This document shows, piece after piece, positions 1 to 64,000 of a stretch of DNA of 64,000 bases. The notes under the pieces are model-generated. The model saw nothing but the letters and a program-made list of their open reading frames with translations, was not told the DNA's origin and did no database searches. Source of the stretch: Candidatus Nealsonbacteria bacterium (lineage in GTDB: Bacteria; Patescibacteriota; Minisyncoccia; Minisyncoccales; JANBVM01). The translations under genes were made by a program, and so were the position numbers. Each line of letters starts with the position of its first letter. The first letter of the stretch is position 1. The stretch lies in assembly GCA_047456315.1 (NCBI GenBank), contig CP179889.1, forward strand, positions 384,776-448,775, read 5' to 3'.

Positions 1-110
1 TGATTGCCAGGGCAAAGGATAATTTAGAATTTGAAAGGCACAGGATAGAACGAGATAAAAGATTATTTCCTAAAAAGAAAAAAGCTAAAACTCGCTGTGA
101 ATACTTATGA
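1..110 (+). CDS. hypothetical protein, 3' end (partial at window edge)
   Basis: Frame open from window edge to TGA 108-110. Stop overlaps next ATG (ATGA). Confidence 0.3.
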   Translation, partial: IARAKDNLEFERHRIERDKRLFPKKKKAKTRCEYL

Positions 111-274
111 AAAAACTTATCAAACACCCTTTTATAGACATTACTCCACAACAACTTGAAGCGATGTCAAGAAAAGAACGCAATGACTATTTAACTAAGA
201 TTGGTTGGAACGTTAAAAGTCCAAACAAAAAGGCCGAACCAATTATTAAAATAAAACCTAAAAACTATGGTTGA
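107..274 (+). CDS. small hypothetical protein (55 aa)
   Basis: ATG 107, TGA 272-274. Overlaps both neighbours; tight packing typical of phage/mobile-element small genes. Confidence 0.3.
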   Translation: MKKLIKHPFIDITPQQLEAMSRKERNDYLTKIGWNVKSPNKKAEPIIKIKPKNYG

Positions 275-431
275 AATTGATTCAAAAGACTTACCCAAAA
301 CAGACAAAAGGTTTCAAGAGGAAAAAGCAGAGGCCAGAAGAAAACTTAGAAAGGGCTTACAGGAAGCGTTGGAATCCTCAAGAAAACTAAGTGCCAGTCT
401 TCAAAGACAGCTTAATGAGATTGGCAAATAA
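267..431 (+). CDS. small charged/coiled-coil protein (54 aa)
   Basis: ATG 267, TAA 429-431. Overlaps the previous ORF by 8 nt. Confidence 0.3.
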   Translation: MVEIDSKDLPKTDKRFQEEKAEARRKLRKGLQEALESSRKLSASLQRQLNEIGK

Positions 432-509
432 GAAAGCCGAATGGGGTTGTGAGGTTTGTTGACCATTGGAACTTCCAACCCCAAAACTAAAAACTAAATT
501 AAAAAAAAT

Positions 510-1121
510 ATGCCAAAATACGACAAGTATTTCAGACCAGCAGGAACGCCAAGTTTAGACGATGAGGAAGATTTGAAACAGAAGAAAAAAGAGGAGTTGT
601 GGGAAAAAGAAAACAAGAAGAAGTTAAAAGAATTAGCTTTAACAACTGAGATAGAGGGGAAATATAACTCAATGATAAGAGCAATTTTAACTGGCGAAAG
701 CAAACCGAATGAATTTTTAGGATTTGAGAAGTTAGATTATACTCCCGAAGAATACGCTAATTTGATGTTAGATAAATCTTTTAATATGTTGATTGGAAAA
801 AAGAAAGAGTTGAGAGAGGCAAGGGAATCAGCAGTAAAAAGAAATAGAGAAATGAAAGCACTGGCAAAAACAACTGGCAAGTCAGTAGATTTATTTAATT
901 TTGATAAGATATTTAAGGAGATGTCCGAAGTAGAAAGCAAAGAATATATTGAGAGGTTTTTCTTTGAAGAAGAATCTGTTGAGCCACACGATTTAAAACC
1001 TGAAATTGACAGAAAAGTAAAACCTAAGAAAGAAGAAAAAGAACCTGAAACAGAAACCGAACCCTTGCTTTATAAATCCCCTGAAGCCGAAGAAAATAAA
1101 GACTTTGATTGGGACAAGTAG
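510..1121 (+). CDS. hypothetical K/E-rich protein
   Basis: 203-aa ORF, highly charged, no recognisable motif. Confidence 0.5.
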   Translation: MPKYDKYFRPAGTPSLDDEEDLKQKKKEELWEKENKKKLKELALTTEIEGKYNSMIRAILTGESKPNEFLGFEKLDYTPEEYANLMLDKSFNMLIGKKKELREARESAVKRNREMKALAKTTGKSVDLFNFDKIFKEMSEVESKEYIERFFFEEESVEPHDLKPEIDRKVKPKKEEKEPETETEPLLYKSPEAEENKDFDWDK

Positions 1122-1263
1122 AGGTTAAAATCGTTTTAAAAGCTATTTAAACGCTTATAACAAGGTTTTTATAGCTAAGTTAGTATTTTATACCAATCCA
1201 AAGAAAAAGCTGAGCCTAAACTCAGCTAAAAAGAGAATCATCAAAACTTGATGTGAAGTTAAA

Positions 1264-1866
1264 CTAATTTTCTCTTTTAGTTTTCCACCAATCAATAATC
1301 GTTAGGAAGGTAAAAGTTCCAATGATTAAAAGCAGAAACAAAATTACCAATTCTAAATTCTGAGTTCCTAAACTGGCAAGGCCTAATCTTGATTTGAATT
1401 GATAAAAGAATTGCCTGATATAATCCCACCAATGCCAAGTTCCGATTACTTCAAAGGTTAAAACATTGGCTACCTTAACTGACAATGAAGTTCCATTAGA
1501 AGATTCAGTTTCTAATAAGCCAATCGCTACCCTTGTTTTATAGATTCCTGTCATAGCTTTTTTTGGAACTCTTAATTTACATTTTACAATTCCTGAAGCG
1601 TCTATCTTTATTTTTTTATCGCACTTAAACCAATCAACATCAGGCATTAAGTATTCGTTTCCCAATTCTTCTTTCGTGTAATTAAGAATTTCAACATCAA
1701 AAGATTTCCTTTCATCAAACCTATTCAGAATCGTAAAAGCCAATTCTATTTTCTTTCCTCTTTTCAAATCTGTTATATTCGTCTTGCTCGGCATTAAACC
1801 AAAATCAGCAGAACAAGAAAGTGCTATTGAGAAAAGAATAATTATTATTACAAATCTTTTAATCAT
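1264..1866 (-). CDS. secreted protein with C-terminal TM anchor
   Basis: N-terminal signal peptide (MIKRFVIIIILFSIALSCSA), beta-rich middle, C-terminal TM helix followed by WWKTKREN. Confidence 0.6.
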   Translation of the reverse strand: MIKRFVIIIILFSIALSCSADFGLMPSKTNITDLKRGKKIELAFTILNRFDERKSFDVEILNYTKEELGNEYLMPDVDWFKCDKKIKIDASGIVKCKLRVPKKAMTGIYKTRVAIGLLETESSNGTSLSVKVANVLTFEVIGTWHWWDYIRQFFYQFKSRLGLASLGTQNLELVILFLLLIIGTFTFLTIIDWWKTKREN

Positions 1867-1874
1867 AGTTCTTT

Positions 1875-2357
1875 TTAGAGGGCTTCAGCTAAAACAAAGA
1901 TATTCCAACTTTGAGCTGAAGTAGCTGAAGATGTTATTGGAGTTTGAAACATCATTTGGAAAGCTCCAATCTCTCCAACAATAAAACTACTATCAACGAT
2001 TGTGTAAGCAGAAGTGGTCAATGCAACTGCACCATCATCTCCTAAACTAATCCCTATGTAAAAGGATTCATCTCCTGCAATATCCATTACCCAATTTTCA
2101 CTATCACTTCCCATAACGCTGATTTTCGTTGTTATTAGTCCAGTATTTTCAGCAGTTGGAATTGGCTCTGTTAAATCTCTTGTTCTGTAAGTTGAAGCCA
2201 AATCAACATCTCCCCAGTCGTAAGTAAGAGGGGAAACTGAAAGAGATATATAAACAGGATTAGCTGTGTTAGAGATAACAGCAGAATTCTGCTGACCTAA
2301 AGCAATGCCTCCAACAGCCAACAAAAGAATTGTAATCGCTATAAGTTTTTTAATCAT
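1875..2357 (-). CDS. secreted hypothetical protein
   Basis: Signal peptide MIKKLIAITILLLAVGGIALG, S/T-rich mature part. 8 nt upstream of the next gene. Confidence 0.6.
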   Translation of the reverse strand: MIKKLIAITILLLAVGGIALGQQNSAVISNTANPVYISLSVSPLTYDWGDVDLASTYRTRDLTEPIPTAENTGLITTKISVMGSDSENWVMDIAGDESFYIGISLGDDGAVALTTSAYTIVDSSFIVGEIGAFQMMFQTPITSSATSAQSWNIFVLAEAL

Positions 2358-2531
2358 TTTAGTAAGCTGATTTATTTTAATAATTTAGCGTCAAGAACCG
2401 ACCTTTTGACTTTTCTTGATTCCTGTTGTAAGGTGTTTTTGCCAACCAAAAAAACTGATGTTAAAGCTGAAGTTTTTTGGTTGGTTTTATTTAGTTTTTA
2501 AATTTTAAAGTTGATTTCTAATACCTCTTTA

Positions 2532-2560
2532 ATTATCTAAAAATCAAAACTCTGTGTCAA
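2532..2560 (-). promoter_or_regulatory. sigma70-like promoter for 1875-2357 / 1264-1866
   Basis: On the minus strand: TTGACA (2555-2560), 17 nt spacer, GATAAT (2532-2537). Confidence 0.5.
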
Positions 2561-2597
2561 ATAACTTGGTTAAAGATTTTATACCTTTTTTCATATT

Positions 2598-2627
2598 GCA
2601 AAAAACACTCCCTTAATTGAGAATGTT
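2598..2627 (-). terminator. intrinsic terminator after cohesin-like gene (copy 1)
   Basis: 9-bp stem 2604-2612/2619-2627. Its two non-Watson-Crick pairs are G:U only on the minus-strand RNA. Followed by a U-run on that strand. Confidence 0.55.
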
Positions 2628-2743
2628 TTTGATTTTACTCCTTTGAAATTTCTTCTTTAATAAGCAATTAAGTCTGATTTTTCTGAAATAGTCTCCACTC
2701 CTTGATACTGATTAGAACCTACTAAATGTGAGTGCAAAATCTA

Positions 2744-3505
2744 TTAAGGTTTTTTACGACGCAATCTTAGAATAAAATAGACTAGAATTGCCAAGGTTAT
2801 TACCCCTACGAAAAGACCTATCCAAATATTATCAGTTCCAAAGGATAAAATATTACCGATTGTTGCTAAAAAAGTTGTTTGTCCTATTAATGTTGAAGTT
2901 TGTTCATCACCCGGCTCTTCTTCAGCTTGTGTAGATGTAGAAACAGTTTCTGTTATTACTTCTTCTTCTGTGATAACTTCTTCCTCTGGTTCAGGTTCAA
3001 GCTCAGACTCTGGCTCTGATATTGGCAATGCTATTACAACAGATGTTTGAGCTAACACGCCATTAAGAACATCTTGATTGGTTGCATCAAGAATAAAAGA
3101 ATTATCCCCTACCTTAATAACTCCGCTTCCAGTTTGTTCAGCTGAAAATGAAATAATACCAAAAGTTATAGGTTCAGAAATACCGCCAGGATAACCAGCT
3201 GTCTTAATAAGAAGCCCGTTTTCATTATCAATTAAGTCATATCCTTGTTGTGAAAGCACTATCCAGTTATTTGCCAAGGTAAACGTTCTTACCTCTAAAA
3301 GATTGGCTGGATATTGAAGTTCTACTTTCACTGTATAGTTCTTAACGCCTTGAGGATTGATTGTTATTACCTGGTTAAAATTTTGTCCTTGAGTAATATT
3401 AATACTTGCTGGTGAAAGTAAAAGAGCAGTAGATGCCAACACAGGCATTGCTAAGACTACTGTCCCCAATGCTCCTAATATAATCGTAAATATAGTTTTA
3501 TTCAT
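2744..3505 (-). CDS. cohesin-like surface anchor protein, copy 1
   Basis: Signal peptide, cohesin-like beta domain (ITQGQNF..VKVELQYPANLLEV..ITFGIISFSAEQTGSGVIKV), acidic E/P linker, C-terminal TM + RLRRKKP. ATG at 3505 preferred over the TTG at 3526. Confidence 0.65.
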   Translation of the reverse strand: MNKTIFTIILGALGTVVLAMPVLASTALLLSPASINITQGQNFNQVITINPQGVKNYTVKVELQYPANLLEVRTFTLANNWIVLSQQGYDLIDNENGLLIKTAGYPGGISEPITFGIISFSAEQTGSGVIKVGDNSFILDATNQDVLNGVLAQTSVVIALPISEPESELEPEPEEEVITEEEVITETVSTSTQAEEEPGDEQTSTLIGQTTFLATIGNILSFGTDNIWIGLFVGVITLAILVYFILRLRRKKP

Positions 3506-3510
3506 AGTTT

Positions 3511-4209
3511 TTATAGATTTACCCAATGAATCATTAATAAATTAAAATCAAAAATATCAACCTTTCCGTCGCTGTTAAAATCAGCAATATTATTTGTGCT
3601 TGTGCTTCCCCAGTTGACCATTAATGTATTGAAATCCAGAACATCAATCTTATCATCGTTATTGGTATCAACTGCCTGAGCATCTTCGCTAAGCTTACTG
3701 GTAGAGACAGGAGGAGTGTAGGTGCTACCGCCTCCACCTATCACTACTGGTGGAGTTATGTATTCTTCTTTATCACTAGTTCCTTTTAATGCAAGAGTGA
3801 AGGCGTATTCTCCTGGACAAAGATTTGAAGCAGTCTTTATTTTAAGATTTGATTGAGTCTCGCCCTTAACAATACTAAAGCCAATAAATACGAATTTATC
3901 GCCATTCCATTGCATTTTTGAAGTTTGACCATCATACCAAATGTCAATTCCTCCTATCTCAAAAGAATTTCCACAAATGCCTTGATAATCAATATCTAAA
4001 ATTGCTGTTCCAATAAGAATTTCACCAGTATTATTAGTAAGTTTCAGCTCAGCAACGCAACTATCACCGCTATATTGAATATCGCATTCTTTAGAAGATA
4101 GTTCTAAAATAAGTTTATCATTTTGAGCTTGGACAGAATAAACCCCAAAACAACCTCCTAAAAGAAAGGCTAAAAATAGAACTATTAAACTTTTTGATAT
4201 TTTATTCAT
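3511..4209 (-). CDS. secreted dockerin-domain protein, copy 1
   Basis: Signal peptide. C-terminus has two dockerin Ca-binding repeats: DTNNDDKIDVLDFNTLMVNW and DFNSDGKVDIFDFNLLMIHW. Confidence 0.75.
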   Translation of the reverse strand: MNKISKSLIVLFLAFLLGGCFGVYSVQAQNDKLILELSSKECDIQYSGDSCVAELKLTNNTGEILIGTAILDIDYQGICGNSFEIGGIDIWYDGQTSKMQWNGDKFVFIGFSIVKGETQSNLKIKTASNLCPGEYAFTLALKGTSDKEEYITPPVVIGGGGSTYTPPVSTSKLSEDAQAVDTNNDDKIDVLDFNTLMVNWGSTSTNNIADFNSDGKVDIFDFNLLMIHWVNL

Positions 4210-4212
4210 AAT

Positions 4213-4278
4213 CAGAGGTAAACTTACTTCAAAGAAATAAACTTACCTCTGATAGCCATTTCTTGTGATGGCTATCAG
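4213..4278 (-). promoter_or_regulatory. conserved double hairpin between subunit gene and dockerin gene (copy 1)
   Basis: 11-bp stem 4249-4259/4268-4278 and 9-bp stem 4213-4221/4243-4251 share 3 nt. The same architecture occurs at 36591-36655. Confidence 0.5.
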
Positions 4279-4286
4279 TTTTCCTT

Positions 4287-4898
4287 CTACTCTACTGGCA
4301 CCACTAAGTTTGTGAATCCATAGGTTCCTAATGCATTTGATTTGAATGTCACTACTATTTTGCTTACATCTGTTTCTCCTACATTCCAATCACTTGTTGC
4401 ACCATTTCCCTTACTATCAAATTTCACTGTGTTAGCATCAACTTGAACACAGATTGGAAGTGCGTCATTTTCTTTTCCATATCCGAGGTCGCCGTAAATA
4501 CTATCTACCCTAACTGTCACACTCTCAAAGTCAGCACAAGTTACTCCTAATGGATTTGTTACGATAGCTTCTTCATATCCCCAAATGTGTGCATCTGCCA
4601 TATTTGCACTCATTGTATAAAGTGTTACTGCTTCTCCACCCTTAGTTCCATCAATTGAAAGTGTTCCTGTCGTTGTCCAATCAGCTAAATTATGCGATTC
4701 TGCTGGGTAGGCATCTGCGTCCCAACCTTCAAGACCCAATGAAATTCCTACAACAATTGGTGATTCTACTGTTATATCTGCTTTTACGGTATTACTTAAA
4801 TAATCCACTAATGCAGCACTAACTACACTAGTTATTACTAAACCAATCACAACCATTGCAATAGGGCTCTTTTTAAGTAAATTCTTTATTTTGTTCAT
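4287..4898 (-). CDS. putative secreted fibre/major subunit protein (TasA/pilin-like leader), copy 1
   Basis: N-terminus MNKIKNLLKKSPIAMVVIGLVITSVVSAALVDYLSN, beta-rich body. Paralog of 35857-36567. Confidence 0.6.
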   Translation of the reverse strand: MNKIKNLLKKSPIAMVVIGLVITSVVSAALVDYLSNTVKADITVESPIVVGISLGLEGWDADAYPAESHNLADWTTTGTLSIDGTKGGEAVTLYTMSANMADAHIWGYEEAIVTNPLGVTCADFESVTVRVDSIYGDLGYGKENDALPICVQVDANTVKFDSKGNGATSDWNVGETDVSKIVVTFKSNALGTYGFTNLVVPVE

Positions 4899-5059
4899 AT
4901 TTTCTTACTATTTTCAATTACTTCTTATACTGATATAACCCCTCAGTTTTGGGACGACCTTTTTTGATAGATAATTTAGTCTATATTAAGCTCTTGGGGG
5001 TGTCAAGTAGGCGTTTGAAAGATGTCAAGTGATGGTAAAAAATTACATATTCAGAACTA

Positions 5060-5089
5060 TTGACATATTTCTATGGACAAGTGTATAAT
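5060..5089 (+). promoter_or_regulatory. sigma70-like promoter
   Basis: TTGACA 5060-5065, 18 nt spacer, TATAAT 5084-5089. Just upstream of ORF 5098-5268. Confidence 0.5.
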
Positions 5090-5097
5090 GAAAGTAT

Positions 5098-5268
5098 ATG
5101 AGCAATAAAAAAACTAAAATAACGATAGATAGGACAAGATACAGACAATTTAAAAGAGACCAAAAACGCCTTTTAAAAATTAAGGGTTATATTGATTCAA
5201 TTAAACAAATTCTTGATAGATGGGACAAAGGCAAAGGCAAAAGAAAAATAACTATAACAGATTATTAA
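5098..5268 (+). CDS. small basic protein (56 aa)
   Basis: ATG 5098, TAA 5266-5268. K/R-rich, preceded by a strong promoter. Confidence 0.35.
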   Translation: MSNKKTKITIDRTRYRQFKRDQKRLLKIKGYIDSIKQILDRWDKGKGKRKITITDY

Positions 5269-5277
5269 ACAAATTTA

Positions 5278-5526
5278 ATGAAAAGACAAACATTCATTAA
5301 AATCATTGCTGGATTAACTATTCTTGCTAATGTCCCATCAGCAGTAAATAAGAGCTTATTAGCATTCTTGATAGACGCTACTTTTAGCACAGCTATTAAT
5401 GTTGTTTTTTTAATGGTAATTTTTATGATTTATGATTTTGCTGTTAAGCAAATTAAATCTATAAAAGAAAATGAAAAAGAAAAGGAAAAGAAGGTGGGAA
5501 AAACTGCCTCAGGTTCTAATAGATGA
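5278..5526 (+). CDS. small membrane protein
   Basis: 82-aa ORF with two hydrophobic segments and a K/E-rich tail. Confidence 0.35.
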   Translation: MKRQTFIKIIAGLTILANVPSAVNKSLLAFLIDATFSTAINVVFLMVIFMIYDFAVKQIKSIKENEKEKEKKVGKTASGSNR

Positions 5527-5641
5527 AATCAGAGAACAACACAAGGGAGGTTGTTATAAGAACGAGATAGCTCGGTTTTTAGGAATAGATAAACATTCAG
5601 TTTTTAATTATGTTGAGAAAAAAACAATGGTCGGTAAATAA
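5471..5641 (+). CDS. small helix-turn-helix protein (56 aa)
   Basis: Alternative frame overlapping the end of 5278-5526. Basic N-terminus then an HTH-like YKNEIARFLGIDKHSVFNYVEK. Confidence 0.4.
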   Translation: MKKKRKRRWEKLPQVLIDEIREQHKGGCYKNEIARFLGIDKHSVFNYVEKKTMVGK

Positions 5642-5722
5642 AAGATAATTAAATAATAGTTGCAGAGTAGGGGTTGGAAGTTTAGGCAACTATTCTTACA
5701 ACTCCTACCCTTAACAAAAATT

Positions 5723-5857
5723 ATGGCAAAAAAACAGAAAAGAAAGAAGCTGACTAAACTAGTTGTGAAATTTGAACCGAGTTCTAATCATAAAGAAGAA
5801 TTTGCACAATTTGTAAATGATGTTTTGTCTAATAAAAATAATAAAAAAGAATTATGA
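5723..5857 (+). CDS. small basic protein coupled to recombinase (candidate accessory/RDF)
   Basis: MAKKQKRKK... 44 aa. Stop overlaps the recombinase ATG (ATGA at 5854-5857). Confidence 0.4.
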   Translation: MAKKQKRKKLTKLVVKFEPSSNHKEEFAQFVNDVLSNKNNKKEL

Positions 5858-7446
5858 AAAAAGTAGCTATCTATGTAAGGGTATCAACCCAAAGACAAAA
5901 AGATGAAAGGACTATTGAGAGCCAATTATCAGCATTGAGGGAAATCTGTAAAGACTTTAAAATAGTTAAAGAATATGTTGATGATGGTTGGAGTGGTGGA
6001 ACTTTAGCAAGACCCTCTTTGGATAAAATGAGAGATGACGCTAAAGAAGGTTTATTTAAGGCTCTTTACATTTACTCTGCTGATAGGTTGAGCAGAGACC
6101 ATCTTAACCAGCTCATAGTATTAAAAGAATTGGAAAAAGAAAAGATTGAAGTAGTCTTTAAGAATAGAGTATTAACAGAAGAAAATAAGCTCTTAACAGA
6201 TATTGAGAGCTTATTAGCTGAACACGAGAAAAAGCAATTTATGGAGAGAAGTCGCAGGGGCAAATTACACAAAGCAAAGAATGGGAAAATCATCAGGAGT
6301 TGTGCCTCTTATGGTTATAGATTTATTAAAGACAAGAAAGGGGAATGGCAGTTAAAGATAGAACCTGAAGAAGCAAAGATTGTAAAACTTATCTTCAGTC
6401 TTTATCTTGAACACCAGACCATTACTGGAACAAGCAAAGCATTTCATTCAAAGAAAATACGCTATGGGGATAATAAGATTTGGAGACCGCAGGGAATTGC
6501 CAGAGTTCTAAAGAATGAGACTTATGTCGGTAATTGGTATTATAACAAGACTAAAAGCTCCGAGCCAAAGAATAAGAGAATGAAGTTTAACAGAAAAGTT
6601 AAATCAAGCAAGGTAAAGAACGACAGGAAAGATTGGTTAATGGTTAAAGTCCCTGCCATAATTGACAGAGGAACATTTGATAAGGTTCAGGAGTTAAGGA
6701 AAAGGAATTTTAAACTCTATGGCGAAACAAAACAAACCTATCTTTTGGGTGGCTTGATGAGGTGTGGTAAGTGTGGCTCAAGAATAGTAGGGATTTGCCA
6801 TCGGAATAAGTATTTTTATTATGTATGTAGTTCAAAACCCAAGAGTTTTCCTGAAGTCTTTAAGTGTGATTTCAAAGCAATAAAGAAACAGGAGATTGAG
6901 AGCTTTGTTTGGAGTAAGATAAAAGAAGCATTACAGAATCCTAAAATCCTTTTTCAATATATTTTCCAATTAAAAAAAGGAGACAAGGATAGCCAGTCAT
7001 TAGAAGAATTAAAACAAGGATTACTGGAACATAAAGTTAATACAAGAAGAAAGAAAGATGAGGTGTGGCGACTTTGGGACATAGACCTTATGGGCAGAGA
7101 TGAATTTGAGGCAAAGATAGAGAACTATACTTTGATTGAAAGAGAAATTGAAAGAGACCTCAAGGGAATTGAAGTAAAATTGGCTCAAACTACTATTAAG
7201 CAGGATATAATCAGCAGTCTAAAAGAATTTGCCAGATTGACCAAAAATCAGCTTGACACATTGAAACCTAAGCAGATAAAGAAACTGCTTAGGAGCATTA
7301 TAAAGACGATTGATTATAATCCTGACACAAAGGCAATGAAAATAGTTGGCTATATCCCAATTACTAAGCCTTCTCCAAAGAAAATTAAGGAACTAATGAA
7401 GCTACCTATACCAACCTTTGACTTCGTCTCAACACAAGAAAAGTAA
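5854..7446 (+). CDS. large serine recombinase (phage-integrase type)
   Basis: Resolvase catalytic N-terminus VAIYVRVSTQRQ, recombinase domain, Zn-ribbon CGKCGSR...YYVCS, C-terminal coiled coil. 530 aa. Confidence 0.93.
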   Translation: MKKVAIYVRVSTQRQKDERTIESQLSALREICKDFKIVKEYVDDGWSGGTLARPSLDKMRDDAKEGLFKALYIYSADRLSRDHLNQLIVLKELEKEKIEVVFKNRVLTEENKLLTDIESLLAEHEKKQFMERSRRGKLHKAKNGKIIRSCASYGYRFIKDKKGEWQLKIEPEEAKIVKLIFSLYLEHQTITGTSKAFHSKKIRYGDNKIWRPQGIARVLKNETYVGNWYYNKTKSSEPKNKRMKFNRKVKSSKVKNDRKDWLMVKVPAIIDRGTFDKVQELRKRNFKLYGETKQTYLLGGLMRCGKCGSRIVGICHRNKYFYYVCSSKPKSFPEVFKCDFKAIKKQEIESFVWSKIKEALQNPKILFQYIFQLKKGDKDSQSLEELKQGLLEHKVNTRRKKDEVWRLWDIDLMGRDEFEAKIENYTLIEREIERDLKGIEVKLAQTTIKQDIISSLKEFARLTKNQLDTLKPKQIKKLLRSIIKTIDYNPDTKAMKIVGYIPITKPSPKKIKELMKLPIPTFDFVSTQEK

Positions 7447-7976
7447 TGAAGAAATTGGGTGTTTTTGATTTAGAAAACATGGAAATACCTCCTAGGATTT
7501 ATAACTTTGATGAAAGAAAATGGGTTAAAAAACAAATTCCAGATGGTAAATTTCTTAAAACAGCTTCAGTAACTGAATTCTTAGAAAGAGCTGACAAGTT
7601 AATACTCTTGCCTAATTTAAAAACTCATTCATACGCTCAATTTACCGGGGCATTAAAACTCTCAGTTGGTTTTATGAGGCCGATTGAAAGGGTTCGTTTA
7701 CACCTGAAGAATCTACAGGAGAAAATAGCTGAATTGAATAAATTGATTAACCCTCATCTAATAATTATGGATGGGAGAAAGTGCTTTATAAATAAAGGGC
7801 CAGCTTCAGGGGAATTAGCTGAGCCAAACTTAATCCTTGCTTCAGAGAGTCGAATAGATATTGACGTTGAAGGAATAAAAATAATCCAGAGTTTTAAAGG
7901 CAATTCTTTGAAAAACATTAATCCTTTAGAAATGCCTCAAATTAAAAAAGCAATAGAATTTGGAATTGAACAATGA
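7446..7976 (+). CDS. DUF362-family protein, C-terminal part only (possibly truncated by insertion)
   Basis: Matches the DUF362 C-terminal half (LLPNLKTHSYAQFTGALKLSVGF...IIMDGRKCFINKGP). The N-terminal part expected for the family is absent. ATG overlaps the recombinase stop (TAATG). Confidence 0.55.
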   Translation: MKKLGVFDLENMEIPPRIYNFDERKWVKKQIPDGKFLKTASVTEFLERADKLILLPNLKTHSYAQFTGALKLSVGFMRPIERVRLHLKNLQEKIAELNKLINPHLIIMDGRKCFINKGPASGELAEPNLILASESRIDIDVEGIKIIQSFKGNSLKNINPLEMPQIKKAIEFGIEQ

Positions 7977-9247
7977 GAAAAATTAATAAATTGTTTAAGA
8001 ATAGATATTTTGCAGCTTTTTTTATTTTTGCAATACTGTTTTTTTTAAAAGATTATTTAATTCCTTTGGAAGAATCTATTTCTTTACTGGAACAGGAATA
8101 TAAAACAGAAGAGGAGTATGGATTTAAAAAGGATCAAAATAAAGAGATTTTAGCTGATAAAGAGCTTTTACCTGCTACGATTGTGAAAACATCTACCTCT
8201 ACTGAAAGTGAAATTAAAAGATCAACCTTTAAGGCGCCAGAGATAGTAAAAGCAATTTATTTAACAAGCTGGTCAGCTGCCACTTCTTATAGGATAAATT
8301 ATGCCATTGACTTAGCTAAGAGCACAGAGATTAATGCAGTAGTTATTGATATTAAGGACTGGTCAGGACATATCAGCTATAATACTGAGGTGCTTGAAGC
8401 TCAAGAATATAATGCTGAGAGATTTTTAATAGCAGACGTTAAAGCGCTTGTTGAAAGATTTCACAAAGAGGGGATTTACACCATTGCCAGAATCACTGTT
8501 TTTCAGGACCCTGTTTTAGCCTGGTCAAGACCTGATTTAGCAGTCAGAAGAAAAACAGATAAGTCATTGTTATGGCTTGACAGGTCAGGATTAGCTTGGG
8601 TTGATCCTGCTGCTAAAGAATCATGGGATTATAATATTGCTATTGCTAAAGATATTTTAAATCAAGGTTTTGACGAATTGAATTTTGACTATATTCGTTT
8701 TCCTTCTGATGGTGATCTGAGCGATTTGAGTTTTTCTTTTTGGGACAGCACTAGCACTACAAGGGTTTCAGTAATTAGTGATTTCTATGCTTACTTAAGG
8801 GAAAAGCTTCCTGATGCTGTTTTGTCAGCTGATCTTTTCGGGCTTATTACAGAGAAATCTGATTTAGGTATTGGTCAGAAAATTGAACACGCTTATCAGT
8901 ATTTTGATTTTGTTTGTCCTATGGTTTATCCTTCTCATTATGCGCCAATGTATTTGGGTTATGAAAATCCTGCTGAGTATCCTTATGAAGTGATTAAAAA
9001 CGCAATGGAAAATGGTTTAATTAAACTTAATGCTTTTAGAAATACCACTTCAACAAAAGCCAAGCTGCGGCCATGGCTTCAGGATTTTGACTTAGGGGCT
9101 GATTATGGGAAAGAAGAGGTAAAATTAGAAATTAAAGCTGTTAAAGACGCCCTAGGAGATGATTTTTCAGGTTTTATGCTGTGGAGCCCAGATAATTTTT
9201 ATACCAAAGAAGCTCTTTCAGCGACAACCCAAGATTTATTTAAATAA
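7973..9247 (+). CDS. putative glycoside hydrolase-like protein (DUF4015/GHL family)
   Basis: N-terminal TM. TIM-barrel-like blocks INAVVIDIKD, YTIARITVFQD, NFDYIRFPSDG. Confidence 0.65.
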   Translation: MRKINKLFKNRYFAAFFIFAILFFLKDYLIPLEESISLLEQEYKTEEEYGFKKDQNKEILADKELLPATIVKTSTSTESEIKRSTFKAPEIVKAIYLTSWSAATSYRINYAIDLAKSTEINAVVIDIKDWSGHISYNTEVLEAQEYNAERFLIADVKALVERFHKEGIYTIARITVFQDPVLAWSRPDLAVRRKTDKSLLWLDRSGLAWVDPAAKESWDYNIAIAKDILNQGFDELNFDYIRFPSDGDLSDLSFSFWDSTSTTRVSVISDFYAYLREKLPDAVLSADLFGLITEKSDLGIGQKIEHAYQYFDFVCPMVYPSHYAPMYLGYENPAEYPYEVIKNAMENGLIKLNAFRNTTSTKAKLRPWLQDFDLGADYGKEEVKLEIKAVKDALGDDFSGFMLWSPDNFYTKEALSATTQDLFK

Positions 9248-9313
9248 TTTAACAGGGCTAAAATAGTGATTTTAAAATTGACATGAACTTCGAAAGTAAT
9301 ATAATAAAATATT

Positions 9314-9481
9314 ATGAAAAGAGAATTTACAGCAGTTTATAAAAAAAGTGGAAAATGGTATTTAGGATGGGTGGAAGAAATTCCAGGCGTAAATACTCAA
9401 GGAAAAACTCTTAAAGAAACAAAAGAAAACCTTAAAGAGGCGCTTTTATTAATTTTAGAAACCAACCGTTTCATTAATTAA
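9314..9481 (+). CDS. HicB-like antitoxin (UPF0150) small protein
   Basis: 55 aa, FTAVYKKSGKWYLGWVEEIPGVNTQGKTLKETKENLKEAL pattern typical of the HicB N-terminal domain. Confidence 0.55.
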   Translation: MKREFTAVYKKSGKWYLGWVEEIPGVNTQGKTLKETKENLKEALLLILETNRFIN

Positions 9482-9489
9482 AAAACAAT

Positions 9490-9777
9490 ATGCGGAAAAC
9501 TAATTTACAATTTAAACTTTCAGTTTCTATGTTGCGGGAAGGCAAAAGATTTATTGCCTACACACCAACTCTTGATTTATCCACCTCTGGTAAAAGTTAT
9601 AAAGAAGCGAAAAAGCGATTTATAGAAATCGTTAATATTTTCTTTGAAGAGCTTGTTAAAAAAGGCACACTAAAAGAAGTTTTACAAGACTTAGGATGGA
9701 AAAAAAGTCAAAAAGAGTGGGTTCCGCCAATACTTATTTCTCAAGAGTCTGAAACCGTTCAGATTTCAATGAAATAA
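9490..9777 (+). CDS. HicB-like antitoxin family protein
   Basis: FIAYTPTLDLSTSGKSYKEAKKRFIEIV resembles the UPF0150/HicB fold. Directly precedes the hicA remnant. Confidence 0.5.
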   Translation: MRKTNLQFKLSVSMLREGKRFIAYTPTLDLSTSGKSYKEAKKRFIEIVNIFFEELVKKGTLKEVLQDLGWKKSQKEWVPPILISQESETVQISMK

Positions 9778-9778
9778 T

Positions 9779-10009
9779 ATGTCTCGTTTATCTCCCATTC
9801 ATTATAAAAAGTTTGAGAAATTTCTTTTATTTGTAGGTTGTTATTTCAAAAGAGAAAAAGGAGATCATTGAATATATTGGCGAGAAGATTTAAAAAGGCC
9901 GGTAGTTATTCCTCGTGACAAAGAGCTACCGATTTTTATTATCCGAAACAACTTAAGAGTTCTTGGTATTAGTCCTAAACAATATTTAGAGATTTTGAAA
10001 AGAATATGA
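9779..10009 (+). pseudogene. hicA-like toxin gene with in-frame TGA
   Basis: YcfA/HicA pattern KGDH*IYWRED..VVIPRDKELPIFIIRNNLRVLGISPKQYLEIL. In-frame TGA at 9869-9871 falls at the conserved GSH-H-x position. Confidence 0.6.
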
Positions 10010-10689
10010 TTACCTTAGCTGAAGTTAAAAAAAATCCATACATTTTAGAGTTTATTAAGCAAACTGAATTAGTTTTAAAAAAATCAGGATATACTGAGCA
10101 TGGCTTAGAACATTCAAGCTTGGTGGCTGATAGGGCAAGAACTATTGCCAAGGAAATTGGGCTTTCAGATCAAGAGCAGAAATTATCAGCCATTGCTGGG
10201 TTCTGTCATGATATGGGTAATTTCTTAAGCAGGAGTCATCACAATTATCTTGGTCCTATGCTTTTTTATCAGGTTTTCAGAGATGATTTCTTGCCAGAAG
10301 AAATTTCTTTGATTATGCAGGCAATTACTTTTCATGATAAAGAAGATATTTTGCCCCAACATGAAGATATCGAACTTCCAAGCTCTGTCTCAGCTGTTGT
10401 TATTTTAGCTGACAAATCAGATGTTCGTCGCTCAAGAGTAAATTCTAATAATGTTAATGACATTAAAAAAGACATTCATGATAGGGTAAATTATGCTACT
10501 GAATTTTCAAAACTTGGAATTAATAAAAAAAGAAAGAATATTAGTTTAACTTTAAAAATTGACACTAATTTTGTTCCTGTGATGGAATACTTTGAGATTT
10601 TTACTGATAGAATGATTTATTGCCGTAAAGCTGCAAAACATTTAGGTTATAAGTTTGGGTTGGTGATTAATAATTTTAAATTGCTTTAA
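10006..10689 (+). CDS. HD-domain phosphohydrolase
   Basis: GLEHS...GFCHDMGN (H...HD metal motif). 227 aa. Confidence 0.75.
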   Translation: MITLAEVKKNPYILEFIKQTELVLKKSGYTEHGLEHSSLVADRARTIAKEIGLSDQEQKLSAIAGFCHDMGNFLSRSHHNYLGPMLFYQVFRDDFLPEEISLIMQAITFHDKEDILPQHEDIELPSSVSAVVILADKSDVRRSRVNSNNVNDIKKDIHDRVNYATEFSKLGINKKRKNISLTLKIDTNFVPVMEYFEIFTDRMIYCRKAAKHLGYKFGLVINNFKLL

Positions 10690-10804
10690 GGTTAGCAGAA
10701 AGACATACTATTCCTAGCTTAAAAATTAGAAATTTTTTTAATATTTATGCTTGAAATTTTATAAAAATAAGGTAATCTTACAGATATGAATATAATTTAT
10801 AACT

Positions 10805-10954
10805 ATGCCATATAAAAGATTTAGAAAAACTTTATACGTGAAAAAAAGAGGAAAGTGGACTAAGAAAAAGACCTACCCCAGTGCTAATACAGCCAGAACA
10901 GCAATGACTCGTCTTAGGGCGTTGGAATCTGGTGGGAAGAAATCTCGTAGATAA
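10805..10954 (+). CDS. small basic protein (49 aa)
   Basis: ATG 10805, TAA 10952-10954. K/R-rich with no recognised family. Confidence 0.3.
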   Translation: MPYKRFRKTLYVKKRGKWTKKKTYPSANTARTAMTRLRALESGGKKSRR

Positions 10955-11139
10955 TAAAATACATATTCAAGTTTAAAGACCACTATAGAAGGCGGTTTTA
11001 AAGTAATATATGAAGTTTTCAAAAACCACGGTTTTCCATAATTGACAATTTGTTTTGTAAAAAATAAAATAAAAATAGATTAGTTTTTATCAAGGTTTTA
11101 TAGTAAATATAAAAGTAAAACATTAATAAAATTTAGAAC

Positions 11140-11364
11140 ATGGCTCTTCATCACATTCCAGTAAATAAACAAAAAAAATATCTTAAAATAAAAGAAGTGG
11201 CAGAACTATTAGGAATTACTACTTTAACCTTACGCAATTGGGATAAAGCAGGAAAACTAAAACCCTATCGCCACCCCATAAATAACTACAGAGTTTACAA
11301 ACCAGAGGATATTGAACTTTTCTTGCGCAAACTTGAATCTAGAAAAAAAATAATACTTGGATAA
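11140..11364 (+). CDS. MerR/excisionase-type HTH DNA-binding protein
   Basis: LKIKEVAELLGITTLTLRNWDKAGKLKPYRHPINNYRVYKPEDIE matches the excisionase-family HTH. Confidence 0.7.
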   Translation: MALHHIPVNKQKKYLKIKEVAELLGITTLTLRNWDKAGKLKPYRHPINNYRVYKPEDIELFLRKLESRKKIILG

Positions 11365-11490
11365 AAAACCAGGGCTGACTAAAAAAGAAGAAGAAATACG
11401 CGACAAGCTTCAAGAAGCGCTGGATATTTCCAAAGAATTCATTGACAAAGAAATTGAAGACGTTGAAAAAGAATTGGAGTAAATTATTAA

Positions 11491-12051
11491 CTATTCAATC
11501 CTTCTTACGTACTCTTTGCTTTCAGTGTTAATTTCAATTATATCCCCTGTTTTAATAAAAGAGGGGACAGTGATATTAGTTCCAGTTTCCAAAATTACGC
11601 TTTTATTTCCAGCTTGAGATTCTCCTTTTACGCTTGGAGGAGCTTGTTTAACTCTCAATCTAATTTTTACAGGCAGAGATATATTAATTACTTTATTATT
11701 GAAAACTAAGGCCTCTATAAACTGATTTTGTGTTAGAAAATCTGCTTTTTCACTAATTTGCTCGCCAGTCAGCTCAAACCTCTTAGAAGGGTTATTTTTT
11801 TCAGCAAAAACAAACTTGTCTTTGTGAGAGTATAAGAATTTAACTTCTGATTTTGAAATATCAGGCTTTTCAAAATTATCAGACGGATGAAAAGTACGGG
11901 AAATTACATTTCCTGTTTTTAAGTTCCTCAGCTTAGCCTGAAGCACTGAACTGCCCCTTGCTTTAACAGTGGACTTGGCCTCAATTATTTCATAAGGCTC
12001 TTTATCTATAATTATTCTTGATTTTCTTTTTAATTCCGAATAACTTAACAT
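11491..12051 (-). CDS. efp: elongation factor P
   Basis: 186 aa. EF-P pattern ...VKARGSSVLQAKLRNLKTGN... with three OB-like segments. Confidence 0.9.
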   Translation of the reverse strand: MLSYSELKRKSRIIIDKEPYEIIEAKSTVKARGSSVLQAKLRNLKTGNVISRTFHPSDNFEKPDISKSEVKFLYSHKDKFVFAEKNNPSKRFELTGEQISEKADFLTQNQFIEALVFNNKVINISLPVKIRLRVKQAPPSVKGESQAGNKSVILETGTNITVPSFIKTGDIIEINTESKEYVRRIE

Positions 12052-12071
12052 GGTTTCTATAATTGAAATTA

Positions 12072-12740
12072 TTATTTAACAATACGCCACTCAATCTTTG
12101 ATTCTTTATCAGCAAATTCAAGCCAATTGCCGTTTTCATCAATAACATACCACTTTCTTTTTGTTTCCGACCAGACCATTGGATCGTTTCTATAATATGG
12201 TTTTTTAACAATTTCTTTTGGTTTTAATCTGTCCAGTTCCAGCCATTTTTTAAAAACTGTTTCAATTGCATAATCTAAGTTTCTGGATCTTGCCCATCCA
12301 GCCACTTTAGAAATGGCAGCTTTAGCTTTTTTCACAGAACCTGCTAATAATAGAAGTTGTTTAGCCGGCTTAGTGAAGCGGGAGTAAACTATTTTTCTTT
12401 TTTTAGCGTTTTTTTTAAGTTCTGCTAAGCTCAATCCCTTGGTTTTAAAATAATGAGTAATAATTTGTCGAATAGCTGATTTTTCCTTTAGCTCTTCATA
12501 ATATTTAATTTTTTCATTTTTTAAATATTCTTCGATTTTCTTGGCAATGCTTTCCCCAATACCCGGAATCTTTTTAATCCCTTTAACTCCTTCTTTCTTA
12601 TAAATTTGGGCAATATTTTCTTTCAGGTCTTCTAAAGCCTTGGCAGCCTTTCGATAAGCTTTAGGTTTATAAGCTACTCCCTGAATATCTAATAATTCTC
12701 CTATCTCGTATAATATTTGAGCTACTTTTTTATTAATCAT
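12072..12740 (-). CDS. helix-hairpin-helix protein (PolX N-terminal-like)
   Basis: N-terminus resembles the PolX/Pol-beta 8-kDa + HhH region (AYKPKAYRKAA...IPGIGESIAKKIEEYL). C-terminal half is unassigned. Confidence 0.55.
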   Translation of the reverse strand: MINKKVAQILYEIGELLDIQGVAYKPKAYRKAAKALEDLKENIAQIYKKEGVKGIKKIPGIGESIAKKIEEYLKNEKIKYYEELKEKSAIRQIITHYFKTKGLSLAELKKNAKKRKIVYSRFTKPAKQLLLLAGSVKKAKAAISKVAGWARSRNLDYAIETVFKKWLELDRLKPKEIVKKPYYRNDPMVWSETKRKWYVIDENGNWLEFADKESKIEWRIVK

Positions 12741-13039
12741 TTTAATTTTTTCAAAATTTCTTCGTAAAATCCTTTAGCTCGTTTCAATTCTTCTTTCCCT
12801 TTTTTTGTAATTTGATACATTCTTCTTCTTTTTTTCATTTTGCTTTTTACAAAGCCGTTTTTCTCCAATCTGTAAAGCACGCGATAAGGGGTAATTCTTC
12901 CGGGCTTAAATTTAAACTTTTTTTCAATTAAATCTAAAATTTCCCAAGCATAAATACTCTTTTTTTGAAGAAAGTAAAGAATGTAAATCCATAAATTTTT
13001 TTTAGTGTTTGATTTTTTTAGGCGTTCTAAGGGAAGCAT
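12737..13039 (-). CDS. PadR-family transcriptional regulator
   Basis: Winged-helix pattern YAWEILDLIE...PGRITPYRVLYRLEKNGFV...YQITKKGKEEL. Confidence 0.8.
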   Translation of the reverse strand: MLPLERLKKSNTKKNLWIYILYFLQKKSIYAWEILDLIEKKFKFKPGRITPYRVLYRLEKNGFVKSKMKKRRRMYQITKKGKEELKRAKGFYEEILKKLK

Positions 13040-13123
13040 AAAAGTTATTCACTTGACGTACTATTTTACAGCCGTAAAATAGTACGTAGTGATAAAATAA
13101 TTAAACAACAATAACTTAACATT

Positions 13124-14227
13124 ATGAAAAAAGATATAAGAATTGCAATAGCAGGGCTGGGTAATTGTGCTTCAGCTTTAATTCAAGGAATTTATTATTA
13201 TAAGGATGTTAAAAGTAGAGACGAGTTGATTCCAGGTCTTATGCATAATTTTGTAGGGAACTACAGGCCAAAAGACATTAAAATCGTAGCTGTTTTTGAA
13301 GTTGATAAAAGAAAGGTGGGTAAAGACGTTTCAAAAGCAATATTTGCTAAACCAAACTGTGTAAAGACCTTTTATACAAACATACCAAATTTAGGTGTAA
13401 AAGTAAAAATGGGTCCTGTTTTAGATGGGGTTTCTGAGCATTTTAAAGAATATCCTCAAGACAAAGCATTTGCTGTAAGCAAGGAAAAACCAGTTAATGT
13501 AGCTGATGAGCTTAAAAAGTCAGGAGCCCAAATTTTAGTAACTCTCCTGCCAGTTGGTTCAGAAAAAGCAATAAGATTTTACGTTGAAGAAGCTTTAAAG
13601 GCTAATTGCTCTCTTGTTAATTGTATTCCTGTTTTTATTGCTTCTGATAAAAAGTGGTCAGATAAATTTAAGAAAAAAGGATTGCCCCTAATAGGGGATG
13701 ATATAAAAAGCCAGATTGGCGCAACTATTGTTCACAGGGTTTTAGCTAATATTTTTTCAAATAGAGGCGTGCATATTTTAAAATCTTATCAGTTGAATGT
13801 TGGCGGAAACACTGATTTCATGAATTTAATAGAGCGTGATAGGGGAAAGTCAAAAAAGATTTCCAAAACAGAAAGTGTTCAGTCCCAGCTTTCAAAAAAA
13901 TTAAGCTATGATGACTTACACATTGCGCCTTCTGATTATGTTCCTTGGTTAAAAGATACTAAGATAGCCTTTATCAGGCTCGAGGGAAGGCAGTTCGGAG
14001 ATTTGCCTTTAGAGCTTGAAATGCGTTTGCAGGTTAATGATTCTCCAAATTCAGCTGGCTGTATTATTGACGCTGTTCGGTTGGCTAAAATGGCCTTGGA
14101 TAGAAAAATAGCTGGGCCTTTGATTTCAGCTTCAGCTTATTTCATGAAACATCCTCCAGAACAATTTGTTGATGAAAAAGCAAGAGAAATGGTTGAGGAA
14201 TTTATTGTGGGAAAAAGAGAAGTATAA
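13124..14227 (+). CDS. myo-inositol-1-phosphate synthase
   Basis: IAGLGNCASALIQG, GDDIKSQIGATIVHR, YQLNVGGNTDF blocks typical of archaeal/bacterial MIPS. Confidence 0.85.
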   Translation: MKKDIRIAIAGLGNCASALIQGIYYYKDVKSRDELIPGLMHNFVGNYRPKDIKIVAVFEVDKRKVGKDVSKAIFAKPNCVKTFYTNIPNLGVKVKMGPVLDGVSEHFKEYPQDKAFAVSKEKPVNVADELKKSGAQILVTLLPVGSEKAIRFYVEEALKANCSLVNCIPVFIASDKKWSDKFKKKGLPLIGDDIKSQIGATIVHRVLANIFSNRGVHILKSYQLNVGGNTDFMNLIERDRGKSKKISKTESVQSQLSKKLSYDDLHIAPSDYVPWLKDTKIAFIRLEGRQFGDLPLELEMRLQVNDSPNSAGCIIDAVRLAKMALDRKIAGPLISASAYFMKHPPEQFVDEKAREMVEEFIVGKREV

Positions 14228-14524
14228 TTATCTTAATAATTGTTTGATTCTTTCTGCTTCTTGTTCTACAACTTTCCCGTCATAATCAGCGCTGTGAGCC
14301 GGAGCGCCTTTGTAAACTGGCCTTCTTTGATCTAAATGTAAATTAAAAGATAACTCCTTTTCAGTTATTGTTAAATAAACATGGAATCTTGGATAACCGC
14401 CTCTTTCCAGGGGCCTTATAATATTTAATTCTTGTTTTTCTGTTTTACCTATATAAATGTAGCCGATTTTTCTGCTTAGAGTTGTAATATTGTCTCTTTT
14501 TGTGTTCTCAACAATGAATTTCAT
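14228..14524 (-). CDS. hypothetical protein
   Basis: 98-aa ORF. Start overlaps the mvaS stop by 4 nt; no motif recognised. Confidence 0.4.
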   Translation of the reverse strand: MKFIVENTKRDNITTLSRKIGYIYIGKTEKQELNIIRPLERGGYPRFHVYLTITEKELSFNLHLDQRRPVYKGAPAHSADYDGKVVEQEAERIKQLLR

Positions 14525-15693
14525 GTTAAATTCACTCCTCTTATTTTTTCCACAACACTATCTCGCCATTCTTGATACTGCTCGGAAGTCAATTCTTTAC
14601 CGTTTTTAATTTGATCAGTTAAATCACTTTGAAAACCAGTTTGAATTGATTGCCCCATTAAAGCTAAAGATCCTGAGCCTCCTCCGTAACCTATAATACA
14701 AATATTTTGATTGGCTTTAGCTTGCTCCAAAGTAGAGATTAATGAGATAAAGACAGAAACAGTGTAGCAGTTGCCAATGTAAGGATTATATTGAAGACCA
14801 GATTTTATTTTTTGTTCAAAAAATGCTTGAAAATCTAATGCTTTTCTTGTTCTGTTTAATATTTTTTTAAACTTGTTAAATGACTGGGGATTAGTCAAAC
14901 ATTCTTTTAGCAGTTCTAAGCCGCTTTTGTATTTTTCATAATACCAAAGAGCTGCTGAAGTCCAGACAATCATTTTAGTAAAGGGAGTATGCATAACAAT
15001 ATGGTCAGCTGTTTTTACAATTGAACCGCACTCTTGGTTTTTTCTTTTATAATCGTTAGTTGCATTAATTATGCATTCAATAAAAGCCGGTTTTGTTAAA
15101 GGGCCATTAACTTGCGGGAATGGAGCTGTATAAATTGGCACTCTGAAATCATTTATGTCTTTTGAATATTGTCCAAAGTTTTTAAAATCTAATGCTAATA
15201 GTTTTGGGTTTTGTTCTATTCTTATAGCTACCACACCAGATCCTTGAGTTACTTCTGCTTTTTTATCTTCATAAACTGAACGATCTGCTGCTATAACAAT
15301 AGCTGGTTTAGCGTGGGCTATAGCATATTCACAAGCTAATAATAGGGCTTGAACTCCTGAAAGACAGGCAAATTTTAACTGAAAAGGCACTACTGTAAGA
15401 TTAAGGTTTTTAATTGTTTTTATTCCTATTTCAGCTTTTGATATATCATAGTCTGACTCAGTGGCAATAAAAAATCTATCAACGCCTTGATAGTTTATTT
15501 TTTTTAATGCCTGAGTTATAAGCTGTTCTAGAGAGGTTTGATAGGGGATTCTGGCCTGAATTAGCCCTAATCCTCCGTTTACATATTCTATTGGAAGCTT
15601 GCTTTTTTTAGCTATTTTTTCCACACCAATAAACCACTCTGGAATTGAAACAGCTATTTCGCTTATTCCCACTTTTGGCACTAGTTGATTCAT
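14521..15693 (-). CDS. mvaS: hydroxymethylglutaryl-CoA synthase
   Basis: Aligns by eye with bacterial MvaS: ATESDYDISKAE, LKFACLSG (catalytic Cys), VIAADRSVY, TQGSGVVAI, DFRVP...VNGPLT. Confidence 0.8.
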   Translation of the reverse strand: MNQLVPKVGISEIAVSIPEWFIGVEKIAKKSKLPIEYVNGGLGLIQARIPYQTSLEQLITQALKKINYQGVDRFFIATESDYDISKAEIGIKTIKNLNLTVVPFQLKFACLSGVQALLLACEYAIAHAKPAIVIAADRSVYEDKKAEVTQGSGVVAIRIEQNPKLLALDFKNFGQYSKDINDFRVPIYTAPFPQVNGPLTKPAFIECIINATNDYKRKNQECGSIVKTADHIVMHTPFTKMIVWTSAALWYYEKYKSGLELLKECLTNPQSFNKFKKILNRTRKALDFQAFFEQKIKSGLQYNPYIGNCYTVSVFISLISTLEQAKANQNICIIGYGGGSGSLALMGQSIQTGFQSDLTDQIKNGKELTSEQYQEWRDSVVEKIRGVNLT

Positions 15694-15790
15694 TTGTATT
15701 AAAGCTTAGTAATATTATTCTACATTATTTAAAAGAAATCATCAATCTTTTGAGTATTTATTAAATTTTAGCTTGTGTTATAGTAGAATT

Positions 15791-16348
15791 ATGCGTCACA
15801 GACTTTTTATTGCTGTTAATTTACCTGAAAAGATTAAAAAAAAGCTAAATGATTTTCAGTTCAAATGGACAGAGCTACCAGCCAAATGGACAAAAAAACA
15901 AAATTTACATATAACCTTGGTTTTTTTAGGTTATATTAAAGATCCTGAAATCCCTGAAATATTAAGGATTACAGAAGAAGTGGGAAAGAAACACAATGCT
16001 TTTTTAATAAAGTTGAATAAGGTTTGCTATGGTCCTCCTAAGAAAACACCCAGAATGGTTTGGGCAATGGGAGAAGTCTCAAAAGAACTAGGAGAGTTAA
16101 AAAAGGACTTAGAAATATCGCTGTCTAATGCTTCATTGAAAAAAGAAGCCAGGCCGTATAGCCCCCATATAACTTTATCAAGAATCAGGCAGTGGCAATT
16201 TAGACAAATTGACGAGGAAGAAAGGCCAGTGATTGATAAATCTATTAATTTAGGTTTTGAGGTAAATTCTATTGAGATAATGGAAAGTCAATTAAAAAGA
16301 ACTGGGGCAGAGTATTCGATGCTTCAATCAATAGTGCTTAAAAAATAG
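15791..16348 (+). CDS. thpR: RNA 2',3'-cyclic phosphodiesterase (2H phosphoesterase)
   Basis: Two H-x-T/S-x motifs (HITLVFLG, HITLSR). ATG 15791 preferred over the upstream TTG. Confidence 0.8.
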   Translation: MRHRLFIAVNLPEKIKKKLNDFQFKWTELPAKWTKKQNLHITLVFLGYIKDPEIPEILRITEEVGKKHNAFLIKLNKVCYGPPKKTPRMVWAMGEVSKELGELKKDLEISLSNASLKKEARPYSPHITLSRIRQWQFRQIDEEERPVIDKSINLGFEVNSIEIMESQLKRTGAEYSMLQSIVLKK

Positions 16349-16350
16349 CC

Positions 16351-17652
16351 ATGAATATTCATTTTATTGGTATTGGTGGAATTGGAGTATCTGCTTTAGC
16401 TAAGTATTATCTTGAAAAAGGCCATAATATAACTGGTTCTGATTTGGTTAGAACAGAAATCACAGATTGGTTTGAAAAAAAAGGAGTAAAAGTTCTAATA
16501 GGAAAGAATAGGGCTGAAAATGTGGCTAATAATATTGATCTAGTGGTTTATAGCCCAGCTGTAGAAGAAGACAATCCAGAGCTTAAGTTTGCTAAAGATT
16601 CAGGAGTCAAAACTCAAAGCTATCCTCAGGCCCTAGGTGATTTAACAAAAAAACACTTTACCATAGCTATTACTGGCACTCATGGCAAAAGCACAACAAC
16701 TTCAATGACAGGTCTTTTGCTGATGAAAGCAGGGCTGGACCCAACAGTAATTGTTGGCACTAAACTTAAAGAATTTGAAGATTCAAGCTGTAGAGTGGGG
16801 AAGTCAAAATACTTAGTTATTGAGGCCTGTGAGCACTTTGAATCTTTTTTGAATTATTATCCCAATATAATTGTTTTAACAACAATTGAAGCAGAACATC
16901 TGGATTATTACAAGAATCTGGATGGAGTGCTTAAAGGATTCAAGAAGTTTGTTAATAATTTAGAAGATAATGGCGTTATTATTGCAAATAGAGATGATGA
17001 AAATACTAAGAAAATTATTGAAAATGCAACCTGGTATTCATTAAAAGACAAAGAAGCCGTTAGAATCAAAGAAATTTTACAAGTTCCAGGTGATTTTAAT
17101 ATTTCAAATGCTTTGGCAGCGTTGAATGTGGCCAGAGCTTTAAAAATTCCTGATGAAGTTTCGTTTAAAGTTTTGTCAGAGTATAAGGGTTCCTGGCGCA
17201 GGTTTGAAATAAGCGAGATAGCATTAAATGGGAAACAGATAACTCTAATCGATGATTATGGTCATCATCCAACTGAAATTAAAGTTACATTAAAAGCAGC
17301 ACGTGAGAGATTCCCTAAAAAACAAATCTGGTGTGTTTTCCAGCCTCATCAATATCAAAGAACTTATTATTTGCTTGATGATTTTATTGATGTGTTTAAA
17401 CAAGCTCCGGTAGATAAGTTGATTATTACTGATATTTATGATGTTGCGGGAAGGGAAGAAAAAGAAATCAGAGAAAAAATCAACTCTGAAAAGCTCGTTA
17501 ATTCTGTAAACAAAAACTCTATAGTTTATATACAAAAAGAAAAAATAATTGATTTTTTAAATCAGAATTTAAACGGGGGAGAGATAGTAATCATTATGGG
17601 AGCAGGGGATATATATGATGATGTGAGCTTGGAATTGAAAAAGCAGAAGTAA
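16351..17652 (+). CDS. murC: UDP-N-acetylmuramate--L-alanine ligase
   Basis: IHFIGIGGIGVSALA N-terminus, GTHGKSTTTSM P-loop, Mur ligase middle and C domains. Confidence 0.92.
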   Translation: MNIHFIGIGGIGVSALAKYYLEKGHNITGSDLVRTEITDWFEKKGVKVLIGKNRAENVANNIDLVVYSPAVEEDNPELKFAKDSGVKTQSYPQALGDLTKKHFTIAITGTHGKSTTTSMTGLLLMKAGLDPTVIVGTKLKEFEDSSCRVGKSKYLVIEACEHFESFLNYYPNIIVLTTIEAEHLDYYKNLDGVLKGFKKFVNNLEDNGVIIANRDDENTKKIIENATWYSLKDKEAVRIKEILQVPGDFNISNALAALNVARALKIPDEVSFKVLSEYKGSWRRFEISEIALNGKQITLIDDYGHHPTEIKVTLKAARERFPKKQIWCVFQPHQYQRTYYLLDDFIDVFKQAPVDKLIITDIYDVAGREEKEIREKINSEKLVNSVNKNSIVYIQKEKIIDFLNQNLNGGEIVIIMGAGDIYDDVSLELKKQK

Positions 17653-17699
17653 ATCGATAGAGTTACTGTTTTTTTAATTATTATTTAAAATTAAACACC

Positions 17700-17727
17700 T
17701 TGACAAAATTGAATTAATTTGTATAAT
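17700..17727 (+). promoter_or_regulatory. near-consensus sigma70 promoter
   Basis: TTGACA 17700-17705, 16 nt spacer, TATAAT 17722-17727. AGAGGA RBS before ATG 17768. Confidence 0.6.
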
Positions 17728-17767
17728 AGATATAGTTACTATACAATTATACAAGAGGAATGAAAAA

Positions 17768-18520
17768 ATGAAAATGAAATATTGGTTAATCAGATTATTT
17801 CTTAGATTATGGACAAGAAAAATTAAAATAGTTAATCGTGGTAAATCTCCGATTCAGCCCCAGAGTCACCAAAAGTATTATAGCTACTTTTCTTACGAGA
17901 GTATTTCCGAGAATATGCTCAAATCTCTTATTAGAGCTTATCAAAGTGTGTTTTCGGAACCACCTTGGGAAGAAACTTGGGAAGAGATTCTAGTAAAAGA
18001 GAAGATAGAAAATGAAATTACAGGAAAACCTGTTCTTACTATAATGGGCGGCAATTTTGAAAATCCTGTTACTGGATTTAGCTGGGGATCTCTAATCGAT
18101 ACTGATAGTGTTGCAGAGAGAATTAAATCAGGCTTATTAACGAAAGCTGAGTCAGTAGATGAGCAAAAAGTTCAAAGCATAGAGAATTTTTTAAAAAAGA
18201 GAAGTGATAAAATACTTTTCTATGATGAATTTGCTATTTTGTCTCAGTTTCGAGGCGGAGTGGACCAAATTCGGTTTCTTTTTAGGCCTGGCCTAGAAAT
18301 GGCATTTGAACACGGAGTAAAACAGACTATTTTCTGGAGCACCCCAGAATCTAAAATTGTTCCCCTAGCAATCTTTATGGGATTTAGACCTATTTCCACA
18401 ATTATGATCAGTGGAAAAAAAGTAATCTTCCTTTATAATTCTGATTTTAGGTCAGTATTAAAGATTGCGCAAAGCATGCCAGCTAAGAAAATAAAGAAAA
18501 TAATGTCTTTATTCTCTTAA
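17768..18520 (+). CDS. hypothetical protein, possibly GNAT-like acyltransferase fold
   Basis: 250 aa. Weak GNAT-like features (FAILSQFRGG, beta-alpha pattern). Monocistronic, with its own promoter and terminator. Confidence 0.4.
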   Translation: MKMKYWLIRLFLRLWTRKIKIVNRGKSPIQPQSHQKYYSYFSYESISENMLKSLIRAYQSVFSEPPWEETWEEILVKEKIENEITGKPVLTIMGGNFENPVTGFSWGSLIDTDSVAERIKSGLLTKAESVDEQKVQSIENFLKKRSDKILFYDEFAILSQFRGGVDQIRFLFRPGLEMAFEHGVKQTIFWSTPESKIVPLAIFMGFRPISTIMISGKKVIFLYNSDFRSVLKIAQSMPAKKIKKIMSLFS

Positions 18521-18545
18521 TATTCTTGATTGTCCATACAAAGAG

Positions 18546-18572
18546 TCGGAGATTTTCTCCGAACTTTTTTTT
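18546..18572 (+). terminator. intrinsic terminator
   Basis: TCGGAGA-TTT-TCTCCGA stem-loop followed by a T-run. Confidence 0.7.
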
Positions 18573-18646
18573 ATTGCTCTACTTATATCAATGTTATATA
18601 ATTAACAAAAGAGATTTTCTCGAAATAAGCTTATAAGTAAGATTAA

Positions 18647-19498
18647 ATGAAGTTTTTTATGAGAGCTATTTTTTCAAAAAAGAAAATATTAAAATCAGCA
18701 ATTTCTCCCTTTGATCAATATTGTACTGGATATCCAGGACAGGGAACCCACATAACTGCTTTGGTTATGGAAATAGGAAGTTTTAAAGAATCTTTTAGTC
18801 ATCTTGGTTCAAAGAAACTGGATTCTATTGTTGCATATGATAAGGCAGAAGTTGGTAGCGCGTATATAGGACAAATAAATATGAGCGTTGTTTCTTCATT
18901 TTGTGGACCTCAAGGGTTAATTTGGGGCTATGATATCGCAAAAAAAGAAGGTACTGGTTTACCTTCTTTTTTATCAAAAAACGGTCTTAAAAAATTTAGA
19001 GGAATAAAGATTAAAAATGGGAAAAATTTAAGAGAAGCCACTGAAGCGCTTTTTGGCACTAATAACGAGCGTCACTTCCCATTTTTACCAGGAACTCATG
19101 TTCCTTGTGCTGTAAAGCTTTACTACAAATCAGGACCTGCTTATTTATATGGAACAGCGGCTATCGGAATACCTGAAGACAGAAACAACGCTGCTTGTTT
19201 ATTTATGGAAGACGTAGGAGAAATAATTACAGAACAGCAAAACATAGATGATATTAAAGAGAAAGTTTATGTAAATACAATCCAGAGCATTATAGAAATA
19301 GGAAAAAATCAAGGAGTAAAATACAGTGAGATTTTTGTGGATTTTATATCAAAAAAAATTAAAAGTGGAGAGAGAGGCTGTGTTTTAGTGGCCATACCTT
19401 ATTTTCAATTAGCCCAAAAAGCTTTTAATAGGAAATTAGCTGAGCAGAATATATTAGAGTGGGTTGATAAAAGTAAAAAATATTTTTTACATAATTAA
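18647..19498 (+). CDS. hdcA: pyruvoyl-dependent histidine decarboxylase proenzyme homologue
   Basis: By-eye alignment to Lactobacillus 30a HdcA (recalled from memory): ISPFDQY.TGY, IVAYDKAE..SAYIGQINMSVVSSFCGPQG (Ser-Ser cleavage site), LFMEDVG. Confidence 0.8.
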   Translation: MKFFMRAIFSKKKILKSAISPFDQYCTGYPGQGTHITALVMEIGSFKESFSHLGSKKLDSIVAYDKAEVGSAYIGQINMSVVSSFCGPQGLIWGYDIAKKEGTGLPSFLSKNGLKKFRGIKIKNGKNLREATEALFGTNNERHFPFLPGTHVPCAVKLYYKSGPAYLYGTAAIGIPEDRNNAACLFMEDVGEIITEQQNIDDIKEKVYVNTIQSIIEIGKNQGVKYSEIFVDFISKKIKSGERGCVLVAIPYFQLAQKAFNRKLAEQNILEWVDKSKKYFLHN

Positions 19499-21120
19499 TG
19501 TCCTTAATAGAAAGTTTAATTTACCTTATATCAATTTTCTGTAATTTTTTATTGGCTAGCTTTGTATTATTAAAAAGTAGAAGGGAAAAAGTAAATAAAA
19601 CCTTTTTTCTTAGCGTAATATCTGCAAACGCCTGGCTGATATCTCTTTTTTTATATTACAGCTTTGAAAACCCGGAATGGGTATTGTGGTTGGGAAGAAT
19701 TAATTTTGCAATGGTTCTTCCAATTTTGTATTATTTATTGAAATTTGCAGTGGTTTTTCCTACTGAGTCTATTTTTAAGTTTAACAAAATAACTAAATAT
19801 TTGATCCCTTTATTCCTAATTCTTTTTATTCTAACAATTTTTACGCCATTGGTGGCTAAGGAGGAAATTATAACCGGGCTCGGACAAAGAGAAACTATTT
19901 ACGGACAATTATACGGTTTTTATATTATCAACTATTTTTTGGTTTCTTTCTTTGTTGGATTAATTTTATTCTTAAAACTAAAGAAGTACGAAAAAACAAC
20001 TGAAAAACTTCAGATAAGATATGTATTAGTGGGTCTGATTATATCTTTAATTTTTGGTTTTATTACGAATATTATACTTCCTTATCTTGGCTTTTTTAAT
20101 ATGGCCAACTATGGCCCATTAGCTACTATTATATTCTCAATTTTTGTTACTGTTGCAATTGCAAAACATCATCTTTTTGAAATCAAGGTAGTTCTGGTCG
20201 AGCTATTCGTAGTGGTAATAGCGTTAATTTTGTTTATTCAGGCTTGGATAAATGAAAGTGCTTGGTTAAGGGTTTTAAATTGGAGTGTTTTTACTCTATT
20301 TTGTATTTTTGGATATTACTTAATTAGAGCCACAATAGAAGAAATAAGAAGAAGGGAGCAGATTGAAAGGATAAGCAAAGATTTAGAGAAGGCATATAGA
20401 GAATTGAAAAAACTTGATATTGCTAAATCAGAATTTATCTCCATTGCATCTCATCAGTTAAGAACTCCTTTAACAGCAATCAAGGGATATATTTCTTTAA
20501 TAACAGATAAAACCTACGGAATATTTCCCTCTAAAATGGAAAAGCCTTTGACTAATATCTATGCTTCTGTAGAAAGATTAATAAAATTAGTTAATGACCT
20601 TTTAAGTATTTCGAGAATTGAGGCTGGAAAAATAAAAGTTGAACCAGAAGAATTCCTTTTAGAAGAGTTAATCACTGATATATTAGAAGAATTAAGAAAT
20701 CTAGCAAAAGCAAAGAATCTTTATATTAGATTAGAAAAACAAGAAGAGCCCTGCAATAAAGTTTTTTTGGATGTAGCTAAGATAAGGCAGGTGATTTTAA
20801 ATATTGTTGATAATGGGATAAAATATACTCAGGCAGGCGGAATAACAATAACTTATGGTCAGGATAAGGATTTGTGTAAAATCGAAATAAAAGATACAGG
20901 CGCAGGCATGACTAAATCAGAGATATCCATGTTATTTAAAACCTTTTCAAGAGGAGTTGCTGGCCAAAAAACCTGGACAGAAGGAGCAGGTTTAGGGCTA
21001 TATATTGCCAAACAGTTTACAGAAATGCATAATGGAAAAATATGGGTAAAGAGCGCTGGTAATAAAAAAGGTTCCACATTTTATATAGAACTACCTATAA
21101 AATATGAAGAAAAAATCTAA
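19498..21120 (+). CDS. sensor histidine kinase with polytopic N-terminal domain
   Basis: About 7 TM segments, H-box SHQLRTPLT, N box, DTGAGM and GAGLGL boxes. ATG overlaps the hdcA stop (TAATG). Confidence 0.9.
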   Translation: MSLIESLIYLISIFCNFLLASFVLLKSRREKVNKTFFLSVISANAWLISLFLYYSFENPEWVLWLGRINFAMVLPILYYLLKFAVVFPTESIFKFNKITKYLIPLFLILFILTIFTPLVAKEEIITGLGQRETIYGQLYGFYIINYFLVSFFVGLILFLKLKKYEKTTEKLQIRYVLVGLIISLIFGFITNIILPYLGFFNMANYGPLATIIFSIFVTVAIAKHHLFEIKVVLVELFVVVIALILFIQAWINESAWLRVLNWSVFTLFCIFGYYLIRATIEEIRRREQIERISKDLEKAYRELKKLDIAKSEFISIASHQLRTPLTAIKGYISLITDKTYGIFPSKMEKPLTNIYASVERLIKLVNDLLSISRIEAGKIKVEPEEFLLEELITDILEELRNLAKAKNLYIRLEKQEEPCNKVFLDVAKIRQVILNIVDNGIKYTQAGGITITYGQDKDLCKIEIKDTGAGMTKSEISMLFKTFSRGVAGQKTWTEGAGLGLYIAKQFTEMHNGKIWVKSAGNKKGSTFYIELPIKYEEKI

Positions 21121-21484
21121 AAAGAAAATCCTAATTATTGAGGATGAGAAAATATTAGCAGAAATGTATCATGACACCTTTATTAATGCTGGTTTTGAAG
21201 TAATTTCAGCTGTTGAAGCAAGCGAGGGTTTGGTAATAGCTAAAAAAGAAAAACCAGATTTAATTATTTTAGATATTCTGCTTCCTGGTGAAAATGGAAT
21301 AGTTTTTTTGAAAAAATTAAGAGAAGAATCTGCGATTTCCTCTATTTCAATAGTAGTTTTCACAAACTATGATGATTCAGCAACACAGAGAAAAGCAAGA
21401 GATCTTGGAGTTAAGGATTATTTGATTAAGGCAAATTTTACGCCCAAGCAATTTGTTGAAAAGATTAAGCGCTATCTAAAATAA
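21104..21484 (+). CDS. response regulator, receiver domain only
   Basis: ILIIEDE...DLIILDILLPGENG...VVFTN...KDYLIKA. No output domain. Overlaps the kinase gene by 17 nt. Confidence 0.9.
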   Translation: MKKKSKKKILIIEDEKILAEMYHDTFINAGFEVISAVEASEGLVIAKKEKPDLIILDILLPGENGIVFLKKLREESAISSISIVVFTNYDDSATQRKARDLGVKDYLIKANFTPKQFVEKIKRYLK

Positions 21485-21536
21485 CATTAATTCCACTGTC
21501 TTTTAGCTTTATCAAACAGAGCTTTTTTAATTACTT

Positions 21537-22931
21537 ATGAAAAGAATACTTTCAAGCGAAACAACTAAATATTTAAACAAAGAGGTTAAAGTTTCTGGCT
21601 GGATTCACAGTATAAGGTCTCATGGCAAGATAATCTTTGCTGATTTAAGAGATAGCAAAGGTCTTTTGCAGTTAGTTTTTACTCCCCAAAACAATGATGT
21701 TTATAAATTATCACAGGAGCTGAAGCCAGAGTGGGTGATTTCAGTTGAGGGCAATATCAAGGAAAGACCAAAAGAAATGATAAATCCTAAGATTGAAACA
21801 GGAAAAATTGAGCTTTTAGTGGAAAGTTTAGATGTTTTATCAAAAGCCAAAACATTGCCTTTTCCAATTGATACTGATGGTTATGAGATAGACGAGAAGA
21901 AAAGGATGAAATATCGTTATCTAGATTTAAGAAGAGAGAGGTTAAAAGGAAATATGGAAATCAGGCAGAAAGTAATCCAGTTTATGAGAAACTTTCTTAT
22001 TGATAAAGATTTTTTAGAAATTGAAACTCCAATTTTAACAAAATCCACTCCTGAAGGGGCAAGGGATTTTTTAGTTCCTTCAAGAACTTACCCAGGCAAA
22101 TTTTATGCTCTTCCTCAAAGCCCGCAGCAGTACAAACAGATTTTAATGGTTTCTGGTGTTGAAAAATACTTTCAGATTGCCAGATGTTTTAGAGACGAAG
22201 ATCCAAGAGGTGACAGGCAGGCTGAATTTACCCAGCTGGACATTGAAATGTCTTTTATTGAACAAGAAGATATTATGAGTTTAATAGAAGAGCTTTACAT
22301 TTCTTTAGTTAAAGAATTATTTCCTGAAAAGAAAGTCACTAAAACTCCTTTTCCCAGGATGACTTACAAACAAGCAATGGAAAAATACAATACTGATAAG
22401 CCGGACTTAAGAAAGAATAAGAAAGATAAAAATGAGCTGAGCTTTGGTTTTGTTATTGATTTCCCGCTTTTTGAATGGAAAGAAAGGGAAAAAAGATTTA
22501 ATGCGGAACATCATCCTTTCACTCGTCCTCAGGAAGAGGATATTAAAAAGATAAAAAAGAATCCTGATAAAATCTTAGCTCATCAGTATGATTTGGTTTT
22601 AAATGGTCACGAGGTTGGAGGAGGGAGTTTAAGAATCCATAAACCAGAGATGCTTGAAGCAATCTTTGAGATAATGGGTCATGATAAAGAAGAAATAAGG
22701 GAGAGATTCGGTCATTTACTGGAAGCTTTTAAATATGGGGTTCCTCCTCATGGAGGCATTGCTTCAGGAATTGATAGATTTTTAGCCATAGTTTTAAACG
22801 AACCAAGTATCAGAGAAGTAATTGTTTTTCCTAAAACAGGTGAGAATCGCGGTTTGATGATGGACACCCCATCAGAAGTTAGCAAGGAACAGCTTAAAGA
22901 GTTAAGATTGAAGATAAATCGAAAAAAGTAA
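21537..22931 (+). CDS. aspS: aspartate--tRNA ligase, bacterial type lacking the GAD insertion domain
   Basis: QSPQQYKQILM, FRDEDPRGDRQAEFTQLDIEMSF, GGGSLRIH, PPHGGIASGIDR. Only 464 aa. Confidence 0.92.
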   Translation: MKRILSSETTKYLNKEVKVSGWIHSIRSHGKIIFADLRDSKGLLQLVFTPQNNDVYKLSQELKPEWVISVEGNIKERPKEMINPKIETGKIELLVESLDVLSKAKTLPFPIDTDGYEIDEKKRMKYRYLDLRRERLKGNMEIRQKVIQFMRNFLIDKDFLEIETPILTKSTPEGARDFLVPSRTYPGKFYALPQSPQQYKQILMVSGVEKYFQIARCFRDEDPRGDRQAEFTQLDIEMSFIEQEDIMSLIEELYISLVKELFPEKKVTKTPFPRMTYKQAMEKYNTDKPDLRKNKKDKNELSFGFVIDFPLFEWKEREKRFNAEHHPFTRPQEEDIKKIKKNPDKILAHQYDLVLNGHEVGGGSLRIHKPEMLEAIFEIMGHDKEEIRERFGHLLEAFKYGVPPHGGIASGIDRFLAIVLNEPSIREVIVFPKTGENRGLMMDTPSEVSKEQLKELRLKINRKK

Positions 22932-22946
22932 ATAACAATTGTTTTA

Positions 22947-23855
22947 ATGAACAAAAATATTAAGTTTTTTTTAACGTCTTTTATTTTAAGCCTGTTTTTC
23001 TTTTTGGGGATAAACTCTTTTCAAGTAAGGGTAGAGAGGTTCTTTTATGCTCAGATTACCCAGCCTTTTCAGAATCTTGCTTTAGTTGATTTATCAAACA
23101 TACCAGAAAAACCAAGGCCAGATATTGAAGCAGAATCTGTTATCTCGGTTAAAATTAACAAATCAGGAAAAGAAAGGTTTCTTTTGCGAAGGAAAATTGA
23201 TGAACCGCTTTCAATTGCTTCTTTGACTAAATTAATGACAGCTTTAGTTGTTATTGAAAACAATCCTGATTTATCCAAAACAATAACTATTTCCAGGGAT
23301 GCAGAAAATAAATACAATGTTCCGATATATGGAAACTTAAAAACAGGCCAGAAAGTTTCACTGGAAAATCTTTTGAATTTAATGCTTCATTATTCAAGCA
23401 ATGACGCAGCCTTTGCTTTAGCGGAATCTGTTGGCTTGAATAATTTTATTGAGAAAATGAACCAAAAAGCTAAGGATTTAGGTTTGGAAAACACTCATTT
23501 TATCAATCCTACTGGCCTTGATCCTCAAGATATTGATACAGTGCCCAACTATTCAACCAGCTATGATTTAATGCTTCTTTCAAAGTATATTTTAAAGAAT
23601 CATCCTTTTTTATTTGAGCTTTCTTTAGAGAATGGACCATATTTAATTGAAAACGGAGTATTGGACTTGCATATTTTAGACAGCCAGATAATTATAGGTG
23701 GGAAAACTGGATATACTGAAAAAGCAGGCGGGTGTATGCTTTTTGTTTTTTCTGATCAGAATGAAAATTATTTTATTAACTTAGTGCTGGGCACTGAATC
23801 ACCTCAGAAAAGAATTGAAGAAATGCAAAAGCTAATTAACTGGATAAACTTATAA
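22947..23855 (+). CDS. D-alanyl-D-alanine carboxypeptidase (S11 PBP)
   Basis: N-terminal TM; SxxK (SLTK), SxN (SSND) and KTG (GKTGYT) motifs. Confidence 0.85.
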   Translation: MNKNIKFFLTSFILSLFFFLGINSFQVRVERFFYAQITQPFQNLALVDLSNIPEKPRPDIEAESVISVKINKSGKERFLLRRKIDEPLSIASLTKLMTALVVIENNPDLSKTITISRDAENKYNVPIYGNLKTGQKVSLENLLNLMLHYSSNDAAFALAESVGLNNFIEKMNQKAKDLGLENTHFINPTGLDPQDIDTVPNYSTSYDLMLLSKYILKNHPFLFELSLENGPYLIENGVLDLHILDSQIIIGGKTGYTEKAGGCMLFVFSDQNENYFINLVLGTESPQKRIEEMQKLINWINL

Positions 23856-24938
23856 ATGACTCTTTTTACTTTTAATGTAATTCGACTTTTAATATTATCA
23901 GTAATAAGCGCTGGAATTTCTTTTATTTGGGCGCCTTTTTTAATAAAGCTTTTAAGGAGAATTAAATTCTGGAAGAAAAAAGCTAGAACTAGAACAATAA
24001 CCAATGAAGAGGCCAAGGTTTTTTATTCTTTACACAAAGACAATAAAACAAAGGTGCCAAGAGGCGGTGGTCTTTTAATCTGGCTTTCAGTTCTTGCAAT
24101 GATACTATTGTTTTTTGCTTTGTCATATATTGATGATCCCTGGTGGCTGAAAAAAGTGAATTTTCTGTCTCGTAGCGAAACATGGCTTCCTTTGTTTGCC
24201 TTAGTTGCAGGTTCAGTTGTAGGATTAATTGATGACGCTTTAACTGTTTTCGGAAAAGGTAAATATGTTGGCGGAGGAATGAGTTTTATAAGAAGATTAA
24301 TGATTGTTATTTTAATAGGATTAATTGGCGGCTGGTGGTTTTATGTTAAGCTTGCCAAAAACACAATTCACATTCCTTTGATATATAATTTTCCAGAAGG
24401 AATAAACTTTCTTATTGGTTGGTGGTATATTCCTTTGTTTGTTTTGGTGATGCTTGCCTCCTGGGCAGGAGGTGTGATTGACGGGATAGATGGCCTGGCA
24501 GGAGGAATTTTTGCTTCAATCTTTGCTGGTTTTGCTGTTATTGCTTTTACTCAACAAAAAGCTGATTTAGCAACGTTTTGCGCAATAATTTCTGGAACTT
24601 TATTTGCTTTTTTATGGTTTAACATACCTCCAGCTAAATTCTATATGGGAGAAACAGGTGTTTTGGGCTTAACCTCAACAATGACAGTGGTTGCTTTTTT
24701 AACTGATTCAATAATGGTTTTGCCAATTATTGCCGGGATCATTGTAATTGAGGTTGGTTCAATAGTAATTCAGCTTTTGTCTAAAAAATTTCGGGGTAAA
24801 AAAATATGGCTTTGCACTCCAATCCACCATCATTTTGAAGCAAGAGGCTGGCCGTCATATAATGTGACAATGAGGTTTTGGCTTTTGAATTTGGTTTTTG
24901 TGTTTTTAGGAGTAGCAATTAAGCTTTTTGCAGGTTAA
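23856..24938 (+). CDS. mraY: phospho-N-acetylmuramoyl-pentapeptide transferase
   Basis: Polytopic protein with MraY blocks (VPRGGGL, DDALTV, GVIDGIDGLAGG, HHHFE). Confidence 0.92.
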   Translation: MTLFTFNVIRLLILSVISAGISFIWAPFLIKLLRRIKFWKKKARTRTITNEEAKVFYSLHKDNKTKVPRGGGLLIWLSVLAMILLFFALSYIDDPWWLKKVNFLSRSETWLPLFALVAGSVVGLIDDALTVFGKGKYVGGGMSFIRRLMIVILIGLIGGWWFYVKLAKNTIHIPLIYNFPEGINFLIGWWYIPLFVLVMLASWAGGVIDGIDGLAGGIFASIFAGFAVIAFTQQKADLATFCAIISGTLFAFLWFNIPPAKFYMGETGVLGLTSTMTVVAFLTDSIMVLPIIAGIIVIEVGSIVIQLLSKKFRGKKIWLCTPIHHHFEARGWPSYNVTMRFWLLNLVFVFLGVAIKLFAG

Positions 24939-24942
24939 ATAT

Positions 24943-26334
24943 ATGAAACCAGTGGTCTTGAGAAAAAAATACCCTAAGTTTGTTTATGTTGGGTACTCAT
25001 ACAAGATTTCAAACAATAATTTGGAAATTTTTTTTGATTTTAAAATTGAACCGGATATTGTTTTTAAACCAAAAATAACTATTGAAAACATTAATAAAAA
25101 CAATCTTGAGAAAATAGGGAAAAGCGTATTAAATAACCTAGTGTTTAATTTAGGATTGATTGAAACGATAAGCTACTGGAAAGCAACATGTTCAGAAGAG
25201 ATTGAAATTAGAGCTGGTAGTTTAAATAAAGAGCAAATTAGGTGGTTCAAAGATTTAATAACAAATGGAATGGGCCAGTTTTTTTATGAAAACAAACTTA
25301 GTTTTAAAATTGTTGATTCTTTGAAAATTATTTCGAAGAATAATAGAGTAAAAGATTCTGAGATTTTTAAACAAAAATTAAGCAATCAAATCTTAATTCC
25401 AATAGGAGGAGGCAAAGATTCAATAGTGGGCTTGGAAATTCTTAAGAAATCAAAATGTCCTTTAACTTGTTTTTCATTAAATCCGACTGATAATGCTAAA
25501 AAAATATTAAAGGTAGGTGGCTGTAAAGAACCAATTATTGTTAAGCGGAAAATTGATCCTAAATTGCTCGAATTAAACAGAAAAGGTTTTTTAAACGGTC
25601 ATACTCCGTTTTCAGCTTATTTAGCTTTTTTAACAATTTTAATTGGTGTGATTTATGATTATAAGTACATTGCTTTTTCAAATGAAAGAAGTTCAAATGA
25701 GGGAAATGTAAAGTATTTAGGAAAAACTATTAATCATCAATATTCAAAAAGCTTTGATTTTGAAAAGAAATTCAGAAATTATTCAAAAAAATATTTAGCT
25801 CAAGATATTGAATATTTCAGTTTTCTAAGGCCTTTATATGAAATTCAGATTGCAGCGTTATTTTCTAAATATTTTAATAAATATGGTAATCTTTTTTTAA
25901 GCTGTAATGAAGCTTATAAGACATATTCGGGAAAAAGAAGACCAATTAAAAAGTGGTGTGGTAAATGCTCCAAATGCTTGTTTGTGTTTTCAATTTTATA
26001 TCCATTTATTGAAACTAAAAAGCTGATTGAAGTTTTTGGAAAAAATCTTTTTGAAAGTAAAGAATTAGTTGGTTTAATGAAAGAATTAATAGGGGAGAGT
26101 AAGTTCAAGCCTTTTGAGTGTGTTGGCACAAAAAAAGAAAGCTTAGTGGCTTTCTACTTAAGTTTGAAAAAAGCCAAAAAAGAAGAAAAGAAACTGCCTT
26201 ATCTTTTAAAATATTTCGAAAAGTATACATTAGCAAAACGTTCTGGGTTAAAAAAAGAATCAGAAAATATAATGAATTCTTGGAACAAAGAACATGTTTT
26301 ATCTAAGAGGTTTACAAAATACTTAAAAACTTAA
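24943..26334 (+). CDS. PP-loop ATPase in dcw cluster, MurL-like (putative UDP-MurNAc-L-Ala-L-Glu epimerase)
   Basis: PP-loop IPIGGGKDS, CGKCSKC motif, about 460 aa. Sits between mraY and (after an insertion) murD. Family assignment is an inference. Confidence 0.5.
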   Translation: MKPVVLRKKYPKFVYVGYSYKISNNNLEIFFDFKIEPDIVFKPKITIENINKNNLEKIGKSVLNNLVFNLGLIETISYWKATCSEEIEIRAGSLNKEQIRWFKDLITNGMGQFFYENKLSFKIVDSLKIISKNNRVKDSEIFKQKLSNQILIPIGGGKDSIVGLEILKKSKCPLTCFSLNPTDNAKKILKVGGCKEPIIVKRKIDPKLLELNRKGFLNGHTPFSAYLAFLTILIGVIYDYKYIAFSNERSSNEGNVKYLGKTINHQYSKSFDFEKKFRNYSKKYLAQDIEYFSFLRPLYEIQIAALFSKYFNKYGNLFLSCNEAYKTYSGKRRPIKKWCGKCSKCLFVFSILYPFIETKKLIEVFGKNLFESKELVGLMKELIGESKFKPFECVGTKKESLVAFYLSLKKAKKEEKKLPYLLKYFEKYTLAKRSGLKKESENIMNSWNKEHVLSKRFTKYLKT

Positions 26335-26488
26335 AGTTCTTTAATAATAAATTTGTTGCTTTACAGGTAAGTATGTAGTCTTGACAAGTAAACGTTTTAA
26401 AAGAGATAATGAAAGTGATAAAAGGTCGATAACAATTAAGTGATTTTAATAATTAAGAAATCGCTTTTTTTTAATTATTATTAAAAAT

Positions 26489-27037
26489 ATGGTAGCAGAG
26501 ATTTTACAATTTTTGGCAGATTGGGGTTTTACAAAAGAAGCTATAATGCCATTATTAGTTCTTGGTTTACTTGCTTATCTTTTATTTACAAAGAAATTAA
26601 ACAAATTATTAAATCCAATTAAGTTTGCAATAGTTGAAATTCAAACCATATTTAAAATCAATAAAATACCACTTGAACATTACTTAGCAGCGACAAGTGA
26701 TAGTCCATTAAAACCAACAGAATTTGGTTGGAAATTACTCAAAGAAAGTGGTTTAAATGAGTTATTGGAAAAAAAGCAAGAATATTTTTTAAAAATTCTG
26801 AATGATAAATTAAAAGACATCACACCTTATACTGATTATGATGTTCAAGAAAAAGCAATTGAGTCATTAGTTGAATTAAAAAATGAACCAATAATAAATC
26901 CCATTAAAGACTACGCATTTCAAAATGGTATTGACGTAGAAGTAATTTTAAGAACAGGAGGATTAGTTCTAAGAGAAAAATATTTTAAGAAATATCCAAA
27001 GAATATCAAAAATGAAAAAAACGAAGTAAGTGTTTAA
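26489..27037 (+). CDS. hypothetical membrane-anchored protein
   Basis: 182 aa with an N-terminal TM segment and no recognised motif. Confidence 0.45.
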   Translation: MVAEILQFLADWGFTKEAIMPLLVLGLLAYLLFTKKLNKLLNPIKFAIVEIQTIFKINKIPLEHYLAATSDSPLKPTEFGWKLLKESGLNELLEKKQEYFLKILNDKLKDITPYTDYDVQEKAIESLVELKNEPIINPIKDYAFQNGIDVEVILRTGGLVLREKYFKKYPKNIKNEKNEVSV

Positions 27038-27066
27038 AAAGCAACTTCCAAAAGAAGTTGCTTTTT
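27038..27066 (+). terminator. intrinsic terminator
   Basis: AAAGCAACTTC-CAAAA-GAAGTTGCTTT stem-loop plus T-run. Confidence 0.75.
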
Positions 27067-27067
27067 G

Positions 27068-27080
27068 AGTTATCCACAGT
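27068..27080. repeat. left 13-bp terminal inverted repeat AGTTATCCACAGT
   Basis: Perfect inverted copy at 27496-27508. Contains the DnaA-box consensus TTATCCACA (27070-27078). Confidence 0.8.
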
Positions 27081-27086
27081 TGATCC

Positions 27087-27116
27087 TTGTATTGTTTTCT
27101 TGAAATGTGGTATAAT
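27087..27116 (+). promoter_or_regulatory. extended -10 promoter inside IR-bounded element
   Basis: TGgTATAAT at 27108-27116. Weak -35 TTGTAT at 27087-27092. Confidence 0.5.
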
Positions 27117-27185
27117 TTTCTAATGAGTATTGGTGGGTCGACAATAACTTATTAAAAATTAAAATCACAGGCCGTTTAAGAGTTT

Positions 27186-27301
27186 AAGCTTCTTATTTCG
27201 AAAGTGGGTGTTAGAGGTTAAGACCACTAATACTCAATAGTGTATGGCTTGTTGATTTAATAAGTTATACCTCTAATATTCACTTTCAAGGTAAGAAGTT
27301 T
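27186..27301 (+). ncRNA. long imperfect hairpin RNA (about 33-bp stem)
   Basis: Arms 27186-27218 and 27269-27301 pair with 7 G:U wobbles and 1 mismatch. The wobbles work only for a plus-strand transcript. A T-run follows. Confidence 0.5.
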
Positions 27302-27367
27302 TTCTTTAAAATCAAAACAAAAAATGCCCCCAAGTTTGAAATTAAGAACATTTTTTGTCTAATCATT

Positions 27368-27454
27368 GGAGAGGTATAAAGGTAAATGGCACCCCTTCTT
27401 ATTAACAATAAGTAAACCGTCTAGGTTTTATGGGTTCAAATCCCATCCTCTCCG
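27368..27454 (+). ncRNA. tRNA-like structure (Ser-type acceptor/T-arm, aberrant D and anticodon arms)
   Basis: GGAGAGG/CCTCTCC acceptor stem with G discriminator. ATGGG-TTCAAAT-CCCAT T-arm. AAACC/GGTTT long variable arm. No canonical 7-nt anticodon loop or D-stem. Confidence 0.4.
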
Positions 27455-27495
27455 TACGTCTTTTAATATTACCACAAGCCTTGTCAAGATACTAG

Positions 27496-27508
27496 ACTGT
27501 GGATAACT
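27496..27508. repeat. right 13-bp terminal inverted repeat ACTGTGGATAACT
   Basis: Reverse complement of 27068-27080. Lies 35 nt upstream of the transposase ATG. Confidence 0.8.
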
Positions 27509-27542
27509 AAAGACTACCACAATCACTAAAGCTGTCAACAAT

Positions 27543-28451
27543 ATGCGATATACATATAAACAATTTCAAAAGGATTTCCCAGGCGACAACGCCTGTTTAG
27601 AATACATTTTCAAGGCTCGTTTTGGGAATAATCCAACCTGTCCAAAATGTGAAAAATTAAATTCTTTTTACAAGGTCGGTAAGAGAAGGGCTTATGCCTG
27701 TTCCTGTGGTTATCAAATTTATCCAGCCGTTAACACTATTTTTAATAAATCTTCAACCAGTTTAATCAGCTGGTTTTTTGCTATTTATTTAATGAGCTCT
27801 GCTAAGAATGGAGTATCTGCTAAAGAACTACAAAGGCATTTAGGAGTTAGTTATAAGACTGCTTTAAGAATGGCTCATAAGATAAGGAGTCTAATGAAAC
27901 AAGATAATTCAATGTTAGAGGGAGTAGTTGAAATTGATGAAATGTATGTTGGAGGTAATCCATATAGAAATTTAAGAAAAAGATATATTAAAAAAACTCC
28001 TGTAATCGGAATAGTAGCTCGTAATGGTAAAGCAAAAGCAGTAGTGGTTGAGGAAGCAGATACAAGAAGTGCTTTTAAATTATTAAAGGATAATGTTAAA
28101 GTTGGTTCTAAAATAATGAGCGACGGCTCGCGTCTTTATAGAAATAAACTTGAAAAGCTGGGCTTTAAGCACAGCATTGTGAAGCATAGTGAGAATGAAT
28201 ATGTTAGAGGAGATGTTTACACTAACAGCATTGAACAGTTCTGGAGTCAGATTAAAAACTCAATCAGAGGCACTTATCATTCTGTAAATCCTAAGTACCT
28301 GCAGACTTACGTCGACGAGTTCGTCTACCAGTATAACCACCGCACTTTGAAGAATTCCTCTTTGTTTGAGACTTTGCTTGTCCGCCTTTGCCCACAGCAC
28401 GGCTTAAAAGAGAATGAAAGCGTCGCTTGGTGGTCGTTGGTTTCTTCATAG
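27543..28451 (+). CDS. IS1595-family (ISXO2-like) transposase
   Basis: N-terminal transposase Zn-ribbon (CPKCEK...YACSCG), then a DDE_Tnp_IS1595 pattern (VEIDEMYVGG, MSDGSRLY, TNSIEQFWSQIK, YLQTYVDEFVYQYNHR). Confidence 0.9.
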   Translation: MRYTYKQFQKDFPGDNACLEYIFKARFGNNPTCPKCEKLNSFYKVGKRRAYACSCGYQIYPAVNTIFNKSSTSLISWFFAIYLMSSAKNGVSAKELQRHLGVSYKTALRMAHKIRSLMKQDNSMLEGVVEIDEMYVGGNPYRNLRKRYIKKTPVIGIVARNGKAKAVVVEEADTRSAFKLLKDNVKVGSKIMSDGSRLYRNKLEKLGFKHSIVKHSENEYVRGDVYTNSIEQFWSQIKNSIRGTYHSVNPKYLQTYVDEFVYQYNHRTLKNSSLFETLLVRLCPQHGLKENESVAWWSLVSS

Positions 28452-28525
28452 TTTTATTTTAACATCTGATAAGAAAAAATAAAAGTCGAAGAATTTATAA
28501 ATAACTTTAAAAAATAATCAATAAA

Positions 28526-28663
28526 ATGGATTCATACACAAAAGAAATAATCGTTGCTTACTTTAAAGGCGGAAATGCACAAGATAGTGGAGTAGAAAGG
28601 ATTAAGCAAGTCTTGAAAGTAATAAAGGAAGTGGTTGAAGAAGAAGAAGAAGAAAGAGAATAG
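28526..28663 (+). CDS. small acidic protein (45 aa)
   Basis: ATG 28526, TAG 28661-28663, followed by a strong terminator. Confidence 0.3.
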   Translation: MDSYTKEIIVAYFKGGNAQDSGVERIKQVLKVIKEVVEEEEEERE

Positions 28664-28675
28664 CTTTTAACTATC

Positions 28676-28704
28676 AGTCCCCGAAAGGGGGCTTTTGGTT
28701 TTTT
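28676..28704. terminator. intrinsic terminator (GC-rich tetraloop hairpin)
   Basis: AGTCCCC-GAAA-GGGGGCT followed by T-runs. Sits between convergent ORFs. Confidence 0.7.
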
Positions 28705-28705
28705 C

Positions 28706-29260
28706 TCATATTTTTATATTAAAATAATTAAGAAATAATTGGAGTAATAGACCACCGAGAACACCAAGAAGAAAAACAGATAATTTAGAATTTTCTCTTA
28801 AAAGTGCTTCTATAAATCCCAATAGTTCCCTTAATCTTTCTCCCTTTGGTTCAATTGTTAATAGGGTATTGTCCGTAAGCGGAAATGATTCAGAAGTATC
28901 TCTTTTAATATATTTATCACTCAAGCAATGTCTAATAATTTCTTCGTTTCTATAACGAAGATTGCTTAAATAGTCTTTATCAAAAATCTTCACAACTAAT
29001 ATTTTAAAATTGATTATACGAAGGCTAAATTTGGATTTAGTGGGAAAGAACTCTTTCTGCCATAACCAGTCTGAAAATTCTTTTAAAGAAACTCCTTTTG
29101 TCCTGTATCTGTATTGGTTTATTAAACCACGCTTCTCTTTCCAAATTAACCTATGTAATTTATTAACAATATGACGTTCTTTGAAAATCAACATAATTTT
29201 CTTTATTATATCAAAAACACCTTTATGTGTCTTTTTCTTTTTTACTTGTTGTGAATACAT
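28706..29260 (-). CDS. hypothetical protein with C-terminal TM segment
   Basis: ORF-track frame. Internal ATG at 29260 (MYSQQVKKKK) preferred over the hydrophobic 5' extension. Confidence 0.35.
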   Translation of the reverse strand: MYSQQVKKKKTHKGVFDIIKKIMLIFKERHIVNKLHRLIWKEKRGLINQYRYRTKGVSLKEFSDWLWQKEFFPTKSKFSLRIINFKILVVKIFDKDYLSNLRYRNEEIIRHCLSDKYIKRDTSESFPLTDNTLLTIEPKGERLRELLGFIEALLRENSKLSVFLLGVLGGLLLQLFLNYFNIKI

Positions 29261-29339
29261 ACTTACCGCTTTACATGGTTTGACAGATTTATTTGAATTA
29301 TGTATAACATAAACAGCACATAATTTTACAAATAGAAAA

Positions 29340-29570
29340 GTGAAAAAAATGTCTGAAAACAACAAATCGATAAATAATATGCTCAACAATCCAAATCAGT
29401 TTTACAAAAATACTAAAGGAATATCAGATATCATTAAGATTGAAGAGCAGAAAAGGGAATATTTATCTATATTAACGAGAACTGAGGGGGAAGGCATCTA
29501 TCCGTTTGAAAAGGGTGTCTTACTATTAAAAGCCGCCATTGAAACTGAAGACGAAAAAAAACAGAAATAA
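29340..29570 (+). CDS. small hypothetical protein
   Basis: 76-aa ORF (GTG start; ATG at 29349). No motif. Confidence 0.3.
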   Translation: MKKMSENNKSINNMLNNPNQFYKNTKGISDIIKIEEQKREYLSILTRTEGEGIYPFEKGVLLLKAAIETEDEKKQK

Positions 29571-29740
29571 TAAATTTCATTTTTTCTTTTTTTTTCAAGT
29601 CCGCAATATAAATTGTGTTTTTGAAAAAGAACTTTTAGACAAAAAATACCTTTAATCAGGTGTTTTTTGTTGTTAAAAAATCAAAAAATTTCTATTGAGT
29701 TTATTTTAAGTACAAAATGTGCTATTTTTAATATATTAAG

Positions 29741-31057
29741 ATGAAATTAAAAAATTTAAAGAATAAAAAAATACTGATTCTGGGTTTAGGCATAGAGGGC
29801 ATGGATAACTTAAAGTTTTTAACAAAAACCTTTCCTGGTGAAATCATTGCGGTGGGTGATAGGTTAGAATTTGATGATTTAAATCCTGCAGCTAAAAAAA
29901 TAATTAAAGAAAGAAAAAAGCTCAGGCTTCATCTAGGAAAAAGTTATCTTGAGTTTTTAAAACACTATGATGTAATAATTAAATCTCCCGGAATTTCACC
30001 CAGTACTCTAAAGCCATTTTTAACTAAAAAACAAACTATTACTTCTCAAACAGAGATTTTTTTTAATAACTGCCCAGGCAAAATTATTGGCATCACAGGG
30101 ACAAAGGGAAAAAGCACCACCACCTCTTTGATTTATGCAATTTTAAAAGAAAATGGCATTAAAGCTTATTTGGGAGGCAATATTGGCAAGCCAGTATTGT
30201 CTTTTCTTGAATCTAGCAAGCCAGAGAATGTGTATGTTTTTGAGCTTTCCAGCCATCAGCTCTTAAATCTTAAAAAAAGCCCTCATATTGCTGTTTTTTT
30301 AAACATATATAAGGAGCATTTGGATTACTATGATGGGTTTAAAGAGTATATATCAGCTAAAAGCAATATCTTGCGTTATCAGAAAAAAAGCGATTATTTG
30401 ATATTTAATTCAAAGAATAAGCTGGTAAACAAAGAAGCAAAGAAATCAAAAGCTAAGAAAATCCCTATTGATTCAGTTAAAATTAAAAAGATTGATACAT
30501 TATTAAAAGGTGATTTTAATGTTTTTAATATTAAAGCTGCAATTGCTGTGGCAAGGTTGTTTGATCTCCAGGATAAAGATATCTTAAAAAGCATTAAAAA
30601 GTTTAAATCCCTAAAGCACAGATTAGAATATATTGGAACATACAAAGGAATTAAGTTTTATAATGATGCCTTGTCAACTGTTCCAGAAGCAACAATTGCA
30701 GCGCTTGATGCTTTAGGAAATAATGTTGAGACAATATTTTTAGGGGGATTAGATAGAGGAATAGATTTTAAAGGTTTAGCTAAAAGGATTTTAAAAAGTA
30801 AAATCAAAACTTTAATTTTATTCCAGACAACAGGTGATAAAATCTATAGGCAGATCGTTGCTTTAGATGATAATAAAAAATACAAAGCAATTTTAGTGCA
30901 AAACATGAAAGACGGAGTGGATATGGCTTTTAAGTATACGCAAAGAGGAAAGATCTGCCTTTTATCGACTGCTTCACCAAGCTTTAACTTGTTTAAGGAC
31001 TATAAGGAGAAAGGTAATTTGTTTAAAAAATACGTCAAACTTTATGGCAAGCGCTAG
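29741..31057 (+). CDS. murD: UDP-N-acetylmuramoylalanine--glutamate ligase
   Basis: ILILGLGIEG N-terminus, GITGTKGKSTTTS P-loop, Mur ligase C domain. Precedes ftsW-murG. Confidence 0.9.
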   Translation: MKLKNLKNKKILILGLGIEGMDNLKFLTKTFPGEIIAVGDRLEFDDLNPAAKKIIKERKKLRLHLGKSYLEFLKHYDVIIKSPGISPSTLKPFLTKKQTITSQTEIFFNNCPGKIIGITGTKGKSTTTSLIYAILKENGIKAYLGGNIGKPVLSFLESSKPENVYVFELSSHQLLNLKKSPHIAVFLNIYKEHLDYYDGFKEYISAKSNILRYQKKSDYLIFNSKNKLVNKEAKKSKAKKIPIDSVKIKKIDTLLKGDFNVFNIKAAIAVARLFDLQDKDILKSIKKFKSLKHRLEYIGTYKGIKFYNDALSTVPEATIAALDALGNNVETIFLGGLDRGIDFKGLAKRILKSKIKTLILFQTTGDKIYRQIVALDDNKKYKAILVQNMKDGVDMAFKYTQRGKICLLSTASPSFNLFKDYKEKGNLFKKYVKLYGKR

Positions 31058-32174
31058 AAAGCTGGATTACATTCTAATAATCACTACAATGCTTTTAATA
31101 ATCTTTGGGATTATTATTTTAGCCAGCGCTTCAACCTCTGTTTCCCAGATTAAGTTTGGCGATAGTTACTATTATCTGAATCATCAGATAATATTTGCCC
31201 TGATTCCAGGGATTCTGTTAGCAGTCCTGTTTTCAAGAATCAAGCTTAGTATTGTGAAGAAATGGGCGCCTGTCGCTCTTTTATTGAATCTTGTTCTTAT
31301 GACACTTGTTTTTTTACCTGGTATAGGCATTAAAATAGGCAAGGGAGCAAGATGGATTTCATTGGGCATAGCTTCTTTTCAGCCCTCTGAGACACTAAAG
31401 CTTGCTTTTATCCTATATATTGCCAGCTGGCTGGAGGGAAAAAATAAAAAGAAATTTTCTCTGCCAAAAAACCAAAAAGATTTAAAAGAAAATTTTCTTG
31501 CTTTCATAATGATTCTTGGGCTGATTGGTCTGCTTTTATGGTTTCAATCTGATTTAGGAACTTTAGCTGTGATTCTTGCTATCGGAGTGTTTATGTATTT
31601 TTTGGCAGATACTCCTATTTTACATACAATAACAATAGGGTTGCTTATAGGATTAGCATTTCTAATTCTTATTAACTTTTCATCCTACCACTGGCAAAGG
31701 ATAGTAGTATTTTTAAATCCTGACATAGATCCAATGGGGTCAGGTTATCAGTTGAAACAGTCATTAATGGCAATAGGTTCAGGAGGGCTTTTTGGACTGG
31801 GATTTGGCATGTCTCAGCAGGAATTTGGATTTTTACCTCATTTAATATCAGATTCAATCTTCGCTGTTTTAGCGGAAGAAGCAGGGTTTATTGGTTCAGT
31901 AATGCTGATTGTTCTGTTTCTACTTTTTTTATGGCGCGGTTTTACAATCGGAAAACAGAGTAAAAACAGATTTTCTTCTTTAACGGCACTGGGCATAACT
32001 TCCTGGATTTTAATTCAAGCGCTGGTTAATATTGGCGCTATGATAGGCATTATTCCTTTAACAGGCATTCCTTTGCCATTTATCAGTCAAGGAGGTACAG
32101 CCCTGGCAACAGAGCTGGCTGCAGTAGGAATTCTTTTAAATGTTTCAAGAGGAGCTAAATATGAAAAACAATAA
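31044..32174 (+). CDS. ftsW: SEDS-family peptidoglycan polymerase FtsW
   Basis: About 10 TM segments. Blocks SFQPSE, DLGT, DSIFAVLAEE, IPLTGIPLPFISQGGT. Confidence 0.9.
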   Translation: MASARKLDYILIITTMLLIIFGIIILASASTSVSQIKFGDSYYYLNHQIIFALIPGILLAVLFSRIKLSIVKKWAPVALLLNLVLMTLVFLPGIGIKIGKGARWISLGIASFQPSETLKLAFILYIASWLEGKNKKKFSLPKNQKDLKENFLAFIMILGLIGLLLWFQSDLGTLAVILAIGVFMYFLADTPILHTITIGLLIGLAFLILINFSSYHWQRIVVFLNPDIDPMGSGYQLKQSLMAIGSGGLFGLGFGMSQQEFGFLPHLISDSIFAVLAEEAGFIGSVMLIVLFLLFLWRGFTIGKQSKNRFSSLTALGITSWILIQALVNIGAMIGIIPLTGIPLPFISQGGTALATELAAVGILLNVSRGAKYEKQ

Positions 32175-33312
32175 AAAAATCAAGGTTTTATTTACTGGCG
32201 GCGGCAGCGGGGGACATATTTTCCCGATTATTGCTGTTGCCAGAGAAATGAGAAAACTTTCTCCTGAAAAGAGGAAAAACAAAGAATTTGAGTTTTTCTA
32301 TTTTGGGCCAAAAGATGAGTTTGCTGACATATTTCTTTCTCAGGAAGAAATTAAAATCAAACATATTTTAGCCGGTAAAATCAGAAGATATTCAAGCGTT
32401 AAAAGCATTGCCCAGAACTTAGTTGATATTATTTTTAAAATCCCGATAGGTCTAGTTCAGGCCTTTATTTATTTATTTGTTTTAGCTCCTGATGTTATTT
32501 TCTCAAAAGGCGGATTTGGATCTCTACCAACAGTTATATCTGGATGGCTTTTGGGAATTCCCATCTTCCTGCAGGAATCAGATGTTATTCCAGGGATGGC
32601 TAACAGGATTTTAGCTAGATTCTCAACAGAGATTTTTGTTTCTTTTCCTAAGACACCATACTTTAAAAAAAGAATGATTCTGGCTGGAAATCCCATAAGA
32701 ACAGAGATTTTAAATGCCACTAAAAAGGAATCTTATGAGTTTTTTAAATTAACAGGCAAGAAACCAGTGATTTTCATTATGGGTGGTTCCCAGGGCGCTC
32801 AGCGCGTTAATGACAAGATTTTAGAGATACTGGGCGCTTTAGTAGAGAATTTTGAAATTATACATCAGTGCGGTGAGAAAAACGTTAAACAGGTCAAAGC
32901 TGAAGCAAAAACAGTTATGCCTGAGTATTTAGCAAAGTATTATCATGCATTTGGATTTTTAAAAGAGCAGGAGCTGGAAAAAGCTTATGCTGCCAGTGAT
33001 TTAGTGGTTTCTCGTTCTGGTTCAGGAAGTATCTTTGAAATAGCAGCCTGGGCAAAACCATCAATTCTAATACCATTACCAGAATCAGCCCAGAACCATC
33101 AACTTGAAAATGCATATAATTATGCTCAAAAAGGAGCAGCAATAGTGTTTGAAGAGCAAAACTTTACTTCTCGTTTTTTCCATGAAAAGCTTAAAAACCT
33201 GTTTTCTCGCCCAGAACAGCTTGAAAAAATGAGTATTGCTGCCAAAAAATTCTCAAAGCCAAGGGCAGCAAAAACCATTGCTGGATACGTTGCAATCTAT
33301 TTGACTAAATAA
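32161..33312 (+). CDS. murG: undecaprenyldiphospho-muramoylpentapeptide beta-N-acetylglucosaminyltransferase
   Basis: FTGGGSGGHIFP G-loop, GGSQGA, C-terminal HQLENA. ATG 32161 has a GGAG RBS. Confidence 0.92.
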   Translation: MKNNKKIKVLFTGGGSGGHIFPIIAVAREMRKLSPEKRKNKEFEFFYFGPKDEFADIFLSQEEIKIKHILAGKIRRYSSVKSIAQNLVDIIFKIPIGLVQAFIYLFVLAPDVIFSKGGFGSLPTVISGWLLGIPIFLQESDVIPGMANRILARFSTEIFVSFPKTPYFKKRMILAGNPIRTEILNATKKESYEFFKLTGKKPVIFIMGGSQGAQRVNDKILEILGALVENFEIIHQCGEKNVKQVKAEAKTVMPEYLAKYYHAFGFLKEQELEKAYAASDLVVSRSGSGSIFEIAAWAKPSILIPLPESAQNHQLENAYNYAQKGAAIVFEEQNFTSRFFHEKLKNLFSRPEQLEKMSIAAKKFSKPRAAKTIAGYVAIYLTK

Positions 33313-33336
33313 ATATGGTGGTTCAGAATAAAATTA

Positions 33337-34923
33337 ATGAATCCTCAAGAGCTTAAACTTGAAATGCCTGGTGCAGTAAGAGTTCGTATGGCGCCTTCTC
33401 CTACTGGTTTTTTCCATGTTGGAAGCGCGAGAACTGCGCTTTTTAATTATCTTTTTGCCAGAGCCAGTCAGGGTATTTTTATACTAAGAATTGAAGATAC
33501 TGACAAGGAAAGATCAAAGCCAGTTTATGAAGACAATATTATTGAAAGCTTAAAATGGCTTGGAATTGAGCCGGATGAAGGACCAGCTGCTGGAGGGAAA
33601 TATGAGCCATATCGTCAGTCAGAAAGAAAAGAGATTTATGCTAAATATATTAAAAAGCTTTTAGATGAAAATAAGGCTTATCTTTGTTTTTGTTCTGAAG
33701 AAGAGCTTGAAGTTCAAAGGGAATATCAGCTATCAACAGGTAGGGCTCCTCGCTATTCAGGAAAATGCGCTGGGTTGTCTAAGCAGGAAATTGAGAAGAA
33801 TTTAAAAGAAAAAAAATCTTATGTGATAAGGTTTAAAACTCCTCAAAAAAAAGTAGAATTTGAGGATATTATTAGAGGGAAAATAGAAATAGATGCATCT
33901 TTAATAGGGGATATGGTGATTGCAAAACAAGACAATACTCCTTTATATAACTTTGCCTGTGTTGTTGATGATTTTGAAATGAAAATAACTCATGTTATAA
34001 GAGGGGAAGAGCACATTTCAAACACTCCCAAGCAAATCCTTTTTCAAAAAGCTTTAAACATTCCAAAAGTTAAGTATGCTCATCTGCCTTTGATTTTAGG
34101 TTCTGATAAAAGCAAGCTCTCAAAAAGACATGGCGCTGTTTCAATTTTAGAATACAAAGAACAGGGCTATCTTGCTGAAACTTTAGTTAATTTTATGGCT
34201 TTTTTGGGCTGGAATCCTGACACTGAAAAAGAAATCTTTTCTTTAAATGCTTTGGTTAAAGAGTTTTCTTTGGAAAAAGTTCAGAAGTCAGGAGCTGTCT
34301 TTAATACTAAAAGATTGGATTTTCTCAACGGTTTCTATATCAGGCAAAAATCAATCAATAAATTAACAGAGCTTTGTATTCCTTATTTAATTCAATCAGG
34401 ATTAATTGAACCAGGATTTAAAGAAGGCCAGTTTCCGCCAGCTTATGGAGGAAAAGAGATTATTCAGGTTTTTAAAGTGTCTCAGACAAAAGAAGATATC
34501 TCATTTGATGCGTTATCTAAAATTGTTTCAATTTATCAGGAAAGATTAAAAAAGCTTTCAGAAATTACTGAGTTTGTTAATTTCTTTTTTAAAAAAGAGC
34601 TTGTTTTTGATGAAAAGCTTTTAAGCTGGAATGAAATGTCAGAAAAAGAACTTATTGCTTCTCTTGATAGAAGCATTAAAATATTGTCTGGTCTAAAAGA
34701 AGAAGATTTCATTGTTTCTAAATTAACAGACATACTCTTACCAGAAGCAGAAAAATTTGGTAAAAAGATAAAAGGGGAAGGGGACAGGGGTTATCTTCTC
34801 TGGCCATTGAGAGTTGCATTAACAGGCAAGAAATCTTCAGCCAGTCCCTTTGAGATTGCTGAGATTTTTAAAAAAGAAAAAACATTAAAAAGATTAGAAC
34901 AAGCTAAAGCTTTAATAAAATGA
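33337..34923 (+). CDS. gltX: glutamate--tRNA ligase
   Basis: RMAPSPTGFFHVGSARTA (HIGH region), KLSKRHG (KMSKS). 528 aa. Confidence 0.93.
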   Translation: MNPQELKLEMPGAVRVRMAPSPTGFFHVGSARTALFNYLFARASQGIFILRIEDTDKERSKPVYEDNIIESLKWLGIEPDEGPAAGGKYEPYRQSERKEIYAKYIKKLLDENKAYLCFCSEEELEVQREYQLSTGRAPRYSGKCAGLSKQEIEKNLKEKKSYVIRFKTPQKKVEFEDIIRGKIEIDASLIGDMVIAKQDNTPLYNFACVVDDFEMKITHVIRGEEHISNTPKQILFQKALNIPKVKYAHLPLILGSDKSKLSKRHGAVSILEYKEQGYLAETLVNFMAFLGWNPDTEKEIFSLNALVKEFSLEKVQKSGAVFNTKRLDFLNGFYIRQKSINKLTELCIPYLIQSGLIEPGFKEGQFPPAYGGKEIIQVFKVSQTKEDISFDALSKIVSIYQERLKKLSEITEFVNFFFKKELVFDEKLLSWNEMSEKELIASLDRSIKILSGLKEEDFIVSKLTDILLPEAEKFGKKIKGEGDRGYLLWPLRVALTGKKSSASPFEIAEIFKKEKTLKRLEQAKALIK

Positions 34924-35345
34924 AAAAAACAATTTTAATATCTTTTGTAATATTTAACTTAATTTTTTCAGGTTTTTGTTTGGCCGAAAATGCTTCTCTT
35001 GATTTTGAGGCACCAGAAACATTTGAAGAGGCCCAGCAATTAGGAGAAGAAGCGCTGGAAATTGGCAAAAAACAATTGCCGGATATTATTAGAGATACTT
35101 GGTATAACAATGTTTTGCCAATGTGGCAGAAAATGTATAACTGGGCTTATATAAATATCTGGTTAAAGGCTAAAAACTTTTTAGGGCCTAGGGTAGAGGA
35201 GGAAATAGAAACAAGAAAAGAGATTGTTGAAGAAGAGATTGAGCAGGAAAAAGAGGAAGTAAAAAAAGAACTGCCAGGTTTTCTTAATAAAATCTGGAAG
35301 TTTATTAGAGATATTTTTCAAAAAATTAAAATATTGTGGAAGTGA
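34920..35345 (+). CDS. small secreted E/K-rich protein
   Basis: Signal peptide MKKTILISFVIFNLIFSGFCLA. ATG overlaps the gltX stop. Confidence 0.5.
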   Translation: MKKTILISFVIFNLIFSGFCLAENASLDFEAPETFEEAQQLGEEALEIGKKQLPDIIRDTWYNNVLPMWQKMYNWAYINIWLKAKNFLGPRVEEEIETRKEIVEEEIEQEKEEVKKELPGFLNKIWKFIRDIFQKIKILWK

Positions 35346-35349
35346 AAAT

Positions 35350-35376
35350 CACTGACTAGAGGTCAGTGGTTTTTTG
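35350..35376 (+). terminator. intrinsic terminator
   Basis: CACTGAC-TAGAG-GTCAGTG followed by GTTTTTT. Confidence 0.75.
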
Positions 35377-35395
35377 ATGAATTCGTACATCTATT

Positions 35396-35404
35396 TTGTG
35401 TGAC
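35396..35404. repeat. variant copy of recurrent motif (TTGTGTGAC)
   Basis: One mismatch from TTGTGCGAC. Shares the ...GACATTT extension with the site at 45193. Confidence 0.4.
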
Positions 35405-35856
35405 ATTTTTTCATTTTTATTTAAAAAACCCATTGCTGGACAATTTGTTTTAAATTGAATTTTTTAAAACAGATAGGACAACATCTAGGACAAAAAGTTC
35501 TGAGATACTAAATCTTATTTAAGAATATTTAAACTTTAATTTAATCGTAATCTTTTATTCTTTATAAATGTTATTTAAAATATTATTTAGTCGAAAAACT
35601 AGAGCTTATAAAAGCCGAAAAAGAGCATGCTTGACAGCTTTATTTACATTATGATAGGGTTTCCTAAAGGCTCAATATTTCTTAATGACCCATCAAGAGA
35701 GGCTACAATGAAAATGTGGGAAATAAATAATTTTGAAATCAAAAATAAAGTCAATTAGAAGGGATTGGCTTTTTATTTTGTTTTAACAAAGGTCGACCTA
35801 AAGATAAAGGTAGATTAATTAGGAGAAAAATAATTAATTAAAATCAAAAAGAAATT

Positions 35857-36567
35857 ATGAAAAAACTAAAAAATTTACTTAAAAAGAGCCCTATTGCAAT
35901 GATTGTGATTGGTTTAGTAATAGCTAGTGTAGTTAGTGCTGCTTTAGTGGATTATTTAAGTAATACCATAAAAGCAAAAATAACAGTAGAATCACCAATG
36001 GCTGTAGGAATTTCATTAGGTCTTGAAAGTTGGGCAACAGCGAAATGTTACAGACCTGCTGGATGTCCTGCCCCAGCCGATTGGACTCCTGATATTCCAT
36101 TGGATTGTGATGACTATCCAGGTGGATGGGTAGATTGCTATCCAGCAAAATCACATAGTGAAAGTGATTGGACAAATACAGGAACACTTGTAATACCTGA
36201 CATTTATGGAGGAGAGCCATTAACACTCTACATAATGAGTGCAAATCTGGCAAATGCAACAACTACAGGATATGAGGAAATTATTATAACAAATCCATTA
36301 GGAGTAACTTGTGCAGACTTTGAGAGCATAACAAGCAGATATGATAGTATTTATGGCAGTCTTGGATATGGAGAAGAATCTGTGTGGACACCTGGTGATG
36401 GCGGATGTACTCAGGGAGAAGATGTAAACACCATACAGTTCGGTAGCACTGAATCAACATGGGGTGCAGGAGAAACAGATGTAAGTAAAATGGTAGTGAC
36501 ATTCAAGTCAAATGCATTAGGAACCTATACAGTAAAGACAAGAGTAGTTCCAGTAGTAGAATACTAA
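35857..36567 (+). CDS. putative secreted fibre/major subunit protein (TasA/pilin-like leader), copy 2
   Basis: MKKLKNLLKKSPIAMIVIGLVIASVVSAALVDYLSN leader. Carries a Cys-rich insert absent from copy 1. The C-terminal block GETDVSK.VVTFKSNALGTY is shared. Confidence 0.6.
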   Translation: MKKLKNLLKKSPIAMIVIGLVIASVVSAALVDYLSNTIKAKITVESPMAVGISLGLESWATAKCYRPAGCPAPADWTPDIPLDCDDYPGGWVDCYPAKSHSESDWTNTGTLVIPDIYGGEPLTLYIMSANLANATTTGYEEIIITNPLGVTCADFESITSRYDSIYGSLGYGEESVWTPGDGGCTQGEDVNTIQFGSTESTWGAGETDVSKMVVTFKSNALGTYTVKTRVVPVVEY

Positions 36568-36590
36568 TAGAGTAAGATAATAAAGAAAAC

Positions 36591-36655
36591 CTGATAGTTA
36601 TTCCTTGTATAGCTATCAGAGGTAGGTTTATTTTTTTGAAGTAAATCTACCTCTG
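36591..36655 (+). promoter_or_regulatory. conserved double hairpin between subunit gene and dockerin gene (copy 2)
   Basis: 10-bp stem 36591-36600/36610-36619 and 13-bp stem 36617-36629/36643-36655, ending 3 nt before the ATG. A:U in copy 1 is replaced by G:C here (compensatory). Confidence 0.55.
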
Positions 36656-36658
36656 ATT

Positions 36659-37366
36659 ATGAATAAAATATCAAAAAGTTTAATAGTTCTATTTTTAGCT
36701 TTTCTTTTTGGAAGTAGTTTTGGGATTTTTTCTATCCAAGCTCAAAATGATAAACTTATTTTAGAAGTAATTATGGAGTGTGATATTCAATATACAGGGA
36801 ATAGCTGTATTGCTGAATTAAAACTTACTAATAATACTGGTGAAATTCTTGACGGAGAAACATATTTACATATAGATTATAAGGGTATTTGTGGAGATGG
36901 TTTTTTTGATGGAGAAGGAATTGAAGCTCAATTTTCTATTACAGATAATAGTTGGTTAGACTTCTCGGGCTGGGAAAATGGAACAACAGCGGTTTCAGGT
37001 TTTGAAATTGCTAAGGATGAAACTCAATCAGAACTTAAAATAAAGACTGTTTCAAATCTTTGCCCAGGGGAATACATTTTCATTCTTGAATTAAAAGGAA
37101 CTACTGATAAAGAAGAATACATAACTCCACCAGTAGTGATAGGTGGTAGTGGTTATTATACTCCTCCTGTCTTTACTAGTAAGCTTAGCGAAGCTGCTCA
37201 GGCAGTTGATGCCAATAAAGATGATAAAATTGATGTTCTGGATTTTAATGTATTAATGATTAACTGGGGCAGTACAACAGCTGGCAATATAGCTGATTTT
37301 GACAGCGACGGAAAAGTTGATATTTTTGATTTTAATTTATTAATGATTCATTGGGTAAATCTATGA
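36659..37366 (+). CDS. secreted dockerin-domain protein, copy 2
   Basis: Signal peptide. C-terminal dockerin repeats DANKDDKIDVLDFNVLMINW and DFDSDGKVDIFDFNLLMIHW. Confidence 0.75.
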   Translation: MNKISKSLIVLFLAFLFGSSFGIFSIQAQNDKLILEVIMECDIQYTGNSCIAELKLTNNTGEILDGETYLHIDYKGICGDGFFDGEGIEAQFSITDNSWLDFSGWENGTTAVSGFEIAKDETQSELKIKTVSNLCPGEYIFILELKGTTDKEEYITPPVVIGGSGYYTPPVFTSKLSEAAQAVDANKDDKIDVLDFNVLMINWGSTTAGNIADFDSDGKVDIFDFNLLMIHWVNL

Positions 37367-38121
37367 AAATTATGAATAAAACTATATTTACGGTTATATT
37401 AGGAGTATTAGGAACAGCAGTCTTAGCAGCGCCTGTGTTGGCATCTACTGCTCTTTCACTTTTACCAACAAACATTAATGTTGCTCAAGGGCAAAATTTC
37501 AGTCTGGTAACAGCAATCAACCCTCAAGGCGTTAATAATTATACGCTTAAATTAGAGCTTCAATATCCAGCCGACCTTTTAGGGGTGAAAAGATTTACTT
37601 TGGCAAATAACTGGATGGCGCTTTCAGAGCAGGGATATGATTTGATTGATAATGAAAACGGGCTTCTTATTAAAACAGCTGGTTATCCTGGAGGCGTTTC
37701 TGAACCTATAACCTTTGGTATTATTTCATTTTCAGCTAAAAAAACCGGAAGCGGAGTTATTAAAGTAGGGGATAATTCTTTTGTCCTTGACGCAACTAGT
37801 CAAGATGTTCTAAACGGCGTATTAGCTCAAACATCTATTGTAATAACATCACCAACATCAGAATCCGAGCCTGAGCCTGAACCAATATCAGAAGAACTAG
37901 AAGAACCAGAAGAGGTGATAATAGAAACTGTTTCTACGTCTACACAAGCTGAAGGCGATGAACAAACTTCAACATTAATAGGACAAACAACTTTCTTAGC
38001 GGCAATCGGTAATATCTTATCTCTTGGAACTAATAATGTTTGGCTGGCTCTTTTCGTAGGGCTGATAATCTTGGCAATTCTAATCTATTTTATTCTAAGA
38101 TTACGTCGTAAAAAATCTTAA
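37363..38121 (+). CDS. cohesin-like surface anchor protein, copy 2
   Basis: ATG 37363 overlaps the upstream TGA (ATGA). Signal peptide, cohesin-like domain, acidic linker, C-terminal TM + RLRRKKS. Confidence 0.65.
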   Translation: MKIMNKTIFTVILGVLGTAVLAAPVLASTALSLLPTNINVAQGQNFSLVTAINPQGVNNYTLKLELQYPADLLGVKRFTLANNWMALSEQGYDLIDNENGLLIKTAGYPGGVSEPITFGIISFSAKKTGSGVIKVGDNSFVLDATSQDVLNGVLAQTSIVITSPTSESEPEPEPISEELEEPEEVIIETVSTSTQAEGDEQTSTLIGQTTFLAAIGNILSLGTNNVWLALFVGLIILAILIYFILRLRRKKS

Positions 38122-38135
38122 AGGAGAAACTCATA

Positions 38136-38160
38136 AAAATCGCTCTTTGAGCGGTTTTTT
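38136..38160 (+). terminator. intrinsic terminator
   Basis: CGCTC-TTT-GAGCG stem-loop flanked by an A-run and followed by GTTTTTT. Confidence 0.7.
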
Positions 38161-38191
38161 AATAGAATAATAAAGGGTCACTCAATCTATG

Positions 38192-38200
38192 TTGTGCGAC
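38192..38200. repeat. recurrent motif copy TTGTGCGAC
   Basis: Intergenic, between the cassette-2 terminator and the first gene of the defence island. Confidence 0.6.
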
Positions 38201-38304
38201 GTTAACTTGATTTCGGGAAAAAATAGAAATATTATTAAATATAGATATGATCAATTTTTCAGAAAAAATAATTTTTTACAAGCAGGCTTTTTGAAATTAT
38301 TAAA

Positions 38305-38712
38305 ATGCAAGTAAAAAAAATCACTCATAGGACGCTACAAAAACTTATACAAAAGATTGCCGATAAAGCCGGTTATGACATTTTAGACAATAGACGGCTT
38401 GTTTTTAACAGGAATCCATCTCTTTATTATCAACCAGACCTAACGCTTCTTAAGAAAAGTTCACTTATTGTGGTTGAGGTTGAATTAACAACAGATAGCA
38501 GGAAATCACTAACTGGCGACATAGTGCGTGCAGGACTATCTGGCGCAAAAACATTTATAGGTATCGTGAAAGACTCAAAAACAGCCAATGCCATAGAAAA
38601 ATATGGAGAAGTATTAACGGATCGTATTTGTGAAATGTCTGAACTAAAAACTTATGGTCTCGCGGTTAATGATAGAGAATTTGTTGATAAATTAAAATTA
38701 ATGTTAAAATAA
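38305..38712 (+). CDS. small hypothetical protein, possible PD-(D/E)xK nuclease-like fold
   Basis: 135 aa. YYQPDL...LIVVEVELT resembles a PD...ExE/K core. Assignment is weak. Confidence 0.4.
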   Translation: MQVKKITHRTLQKLIQKIADKAGYDILDNRRLVFNRNPSLYYQPDLTLLKKSSLIVVEVELTTDSRKSLTGDIVRAGLSGAKTFIGIVKDSKTANAIEKYGEVLTDRICEMSELKTYGLAVNDREFVDKLKLMLK

Positions 38713-38719
38713 AAAACAT

Positions 38720-40435
38720 ATGGAGTTTAAAAAAGAACATCCATTATATTTCGAATCTAGTGGACGATTAGTGATTATTCTCGGAAGAGAATCCATTTCT
38801 AATCCTAATATAGCCCTGCTTGAAGTGATTAAAAATTCTTATGATGCAGACGCTAAAGAAGTTGATTTGACCTTTAAAAATCTTACTAAACCTCTTCACG
38901 AGAATGAAGTTATTATCGCTGATGATGGAAATGGTATGACAGAAGAAAACATCAAGCAGTACTGGATGAAACCGGCCACTGACAATAAGTTGCACGACCC
39001 TTTTACTAAGAAATATAAACGTCGTAAAATCGGTGAAAAGGGAATTGCTAGATTCGCGCTTTCTACTTTAGCCAAAGAAATCACACTTACCACGAAACCA
39101 GCCGGGAAATTAAAAGGTTATCAATTATATATTAACTGGCGTGAATTCGAACAAGAAGGGGGTTCTTTTGAAAAAATTCCCATTAGCTTTAAATCTTTTA
39201 GGAAAAAGAAGGCAGAACATGGCACTATAATTAAATTATCGACCTTGCGATTTAAATGGAATAAAGAACGCCTAAACAAATTTATCCGAGAAGTTGAAAT
39301 GATTACCCCGCCCACTGCGAAAGTAGATAATTTTAAAATTTCTGTGCATGTTCCTGATTTTCCTGATATAAGCGATCAAGCTTTAAAGAATAAATTTTTG
39401 AAGATTGCACCATACTGCTTTACAGCAACGCTCAATAAAAAAGGATTTTTGACTTATCGTGCTAAAACCCCTAAATCGAATAAGAAATATGGACCAGAAA
39501 AGACCACAAGATATTCATGCGGCCCAGTAGAATTTAGTTTTTGGTTTTTGCCTAGAAATAAAGGTAATTATGATGTTCTTGGTATCGATCTAAAGAGAAT
39601 TAAAATAGAAGAAATAAAGAAATTTCTCGATGAGTGGGGAGGTATAAAACTATATCGTGATGACTTGAGAGTAAAGCCATATGGAGATTTTGGGAACGAC
39701 TGGTTGGGACTTGAATCGTTGAGAATTAACGATCCGAGTGTTATGCCAGGCAATGATCAGGTTTGTGGCTATGTGAAGATTACTCGAAAAGATAATCCAG
39801 AAATAATCGATACCTCAACCCGAGAAGGAATTATCAACAATGTTGCTTTTCGGGATCTAAAGCAATTTTGTACAGAAGCGGTTAATTTTTTCGGCACTAT
39901 CAGAAAAGTTGTTGAGGAAAAAAGGGAATTTAAAAAGAAAGGTAAACGTAAGAAAAAAATAAAAGAACTGCAGAAACTGACGATACTTGGGCCCAAGGAA
40001 ACTTTTCTCGATTTCGGCAGGAAATATCCTGAGGTCTTTTACGTAAGACTTGAAAGCGAAATCAACCATGCTTTCCGCTATAATTTGCCCAACGCCTCAC
40101 TTATGCTTGCCAGAAAAATGGTGGAAAATCTGGCTTACAATCTAATGGAAGAAAAATTTGCTAGCAATAAAGGATTAAGATGGGATATTAAAAGAGACCG
40201 ACCATTGGGTTTTGCTAGATTGATAAGAAATCTTTCTGATAACGCATCATATTTTGATGGAGAGCAAAAAGTGCTCGTAAAAAAACTTATAAAGTTGATA
40301 AACATATTTAGAAGAGAGGCAAATCTTAAGGTTCATCAGATCATTGATTATCTTGAAGATAAAGAAGAGCTTAAATTGCTAAAAATACCAGATATAGTAG
40401 AAATTTTACTTAAACTAATTCGAAAAAATAAATAA
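38720..40435 (+). CDS. GHKL (HATPase_c/MORC-like) ATPase
   Basis: Bergerat fold boxes: N box LLEVIKNSYDADA, G1 IIADDGNGM, G2 IGEKGIARF. The C-terminal helical region resembles DUF4145-type modules of R-M proteins. Confidence 0.75.
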   Translation: MEFKKEHPLYFESSGRLVIILGRESISNPNIALLEVIKNSYDADAKEVDLTFKNLTKPLHENEVIIADDGNGMTEENIKQYWMKPATDNKLHDPFTKKYKRRKIGEKGIARFALSTLAKEITLTTKPAGKLKGYQLYINWREFEQEGGSFEKIPISFKSFRKKKAEHGTIIKLSTLRFKWNKERLNKFIREVEMITPPTAKVDNFKISVHVPDFPDISDQALKNKFLKIAPYCFTATLNKKGFLTYRAKTPKSNKKYGPEKTTRYSCGPVEFSFWFLPRNKGNYDVLGIDLKRIKIEEIKKFLDEWGGIKLYRDDLRVKPYGDFGNDWLGLESLRINDPSVMPGNDQVCGYVKITRKDNPEIIDTSTREGIINNVAFRDLKQFCTEAVNFFGTIRKVVEEKREFKKKGKRKKKIKELQKLTILGPKETFLDFGRKYPEVFYVRLESEINHAFRYNLPNASLMLARKMVENLAYNLMEEKFASNKGLRWDIKRDRPLGFARLIRNLSDNASYFDGEQKVLVKKLIKLINIFRREANLKVHQIIDYLEDKEELKLLKIPDIVEILLKLIRKNK

Positions 40436-40449
40436 TAGCTTGTATATAA

Positions 40450-41382
40450 ATGCAGAAGAATCTCATCGAGCTTTTTTGCGGGGCAGGAGGAATAAGTGAA
40501 GGCTTTAAGAATGCCGGTTTTAAAATATTATTGGGGATAGATATAAACCCCGTTTATCTATCTAGTTTTGCTGTGAATCATCCGAACGCGGAAACTTTAT
40601 GCGATGATATCCGCCATATAAACGGATCGACGATAAAAAAATATGTGGGAGAGAAAAAAATTTACGCAATAGTCGGCGGTCCACCATGTCAAGGATTTAG
40701 TGTCGCCAGAAAGAGAAATGTAAAGGATTCACGTAATAACTTGCCGTTGGAGTTTTTAAGAATAGTTAATGAGATCCGTCCCAGATGGTTTGTCTGTGAA
40801 AATGTGGTAGGAATATTAACAGCAAAATTACCTAGCGACATCTTGGTTAAAGATAGATTTATTGGGAAGGCAAAAAAAATTGGTTACAAAACAGAATATA
40901 GGATATTAAATGCTGCATATTTTGGAGTACCACAAAATCGCAGGAGAGTCATATTCATAGGTACTCGCCTCAATAAAAAAATTAGATTTCCATCACAAAA
41001 AGGAAATAAAACAAATTTATCATGGAAGATATTAACTAAAAAGCACTTAGTTCCCAAAAATTTATTTTACTCAAAAAAACTTATTAAAGGATTTCAGAAA
41101 AGAGAAAAAGATAATAGAAAAAAGGGTCTCGGTTTTAGGTGGCAATTTTTAAAACCTAAATCTCCTTCATATACTATTCCAGCGAGGTACTGGAAAGATG
41201 GTTCAAATGCGTTGGTTAAATATAAAGATGGATCTATAAGGATGCTTACAGAAGAGGAATGCTCTAAGATTCAAGGCTTTCCCCAAAATTATACTTTTCT
41301 TGGCAATAAAAGAAAGAGATATGAGCAAATTGGAAATGCTGTACCTCCCTTATTAGCCGCAGCGATTGCAAGGGAAATATAA
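40450..41382 (+). CDS. dcm: DNA (cytosine-5)-methyltransferase
   Basis: Motifs I FCGAGG, IV GGPPCQGFS, VI ENV, VIII QNRRRV, X GNAVPP. Confidence 0.93.
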   Translation: MQKNLIELFCGAGGISEGFKNAGFKILLGIDINPVYLSSFAVNHPNAETLCDDIRHINGSTIKKYVGEKKIYAIVGGPPCQGFSVARKRNVKDSRNNLPLEFLRIVNEIRPRWFVCENVVGILTAKLPSDILVKDRFIGKAKKIGYKTEYRILNAAYFGVPQNRRRVIFIGTRLNKKIRFPSQKGNKTNLSWKILTKKHLVPKNLFYSKKLIKGFQKREKDNRKKGLGFRWQFLKPKSPSYTIPARYWKDGSNALVKYKDGSIRMLTEEECSKIQGFPQNYTFLGNKRKRYEQIGNAVPPLLAAAIAREI

Positions 41383-41401
41383 AAAGTTTGTCGATAGACA
41401 T

Positions 41402-41812
41402 ATGACTGATGTACATACAACAACACAAAGATCTCGAAACATGTCAGCAATTAAAGGAAAAGGAAATCAAAGCACAGAAATCGCTTTTTTACGATTGCTT
41501 AAAAAGAATAAAATTACGGGCTGGCTACGACATTATAGATTTCTCAGAGGTAAGCCAGATTTTGTTTTTGTTGGCAAAAAAATTGCCATTTTTATTGATG
41601 GATGTTTCTGGCATGGTTGTCCGAAATGCAAGCTAGAGCCAGTAACAAACAAGAGGTTTTGGGCAGAAAAGATATCAATCAATAAGAAAAGGGATGTTGC
41701 CGTGTCGAAAGAGATAAAAAAAGCAAACTGGCTAGTGCTCCGTTTCTGGGAACATCAGATTAAAAAAAATCCCAAATCAGCAATAAAAAAACTAAAAAAA
41801 TACCTTAATTAG
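41402..41812 (+). CDS. vsr: very short patch repair endonuclease
   Basis: TTQRSRNMSAIKGKGNQSTE, LRGKPDFVF, AIFIDGCFWHGCPKC. ATG 41402 preferred over 41366. Confidence 0.9.
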   Translation: MTDVHTTTQRSRNMSAIKGKGNQSTEIAFLRLLKKNKITGWLRHYRFLRGKPDFVFVGKKIAIFIDGCFWHGCPKCKLEPVTNKRFWAEKISINKKRDVAVSKEIKKANWLVLRFWEHQIKKNPKSAIKKLKKYLN

Positions 41813-41840
41813 AAGACTTCAAATCAATCTTTATAAAAAA

Positions 41841-41864
41841 GTCGCACAAGGTATATTACACGAC
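41841..41864. repeat. recurrent motif copy in palindromic context (GTCGCACAA-GGTATA-TTACACGAC)
   Basis: 9-bp arms, 6 of 9 symmetric, separated by 6 bp. Opposite orientation to the copy at 38192. Confidence 0.6.
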
Positions 41865-41922
41865 GAAAAAACCATCCTTTACAGATGGTACAAAAGATAA
41901 TTCTTTTAGTTTCTAATTGCTT

Positions 41923-43266
41923 TTATTCAAATGTTCTTATATCAGGAATGGGCTTGTTATATTGGTCTAAGATTTCTCCCACTAATGGCACTATTACATT
42001 CGTTCTATAAAAGTATGTTTGTTCTGATGACATTTCGGTAATAACAGGGAATACAAGAGAGGGGACTAATATTTCAGCTGTATCCATTTTGTTTTCTGAC
42101 CTTTGCCACATTCTTACTAAACTTACTTCAGGGGTTCCAAGTTCTAAATCTAAGGTTTTTACAGCATTAGGATAAGTATAGTTTTTAAACAATCCTCCGT
42201 CTTCAGCAAAGGATATAATTTTATCCTTATTCGTTTCTTTAGCGTATTTTGAGCTTTCAAAAGTATTTGTAACAATACTATATACATTTACTACTTTTTT
42301 ATGTCTCAAGCTTACACTTACATTCATACCATATTTCTGTCCTCCTTGATCATAAATGATTTGGTCATCAATCTTGAGCGGATAAACAATTGGAATGTTT
42401 TCAGGAATAACTCCTCCTATTCCTGCATGCTTTGTAACTTCTCCTTTTTCATACAAATCTGTATTAATGCCGTATTCAGCAAGGAATTTATCTGAAATAG
42501 AAAGCAATTCTTCATCTGTTAACATTTCTGCTGGTGTATCAAACTCTTCTCTTGGCCATTTTTCCCAATTTGCATTAATAGACAATGAATTTTGCCTTGG
42601 GTAAATGTAAATAGAGTATCCAAAGTCACGATTTTCTGAAATTTCTATGTTGCCGATTTTAACATTCTGAAACTTATTAAGATTTAGAACGTTTAAATCA
42701 AGATTATTTGCAACGTTTGAAAGTGCTTTGTTTAAGAAATCTCCTTTCAACATTTTATAGACAGTGATTTGACCGCTATCAAGAGTGAAATCATCTCCAG
42801 CATATATAAAGTTGTAATTTACCATTTCTGGTGATACTACTCCCATTATTTCTCCGTTCCCGCCTCCGCCTCTTCCTGAAGTGTCAGGACTTTGAACTTC
42901 CTGCGAGAAAGAAAGATCTCCAAAAGCATTTTCACCAAGATCGTTTATTGCTAATTTGCCATTTTCTTGCGGTAAGTTTGTGATTATAATTGCACAAACT
43001 ATGATGGCTATTCCTACTAAAGCGTAGGTAAATTTTTTGTTGAATAATGTGTTGAACATGTTTGTGTGGGGTTTTATGCTACTTAATAATTTTGCTCTTT
43101 CAATTATTTTTACGCGGAGCTCCCGAACAAATTGTTCATCAATTTTACTTTCCGGTTTTGAGCGTAAAAGTTCTTGAATGATTTTAATTAATGTTTTTTC
43201 ATGCATTTTAAGACTTTGATCAATTAAATATACGTCTCTTAAAATTTGTTTTATTTGTTTGTCCAT
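41923..43266 (-). CDS. putative anti-sigma factor / single-pass membrane protein
   Basis: Directly downstream of the ECF sigma gene. About 80 aa cytoplasmic N-terminus, one TM (FTYALVGIAIIVCAIIITNL), large extracytoplasmic domain. Confidence 0.5.
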   Translation of the reverse strand: MDKQIKQILRDVYLIDQSLKMHEKTLIKIIQELLRSKPESKIDEQFVRELRVKIIERAKLLSSIKPHTNMFNTLFNKKFTYALVGIAIIVCAIIITNLPQENGKLAINDLGENAFGDLSFSQEVQSPDTSGRGGGGNGEIMGVVSPEMVNYNFIYAGDDFTLDSGQITVYKMLKGDFLNKALSNVANNLDLNVLNLNKFQNVKIGNIEISENRDFGYSIYIYPRQNSLSINANWEKWPREEFDTPAEMLTDEELLSISDKFLAEYGINTDLYEKGEVTKHAGIGGVIPENIPIVYPLKIDDQIIYDQGGQKYGMNVSVSLRHKKVVNVYSIVTNTFESSKYAKETNKDKIISFAEDGGLFKNYTYPNAVKTLDLELGTPEVSLVRMWQRSENKMDTAEILVPSLVFPVITEMSSEQTYFYRTNVIVPLVGEILDQYNKPIPDIRTFE

Positions 43267-43296
43267 ATTTGTTAAATTTTAGCTTCTATTATTTAA

Positions 43297-43321
43297 TACG
43301 ATATGTTTTTAAAAAAGTAAC
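43297..43321 (-). promoter_or_regulatory. ECF-type promoter GTTAC-N16-CGTA (upstream of anti-sigma gene)
   Basis: Minus strand GTTAC (43317-43321), 16 nt, CGTA (43297-43300). Shares about 35 nt of similarity with 43869-43893. Confidence 0.5.
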
Positions 43322-43839
43322 ATAGCTACAAATACTGATAATGGCATTTGTTCTTTTAATATTTTAATTGTTCTTGAAAATGCCATTTTACAACTAGCTT
43401 CACTTTTACCCATTGCTTCAGAAATCTCTTTGTATGACATCCCTTCCCAAACACGCAGAATAACAATTTCACGCTGCTCGCTTTTCAATGTTTTTAGATA
43501 TTCTTTAACATCTTCTAATCTCTTTGCTGTATCTAAATCACGTAATATATCTTCATCTGTAGATAAATCCCATATATCATCAATATTAATGCTGTTTTTT
43601 TTAGTTCTGTAAAAATCAATAACAGTGTTTCTAGCAATCTGATATATCCAGGTTGAAAAAGATCCCTTGCTTTCATCAAATCTATCAAGCTTATTTAATG
43701 CTTTAATAAAAGTGTCACTGGTTAAATCTTCTGCTGTTTCTTTATGATGGGTTTTGTAATAAATAAAATTAAAAATCTTCTTTATGTATTTATCATAAAG
43801 CTGGCCGAAATTATCTCTATTTACTTTTTCGTCTAACAT
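43309..43839 (-). CDS. ECF (sigma-70 family) RNA polymerase sigma factor
   Basis: Region 2 (DLTSDTFIKAL..FSTWIYQIARN) and region 4 (MSYKEISEAMGKSEASCKMAFSR). Confidence 0.9.
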   Translation of the reverse strand: MLDEKVNRDNFGQLYDKYIKKIFNFIYYKTHHKETAEDLTSDTFIKALNKLDRFDESKGSFSTWIYQIARNTVIDFYRTKKNSINIDDIWDLSTDEDILRDLDTAKRLEDVKEYLKTLKSEQREIVILRVWEGMSYKEISEAMGKSEASCKMAFSRTIKILKEQMPLSVFVAMLLF

Positions 43840-43868
43840 TTTACTAAAATTAGCGTTCTTTAATTTAA

Positions 43869-43893
43869 TACGATAGAATAATGGAAAGGTAAC
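43869..43893 (-). promoter_or_regulatory. ECF-type promoter GTTAC-N16-CGTA (upstream of sigma gene)
   Basis: Minus strand GTTAC (43889-43893), 16 nt, CGTA (43869-43872). About 30 nt before ATG 43839. Confidence 0.5.
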
Positions 43894-43990
43894 TTTATTA
43901 TACTAAAATTAGTATTGTAATTGGAGGCTTTCTTGCAATTCTGACATACAATATAATCAAAAGAAAAAAAAGAAGTAAAAAAGTTAGATT

Positions 43991-45145
43991 ATGAAGAAGA
44001 TATATTTAGATATTCTTAAATTCACGAAGCAATTAGTAGAGACGCCGTCTCAAAACGGAATTGATTCCGAAAAGAAAATGGCTGATATAGTTTTTAAGAA
44101 ACTATCTTCTTTTGGGTTTTCTCCAAAAATCATAGGGAGTAAAAAGCATGCTTCTGTGTTTTGTAAAATTACTAAGAATCCAAAAAGCAAAACCATCTGG
44201 TTAGAATCTTGTCTTGATACTGTTTCAGTAGGGAATGTTTCAAAATGGAAATATCCTCCATTAAAAGCTACTATCAAGGGCTCAAAGATGTATGGGAGAG
44301 GAGTGGCTGATTCTAAAGTGGGAATTGCTATTTTTTGTTATTTAGCTAAAGAACTTTACGGTGACTCGAGCTTTAAAGGTAATATTATTCTTGGTTTTGA
44401 TGCTAATGAGCAGAGTGGAGAATATAGTGGTATACGAGATATTGTAAAAACACAGAAACCAAAAGCTGATGTCTGTATTTTAGGGTATCAAGGCATAGAT
44501 GAAATTTCTATTGGAATGAGAGGTTGGTTAAGGTTAAAAATTATTACTAAAGGAAAATCGACTCATACGGGAAGTAGAAGTAAAAAAGGCAATAACGCTA
44601 TTCATCAAATGGTAGAGGTTATTACCGCTTTAAGGAAATTAGATCTTGAAGGTAAAAAAGAACCATTTTTTAATTACGGCTCTGCTTTTAATGTGTCACT
44701 CGTTAAGGGCGGTATTGCGATAAACATTGTTCCCGACGAATGTGAGATAAAGATTGATATAAGATTTTTGCCTTCACAGACCAAACAAGAGATTCTAGAT
44801 AAAATATCCAAAACATTAAAAGAATTAAGGAAGAAAAACCCTAATATTCATTATGAGATAGAATTTTTGCGATGCGAGCCCTCTTTCTTAACCAATCCTA
44901 AGGATAAATTTGTAAAATTATTACAGAGAACCGCACAAAAAGAACTTAAAAGAAAAATTCCTTTAGTTAGCAGTGGAGCAGGAAGCGTAGGAAGTGTTAT
45001 AAATAAGCTTGATATCCCAATAATAAATTCTTTTGGGTGTAAAAATAATAATGTTCACGCTTCAAATGAATGGATAGACATTAGCACTATCCCTAAAGTT
45101 TTTGAGATTTATAGAAAGGCAATCTTAGAATTTTGCAAGCGCTAA
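43991..45145 (+). CDS. M20-family metallopeptidase (ArgE/DapE-like)
   Basis: GRGVADSKVGIA block and the dimerisation-domain pattern. 384 aa. Confidence 0.8.
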   Translation: MKKIYLDILKFTKQLVETPSQNGIDSEKKMADIVFKKLSSFGFSPKIIGSKKHASVFCKITKNPKSKTIWLESCLDTVSVGNVSKWKYPPLKATIKGSKMYGRGVADSKVGIAIFCYLAKELYGDSSFKGNIILGFDANEQSGEYSGIRDIVKTQKPKADVCILGYQGIDEISIGMRGWLRLKIITKGKSTHTGSRSKKGNNAIHQMVEVITALRKLDLEGKKEPFFNYGSAFNVSLVKGGIAINIVPDECEIKIDIRFLPSQTKQEILDKISKTLKELRKKNPNIHYEIEFLRCEPSFLTNPKDKFVKLLQRTAQKELKRKIPLVSSGAGSVGSVINKLDIPIINSFGCKNNNVHASNEWIDISTIPKVFEIYRKAILEFCKR

Positions 45146-45192
45146 TTCTTGATTATTTTTCTGTGACTTCACTGGTAAAAAATAATCTTAAT

Positions 45193-45205
45193 ATTGTGCG
45201 ACATT
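45193..45205. repeat. 13-bp inverted repeat ATTGTGCGACATT (left)
   Basis: Perfect reverse complement at 45724-45736. Contains the recurrent TTGTGCGAC core. Confidence 0.75.
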
Positions 45206-45369
45206 TAATAGGCGAGAGAAAATCGTTAGGGTAGGGAACTATAACTTTTTTGTTTTTGAAGGATAATCCACTATTGACAAACCTTCTGGGTTTTTTTATT
45301 TTAAAGTAAAGATTTATTTAGGTCTTTTAAAAAACAAAAAAACATAAAGGAGGTGACTGCTAAAGAGTC

Positions 45370-45636
45370 ATGTCTATATTATTTTGTAAAGGATGCAGCA
45401 ATCAACTCCTAAAATTTAAAGGAGGAAAAAGGTTTGCAGAATTGGTTGTGGTTAAAAAAAATATAAAAGGGAAGTGGGTTGAGGTGAGAAATAAAAAACC
45501 TGAGGAAGGAGTTGAAAAAGATGAAAAGATTTTTTTTAAATGTCTTAATTGTGATTTTCTTAATGAGCTTCCGGAGTATATCTCCAGAAGAATACAGAAA
45601 ACGAAAAAAATAACTCCACTGCATCCTAAAATATAA
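45370..45636 (+). CDS. small zinc-ribbon protein
   Basis: CKGC...CLNC pairs, AAGGAGG RBS, own terminator. Confidence 0.5.
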   Translation: MSILFCKGCSNQLLKFKGGKRFAELVVVKKNIKGKWVEVRNKKPEEGVEKDEKIFFKCLNCDFLNELPEYISRRIQKTKKITPLHPKI

Positions 45637-45669
45637 AACCGTTAGCTAATATAACTAACGGTTCTTTTT
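45637..45669 (+). terminator. intrinsic terminator
   Basis: AACCGTTAG / CTAACGGTT 9-bp stem followed by CTTTTT. Confidence 0.7.
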
Positions 45670-45683
45670 AGCGAGGGGAGTGC

Positions 45684-45711
45684 TTGACACCGTGTTTTGG
45701 CACGGTACAAT
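45684..45711 (+). promoter_or_regulatory. sigma70-like promoter facing the tyrosine recombinase gene
   Basis: TTGACA 45684-45689, 16 nt spacer containing the palindrome ACCGTG..CACGGT, TACAAT 45706-45711. Confidence 0.6.
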
Positions 45712-45723
45712 ATATATAGATAT

Positions 45724-45736
45724 AATGTCGCACAAT
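45724..45736. repeat. 13-bp inverted repeat AATGTCGCACAAT (right)
   Basis: Reverse complement of 45193-45205. Lies 13 nt downstream of the -10 element. Confidence 0.75.
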
Positions 45737-45796
45737 GATGGTAAAGCGACATATAATATATATAAATTAGACCACTTCCCTAAAAGCCCTAAAAAA

Positions 45797-46753
45797 ATGA
45801 AAAAATCAAAGACCCCAATAATAAGCCATATTTCTGATTTCTTAGATTATTGTGAAGTTGAAAAGGGTTTATCTGATAAAACCCAAGAAAATTATAAAAG
45901 ATATTTAAATAAATTTGTTTTTTGGTTAGAAAAGGCAAAAAATGAAAAACTACTGCCCCATCAATTAACAGCTGATCATATTTGGAAGTATCGCCTATTT
46001 CTATCTCGTTTTAATACATATAAAGGTAAGCCACTTAAGAAAATCACCCAAAACTACTATCTTATCGCTCTCAGGGCCTTTTTAGGCTATTTTTCATCAA
46101 AAGACATACAATCACTTCCTGCAGATAAGATAAAGCTTCCCAAAGACGCTAAAAGGGATAAAGCTATTAAATTCCTTAATTTAGAGCAAATTGAAAAGTT
46201 TTTAAAGTCCCCTAGTCATAACACTAGAATTGGCTTAAGAGATAAGGTTATTTTAGAGTCATTATTTTCAACAGGTCTTAGAATTGCAGAGCTTGTTGCT
46301 TTAAATAAAGAGCAATTCTCTAATGTCCAAAAAAAGAAAGATTTAGAGCTTTCAGTTATTGGCAAAGGTGGATCTGCTAGAACAGTATATTTTTCAGAAA
46401 GAGCATTAGATTGGGTTAAAAAATATTTAGATTCACGTAAAGATAAAGAAAAAGCTTTATTCATTCATTATAGAGCTAAGAAAGGTTCAGATAGTCGACT
46501 TACCTCTCGTTCCATTCAAAGATTAGTTAAGAAGTATGCAATTTTATCTGGAATTCCAGTTTTCACTACCCCGCACACACTTAGGCACTCAATGGCAACT
46601 GATCTATTAAACCAAGGAGTTGACTTAAGGACTATTCAAGAATTTTTAGGCCATAGAAGTATTACCTCTACTCAAATCTACACTCATGTGACAAGTAAAC
46701 GTTTAAGAGAAATTCATCGTAAGTTCCATAGTGGCAAGAGATTAAAAGGATAA
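45797..46753 (+). CDS. tyrosine recombinase, XerC/XerD-like
   Basis: N-terminal SAM-like domain (FLDYCEVEKGLSDKTQENYKRYL). Catalytic region RIAEL, HTLRHSMAT, LGHRSITSTQIYTH. The ORF-track GTG start overlaps the promoter, so ATG 45797 is preferred. Confidence 0.9.
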   Translation: MKKSKTPIISHISDFLDYCEVEKGLSDKTQENYKRYLNKFVFWLEKAKNEKLLPHQLTADHIWKYRLFLSRFNTYKGKPLKKITQNYYLIALRAFLGYFSSKDIQSLPADKIKLPKDAKRDKAIKFLNLEQIEKFLKSPSHNTRIGLRDKVILESLFSTGLRIAELVALNKEQFSNVQKKKDLELSVIGKGGSARTVYFSERALDWVKKYLDSRKDKEKALFIHYRAKKGSDSRLTSRSIQRLVKKYAILSGIPVFTTPHTLRHSMATDLLNQGVDLRTIQEFLGHRSITSTQIYTHVTSKRLREIHRKFHSGKRLKG

Positions 46754-46755
46754 AA

Positions 46756-46783
46756 AACACTAATTCTCTACCCTAGTGTTTTT
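46756..46783 (+). terminator. intrinsic terminator
   Basis: AACACTA / TAGTGTT stem with an 11-nt loop and a T-run. Confidence 0.6.
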
Positions 46784-46798
46784 GTGTCCTAAATAAAC

Positions 46799-46824
46799 GT
46801 CGCACAATATATAAGGTTGCACAA
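46799..46824. repeat. tandem copies of recurrent motif (GTCGCACAA, then GTTGCACAA)
   Basis: Two direct copies with starts 17 bp apart. Lies between the recombinase terminator and the second ECF sigma gene. Confidence 0.6.
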
Positions 46825-46873
46825 TGTAACCTTTTTTAGTTAAAGTTACATATTATTAGTGTAAAGCAAAATA

Positions 46874-47419
46874 ATGGAGCAAAACAGTGAAGAATTGAAA
46901 ATATTAGTCGAACAAGCTCAGAATGGCAATAAAGATGCCTTTAAAGAGATATTCGATCGTTTGAGTGACAGGTTTTTTGCCTATATTTTTTCTCGTACAT
47001 CAAATAGAGATGATTCCTTAGATATTATTCAGGAAACATTTATTGATCTTTGGAATTCTTTAAAAAGATTTAAGTACAGATCAGAGCAATCATTTTATGG
47101 ATTTGTATTTAAAATAGCCAAGCGCAAGCTTTATCATTATTACAGGAAAAAACAAAAAATCATTTCTCTTGATAAACTTAGCGAGGGTCAGTTGGTACAA
47201 ACAGCAACAAATCAAGAAAGCAGTGAATATGTAGTAAATCATGTCAATGCTCTTGTTTCAAAATATCAGGATGTTATAACACTTCGCTATTGGTCTCAAA
47301 TGACATTTAAGGAAATTGCAGCTGTGCTAAATATTACAGAGAATACTGCCAAAGTACGACATCATAGGGCCTTAAAAAAATTAAAAATTAATTTAACCAA
47401 AAGCAACTATGTTACATAA
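46874..47419 (+). CDS. ECF (sigma-70 family) RNA polymerase sigma factor
   Basis: Region 2 (DIIQETFIDLW) and region 4 (MTFKEIAAVLNITENTAKVRHHRALKKL). Confidence 0.9.
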   Translation: MEQNSEELKILVEQAQNGNKDAFKEIFDRLSDRFFAYIFSRTSNRDDSLDIIQETFIDLWNSLKRFKYRSEQSFYGFVFKIAKRKLYHYYRKKQKIISLDKLSEGQLVQTATNQESSEYVVNHVNALVSKYQDVITLRYWSQMTFKEIAAVLNITENTAKVRHHRALKKLKINLTKSNYVT

Positions 47420-48566
47420 TATTGAAAAAAAACTCAAAGAAGCAGCAAGAATAAACCCTCTTACTAAAACTGAAAAAAACATACTTTGGACAAAGATTGA
47501 GAGTAAGATTAGTCAGCATCAAATATTAAGAATTTTTGGGTTAAAACCAAAGTTTGTTTTCGCTTCGTTTATGAGCTTTGTACTTATAACAGCCTCTGCT
47601 GTAGCAGTAGGAGCTTCAAATGATGCTGGTCCAGGAGATTTACTTTATCCTATTGATATTGCCATTGAAAGAATTGAACTTGCACTTTCAAGAGAAAACA
47701 ATAAAGATAATTTACGTTTAAAATTTGCCCAGGAAAGACTTAAAGAAGCTCAAAAAGCTTTAGCCTTTCAAAACAATAATGATTTAGAAAATATAACTAT
47801 TTCAACATCAACCGAAAATAATTTTAAAAGAATCCAAAAAGCTGATAAAACCCTACCATCTGCTCTTGAAAAATTAGAGAAAACAAAAGAACTTCTTGAA
47901 CAAAAAGGTAATGAAAAAGCTGTAGAACGTGTAAATGAGATTATAGAAAAGCTAACAAATCTAGCTCAAGATCATGTTTCTGATCTTGATGAGCTGGAAA
48001 TAGAAATAAATGATGATAATGGAAGAAAGCAACAAATCAAAGCTTTTCGTGAAAAAATAAAAATCAAATTTAAACTAAATCACTTAGACAATAAAGAAAA
48101 GGTTGTAATCTGTCACATTCCTTCAGATAATCCTGATAATGCACATACAATAGAAATAGCAGAACCAGCCCTGCAAGCTCATTTAGCTCATGGTGATTAT
48201 CTTAGGTCTTGTAATCATGAATATCAAGGAGGATATCAGGATAATGACGATGATGATAATACCACTTCAACACCAGACATTACGGCACCAGTTATTTCAA
48301 ATATTAACTCAAGCGTTTCTACTAACACAGCAGATATAACTTGGGATACAGATGAATCATCAGATTCAGTAGTTTGGTACAATACCACAACATCAGTAAT
48401 TATTTCAGGCGATACCTTATATGTTAGCTCAAGTACTTTAGTTATAGACCACAATATTTCTTTATCGGATCTTAATGCCAGCACAACTTATTATTTTATT
48501 CTTAGTTCAACTGATGAGTTTAATAATGAAGCAACCTCAACAGAATTGTCATTTATAACACTATAA
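47409..48566 (+). CDS. putative anti-sigma/membrane protein with C-terminal FN3-like domain
   Basis: Overlaps the sigma gene by 11 nt. One TM, a coiled region, an acidic D-run, then an FN3-like ITWDTDESSDSVVWY...TTYYFILSSTDEFNNEA. Confidence 0.55.
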   Translation: MLHNIEKKLKEAARINPLTKTEKNILWTKIESKISQHQILRIFGLKPKFVFASFMSFVLITASAVAVGASNDAGPGDLLYPIDIAIERIELALSRENNKDNLRLKFAQERLKEAQKALAFQNNNDLENITISTSTENNFKRIQKADKTLPSALEKLEKTKELLEQKGNEKAVERVNEIIEKLTNLAQDHVSDLDELEIEINDDNGRKQQIKAFREKIKIKFKLNHLDNKEKVVICHIPSDNPDNAHTIEIAEPALQAHLAHGDYLRSCNHEYQGGYQDNDDDDNTTSTPDITAPVISNINSSVSTNTADITWDTDESSDSVVWYNTTTSVIISGDTLYVSSSTLVIDHNISLSDLNASTTYYFILSSTDEFNNEATSTELSFITL

Positions 48567-48585
48567 ACAATATTTGTTCTTTACC

Positions 48586-48611
48586 AAAAACCACCCAATT
48601 GGGTGGTTTTT
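48586..48611 (+). terminator. intrinsic terminator
   Basis: CCACCC-AATT-GGGTGG flanked by an A-run and a T-run. Confidence 0.75.
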
Positions 48612-48673
48612 GAATTCTTTCAAATCACAATTTAATTATGAGCTGAAAAAATAAAAAAAAGTTTGATTTTATC

Positions 48674-48811
48674 TTAATATTTATATTCTTGAGACATGTC
48701 CTTTACACCACAATGCCGGCAAAGGACTATTGTCGGTTCATTGCCCTCTACTATGTGAGCGCAATGCGGACACACAAAAATCTTTCTCTTCTTCTTATTT
48801 TTTTGCCCCAT
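48674..48811 (-). CDS. small zinc-ribbon protein (45 aa)
   Basis: MGQKNKKKRKIFVCPHCAH...CRHCG, two CxxC pairs. Confidence 0.45.
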   Translation of the reverse strand: MGQKNKKKRKIFVCPHCAHIVEGNEPTIVLCRHCGVKDMSQEYKY

Positions 48812-48863
48812 TTTAAATTACCAACTAAATTATACAAATTATATTAGATTTGTCAATTGTTAT

Positions 48864-48919
48864 GTGATGAATCTAATAATGAAGCAACTTCAACAGAATT
48901 GTTCTTTATAACATTATAA
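48864..48919 (+). pseudogene. orphan 3' fragment paralogous to the end of 47409-48566
   Basis: About 56 nt closely matching 48511-48566 including the stop codon. No upstream ORF. Confidence 0.55.
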
Positions 48920-48926
48920 ACATACT

Positions 48927-48955
48927 AAAAACTGCCCGTATTCGAGGCAGTTTTT
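48927..48955 (+). terminator. intrinsic terminator after gene fragment
   Basis: CTGCC / GGCAG stem with an A-run before and a T-run after. Confidence 0.55.
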
Positions 48956-49222
48956 GGCTTTTTCAAAACTATAAATAGATTTATAAGCTTGAAAAAAAAT
49001 ATGGGAGTAAGTTTTCATTTTAAATGACTTACTCCCTTGTTTGCTTTATTGCTCTTCGTTCTTTCATTTTTCCCGACTCTTTCATTTTTTCAATATCATT
49101 CATTATATTGATAGTATAGCATACCATCTAGAGTTTGTCAAGTGCCTTGATGATGATAAAAAAAACAAGAAATTATGGAAAACTAGAAAAAGCGCCGATC
49201 TGGCGCTCTTCTAATATTACAA

Positions 49223-49360
49223 TTATTCAGTTCCTCCTTCAGCTTTCTCTTCCGCTTTTTCGGATCCTCCTTCTTCAGTTCCTGTCTCTGGGGTTGTCTC
49301 TGTTTGTCCTTCAGTTCCTGCTTCTTGTTCAGGAGCTTGAGTTTTTTCTTCTTCTTGCAT
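49223..49360 (-). CDS. small acidic low-complexity protein (45 aa)
   Basis: E/T/G-rich. A minus-strand terminator hairpin AGCGCC/GGCGCT (49191-49207) follows. Preferred over the plus-strand ORF 49135-49371. Confidence 0.3.
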   Translation of the reverse strand: MQEEEKTQAPEQEAGTEGQTETTPETGTEEGGSEKAEEKAEGGTE

Positions 49361-49517
49361 TAGAAACATAGTCTTTTTTTTAATTTAGTCTTTAAGGTAA
49401 AAGGAAATAACATTACTATTCCTTTCAAAGCTGGCAATGGGAGACTAACCCCATTTAGCCTATCTGCATATATGAATATTATCTTAACTATCTCAATATT
49501 GTCAAGTTAAAAATATG

Positions 49518-50000
49518 TTAATTTATAGTATTAATCCAATTGCCAATATAATAAGTGGCAATAATGACCAAAATAGTAATAAAGAGGTGCTCTAATATAA
49601 CAAGACATGGTTTTTGGTTCTGCTGTTTGGCAATATAGAAGCTAAGAATTGCAATCAATAGTAACCCCCAAATCACACTAATAATGATTGCTAAAAACAA
49701 TTCAAAGAGCAAAACTGGCACAATAAACGTCAGTGCCACAATGAATTTTGATAAAAAGGTAGAAACAGTTGATTCCCAAACCTCTTTTGTACTAATATTG
49801 TTATCTGATTCCTCTGAGATATGTATTCCCAGAGCATCAGAAAAAGCATCAGCTATTGCAATAACTAAAATACCGGTCATAACAATAATTTGTGAATGAG
49901 TTCCTGAATTAAGCCCAACCATTAATCCTAAAGTGGTGATAATCCCAGAAGTTAAGCCAAAACTCAATCCTGTTTTAACTGATTGCTTTAATCTAAGCAT
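49518..50000 (-). CDS. VIT1/CCC1-family membrane protein (short form)
   Basis: GLSFGLTSGIITTLGLMVGL...IADAFSDALGIHISEE pattern. 4-5 TM segments. Confidence 0.7.
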   Translation of the reverse strand: MLRLKQSVKTGLSFGLTSGIITTLGLMVGLNSGTHSQIIVMTGILVIAIADAFSDALGIHISEESDNNISTKEVWESTVSTFLSKFIVALTFIVPVLLFELFLAIIISVIWGLLLIAILSFYIAKQQNQKPCLVILEHLFITILVIIATYYIGNWINTIN

Positions 50001-50006
50001 TATTTA

Positions 50007-50561
50007 TTAAGGAGTACTTATTTCTATTAAAGTTGTCCCATCAATTATCAGATATTTGGTCATTGCAACAGAGGGCCGTGTGCTCATTGGTTCATCTTGT
50101 TTTCTATCAGCATAGTTAATTTCAACAGCTCCTTTGTAAATTGAAATGTTTTGCGGAATTATTCTGTCTCCTAAAAGAACTGCATTTGTGCCAACAGCTT
50201 GCCCGTTTTCTCTGTTCTGCAAGGCAGCTGCCACATAAAAAAACGTACCACTGCCTTCTGGGTCATGAACTAAAACCAAAGCAGCATCATCAGCACCATC
50301 ACTATTTAAATCACCTATAGCAGCTTTTCCCAGAACACTTGTTTTAATCTTTGTTGCTGAACCAGGAGCAATTTCTTTTTCTGATTTGCCTTCAGTTAAT
50401 TCAAATGATTCACCTTCAATTATATAAGCAGTGTTTAAAGGATTAAAAGTTGCTTTACTCTCAACTGGCTGGTTTAATTGATTGCTAATAGTAAGTCCTA
50501 TCCAAACACCAATAGCTCCAGCAATTATGATTATTAAAATAATAAAGCTTTTAAAATCCAT
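50007..50561 (-). CDS. membrane-anchored hypothetical protein
   Basis: N-terminal TM. FG-GAP/VCBS-like DLNSDGADDAALVL segment. Confidence 0.5.
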   Translation of the reverse strand: MDFKSFIILIIIIAGAIGVWIGLTISNQLNQPVESKATFNPLNTAYIIEGESFELTEGKSEKEIAPGSATKIKTSVLGKAAIGDLNSDGADDAALVLVHDPEGSGTFFYVAAALQNRENGQAVGTNAVLLGDRIIPQNISIYKGAVEINYADRKQDEPMSTRPSVAMTKYLIIDGTTLIEISTP

Positions 50562-50623
50562 AGATTATATAATTTTAGATTGAAAGATCGGCCTTTTTAC
50601 CATTTTTATTAAATTATCACCTA

Positions 50624-50935
50624 TTAATCATTTTCAGAACCAGCGCCTCCTTTTTTCAATCTTTTCTCATATTTTTCTAAAACCATTTCCAGAGCTTGTT
50701 CTAAGTCAACATTAAAAGAATTTGCAACTGTAACTAAGGAATAAATCACGTCTCCTAATTCAGATTTTATTTCTTCTTTAAATTTCAATGGTTTTTTGCC
50801 ATAATCAGTCATTTTAAGAACTTCTTTGGTAACTTCTCCCAACTCAGACATAGTATCTAATAAATGATATTCCGGAGAATATTCTAAATCATATTTCTTA
50901 CAAAACTCTTTTACTCTTTGCTGAATCTTTTTCAT
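50624..50935 (-). CDS. mazG: MazG-like nucleotide pyrophosphohydrolase
   Basis: Single MazG domain: MSELGEVTKEV ... ELGDVIYSLVTVAN. Confidence 0.8.
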   Translation of the reverse strand: MKKIQQRVKEFCKKYDLEYSPEYHLLDTMSELGEVTKEVLKMTDYGKKPLKFKEEIKSELGDVIYSLVTVANSFNVDLEQALEMVLEKYEKRLKKGGAGSEND

Positions 50936-50998
50936 TTTTCCATTCTAACAAAAAAACATCTAAAAGGCGATTTTCCAATCTGTCCGGCCTTACAAGAT

Positions 50999-52216
50999 TT
51001 AAATATCTAAGTATCTTCTTTTTTTTAACTTTTCAGGTAAATAGTCCTGTTTTTCTTTATAATCATGGTCAGGACTGTATTTATATCCTTTCCCATATTC
51101 TAAATCTTTCATTAATTGAGTTGGAGCATTACGGATGTGCAAAGGCACTGCCAAATTACCATGCTTTTTAACGTCTTTTGAAGCATTATTATATGCTTTA
51201 TACAAAGCATTGGATTTCTTGCATTTTGCCATATAAACCACTGCCTGAGCTAAATTAACATTACATTCGGGCATACCAATAAAATGACATGCTTTATAAG
51301 CAGCTACTGCCTGTTCTAATGCGCGTGAGTTAGCCAGTCCAATGTCCTCTGAAGCAAAACGAACAATTCTTCTGGCAATATATAAAGGATTTTCTCCTGC
51401 TTCCAACATTCTTGCTAACCAATACAAAGAAGCATTAACATCAGAACCTCTCATTGATTTATGCAAAGCTGAGATTATATTGTAATGCTCTTCACCATCC
51501 TTGTCATAAAACAAATGTGATTTTTGAAAAGCTTCTTTTATAATATCTAAAGTAATTTGTTTTTTACCTGATACAGATACTGCATATTCAATCACATTAA
51601 GAGCTATTCTGGCATCACCATTGCTCATCTGTGCTATGATATTAGTTATTTTCTTATTAATTTTTAAATTCAGCCGGCCAAGACCCTTTTTTTTGTCCTT
51701 TAAAGCTTTATTGATTATTTTTAAGATTTCATCTTTAGTTAATTGTTTTAAAACAAAAACTCTGCAACGTGACAGCAACGCTCCCCTAACCTCAAAACTA
51801 GGATTCTCTGTTGTTGCTCCAATAAGCGTAATTATTCCTTTTTCTACACAAGGAAGAAGCGCATCTTGCTGTGTTTTATTCCAGCGATGAATTTCATCTA
51901 TAAAAAGTATTGTTTTTTTACCCAAGCTTTGATTATAATCTGCCTGCTGTATAATAGCGCGTAAATCTTTTAACCCGCTTGAAACCGCACTTATTTGTTT
52001 AAACTCTGATTTAGTTTGCTTTGCAATAATAAATGCCAAAGTGGTTTTACCGCTTCCTGGCGGACCCCAAAAAATCATTGAAGGCAATTTATCAGAATTA
52101 ATAGCCCGTCTTAACAGCTTGCCTTTACCAACAATCTCTTCCTGGCCAAAGAAACCGGCCAAAGACTCTGGCCTCATTCTGTCAGCAAGTGGTTTGTGTT
52201 TGTTTTCACCATTCAT
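50999..52216 (-). CDS. rarA: replication-associated recombination protein A (AAA+ ATPase)
   Basis: PLADRMRP, Walker A GPPGSGKTT, Walker B LFIDEIHR, C-terminal MgsA block YDKDGEEHYNIISALHKSMRGSD. Confidence 0.93.
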   Translation of the reverse strand: MNGENKHKPLADRMRPESLAGFFGQEEIVGKGKLLRRAINSDKLPSMIFWGPPGSGKTTLAFIIAKQTKSEFKQISAVSSGLKDLRAIIQQADYNQSLGKKTILFIDEIHRWNKTQQDALLPCVEKGIITLIGATTENPSFEVRGALLSRCRVFVLKQLTKDEILKIINKALKDKKKGLGRLNLKINKKITNIIAQMSNGDARIALNVIEYAVSVSGKKQITLDIIKEAFQKSHLFYDKDGEEHYNIISALHKSMRGSDVNASLYWLARMLEAGENPLYIARRIVRFASEDIGLANSRALEQAVAAYKACHFIGMPECNVNLAQAVVYMAKCKKSNALYKAYNNASKDVKKHGNLAVPLHIRNAPTQLMKDLEYGKGYKYSPDHDYKEKQDYLPEKLKKRRYLDI

Positions 52217-52299
52217 AATCAGTATTATTCTATCAAAAAATCGCTTAAAGAGCGATTTTTATAAATCGTGGACAATATTAGAAATAATTAATACTTAAA

Positions 52300-52899
52300 T
52301 TACCATTTCAATAAAAATTCGTGATACTCGTCACCTCTATGAATACATTTTGTTTCTTCTGCAGTTACCTTGTGTCCAATTATCATTTGGATTATGGTAG
52401 CAATAGAACCATTGAGAATTTGACAGTGAAGTGGATGGAATTTGAAATTTTTCACTTTAAAAATTATACGTCTTTTTTCCTTGTCAATTTCCACTACTTC
52501 AATATCTCCAACCGTAAAATATCTTCTCCACATCTGTGAACTCTCTTTGGCCACTCTTTCAAGAGAAACGAAATGCTTCATAAAAAGCCTGATAATCAAA
52601 GAACTTTTGGAGTGAAACCTTCCTATTTCCTGAAACTTTTTGTCATCGTAATTAAAAAGTCTTTTAATAGCTAGCAGAATAACAGCTTCTACTCCAAAAG
52701 GATAAGAAGTTGTTGCTTTTATTTCTCTGAATTTTATTGGATGCCCAAGTGTTAACATTACATCTTCCAATTTCTTCAATCCCTCCTCACCCTCTTCTTT
52801 AAGAATAAACTCTCCATGGGTTTTAATTCCCGTTCCTTTTACTTCCCCCTTAAGTTTCAATAACTCATCAAATTCCTCTTTTAAAATTATTTGTTCCAT
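52300..52899 (-). CDS. hypothetical protein, V4R-like C-terminal domain
   Basis: C-terminal ...VTAEETKCIHRGDEYHEFLLKW resembles V4R endings. Start moved to ATG 52899 (MEQIILKEEF). Confidence 0.45.
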   Translation of the reverse strand: MEQIILKEEFDELLKLKGEVKGTGIKTHGEFILKEEGEEGLKKLEDVMLTLGHPIKFREIKATTSYPFGVEAVILLAIKRLFNYDDKKFQEIGRFHSKSSLIIRLFMKHFVSLERVAKESSQMWRRYFTVGDIEVVEIDKEKRRIIFKVKNFKFHPLHCQILNGSIATIIQMIIGHKVTAEETKCIHRGDEYHEFLLKW

Positions 52900-53479
52900 A
52901 TTGTTTATTATAACAAAAATCCGAGAAACAATCTCGGGTTTAGTTTTGCTCCAGGGACTGGACGATATTAGAACCTGTTTTGTGGAGGTTTTGGAATAAA
53001 AAAAAGAAGGCATAAATGCCTTAAAGAACTAATTAGGTTTATCTTTCGATCCGTATTCTACTTCTTCATTATTAAGCTCAGATATTTCCTTGACTCCAAA
53101 AAAGAAGTCAAGAATCTTCTCCTTAATTTCTAAAGTTGTATTATTATTTTCTTTCACTTTCAACCACTTTTATTTTTTGAAAAAATAAAAAACTCCTCAT
53201 AATAAGAAGCTTTTGAACTGATTTAATAATACCCTTATTCAGAATATTTGTCAATTCATCCAATTCTTCTTTTGAAATTATTGGTTCCATATACCAACCG
53301 GCGGACTGTCGAATCATTGACTTTTTAAAGACAATATGCTACTATTTAAACATTAGATTATAGGTCGAAATATTTAGAATTTAGATAGAGCGACTTAAGA
53401 ATCAAAAGGTCGTTCCATTATAAATTTTAGACGTTTCGAATAAGCTTTAGTTTAAGCTTAAATCGTGATCTTAATATAC

Positions 53480-53671
53480 ATGTTTAATGATTTTAAAGAT
53501 CGTCCAAGAAGAAGTTTTGGTGAAAGACAAATGTTTAAAGGAAATTGGAAATGTGCAGATTGTTCAAAGGAAATAACAGAACTTCCTTTTGAGCCATCAG
53601 AAGACAGACCAATTTACTGCAGAGAATGTCATGCCAAAAGAAGACCTCCAAGAAGGGACTTCAGACGATAA
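53480..53671 (+). CDS. CxxC-x17-CxxC zinc-ribbon protein
   Basis: KCADCSKEITELPFEPSEDRPIYCRECH with an R-rich tail. ATG 53480. Confidence 0.7.
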   Translation: MFNDFKDRPRRSFGERQMFKGNWKCADCSKEITELPFEPSEDRPIYCRECHAKRRPPRRDFRR

Positions 53672-53685
53672 GCTAGAATGAACTT

Positions 53686-53719
53686 AAAGCCCCGTAAGAA
53701 ATTACGGGGTTTTAGTTTT
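53686..53719. terminator. bidirectional intrinsic terminator
   Basis: CCCCGTA-AGAAAT-TACGGGG with an A-run before and a T-run after. Sits between convergent genes. Confidence 0.75.
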
Positions 53720-53762
53720 GATACTTTGACAATTTTATTGCTATCCTAAATTAACTGAAGGG

Positions 53763-56690
53763 TTATTTCTGAGCATAATTACAAATATCTTTGAAATCGC
53801 AAAATTTACAATTCCAGCCTGGATTTGCGTCAAAGCTGCTGCTCTTTATTTTTTCAGCCATAGCTATTATTTCTTGTTTTTGTCTTTCTTTATCCTGCTC
53901 GCTTCCTAAAAATGAAGTTTTCTTGCCTTCCTGCAGATAATAATAACTAAGCTTCACAGGCTTCAATCCCAGAGATTGTTCAGCTGCTATTTGATAGATT
54001 AATAGCTGTTGTTTGTTTTCTAGAGATAATTTTTCTTTATATTTCCCTGTTTTATAATCTATTATTTCAATTCCGTCTTTAGTCTCATCTATTCTGTCTA
54101 TTTTACCAATTAAAGTGTTGCCAGACACTTTAAACCTGAATGACACTTCTAAGGCCGGGTTTTCATTGATCCTGAGAATTTTAGGCTCTTCTTGAATAAA
54201 TTTCTCATAAAAATCTTTAATTATTTTTTGGCCTAATTTGTAATATTCTTGCTTCTGGTTTTTTGATTCATACCAATCATCAATCCAGTTTTTTTCATAC
54301 AACTTAATTAAAGCAGGTAGATTTAAAACTTTTTTTGCTGTTTTTTGCTTTGCTTGCTTATCTGACCCAAATAAATCAGATTGAACAGCATTCTTTCCTC
54401 TATCTATGAGTTTTACAAAATTATATAAAGTATTGTGCATTGTCTTGCCAAAAGAAAACACTGCCCTACCCCTTACAGGCACTCTTAACACATGAGCAAA
54501 TTTATACTGCAAAGGACAATTGCTAAAAGCTGCTAACTGGGAAAATGAAAGATGAGAAGGTAAATTCAAAGGAGCAATTGTTTTTCTCCTCTGTTTTCTT
54601 AGAGCAACTGTGTTTACAGCCCTTGCAGCCAATTCATCGCCTTTTTTAATAAAACCCATTTCCATTAAAAATCTTGAAGGCTTTTTCTTTCTAACTCCGC
54701 CATAATTATCAGCAGAAGTTAAAAATAATCTTTCTTTAGCCCTGGTCATTGCTACATAACAAAGCCGTCTTTCTTCTTCTAAATGAATATCACCTTTTGG
54801 GATAATATCTTTAATTAAATTTGCTGGTATTTCAATTGGCTCTCTCCGTTCTGAAGTGGGAAATCTTCTGTCAACCAAATTAACTAAAAACACATACTTG
54901 AACTCCAATCCTTTGGCTGAATGAATGGTCATAACCCGAACCATGTCCGGACCTTGTTCTGGATCAAAATTAAGCTTGCCCTGCTCTCCTGATTCAAGCT
55001 CCATATTTAAACTTTCCATAAAGTTTTTAAGAGAGGCGTTTATATTAGCTTCTTCAAAGTTTTTTATCTTTTGATAAAATTGATTAATTAAATCTAATTC
55101 TTGTTTGCTTTCCTTATTTGATAAATATTTCAGATAACCTGAATCTTTTAAAAATAAAACTAAAACCTCTGAGACATTTTTGTTCTTAGCTAGTTCAGTA
55201 TGTTTTTGAATCAAATTCAAAACTAAACTCATTGCCTGGCCAGCTGAGGGAGAAATACCAAATATGACAGGAAGCTCATTTAAAGCTTCGTATAAAGATT
55301 TTGTTTTACGTCTGGCATACTGATTAATCTTTGCAATATCTTGAGCTGGAATATTGAAAAAAGGAAGATTTAGAATTCTGTATAAAGCAGAACTCTCATG
55401 ATAATTATCTAAAAGCTTAAAATAAGAAATTATGTCTAAGATAACTGGTTTAGAATACAGTCCTCTGGAAGCTAAAAACTGATAAGGAAAGTTGGCTCTT
55501 TCTAAAGCCCTGGTAAAAGCATTAGCATGGTCATTAGCCCTGACTAAAATTACAAAATCACTAAAAGAAACATCCTTATTTTCTTTAGCTATTTCAGCTA
55601 TTTTATTAATCACGCCCTGTGTTTCTTCGTATAAGTCTTTAAAATGCAAATGCTCTATAATCCCCTTGCCTGTTTTAGCAGCTTTTAGTTTCTTGTCTAT
55701 TTTACTGACATATTCCAAACGATTTGGATCATTGGCTTTAATAAATTTGTATGACAAATCTAATATACTTTGAACTGAGCGATAATTTTCAATCAAAAAG
55801 ATTTCTTTGGTTTTTGGAAAATTCTTTTTAAATTGAATGATGTTATTATATGAGGCCCCTCTAAACCGATAGATACTTTGGTCATCATCAGCACAAACAG
55901 TTATATTATTGTCAGGCAAAGCTAATAATTTAATCAGTTCATACTGAGCCCAGTTAGTATCCTGAAATTCATCAACTAAAATATATTTAAACTTTTTTCT
56001 GAATTTATCCAGAATAAGCGGTCTGTCTTGGAACAGCTTTAAGCAGTAATTGATTAAGTCGCCGAAATCCAAAGAATTGTTTTCCAAAAGAAGTCTCTGG
56101 TAAACGTGATAAGCTGCAGCCACTTCTTTTAATCTTTCTGTTTCCTGAGATTCTTTTAAATCAGTAAGATTAGTTTTTAAACTATCTGCATATTTTAAAT
56201 AGTCTTGAGGATAAACACCCTGATCTTTACAGCGAGAAAAATGACTTATTAAGGCATAGACAAACTTGGTTTGATTTCCCAAAGGACGATAATAATTAAG
56301 GTCAAGCTTTTCTAAATTTTGTCTAATCAGCATCCATGCTGCTACAGGATCCATTAACTTAAAATCAGTTGGCAGTCCAATATCTAAAGCATGGTCTCTT
56401 AAAACCCTCTCGCAAAAAGAATGGAAAGTTGATATCCATAAATCCACATATCCATAAGGCAGCAGCCTATCCACTCTTTCTTCCATTTCACCAGCTGCTT
56501 TATCAGTAAAAGTAACTGCTAAAACTTCTTCTGGTTTAGCTTTTTTTTGCTCAATCAGGTAAGCGATTCTTTTTGTGATAACTGTAGTTTTACCTGTACC
56601 AGCTCCTGCCACAATTAAAAGCGGTCCTTTATCGTGAGTAACCGCTTGTTTTTGCTGTTGATTTAAATTATTGAATGATAATGAATCCAT
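53763..56690 (-). CDS. UvrD/PcrA-type helicase fused to C-terminal Cas4/AddB-like Fe-S nuclease domain
   Basis: Walker A AGAGTGKT, helicase motifs (VDEFQDT, YRS, TIHSAKGLEF, VAMTRAK). C-terminal nuclease GKIDRIDE..IIDYKTGK with Cys set NCP...CKFCDFKDIC. Confidence 0.9.
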   Translation of the reverse strand: MDSLSFNNLNQQQKQAVTHDKGPLLIVAGAGTGKTTVITKRIAYLIEQKKAKPEEVLAVTFTDKAAGEMEERVDRLLPYGYVDLWISTFHSFCERVLRDHALDIGLPTDFKLMDPVAAWMLIRQNLEKLDLNYYRPLGNQTKFVYALISHFSRCKDQGVYPQDYLKYADSLKTNLTDLKESQETERLKEVAAAYHVYQRLLLENNSLDFGDLINYCLKLFQDRPLILDKFRKKFKYILVDEFQDTNWAQYELIKLLALPDNNITVCADDDQSIYRFRGASYNNIIQFKKNFPKTKEIFLIENYRSVQSILDLSYKFIKANDPNRLEYVSKIDKKLKAAKTGKGIIEHLHFKDLYEETQGVINKIAEIAKENKDVSFSDFVILVRANDHANAFTRALERANFPYQFLASRGLYSKPVILDIISYFKLLDNYHESSALYRILNLPFFNIPAQDIAKINQYARRKTKSLYEALNELPVIFGISPSAGQAMSLVLNLIQKHTELAKNKNVSEVLVLFLKDSGYLKYLSNKESKQELDLINQFYQKIKNFEEANINASLKNFMESLNMELESGEQGKLNFDPEQGPDMVRVMTIHSAKGLEFKYVFLVNLVDRRFPTSERREPIEIPANLIKDIIPKGDIHLEEERRLCYVAMTRAKERLFLTSADNYGGVRKKKPSRFLMEMGFIKKGDELAARAVNTVALRKQRRKTIAPLNLPSHLSFSQLAAFSNCPLQYKFAHVLRVPVRGRAVFSFGKTMHNTLYNFVKLIDRGKNAVQSDLFGSDKQAKQKTAKKVLNLPALIKLYEKNWIDDWYESKNQKQEYYKLGQKIIKDFYEKFIQEEPKILRINENPALEVSFRFKVSGNTLIGKIDRIDETKDGIEIIDYKTGKYKEKLSLENKQQLLIYQIAAEQSLGLKPVKLSYYYLQEGKKTSFLGSEQDKERQKQEIIAMAEKIKSSSFDANPGWNCKFCDFKDICNYAQK

Positions 56691-56798
56691 TTTACTATCA
56701 ATTTACCCCTCTTTCCATTATTTAGCAATAAAAAATCGCTTTGTCAGCGATTATAAACTCAGACTCCTCTGATATGATATAGCTAGAAGACTGTTTAT

Positions 56799-57209
56799 TC
56801 AAACACCACAAATGTCTATAAAAATGCCTATCAGCAAAGCCAATAAAGAAAGAATAAAGATCAGCCCTGAATTCCATTGTGATTTTGAAGTTAAACTGGT
56901 TTTAACTAAGTAATGAAGAGCTAATTTCTTTTGAGACTCAATACAATCAGCTTTATCTACGGCTTCAATTAATTGATAATCCTTGACTAAGTTTGCTCTT
57001 TTTTTGGCAATATCAAAACGATGACCAAAATAAAGGATAAAGCCAGTAGTGCCAATATACCAAGCAATCTTTACCCACAAAGGACTGTACAAATTTAGTA
57101 CAATAATTATTCTATATGCAATAGTAGCGATTATACCCATTCCGAAAAAAAACAAACGAATAGGTTTGGGATTCGGCTCAATAACTTTTAAAGTTTTTTT
57201 ATCTTCCAT
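56799..57209 (-). CDS. small integral membrane protein
   Basis: 136 aa with 3-4 TM segments. Confidence 0.5.
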   Translation of the reverse strand: MEDKKTLKVIEPNPKPIRLFFFGMGIIATIAYRIIIVLNLYSPLWVKIAWYIGTTGFILYFGHRFDIAKKRANLVKDYQLIEAVDKADCIESQKKLALHYLVKTSLTSKSQWNSGLIFILSLLALLIGIFIDICGV

Positions 57210-57400
57210 ATTCTTTTATTCTACCAAAAAAACGCCATCGGGGCGATTTTTTTGTTGCTGAAAAATAGAGTTGATACCATTTTCTCTAGATATAAGCTTC
57301 TTTTTTCAATTTTATGCCTGTTTAATTCCGGGTGTTGACTAAGATTGACATAATTTTCGATAAGGTCTTTAATATAGATATGGTATTTTAAAAAAAGAAG

Positions 57401-57631
57401 ATGAGTAAAATGTCAGAACAAGATCAGAATAACATAGAAAAGATTGATAAGAATCTAGAAGAAACTATCTATAAAGTCAGATTAGCAGAAGATTTTATCG
57501 ATTTCTTAAAAAATCACCCCAGGGCACCACAAGATACGATAGATAATGTAGAACAAGTAAAGAAAATATGGGAGGAGGATCTCAAAAAATTGGTGTCTTT
57601 TACTAAATTATCTAAACAAGTGAGTGGTTAG
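57401..57631 (+). CDS. small hypothetical protein
   Basis: 76 aa. Degenerate partial copies at about 58420-58495 and 63385-63412. Confidence 0.4.
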   Translation: MSKMSEQDQNNIEKIDKNLEETIYKVRLAEDFIDFLKNHPRAPQDTIDNVEQVKKIWEEDLKKLVSFTKLSKQVSG

Positions 57632-57655
57632 CTACATATCCACTTTTTTTTATTT

Positions 57656-58495
57656 GAAAAATTAAAAATTTAAGTAAAAAAAATAGCCTGTTTAAAAAAT
57701 AACAGAGCTTAAGCGTCCTTTATTAGGGCTTTAATTCTTTCCTGGATATCTGGTCTTTTTTGAATATCTGATCTTTTCAAAATTTGCAATAATGAAACAG
57801 ATGCTTTCTCTTTATTCCCCTGACTATAACGTGAAAAATATGTTTCTAACTTCTTAAGTGTTCTAAAAAAGCTCGCCTCTCTTTTTTCGTCTGTTATTCT
57901 TAGGCTGTAATTCATCTGTCTAATATTTTCTTGTTCTAAAAAATTTCTATAAGTCTTAGGTATTTTCTTCCAATCTTCTACTTTTAACGGTGTAAGTGCC
58001 TGGAAAATAGTTTTTTTAGGTTCATCTTTTAGCTCAAACTCACTTTTTCCGAAAAATTTGCTATGAAATTCACGTATATCTTTCATAGCAACATCCCCTT
58101 GTCCTTCTAATATTCCTTTCTCTGAATCCTTGTATGTCTTATTTATCCTCTCTTGAATTTCTGAATTATTTACTCTTTCTATCTCTTCTGAATTTTCTTT
58201 ATATTTATATTTTTTAAAGAACTGTTTGATTCTTCCTATCTCCCAATTCTTCCATTTATTCTCTTCGTACAAAGAAAGAGAAGTTATAATTATAAACCAG
58301 GCAATTATCGCCCAGAAAATAATTAAAAATACGATCGTGCTGACCACCTCAATCTTTAATTCTATATAATAATCCTAGAATATAACATTTTTTTAAAAAT
58401 TTGTCAATTTGATATTTTAGTAGAAGATTCTATCGATTTTTTAAAAAAGAACCCTATGATATCACAACATGCGGTAAATAATGCAGAAAAAATCA
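57656..58495. repeat. 0.84-kb direct repeat, copy 1
   Basis: Matches 62574-63412: same terminator-side sequence AAGTAAAAAAAATAGCCTGTTTAAAAAATAACAGAGCTTA, paralogous gene and TTTGTCAATTTGAT promoter region. Confidence 0.8.
57709..58347 (-). CDS. membrane-anchored hypothetical protein (paralog 1)
   Basis: GTG start, N-terminal TM, charged body. Paralog of 62640-63314. Confidence 0.55.
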   Translation of the reverse strand: MVSTIVFLIIFWAIIAWFIIITSLSLYEENKWKNWEIGRIKQFFKKYKYKENSEEIERVNNSEIQERINKTYKDSEKGILEGQGDVAMKDIREFHSKFFGKSEFELKDEPKKTIFQALTPLKVEDWKKIPKTYRNFLEQENIRQMNYSLRITDEKREASFFRTLKKLETYFSRYSQGNKEKASVSLLQILKRSDIQKRPDIQERIKALIKDA

Positions 58496-58539
58496 ATATA
58501 AAAAAGAGAGGAAAAAATTACCTCTCAAGAAATTAAAAA

Positions 58540-59214
58540 TTATTTATATTTAGAAGGATCACTAAGGACTTGTATAATAGTTTGACTTAAAAATTTAGCA
58601 AGCTTCTTTTTATACTTGACTGAAGATTTAATCGCAGGCATTATCCCATCAACCTCCAGCGTAACATAACCTTCGTATGTTTTAAGTCCTTTCTTAATGA
58701 AATCTGGGAGTTTAGATTCTAGAAGCGCAGTCATAATCTCTGCCCAGTTGCTACCTACGAATAAAGAACCAGAATTCTTCGCAGCTATTATTGAGTTAGA
58801 AAAACCATGACTCCATCTAATCCAGTCAATCATTTTTTCAGCAATTTTTTGAGTTGACTCATCTTTTTGGGAATTATCTAATCCTAAAACTAAAATATCA
58901 TTATCATAAGGACGAGCTGGATAACTTCCCCAAGATCTTCCCTTGCCTAAAGCCCAAAACTTATCTCCTAAGCTAATTAGTACAACAGAGTCATACCTCA
59001 TAAATCCCTGGCGAGTTCTATGATAATCTGAATCATCTGCGATTAAAGACAAGGCATAATGAGGAAGAATTATTTCTTGTTCGCCATATCTTTTCTTGAT
59101 TTTCTTAAAAGTTAGATTAAGAATCTCTCCTGCCCTGTATTGCCCCTTTATCCTTCTCCTGATTATTTCTTTTACTTCCCACTTTATATTTTTTAACCTT
59201 CTTCTTATTTTCAA
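58540..59214 (-). CDS. hypothetical protein
   Basis: 224-aa ORF, basic N-terminus, no motif recognised. Confidence 0.45.
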   Translation of the reverse strand: MKIRRRLKNIKWEVKEIIRRRIKGQYRAGEILNLTFKKIKKRYGEQEIILPHYALSLIADDSDYHRTRQGFMRYDSVVLISLGDKFWALGKGRSWGSYPARPYDNDILVLGLDNSQKDESTQKIAEKMIDWIRWSHGFSNSIIAAKNSGSLFVGSNWAEIMTALLESKLPDFIKKGLKTYEGYVTLEVDGIMPAIKSSVKYKKKLAKFLSQTIIQVLSDPSKYK

Positions 59215-59361
59215 AGTACAGCATTCCTCCCTGTGTTTAGTAATTATTTTTTATCAAAATAACCTTTAAAAGTCAAGAAAACTTGACATTGCAGGAGTAA
59301 ATGATAATGTTTTGTTAGCTTTAACTTAATTTAAAAAAGAAAATGGAGTGAATGAAAAAAG

Positions 59362-59850
59362 ATGAGAGAAATAGAATTAATTAAAAGTGCCAGTCCTTGT
59401 GACACTAACTACAATGATAAATCAATCCAGACTATCTCAGACGCAAAAAAGAAAGGTAGAATACTTTGTTCAAACCTCAAAGAATGTCAGGAAGGAGGTA
59501 TCTTCTGCACCTTAAATCTCGGATGGAGAATGGCTCAATTTGTGATAGAAGGTGAACAAGACTTAGGGAAAACTCTTGAGAGCGAGAGTAAAGATTTTTT
59601 GAAAGAACATCCTAAAGGTAAATTCTGGATTAAAAAAGATGATGAATGGTCGGTAGTGGAAGGGAAGAGTAATGCAATAGACTATATTAAAAAATTCGCA
59701 ATTAATGTAATTGATGAAGATTCTTCCAAATTCAAGCCAGCTAAACGTGCAATTTTTGAAAAACCTTCTGATATTATAATAAATATGGCTGAAGCTATAG
59801 ACAGCACTATAAAGGACCTTAAGGACATGGCTGAAGAGTTTAAGGAATAA
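59362..59850 (+). CDS. hypothetical protein
   Basis: 162-aa ORF, no motif recognised. Confidence 0.45.
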   Translation: MREIELIKSASPCDTNYNDKSIQTISDAKKKGRILCSNLKECQEGGIFCTLNLGWRMAQFVIEGEQDLGKTLESESKDFLKEHPKGKFWIKKDDEWSVVEGKSNAIDYIKKFAINVIDEDSSKFKPAKRAIFEKPSDIIINMAEAIDSTIKDLKDMAEEFKE

Positions 59851-60018
59851 GGATTATTATTGTTTTATAATATGCAATAAGACTTACCACTAAAGGTAAG
59901 TCCTATTTTTTTAGATTCTAAAAATTTATACGCCTTTCGTCGCCCTTATGGGATAGACCTCTCGTTCATGGCTATTTTAAGCTAAAACAAGATAAATGAG
60001 ACAGTAGGAAAGGATAAA

Positions 60019-60465
60019 CTACAACTCTTCTTCAGTAATTACCTTTATTCCATTTCTCTTCAATAAAGCAGTTGTAACCCCATCGCCTTTAATTAGTCTA
60101 CCAAAAAAAGTCCCATCGTAAGTCTTCCCACAACCGCAAGAGGGACTTTTCTGTTTAGCAATGAATTCTTTTACGTTAAACATTTTTGCAATTTTTAATG
60201 TTTCATAAGCTCCGTGAATAAATTGTTCTGTAACATCTTTCCCCTCTTTATTCATTACCTTGCATTCTCCATCTAAAACTTTTTTTCCTGAACAACCTTG
60301 AATTTCTTGGGGAACTCTTGGTGTCGCTAATCCGCCTAATTGCTCGGGGCACACAGGAATAATGGATTCATTTTTAGAAACTTCTATTACTTTTTCACTC
60401 TTATATCTATCTTTCCCATCCCAGGCACATTTTATTCCTATTAAGCAAGCACTACATAGTTTCAT
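60019..60465 (-). CDS. DUF523/TudS-family protein (thiouracil desulfidase-like, 4Fe-4S)
   Basis: SACLIGIKCAWDG, PVCPEQLGGLATPR, SPSCG, GDGVTTALL blocks typical of DUF523. Confidence 0.85.
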   Translation of the reverse strand: MKLCSACLIGIKCAWDGKDRYKSEKVIEVSKNESIIPVCPEQLGGLATPRVPQEIQGCSGKKVLDGECKVMNKEGKDVTEQFIHGAYETLKIAKMFNVKEFIAKQKSPSCGCGKTYDGTFFGRLIKGDGVTTALLKRNGIKVITEEEL

Positions 60466-60746
60466 ATATTAAAAGTATACCATATTATAAACTCTTTAAA
60501 AATTAACCACTAGTTATTTCTATGTCGTAATTTTAAAACCTTTCTTGTAAACAAACGAAAAACAAAAACCGGCTATTAATAGTCAGTTTTTGTTTCTTCT
60601 ATTTCCTTTAGAATGTTTTCTTTTTTTGAATTTTCTAATGTTTTAAAGGGCTCAAAAAAAGAAAGGAGATAGAAAAATAAAAGTATTATTAAGATTTTCC
60701 TATTTTTTCCTCCCATGCTTGCTCATTTTCAATGAATCAAACAAAA

Positions 60747-61313
60747 TTAAAAGTCCAATAGATCTTTCTGTTTAATCAATAAATCCCTTAATTCACTTAA
60801 AGACTTATTTATTCCTCTTCGATTAATCCCAATAAATGGTATCTCGATTTTTTCCTCGTCTAATTGGTTTTGTAAGCTTTCTATAAAGAGTCCTGGCTGA
60901 TGAAACGTGCCTCTTCGGGAGTATTGAAGTCTAATAGCACAAGAAGGAGAGTATTCTATCCCTAAGATTGCTACAACTTTGTAATCATTCGCTAGAACTC
61001 CTCTTATTATACTAACGACTTCAGAGGCTGAGTTTTTACATATCTCTCTAAATTCCGGTACGTCGTATCTATCTATTCCCTTAGGTTCTCTCTTTAAGCC
61101 GGTCGTATATCCACCAAATTGGCTCTCAGGACATGGCATTTGTATAATATTAATATTATACCTTAATATCTCTTCCACTATTGGTTTTATCGTAGCTGAA
61201 TAACCATACCTAACAATACCCTGCGCTTGAAAAGCTTGACAAATGAGACAAAAAGGAATAAATATAAACCTCTTACTTCTTTGGTCTGGCATTTTTATCT
61301 TTGGAATATTCAT
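60747..61313 (-). CDS. divergent DUF523-like Cys-motif protein
   Basis: PFCLICQAF, QMPCPESQFGG and YSPSCA echo the DUF523 Cys pattern. Start overlaps the upstream PP-loop gene stop (4 nt). Confidence 0.5.
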   Translation of the reverse strand: MNIPKIKMPDQRSKRFIFIPFCLICQAFQAQGIVRYGYSATIKPIVEEILRYNINIIQMPCPESQFGGYTTGLKREPKGIDRYDVPEFREICKNSASEVVSIIRGVLANDYKVVAILGIEYSPSCAIRLQYSRRGTFHQPGLFIESLQNQLDEEKIEIPFIGINRRGINKSLSELRDLLIKQKDLLDF

Positions 61314-62029
61314 AAAACCCTACCTTCTTTTTTTAAAATCACTTTTGATTGAGTTTTAATTATTTCTCGTGCTCTTGGTAATACAACTTTATCAAAATAG
61401 TTTACTACAGCAGTCTGAATTTCTTTACTCGGCATTTTTGGCAAAGGAGCACCTATTAAACACTGCGGCTCTAAAGTTTTAGGAGTAAAACCTCTTAATA
61501 ATAACAGATTCTTTCTCTCCCAATTAGAATCTAAATTCAACACTGGTAGTAATAATTCTATAGAATATTCTGCGAGAAAATCTTTGAATTTTTTTATCAT
61601 TATGGGCAATTCTATCACGAAGCCTTGATCTTTACGAGCTCCATCAGCAATATATTTAATTCCCATCTGATTGGCTTTAATAATAGTCCATACATACATC
61701 GCTGACCTACAAGTTAAACAATGAAACTGAGAAATAGTCAATTCACCATACTCACTTAAAATCTCGCTTGGTTTCATATTGAAATAGGGCAAAAAAAATT
61801 CTCTCCAAACCCCAGCTACGCAATGTGGTCCTAGAAATTCTACCATTTCTTTCCCATAACGTTCTATAATTCTTTTAGCACCATGCTCGGCATTATGTAC
61901 TTGAAGACCGATGCCATTTTCGAAAGTAACCATATAAACTTTAAATCCTTCTTCGACCAAATAACAAGCTGAGAGAAAAGAATCTCTTCCGCCGGAAAAC
62001 AATAATATTACTTCTTTCTTTTTATTCAT
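61310..62029 (-). CDS. PP-loop ATP pyrophosphatase (MJ0570/Dph6-like family)
   Basis: VILLFSGGRDS PP-loop, CLTCRS, ADGARKDQG and LLLPVLNLD...RGF resemble ATP_bind_4-type proteins. Confidence 0.7.
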   Translation of the reverse strand: MNKKKEVILLFSGGRDSFLSACYLVEEGFKVYMVTFENGIGLQVHNAEHGAKRIIERYGKEMVEFLGPHCVAGVWREFFLPYFNMKPSEILSEYGELTISQFHCLTCRSAMYVWTIIKANQMGIKYIADGARKDQGFVIELPIMIKKFKDFLAEYSIELLLPVLNLDSNWERKNLLLLRGFTPKTLEPQCLIGAPLPKMPSKEIQTAVVNYFDKVVLPRAREIIKTQSKVILKKEGRVL

Positions 62030-62173
62030 TTCTGTTGTTCCACCTCTATTTTTTTATTTAAGAACTATAAAGATTATATAATAAGATTATAATTTGTCAA
62101 TTATGCGAAAATAATTAAAAGTATTGCCTAAGGTTTCATCGCCATACTAAAAAATCACTCATAGAGCGATTTT

Positions 62174-62532
62174 CTAAAGTCTAATTTCTTTTTCAAGCCA
62201 CTCAATATGCTGGGTTTTTCTTTTCCAGAAAACATCTTCCCAGATATAGTGAAAAGCTAGTTTTTCCCAGCCAGCGTATCTTTTTTTAAAAAACCTAAGG
62301 ATTTTTTAGCAGAAACCAGTTTTTTATTAAACAACAATTTAGACATTATCTTCTGCTCCCAGGGAGGAATAGTTTCTAAGGCATCATAATGATAAAAATC
62401 TTCAAATAACAAATACTCTACAGAAGCTGGTCCAATACCATAAAGCTTTAAAGCTTGTTCTTTTAACCCTTCCCTATCCATTTCTCTCATTTTGAATTCA
62501 TCAATTTCGTGTTTTTTAAATTGTGAACTCAT
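62174..62532 (-). pseudogene. HhH-GPD glycosylase remnant, N-terminally truncated and frameshifted
   Basis: HhH LYGIGPASVEYLL in ORF 62257-62532. The conserved C-terminus YAGWEKLAFHYIWEDVFW continues in another frame down to 62174. The shift maps to the homopolymer run at 62281-62287. Confidence 0.55.
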
Positions 62533-62573
62533 TTTTTTTATACAAAAAGGGTTCTTTTTATATTTTATTATGC

Positions 62574-63412
62574 GAAAAATTGAAAACTTAAGTAAAAAAA
62601 ATAGCCTGTTTAAAAAATAACAGAGCTTATTTGCTTTGTTTAGCGTTTAACGTCCTTTATCAGAACTTTAATTCTCTCTTTGATGTCTTGTCTTTCTTTG
62701 ATATCTGGTCTTTTCAAAATTTGCAATAATGAAACAGATGCTTTCTCTTTATTTTCCGGACTATAACGTGAAAAATATGTCTCTAATTTCTTAAGTGTTC
62801 TAAAAAAGCTCGCCTCTCTTTTTTCGTCTGTTATTCTTAGGGTGTAATTCATCTGCCTAATGTTTGCCTGTTCTAAAAAATTTCTATAAGTCTCAGGTTG
62901 TTTTTTCCAATCTTCTACTTTTAACGGCGTAAGCACTTGGAAAATAGTTTTTTTAGGTTCATCTTTTGGCTCAAACTCACTTTTTCCGAAAAATTTGCTA
63001 TGGAATTCACGTATATCTTTAAGAATAATATCCCCTTGTCCTTCTAATATTCCTTTCTCTGAATCTTCGTATATCTTATTTATCCTCCCTTGAATTTCTG
63101 AATTATTTAGTCTTTCTATTAATAACTCTCTTTTTTCTTCCTCTTCTGAACTTTCTTTATATTTATATTTTTTAAAGAACTCTTTTATTTTTATAGATAT
63201 TGTCCAATTCCATTTATTCTCTTCGTATAAACAAAGAGAAATCATAATTATAATCCAAGCAATCATCACCCAGAAAATAATTAAAAATACGATTTTTTCA
63301 ATCGTGCTGACCACCTCAATCTTTAATTTTATATAATAATTGTAGAATATAACATTTTTAAAAAAATTTGTCAATTTGATGTTAGATGCGATAGATAATG
63401 CAGAAAAAATCA
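62574..63412. repeat. 0.84-kb direct repeat, copy 2
   Basis: See 57656-58495. Carries small indels relative to copy 1. Confidence 0.8.
62640..63314 (-). CDS. membrane-anchored hypothetical protein (paralog 2)
   Basis: Start set at the GTG homologous to the copy-1 start. The ORF-track 5' extension to 63494 runs through the promoter region. Confidence 0.55.
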   Translation of the reverse strand: MVSTIEKIVFLIIFWVMIAWIIIMISLCLYEENKWNWTISIKIKEFFKKYKYKESSEEEEKRELLIERLNNSEIQGRINKIYEDSEKGILEGQGDIILKDIREFHSKFFGKSEFEPKDEPKKTIFQVLTPLKVEDWKKQPETYRNFLEQANIRQMNYTLRITDEKREASFFRTLKKLETYFSRYSPENKEKASVSLLQILKRPDIKERQDIKERIKVLIKDVKR

Positions 63413-63523
63413 GAGTTGACACTATTTTACCTTTGACAACCTTTGTTGTTGGAATTAAAATTGATGTATAGTATAACAAAATTTCAAAAAACAAAATCTC
63501 GGAGAAACCGGGGTTTTAAAACA

Positions 63524-64000
63524 ATGAGTAATAGCAATAATAAAAACAATCGCAAAAAAAGTATAGCAATGATTAGTGTTCATTCCGATCCTTCGGCTAA
63601 GCTGGGTGGGCATGAAGCAGGAGGACAAAATGTTTATGTTTCTGAATTAAGCAAAGCTTTGGGACGAATGGGCTGGTCAGTTGACATTTTTACCAGATTA
63701 ACTAGAAAAAGAACAAAAATGATTAAAACTTATGGAAAGAATGTAAATATTATATATATAAAAGCAGGTCCTCGCTATTTTATATCTAAAGATAAAGTGC
63801 TAGAAAAATTACCAGAATTTGTTGGTAATTTTCTTATTTATAAAGAAGAAAACAAGATTAATTATAGGATAATTCATGGAAATTATTATTTAGGTGGCTG
63901 GACAGCTGCCCAAATCAAAAGAATACTTCGCGTTCCAATGATAGAAACCTTTCATTCATTAGGTCATGTTCGTCATCGTACTTTAGAAAAATTTGAAAAA
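63524..64000 (+). CDS. GT4-family glycosyltransferase (5' part, runs off window)
   Basis: IAMISVHSDPSAKLGGHEAGGQNVYVSELSKALGRMGWSVDIFT is typical of sucrose-phosphate-synthase/MshA-like GT4 N-termini. Confidence 0.8.
   Translation, partial: MSNSNNKNNRKKSIAMISVHSDPSAKLGGHEAGGQNVYVSELSKALGRMGWSVDIFTRLTRKRTKMIKTYGKNVNIIYIKAGPRYFISKDKVLEKLPEFVGNFLIYKEENKINYRIIHGNYYLGGWTAAQIKRILRVPMIETFHSLGHVRHRTLEKFEK

Follow-up and report, generated by a model that had tools for sequence, protein, structure and literature searches.

A likely island of accessory modules and Xer-type sites beside a probable dif site in a CPR bacterium

We examined a 64-kb stretch of chromosomal DNA (the window) from a Candidatus Nealsonbacteria-type CPR bacterium, in which a 9-mer, GTCGCACAA/TTGTGCGAC, recurs around a xer gene (Table 1). 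The best explanation of these copies, and one that we consider probable from the sequence comparisons, is a dif site with a dif-module island of further Xer sites next to it. This would be a known gene-exchange layout in a new group of organisms, here a tiny uncultivated CPR bacterium.

Table 1. Features of the xer region (window positions; sites on the minus strand are given as read on that strand, except for B(-))
Feature	Position	Strand	Description
Degenerate Xer-type site	35381-35404	-	GTCACACAA AATAGA TGTACGAAT; weak second arm
Module 1 (earlier 'surface cassette')	35405-38176	+	Three genes: 35857-36567, 36659-37366, 37351-38121
Class C1 full Xer-type site	38177-38200	-	GTCGCACAA CATAGA TTGAGTGAC
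Module 2, type II R-M unit	38201-41840	+	135-aa protein, GHKL-ATPase restriction enzyme, Dcm methylase, Vsr
Class C2 full Xer-type site	41841-41864	+	GTCGCACAA GGTATA TTACACGAC; between convergent genes
Module 3	41865-45187		Anti-sigma-like 447-aa gene and ECF sigma gene (-); M20 peptidase gene (+)
B(-) element	45188-45245	-	TTAATA TTGTGCGAC ATTTAAT (45188-45209), then hairpin with conserved loop (45224-45245)
88-aa gene with CxxC...CxxC motifs	45370-45636	+	Inside core
Predicted sigma-70-type xer promoter	45684-45711	+	TTGACA-N16-TACAAT; conserved in related loci
Site A	45725-45752	+	ATGTCGCACAA TGATGG TAAAGCGACAT; 28 bp, 11-6-11, in xer leader
xer	45797-46753	+	318-aa Xer-family tyrosine recombinase
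B(+) element	46756-46813	+	Hairpin (46756-46780), then AATAAAC GTCGCACAA TATATA (46792-46813)

Exact copies of the 9-mer were found at 38192 (-), 41841 (+), 45194 (-), 45727 (+) and 46799 (+), while the rest of the 64 kb has none. These are the positions and orientations given in the initial annotation. It had also described them as confined to intergenic DNA, which holds for all five, and had put the expectation well below one; the computed value is 0.09, and none of 100 dinucleotide shuffles reached five copies. The 45727 copy falls within the longest open reading frame (GTG at 45680), yet 5' of the real xer start, which we place at ATG 45797 because the 318-aa product from this codon is a called gene in CP179890.1. 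The reported one-mismatch copies at 35396 and 46816 do exist, but two more (10427 and 46907) are inside genes, and the class is no commoner than chance (4 beyond the exact copies; for all copies with at most one mismatch, about 4.2 would be expected). We rejected the 46816 copy as a Xer site, as it is part of a separate palindrome that travels with the sigma-factor gene. The 9-6-9 palindrome described at 41841 was recovered as an imperfect one, its second arm matching at 6 of 9 positions. Others occur at 38192 (7/9) and at 45727 (6/9, or 11-6-11 when extended), while the 45194 and 46799 copies are without a second arm.

The Xer-like recombinase that had been noticed nearby is borne out by matches in Pfam (Phage_integrase, 2.1e-38), in NCBIfam (219 bits for XerC and 216 bits for XerD, each under its equivalog cut-off) and in the PDB, where the best solved structure was E. 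coli XerD (134 bits, E = 6.7e-38). The 45727 copy forms the left arm of site A, 14 nt past the -10 box of the predicted xer promoter. A dif-like site within 200 nt upstream of xer was present in 124 of 140 related loci, against 0.008 expected, and the arms of these equivalents of site A co-vary with the Xer lineage (e.g. GTCGCACAA, TTCGCATAA, CGTCGTATAA). Site A also coincides with a GC-skew switch: the cumulative skew has its maximum at 45.5-48 kb of the window, and in 39 of 41 related loci the skew is positive to the left of xer and negative to its right. We read this switch as the replication terminus and site A as the probable chromosomal dif. The initial annotation had spotted Xer sites, but had overlooked both the terminus inside the window and the likely role of the 45727 copy.

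In 96 of 103 loci gltX is linked to the dif-xer core, whose polarity is fixed. Typically, gltX lies 0.5-1 kb to the left of xer; among the 96 loci with this arrangement the gap is largest in the window (10.9 kb). Judged from this comparison, the accessory modules inserted between the two genes amount to about 9.8 kb. Within the core, the 88-aa gene was found in the closest relatives only.

The core is bounded on its left by the B(-) element and on its right by B(+). Their half-sites consist of an arm and a TATTAA-like centre with no second arm, and form an inverted pair. The B half-site, AATAAAT GTCGCACAA TATTAA, is kept to the left and right of xer even in species with as little as about 64% Xer identity, with the surrounding intergenic DNA unrelated between those species. 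The earlier view of the copies as module borders needs correcting at 45194 and 46799, which are conserved half-sites of a clade-wide core and not module-specific. Insertions in relatives begin at the outer edge of the B half-sites. In L085 a 4.2-kb module, which has one gene in common with L001, lies between direct repeats of the B element with differing outer arms; from its sequence, this duplication is an integration signature. L004 has a degenerate B remnant.

The degenerate site at 35381-35404 is the left border of both the inserted region and the surface-protein cassette, and is in direct orientation with the 38177-38200 site. The genes of module 1 gave no match in Pfam, NCBIfam or PHROG, and a complete homologue of any of the three was absent from the 161 related loci. 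A match to the 3' end of the third gene (window 37985-38170) is present in L002 and L003, both of whose contigs start within the gene. The C1 site separates the module 1 terminator from the R-M module, and its CATAGA class recurs with unrelated flanks in L002, L004, L015, L016 and L087. In L001 and L002 other genes occupy the slot of module 2, and the 161 loci contained no second copy of this module. The four-gene R-M unit also occurs in other CPR lineages in other genomic contexts, where no copies of the 9-mer flank it. The GGTATA class of the C2 site recurs with unrelated flanks in L001, L002, L004, L011, L016 and L116. Module 3 is composite, with a recurrent breakpoint (43907-43915) away from Xer sites, and in L016 the sigma/anti-sigma pair is on the opposite side of xer. 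The CATAGA and GGTATA sites show mirror-symmetric orientation about xer. Island units lie on both sides of xer with their own promoters and terminators. The module cargo in the window included no phage-like genes.

Across 162 loci (2.0 Mb) we found 197 exact 9-mers, 80% of them outside ORFs, where just 11.5% of the DNA falls. Many take fixed positions and orientations: 48 (+) copies lie close upstream of xer, 54 (+) close downstream of it, and 35 (-) at 0.2-2.5 kb upstream. In about 100 related genomes the motif goes together with xer.

A comparison of the bracketed modules between strains had been suggested, and when it was run the gene-content differences started at the sites. Homology between the window and L001 begins at the first base of the 41841 site; the two share its centre and right arm in full and differ at one base of the left arm. 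Homology with L155, which has no insertion, stops at 35389, within the weak arm of the 35381-35404 site, and the junction 46815/46816 recurs in four relatives (L002, L004, L082 and L083). At its right end (43906/43907) the inserted region stops in a gene remnant, away from any site. The coincidence of breakpoints and sites is less striking than it appears, since tight gene packing confines breakpoints to short intergenic stretches. Relatives differ in module content and not in module orientation; L015 has a 1.2-kb segment between inverted repeats of at least 90 nt that bear Xer-like sites.

Full sites of the same centre classes as in the host loci are also carried by tailed-phage contigs (CATAGA in L202-L204; GGTATA in L207, L210 and L211), and one such copy is a perfect GTCGCACAA GGTATA TTGTGCGAC. 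No phage structural genes were found beside xer in any host locus, and none of the site-bearing tailed phages was seen integrated in these loci.

The proposal that the copies are dif-like targets of the neighbouring Xer at module borders is thus supported by their tracking of xer, the co-variation of the arms, the breakpoints and the phage copies. How Xer would bind and catalyse recombination, and by which route the modules would move, we infer as follows. GTCGCACAA would be the strongly conserved binding arm of the sites used by the recombinase encoded at 45797-46753. By analogy with other Xer systems, Xer would bind both arms of site A and resolve chromosome dimers by strand exchange over the 6-bp centre. 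Given its location in the xer leader, site A may in addition exert feedback on xer expression. The inverted B half-sites, with their TATTAA-like centre, would be docking points around the core, at which incoming DNA with a matching site could be inserted by a crossover within the centre, so that everything beyond the centre would be variable. The accessory modules would be separated by full 9-6-9 sites whose centres differ from this one (CATAGA, GGTATA, AATAGA). If only like-centred sites recombine, as in Acinetobacter, a module between unlike, inverted sites would be stable, and could be exchanged with a replicon having the same site pair (a phage, another chromosome or an excised circle). 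The predicted outcome is the dif-module island of about 9.8 kb beside dif. We counted against this reading the one-armed B sites, the off-site 43906/43907 junction, the tight gene packing, the lack of a complete module 1 or a second R-M module in the 161 related loci, the R-M units of other CPR lineages that the 9-mer does not flank, and the absence of phage structural genes beside xer in the host loci.

The extra copies could instead be inert scars of past integrations, i.e. leftover attL/attR of Xer-exploiting elements at or near dif, with site A alone functional. Second arms are weak or absent at 35396, 45194 and 46799, neither the complete module 1 nor the R-M module has a further copy in the 161 related loci, one junction is off-site and L004 retains a degenerate B remnant. 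The B half-site, however, is kept on both sides of xer despite unrelated intergenic surroundings, as are the CATAGA and GGTATA classes amid unrelated flanks; the B element is also duplicated around the L085 insertion. We regard scars as unlikely. The initial annotation had offered another alternative, an operator for a local regulator. Such a regulator could be Xer itself or another transcription factor, and the motif would control xer and its neighbours and have no part in recombination. The distance of site A from the -10 box and the intergenic position of every exact copy would suit this, and autoregulation at site A is compatible with the dif-module island too. But the genes flanking the 41841 site are convergent, and three sites are just past terminators, with no gene to control; moreover, two arms, a 6-bp centre, the skew switch and an adjoining xer are the anatomy of dif, and copies occur at homology breakpoints, around an insertion and in phage contigs. 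An operator is therefore very unlikely.

Still less likely is that a mobile or invertible xer cassette has the inverted B pair as its terminal repeats, or that the module-flanking pairs are inversion switches. The 22-nt ends and hairpins do make up an inverted repeat that encloses the small gene, dif and xer, inverted sites flank the R-M module, and the L015 repeats carry Xer-like sites; yet the gltX linkage (96/103), the skew switch (39/41) and the fixed polarity of the core disfavour mobility and frequent inversion, the unlike R-M flanks (CATAGA vs GGTATA) should not recombine together (PMC11705084), and relatives vary in what the modules contain rather than in how they are oriented. Least probable, we think, are polar terminus organisers (a Ter-like fork trap or DNA-translocase stops, with orientation-dependent action of a bound protein). 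Such a role would match the mirror symmetry of the B, CATAGA and GGTATA sites about xer and their clustering at the skew switch, but the symmetry counts are small (6 and 10 sites) and are more simply explained by oriented insertion at inverted B sites or by selection for gene co-orientation with replication. The sites also match the arms of dif-like sites, and the phage copies would be hard to account for.

The dif-xer core with its island resembles several known systems. In XerS/difSL of streptococci and lactococci and XerH/difH of Helicobacter and Campylobacter, dif likewise adjoins the recombinase gene at the terminus, as one genetic module (PMC5357621). However, the protein here is nearer to XerC/XerD than to XerS (219 vs 104 bits, NCBIfam) and far nearer to XerD than to XerH (134 vs 50 bits, the latter with E = 2.3e-12, PDB search), the centre has 6 bp as against 11 in difSL, and the core is also bracketed by two conserved inverted half-sites. 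The pdif/dif modules (xrs) of Acinetobacter are small accessory modules between Xer sites, often inverted, with differing centres that govern compatibility, and the 'dif module islands' there have centre classes in common between replicons and form linear multi-module arrays (PMC11705084; PMC12907356). Here, in contrast, the array is chromosomal, directly beside dif-xer at the terminus of a CPR host; the arms are a 'strong' and a 'weak' form of a single sequence and not distinct XerC and XerD arms; and the Acinetobacter hallmark of identical modules in different contexts was not found for the window modules in the 161 related loci. Like IMEX (CTX-phi, TLC-phi, the gonococcal island and Legionella LME-1), the L085 module and the window cassette at 35381-38200 are integrase-less inserts between direct-repeat dif-like sites beside the terminus, and phage genomes have matching sites. 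Insertion here, though, appears to be at flanking half-sites or other centre classes and not at dif itself, the window cargo is not phage-like, and the site-bearing contigs are tailed phages, none seen integrated. In integrons, too, a tyrosine recombinase gene adjoins an array in which its sites separate variable gene units, but the recombinase here does not carry the integron-integrase signature (NCBIfam, 86 bits where the cut-off is 265), its putative sites are short double-strand 9-6-9 palindromes and not attC hairpins, and the units flank the recombinase gene on both sides, each with its own promoters and terminators.

We found five exact copies of the 9-mer GTCGCACAA or its complement in the window, at 38192(-), 41841(+), 45194(-), 45727(+) and 46799(+), the same five that the initial annotation had reported as intergenic. 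Only 0.09 were expected, and none of 100 shuffles of the 64-kb window reached five. All five are intergenic. The 45727 copy falls inside the upstream extension of the longest ORF, ahead of the true start of xer, which we placed at the ATG at 45797 because the 318-aa Xer-family tyrosine recombinase so defined is the called gene in a public complete genome. Beyond these, one-mismatch copies were seen at 10427, 35396, 46816 and 46907. Their number was at chance level, and each was therefore judged by its context. Two of them had earlier been counted into the family. The 35396 copy could be retained, being part of a degenerate site at which homology to a relative breaks off. The 46816 copy was dropped, since it lies in a palindrome, AAGGTTGCACAATGTAACCTT (46813-46833), that goes with an ECF sigma gene. 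This palindrome stays with the sigma gene in four related xer loci (L003, L004, L082, L083), and where 1.2-9 kb parts the gene from the neighbouring B site in relatives, it remains on the side of the gene. Probably it serves as a terminator, or as promoter or operator of the sigma gene itself. As possible integration targets we also sought tRNA genes, of which none was found in the window, and Rfam families, none of which reached threshold within 34-50 kb.

We further examined the motif in 162 sequences (2.0 Mb), made up of 80 xer loci from species-representative genomes, 80 from metagenomes, the locus L001 and the window. The exact 9-mer occurred 197 times, 80% of them outside ORFs of at least 90 aa (non-ORF DNA being 11.5% of the total). 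A (+) copy was present less than 200 nt upstream of xer in 48 loci and less than 200 nt downstream in 54, and a (-) copy 0.2-2.5 kb upstream in 35. Nearly every locus with a Xer of at least 65% identity to that of the window had the exact word, which became scarcer below this. The 9-mer goes with the xer gene across related loci. At these xer loci its layout is fixed and lies mostly outside ORFs.

Xer-type sites and half-site elements in the window
Feature	Position	Strand or orientation	Description
Degenerate site	35381-35404	same as the CATAGA site (direct)	centre AATAGA
C1 site	38177-38200	-	full 9-6-9 (arm, centre, arm), centre CATAGA
C2 site	41841-41864	+	full 9-6-9, centre GGTATA
B(-) element	45188-45245	inverted pair with B(+)	left half-site; small gene, site A and xer (the core) lie between the pair
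Site A	45725-45752	+	ATGTCGCACAA TGATGG TAAAGCGACAT; 11-6-11, 28 bp; outer 7 nt palindromic
B(+) element	46756-46813	inverted pair with B(-)	right half-site

The region encodes MurG, GluRS, a type II R-M unit, two ECF sigma factors and the Xer-family recombinase. In the window, the cumulative GC skew climbs to a maximum at 45.5-48 kb and then declines, and gene orientation also switches there. We infer from skew and gene orientation that this region is the replication terminus. With xer on the + strand, the skew was positive to its left and negative to its right in 39 of 41 loci with long flanks.

Against NCBIfam, the Xer protein scored 219 bits for XerC and 216 bits for XerD, both under the equivalog cut-offs; XerA gave 189 bits (cut-off 220) and XerS 104 bits (cut-off 267). 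The closest solved structure was E. coli XerD, the order in the PDB being XerD, XerA and XerH. An identical protein is encoded in CP179890.1, a 675,639-bp chromosome, and the next-closest xer loci are recorded as Candidatus Nealsonbacteria or other Patescibacteria. No second recombinase or Xer-like gene was found in the 64-kb window, and among the 162 loci just 7 had one close to xer. The second recombinase genes seen next to xer in L125 (7962-10423), L156, L158, L041/L161, L090 and L140 were either close tandem copies (61-76% identity) or distant ones (about 31%), and might act as a XerC/XerD-like partner in the lineages carrying one.

A chromosomal dif site is about 28 bp long, with two inverted recombinase-binding arms around a 6-8 bp centre, and lies at the replication terminus. 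We compared site A with the consensus ..GCGCATAA - N6 - TTATG.. and observed that its left arm, CGCACAA, is one inner base off, while its right arm reads TAAAG in place of TTATG. Sites of this class (class A) have the sequence GTCGCACAA TGTAGG/TGATGG TAAAGCGAC and sit between a conserved promoter (TTGACA-N16/17-TATTAT) and the start of xer; relatives carry TTCGCATAA-N6-TTTACC or TTAAGC. In the window 45 nt separate the end of site A from the xer ATG, and the same adjacency is seen across related loci. More distant lineages have ACTTCGCATAA TGTAGC TTTACCGAAGT, GTTCGCATAA TTATAC TTAAGCGAAC or CGTCGTATAA CATAGA TTAAGAGACG in the same place, and these look dif-like in sequence beside the E. coli dif quoted in the initial annotation. 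The arms of class A change with the Xer lineage. In 124 of 140 loci a loose pattern picked out a dif-like site in the 200 nt ahead of xer, where 0.008 were expected. The sequence and position of class A, this recurrence and the skew switch at xer together make site A the best candidate for the chromosomal dif.

Two features of the xer leader were also seen. The spacer (45689-45707) of the xer promoter (45684-45711) holds an inverted repeat, CCGTGTTTTGGCACGG, whose sequence varies by locus while its self-complementarity is kept (e.g. ggcc-tttt-ggcc); it may act as a terminator or as a binding site within the promoter. After site A, the leader carries the reverse complement of the centre and right arm of A, followed by a second conserved hairpin, GCAGATTTTGC...GCAAGAATCTGC, as observed within 150 nt upstream of xer in ten loci (L024, L035, L038, L014, L005, L028, L040, L072, L073 and L043). 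In those lineages, then, one half of the dif-like site may be able to form a stem.

The class B elements are half-sites, with the sequence AATAAAT GTCGCACAA TATTAA and zero conservation at the expected place of the second arm (48 sites). With one copy downstream of xer and another, inverted, upstream, the two enclose the core. The closest relatives have a hairpin ahead of each B arm, on the side of the core; its 10-bp stem shows compensatory changes at four base pairs, and its 9-nt loop is conserved. The hairpins of the window (45224-45245 and 46756-46780) have the loop TTCYCTACY with an A-run and a T-run at the sides, as a bidirectional terminator would; plain terminators do not usually have a conserved loop.

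The accessory genes of the window are bounded by sites on both sides: a three-gene cassette (35381-38200; the 'surface cassette' of the initial annotation), the R-M module (38177-41864) and a sigma/anti-sigma/M20 peptidase module (41841-45209). The R-M module thus lies between a CATAGA(-) and a GGTATA(+) site. The exact 9-mers (strong arms) point into the R-M module and the xer core, and their degenerate inverted partners (weak arms) into the block between. Domain searches found no recombinase domain in any module gene of the window. A complete second copy of the surface cassette or of the R-M module was not found in the related loci; R-M homologues (62-72% identity) belong to other CPR lineages, where they lie in different contexts and lack the motif. 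One of these, a four-gene homologue in L217 (6296-6760), adjoins a tRNA gene whose 3' end recurs there as a direct repeat, and its cargo seems to have arrived by the classical tRNA-targeted route. The sigma/anti-sigma pair lies on the opposite side of xer in locus L016. Within the genes of the surface cassette we also noted a 43-nt direct repeat (37226-37355; 84% identical, 87 nt apart), which suggests a repeated protein motif.

The GluRS gene, gltX, was left of xer in 96 loci, mostly 0.5-1 kb away. The gap in the window, 10.9 kb, was the largest (the next was 4.0 kb), so about 35.4-45.2 kb would be inserted material. In seven distant lineages (L071, L072, L075, L076, L079, L080, L051) gltX is to the right of xer on the - strand, not to the left on +, and the GC-skew polarity relative to xer is kept.

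A comparison of related loci at the bracketed modules placed several breakpoints at the sites. Against L155, which is without the inserted material, homology ends at 35389, within the weak arm of the 35396 site. L001 shares its Xer protein with the window and is 97-98% identical in the flanks, with different genes in the R-M slot; homology to it begins at base 1 of the 41841 site, where the strong arm is one base off and the centre and weak arm are identical. The junction 46815/46816 at B(+) is the point of a 9-kb insertion in L004, of a 1.2-kb insertion in L082 and L083, and of a replacement in L002. The right end of the inserted region, 43906/43907, departs from this pattern: it lies in a small-gene remnant with no Xer site. 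The remnant, at 43907-43980 ahead of the M20 peptidase gene, derives from the 3' end of a small ORF, which L155 has in intact form (about 2263-2510), and 43907-43915 is a breakpoint common to the comparisons with L001, L083, L084, L085 and L155, again without a Xer-like site. Any coincidence of breakpoints with sites must be weighed against the tight gene packing, which confines any breakpoint to short spacers.

By sequence, L085 appears to be the clearest case of insertion at a Xer-type site. Here two complete, directly repeated B(-) elements enclose a 4.2-kb four-gene module; in its outer arm the left copy matches the window and the right copy matches L001. The last gene of the module is the gene adjoining B(-) in L001, and a HAD-gene module common to L001 and L085 is arranged differently in the two. 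Comparable arrays are found on the other side of xer in L087, L005 and L004. The site-located breakpoints and the L085 duplication argue for the main proposal of the initial annotation, that these are sites of the neighbouring Xer at module borders, in the manner of dif modules.

CATAGA and GGTATA sites recur in several species amid wholly unrelated flanks. CATAGA sites are (-) to the left of xer and (+) to the right (3 and 3 cases), and GGTATA sites the opposite way. Arrays of site-bounded modules were seen in L004, L008, L016, L087, L117 and L127. The modules as a whole carry diverse genes: R-M systems, radical-SAM enzymes, methyltransferases, HIT and TspO proteins, secreted cysteine-rich proteins, sigma/anti-sigma pairs and peptidases. 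Locus L008 has three abutting Xer-like sites within 70 nt (4083-4152; centres GACATA, GATGCG and GATGTC) and more at 1861-5614. In L015 (14321-15596), a segment of about 1.2 kb lies between inverted repeats of at least 90 nt, each holding two abutting Xer-like sites with centres CATAGA and TATGTT; this segment could be an invertible or exchangeable unit.

We also scanned IMG/VR with the arm, the centre and one further base, leaving the second arm unspecified. Among the GGTATA matches with a second arm were L207, GTCGCACAA GGTATA TTGTGCGAC, and L210, with second arm TTTTGCGAC; among the CATAGA matches were L202, GTCGCACAA CATAGA TTGTGCGAT, and L204, with second arm TTGTACGAC. By our own estimate the chance probability of such second-arm matches (7/8 or 8/8) is about 1e-6 per pair. 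Contigs L207, L211, L210, L203, L198 and L185, read in part, encode terminase, portal, major head, collar or endolysin proteins, and by this gene content are tailed phages with full sites. Since none of the 162 host loci has homologues of the structural genes of the site-bearing contigs beside xer, the phage sites could serve for integration or merely for multimer resolution. The B-type 16-mer gave 38 matches in IMG/VR, mostly half-sites, with a second arm only in L183, L198 and perhaps L186; as chance could largely explain these, we did not build the phage argument on them. In the tailed phage L203, a CATAGA-class site at 5881 lies between two divergent transposase-like genes (4645-6980).

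The initial annotation had offered an operator for a local regulator as the alternative. Autoregulation of Xer at site A is possible. As an account of the motif, however, the operator or promoter reading fails, since several copies have no downstream gene; sites lie between convergent genes or behind terminators, and the breakpoints, the duplication and the phage copies are left unexplained. Neither a mobile nor an invertible xer cassette fits the constant position and polarity of xer. A Ter-like polar element is possible, though nothing here calls for one.

The strongest competing reading takes the extra sites for inert scars. Against it stands the conservation of the B, CATAGA and GGTATA sites amid unrelated flanks. 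On the reading of these as Xer sites, in which binding, cleavage, the need for matching centres and the manner of half-site use are inferred, Xer would bind the strong arm and bring in a second subunit on the opposite one. Chromosome dimers would be resolved in this way at site A, and at the B and C sites DNA molecules whose sites share the same centre would be joined.

CPR/Patescibacteria have tiny genomes and are not grown alone, and to our knowledge there are no genetic tools for them. Gene modules bounded by Xer sites are known mainly from Acinetobacter plasmids. Our full-text literature search found no description of dif sites, termini or Xer-dependent mobile DNA in CPR/Patescibacteria; it did find work on XerS, XerH, XerA, the Legionella system, IMEX and Acinetobacter modules. 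The xer-dif module with a dif-module island would thus be known in kind and occur in a new phylum-level group. Two features stand out as unusual: the inverted half-sites are conserved, and tailed phages have the same site classes. If true, this would mark the terminus and dif for a large CPR clade, and Xer-site-bounded modules would also shape a reduced chromosome. It would also provide a short lineage-specific sequence by which uncultivated phages might be assigned to hosts, and point to a natural site-specific docking system that might serve to introduce DNA into these organisms. We can speculate, though we think it rather unlikely, that the terminus in this clade is a dedicated polar gene-capture platform on the dimer-resolution machinery, where inverted half-sites act as docks and the host Xer inserts or swaps modules and tailed phages with matching centres (TATTAA, CATAGA, GGTATA), as in integron-like or cassette exchange with heterospecific sites. 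The arm sequence would then predict the pairing of phage and CPR host.

A dif site beside its recombinase gene is a hallmark of XerS/difSL and XerH/difH (PMC5357621). Site A likewise adjoins xer at the terminus, as in the XerS, XerH and XerA systems, but the Xer of the window falls outside those families, its NCBIfam scores being under the cut-offs and best for XerC/XerD. An integron has an IntI-type integrase and attC hairpin sites. We rejected this comparison, as TIGR02249 gave 86 bits against a cut-off of 265, matching only residues 273-341, and the sites are 24-bp double-strand palindromes. IMEX elements are without an integrase of their own, integrate at dif between dif-like direct repeats and have a free circular or phage form. 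The module genes of the window similarly have no recombinase domain. Direct repeats flank both the L085 module and the first cassette of the window (35381-35404 and 38177-38200); the insertion points are B or C sites, not site A. The phage contigs with full sites, read in part, may have an integrase of their own and were not seen integrated in any of the 162 host loci.

In Acinetobacter, Xer sites around adaptive genes are often inverted with divergent centres, and only sites with like centres recombine, giving cointegrates and not excisions (PMC11705084); linear 'dif module islands' occur on the chromosomes (PMC12907356). The window likewise has accessory genes between Xer-type sites that are inverted and have unlike centres, and the centre classes are common to several genomes and phage contigs. 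The same module is found in varied contexts there. Here the surface cassette and the R-M module have no complete second copy in the related loci, and the HAD-gene module and the sigma/anti-sigma pair occur in differing arrangements. By analogy, the layout of the window appears to reproduce the Acinetobacter logic beside a candidate chromosomal dif.
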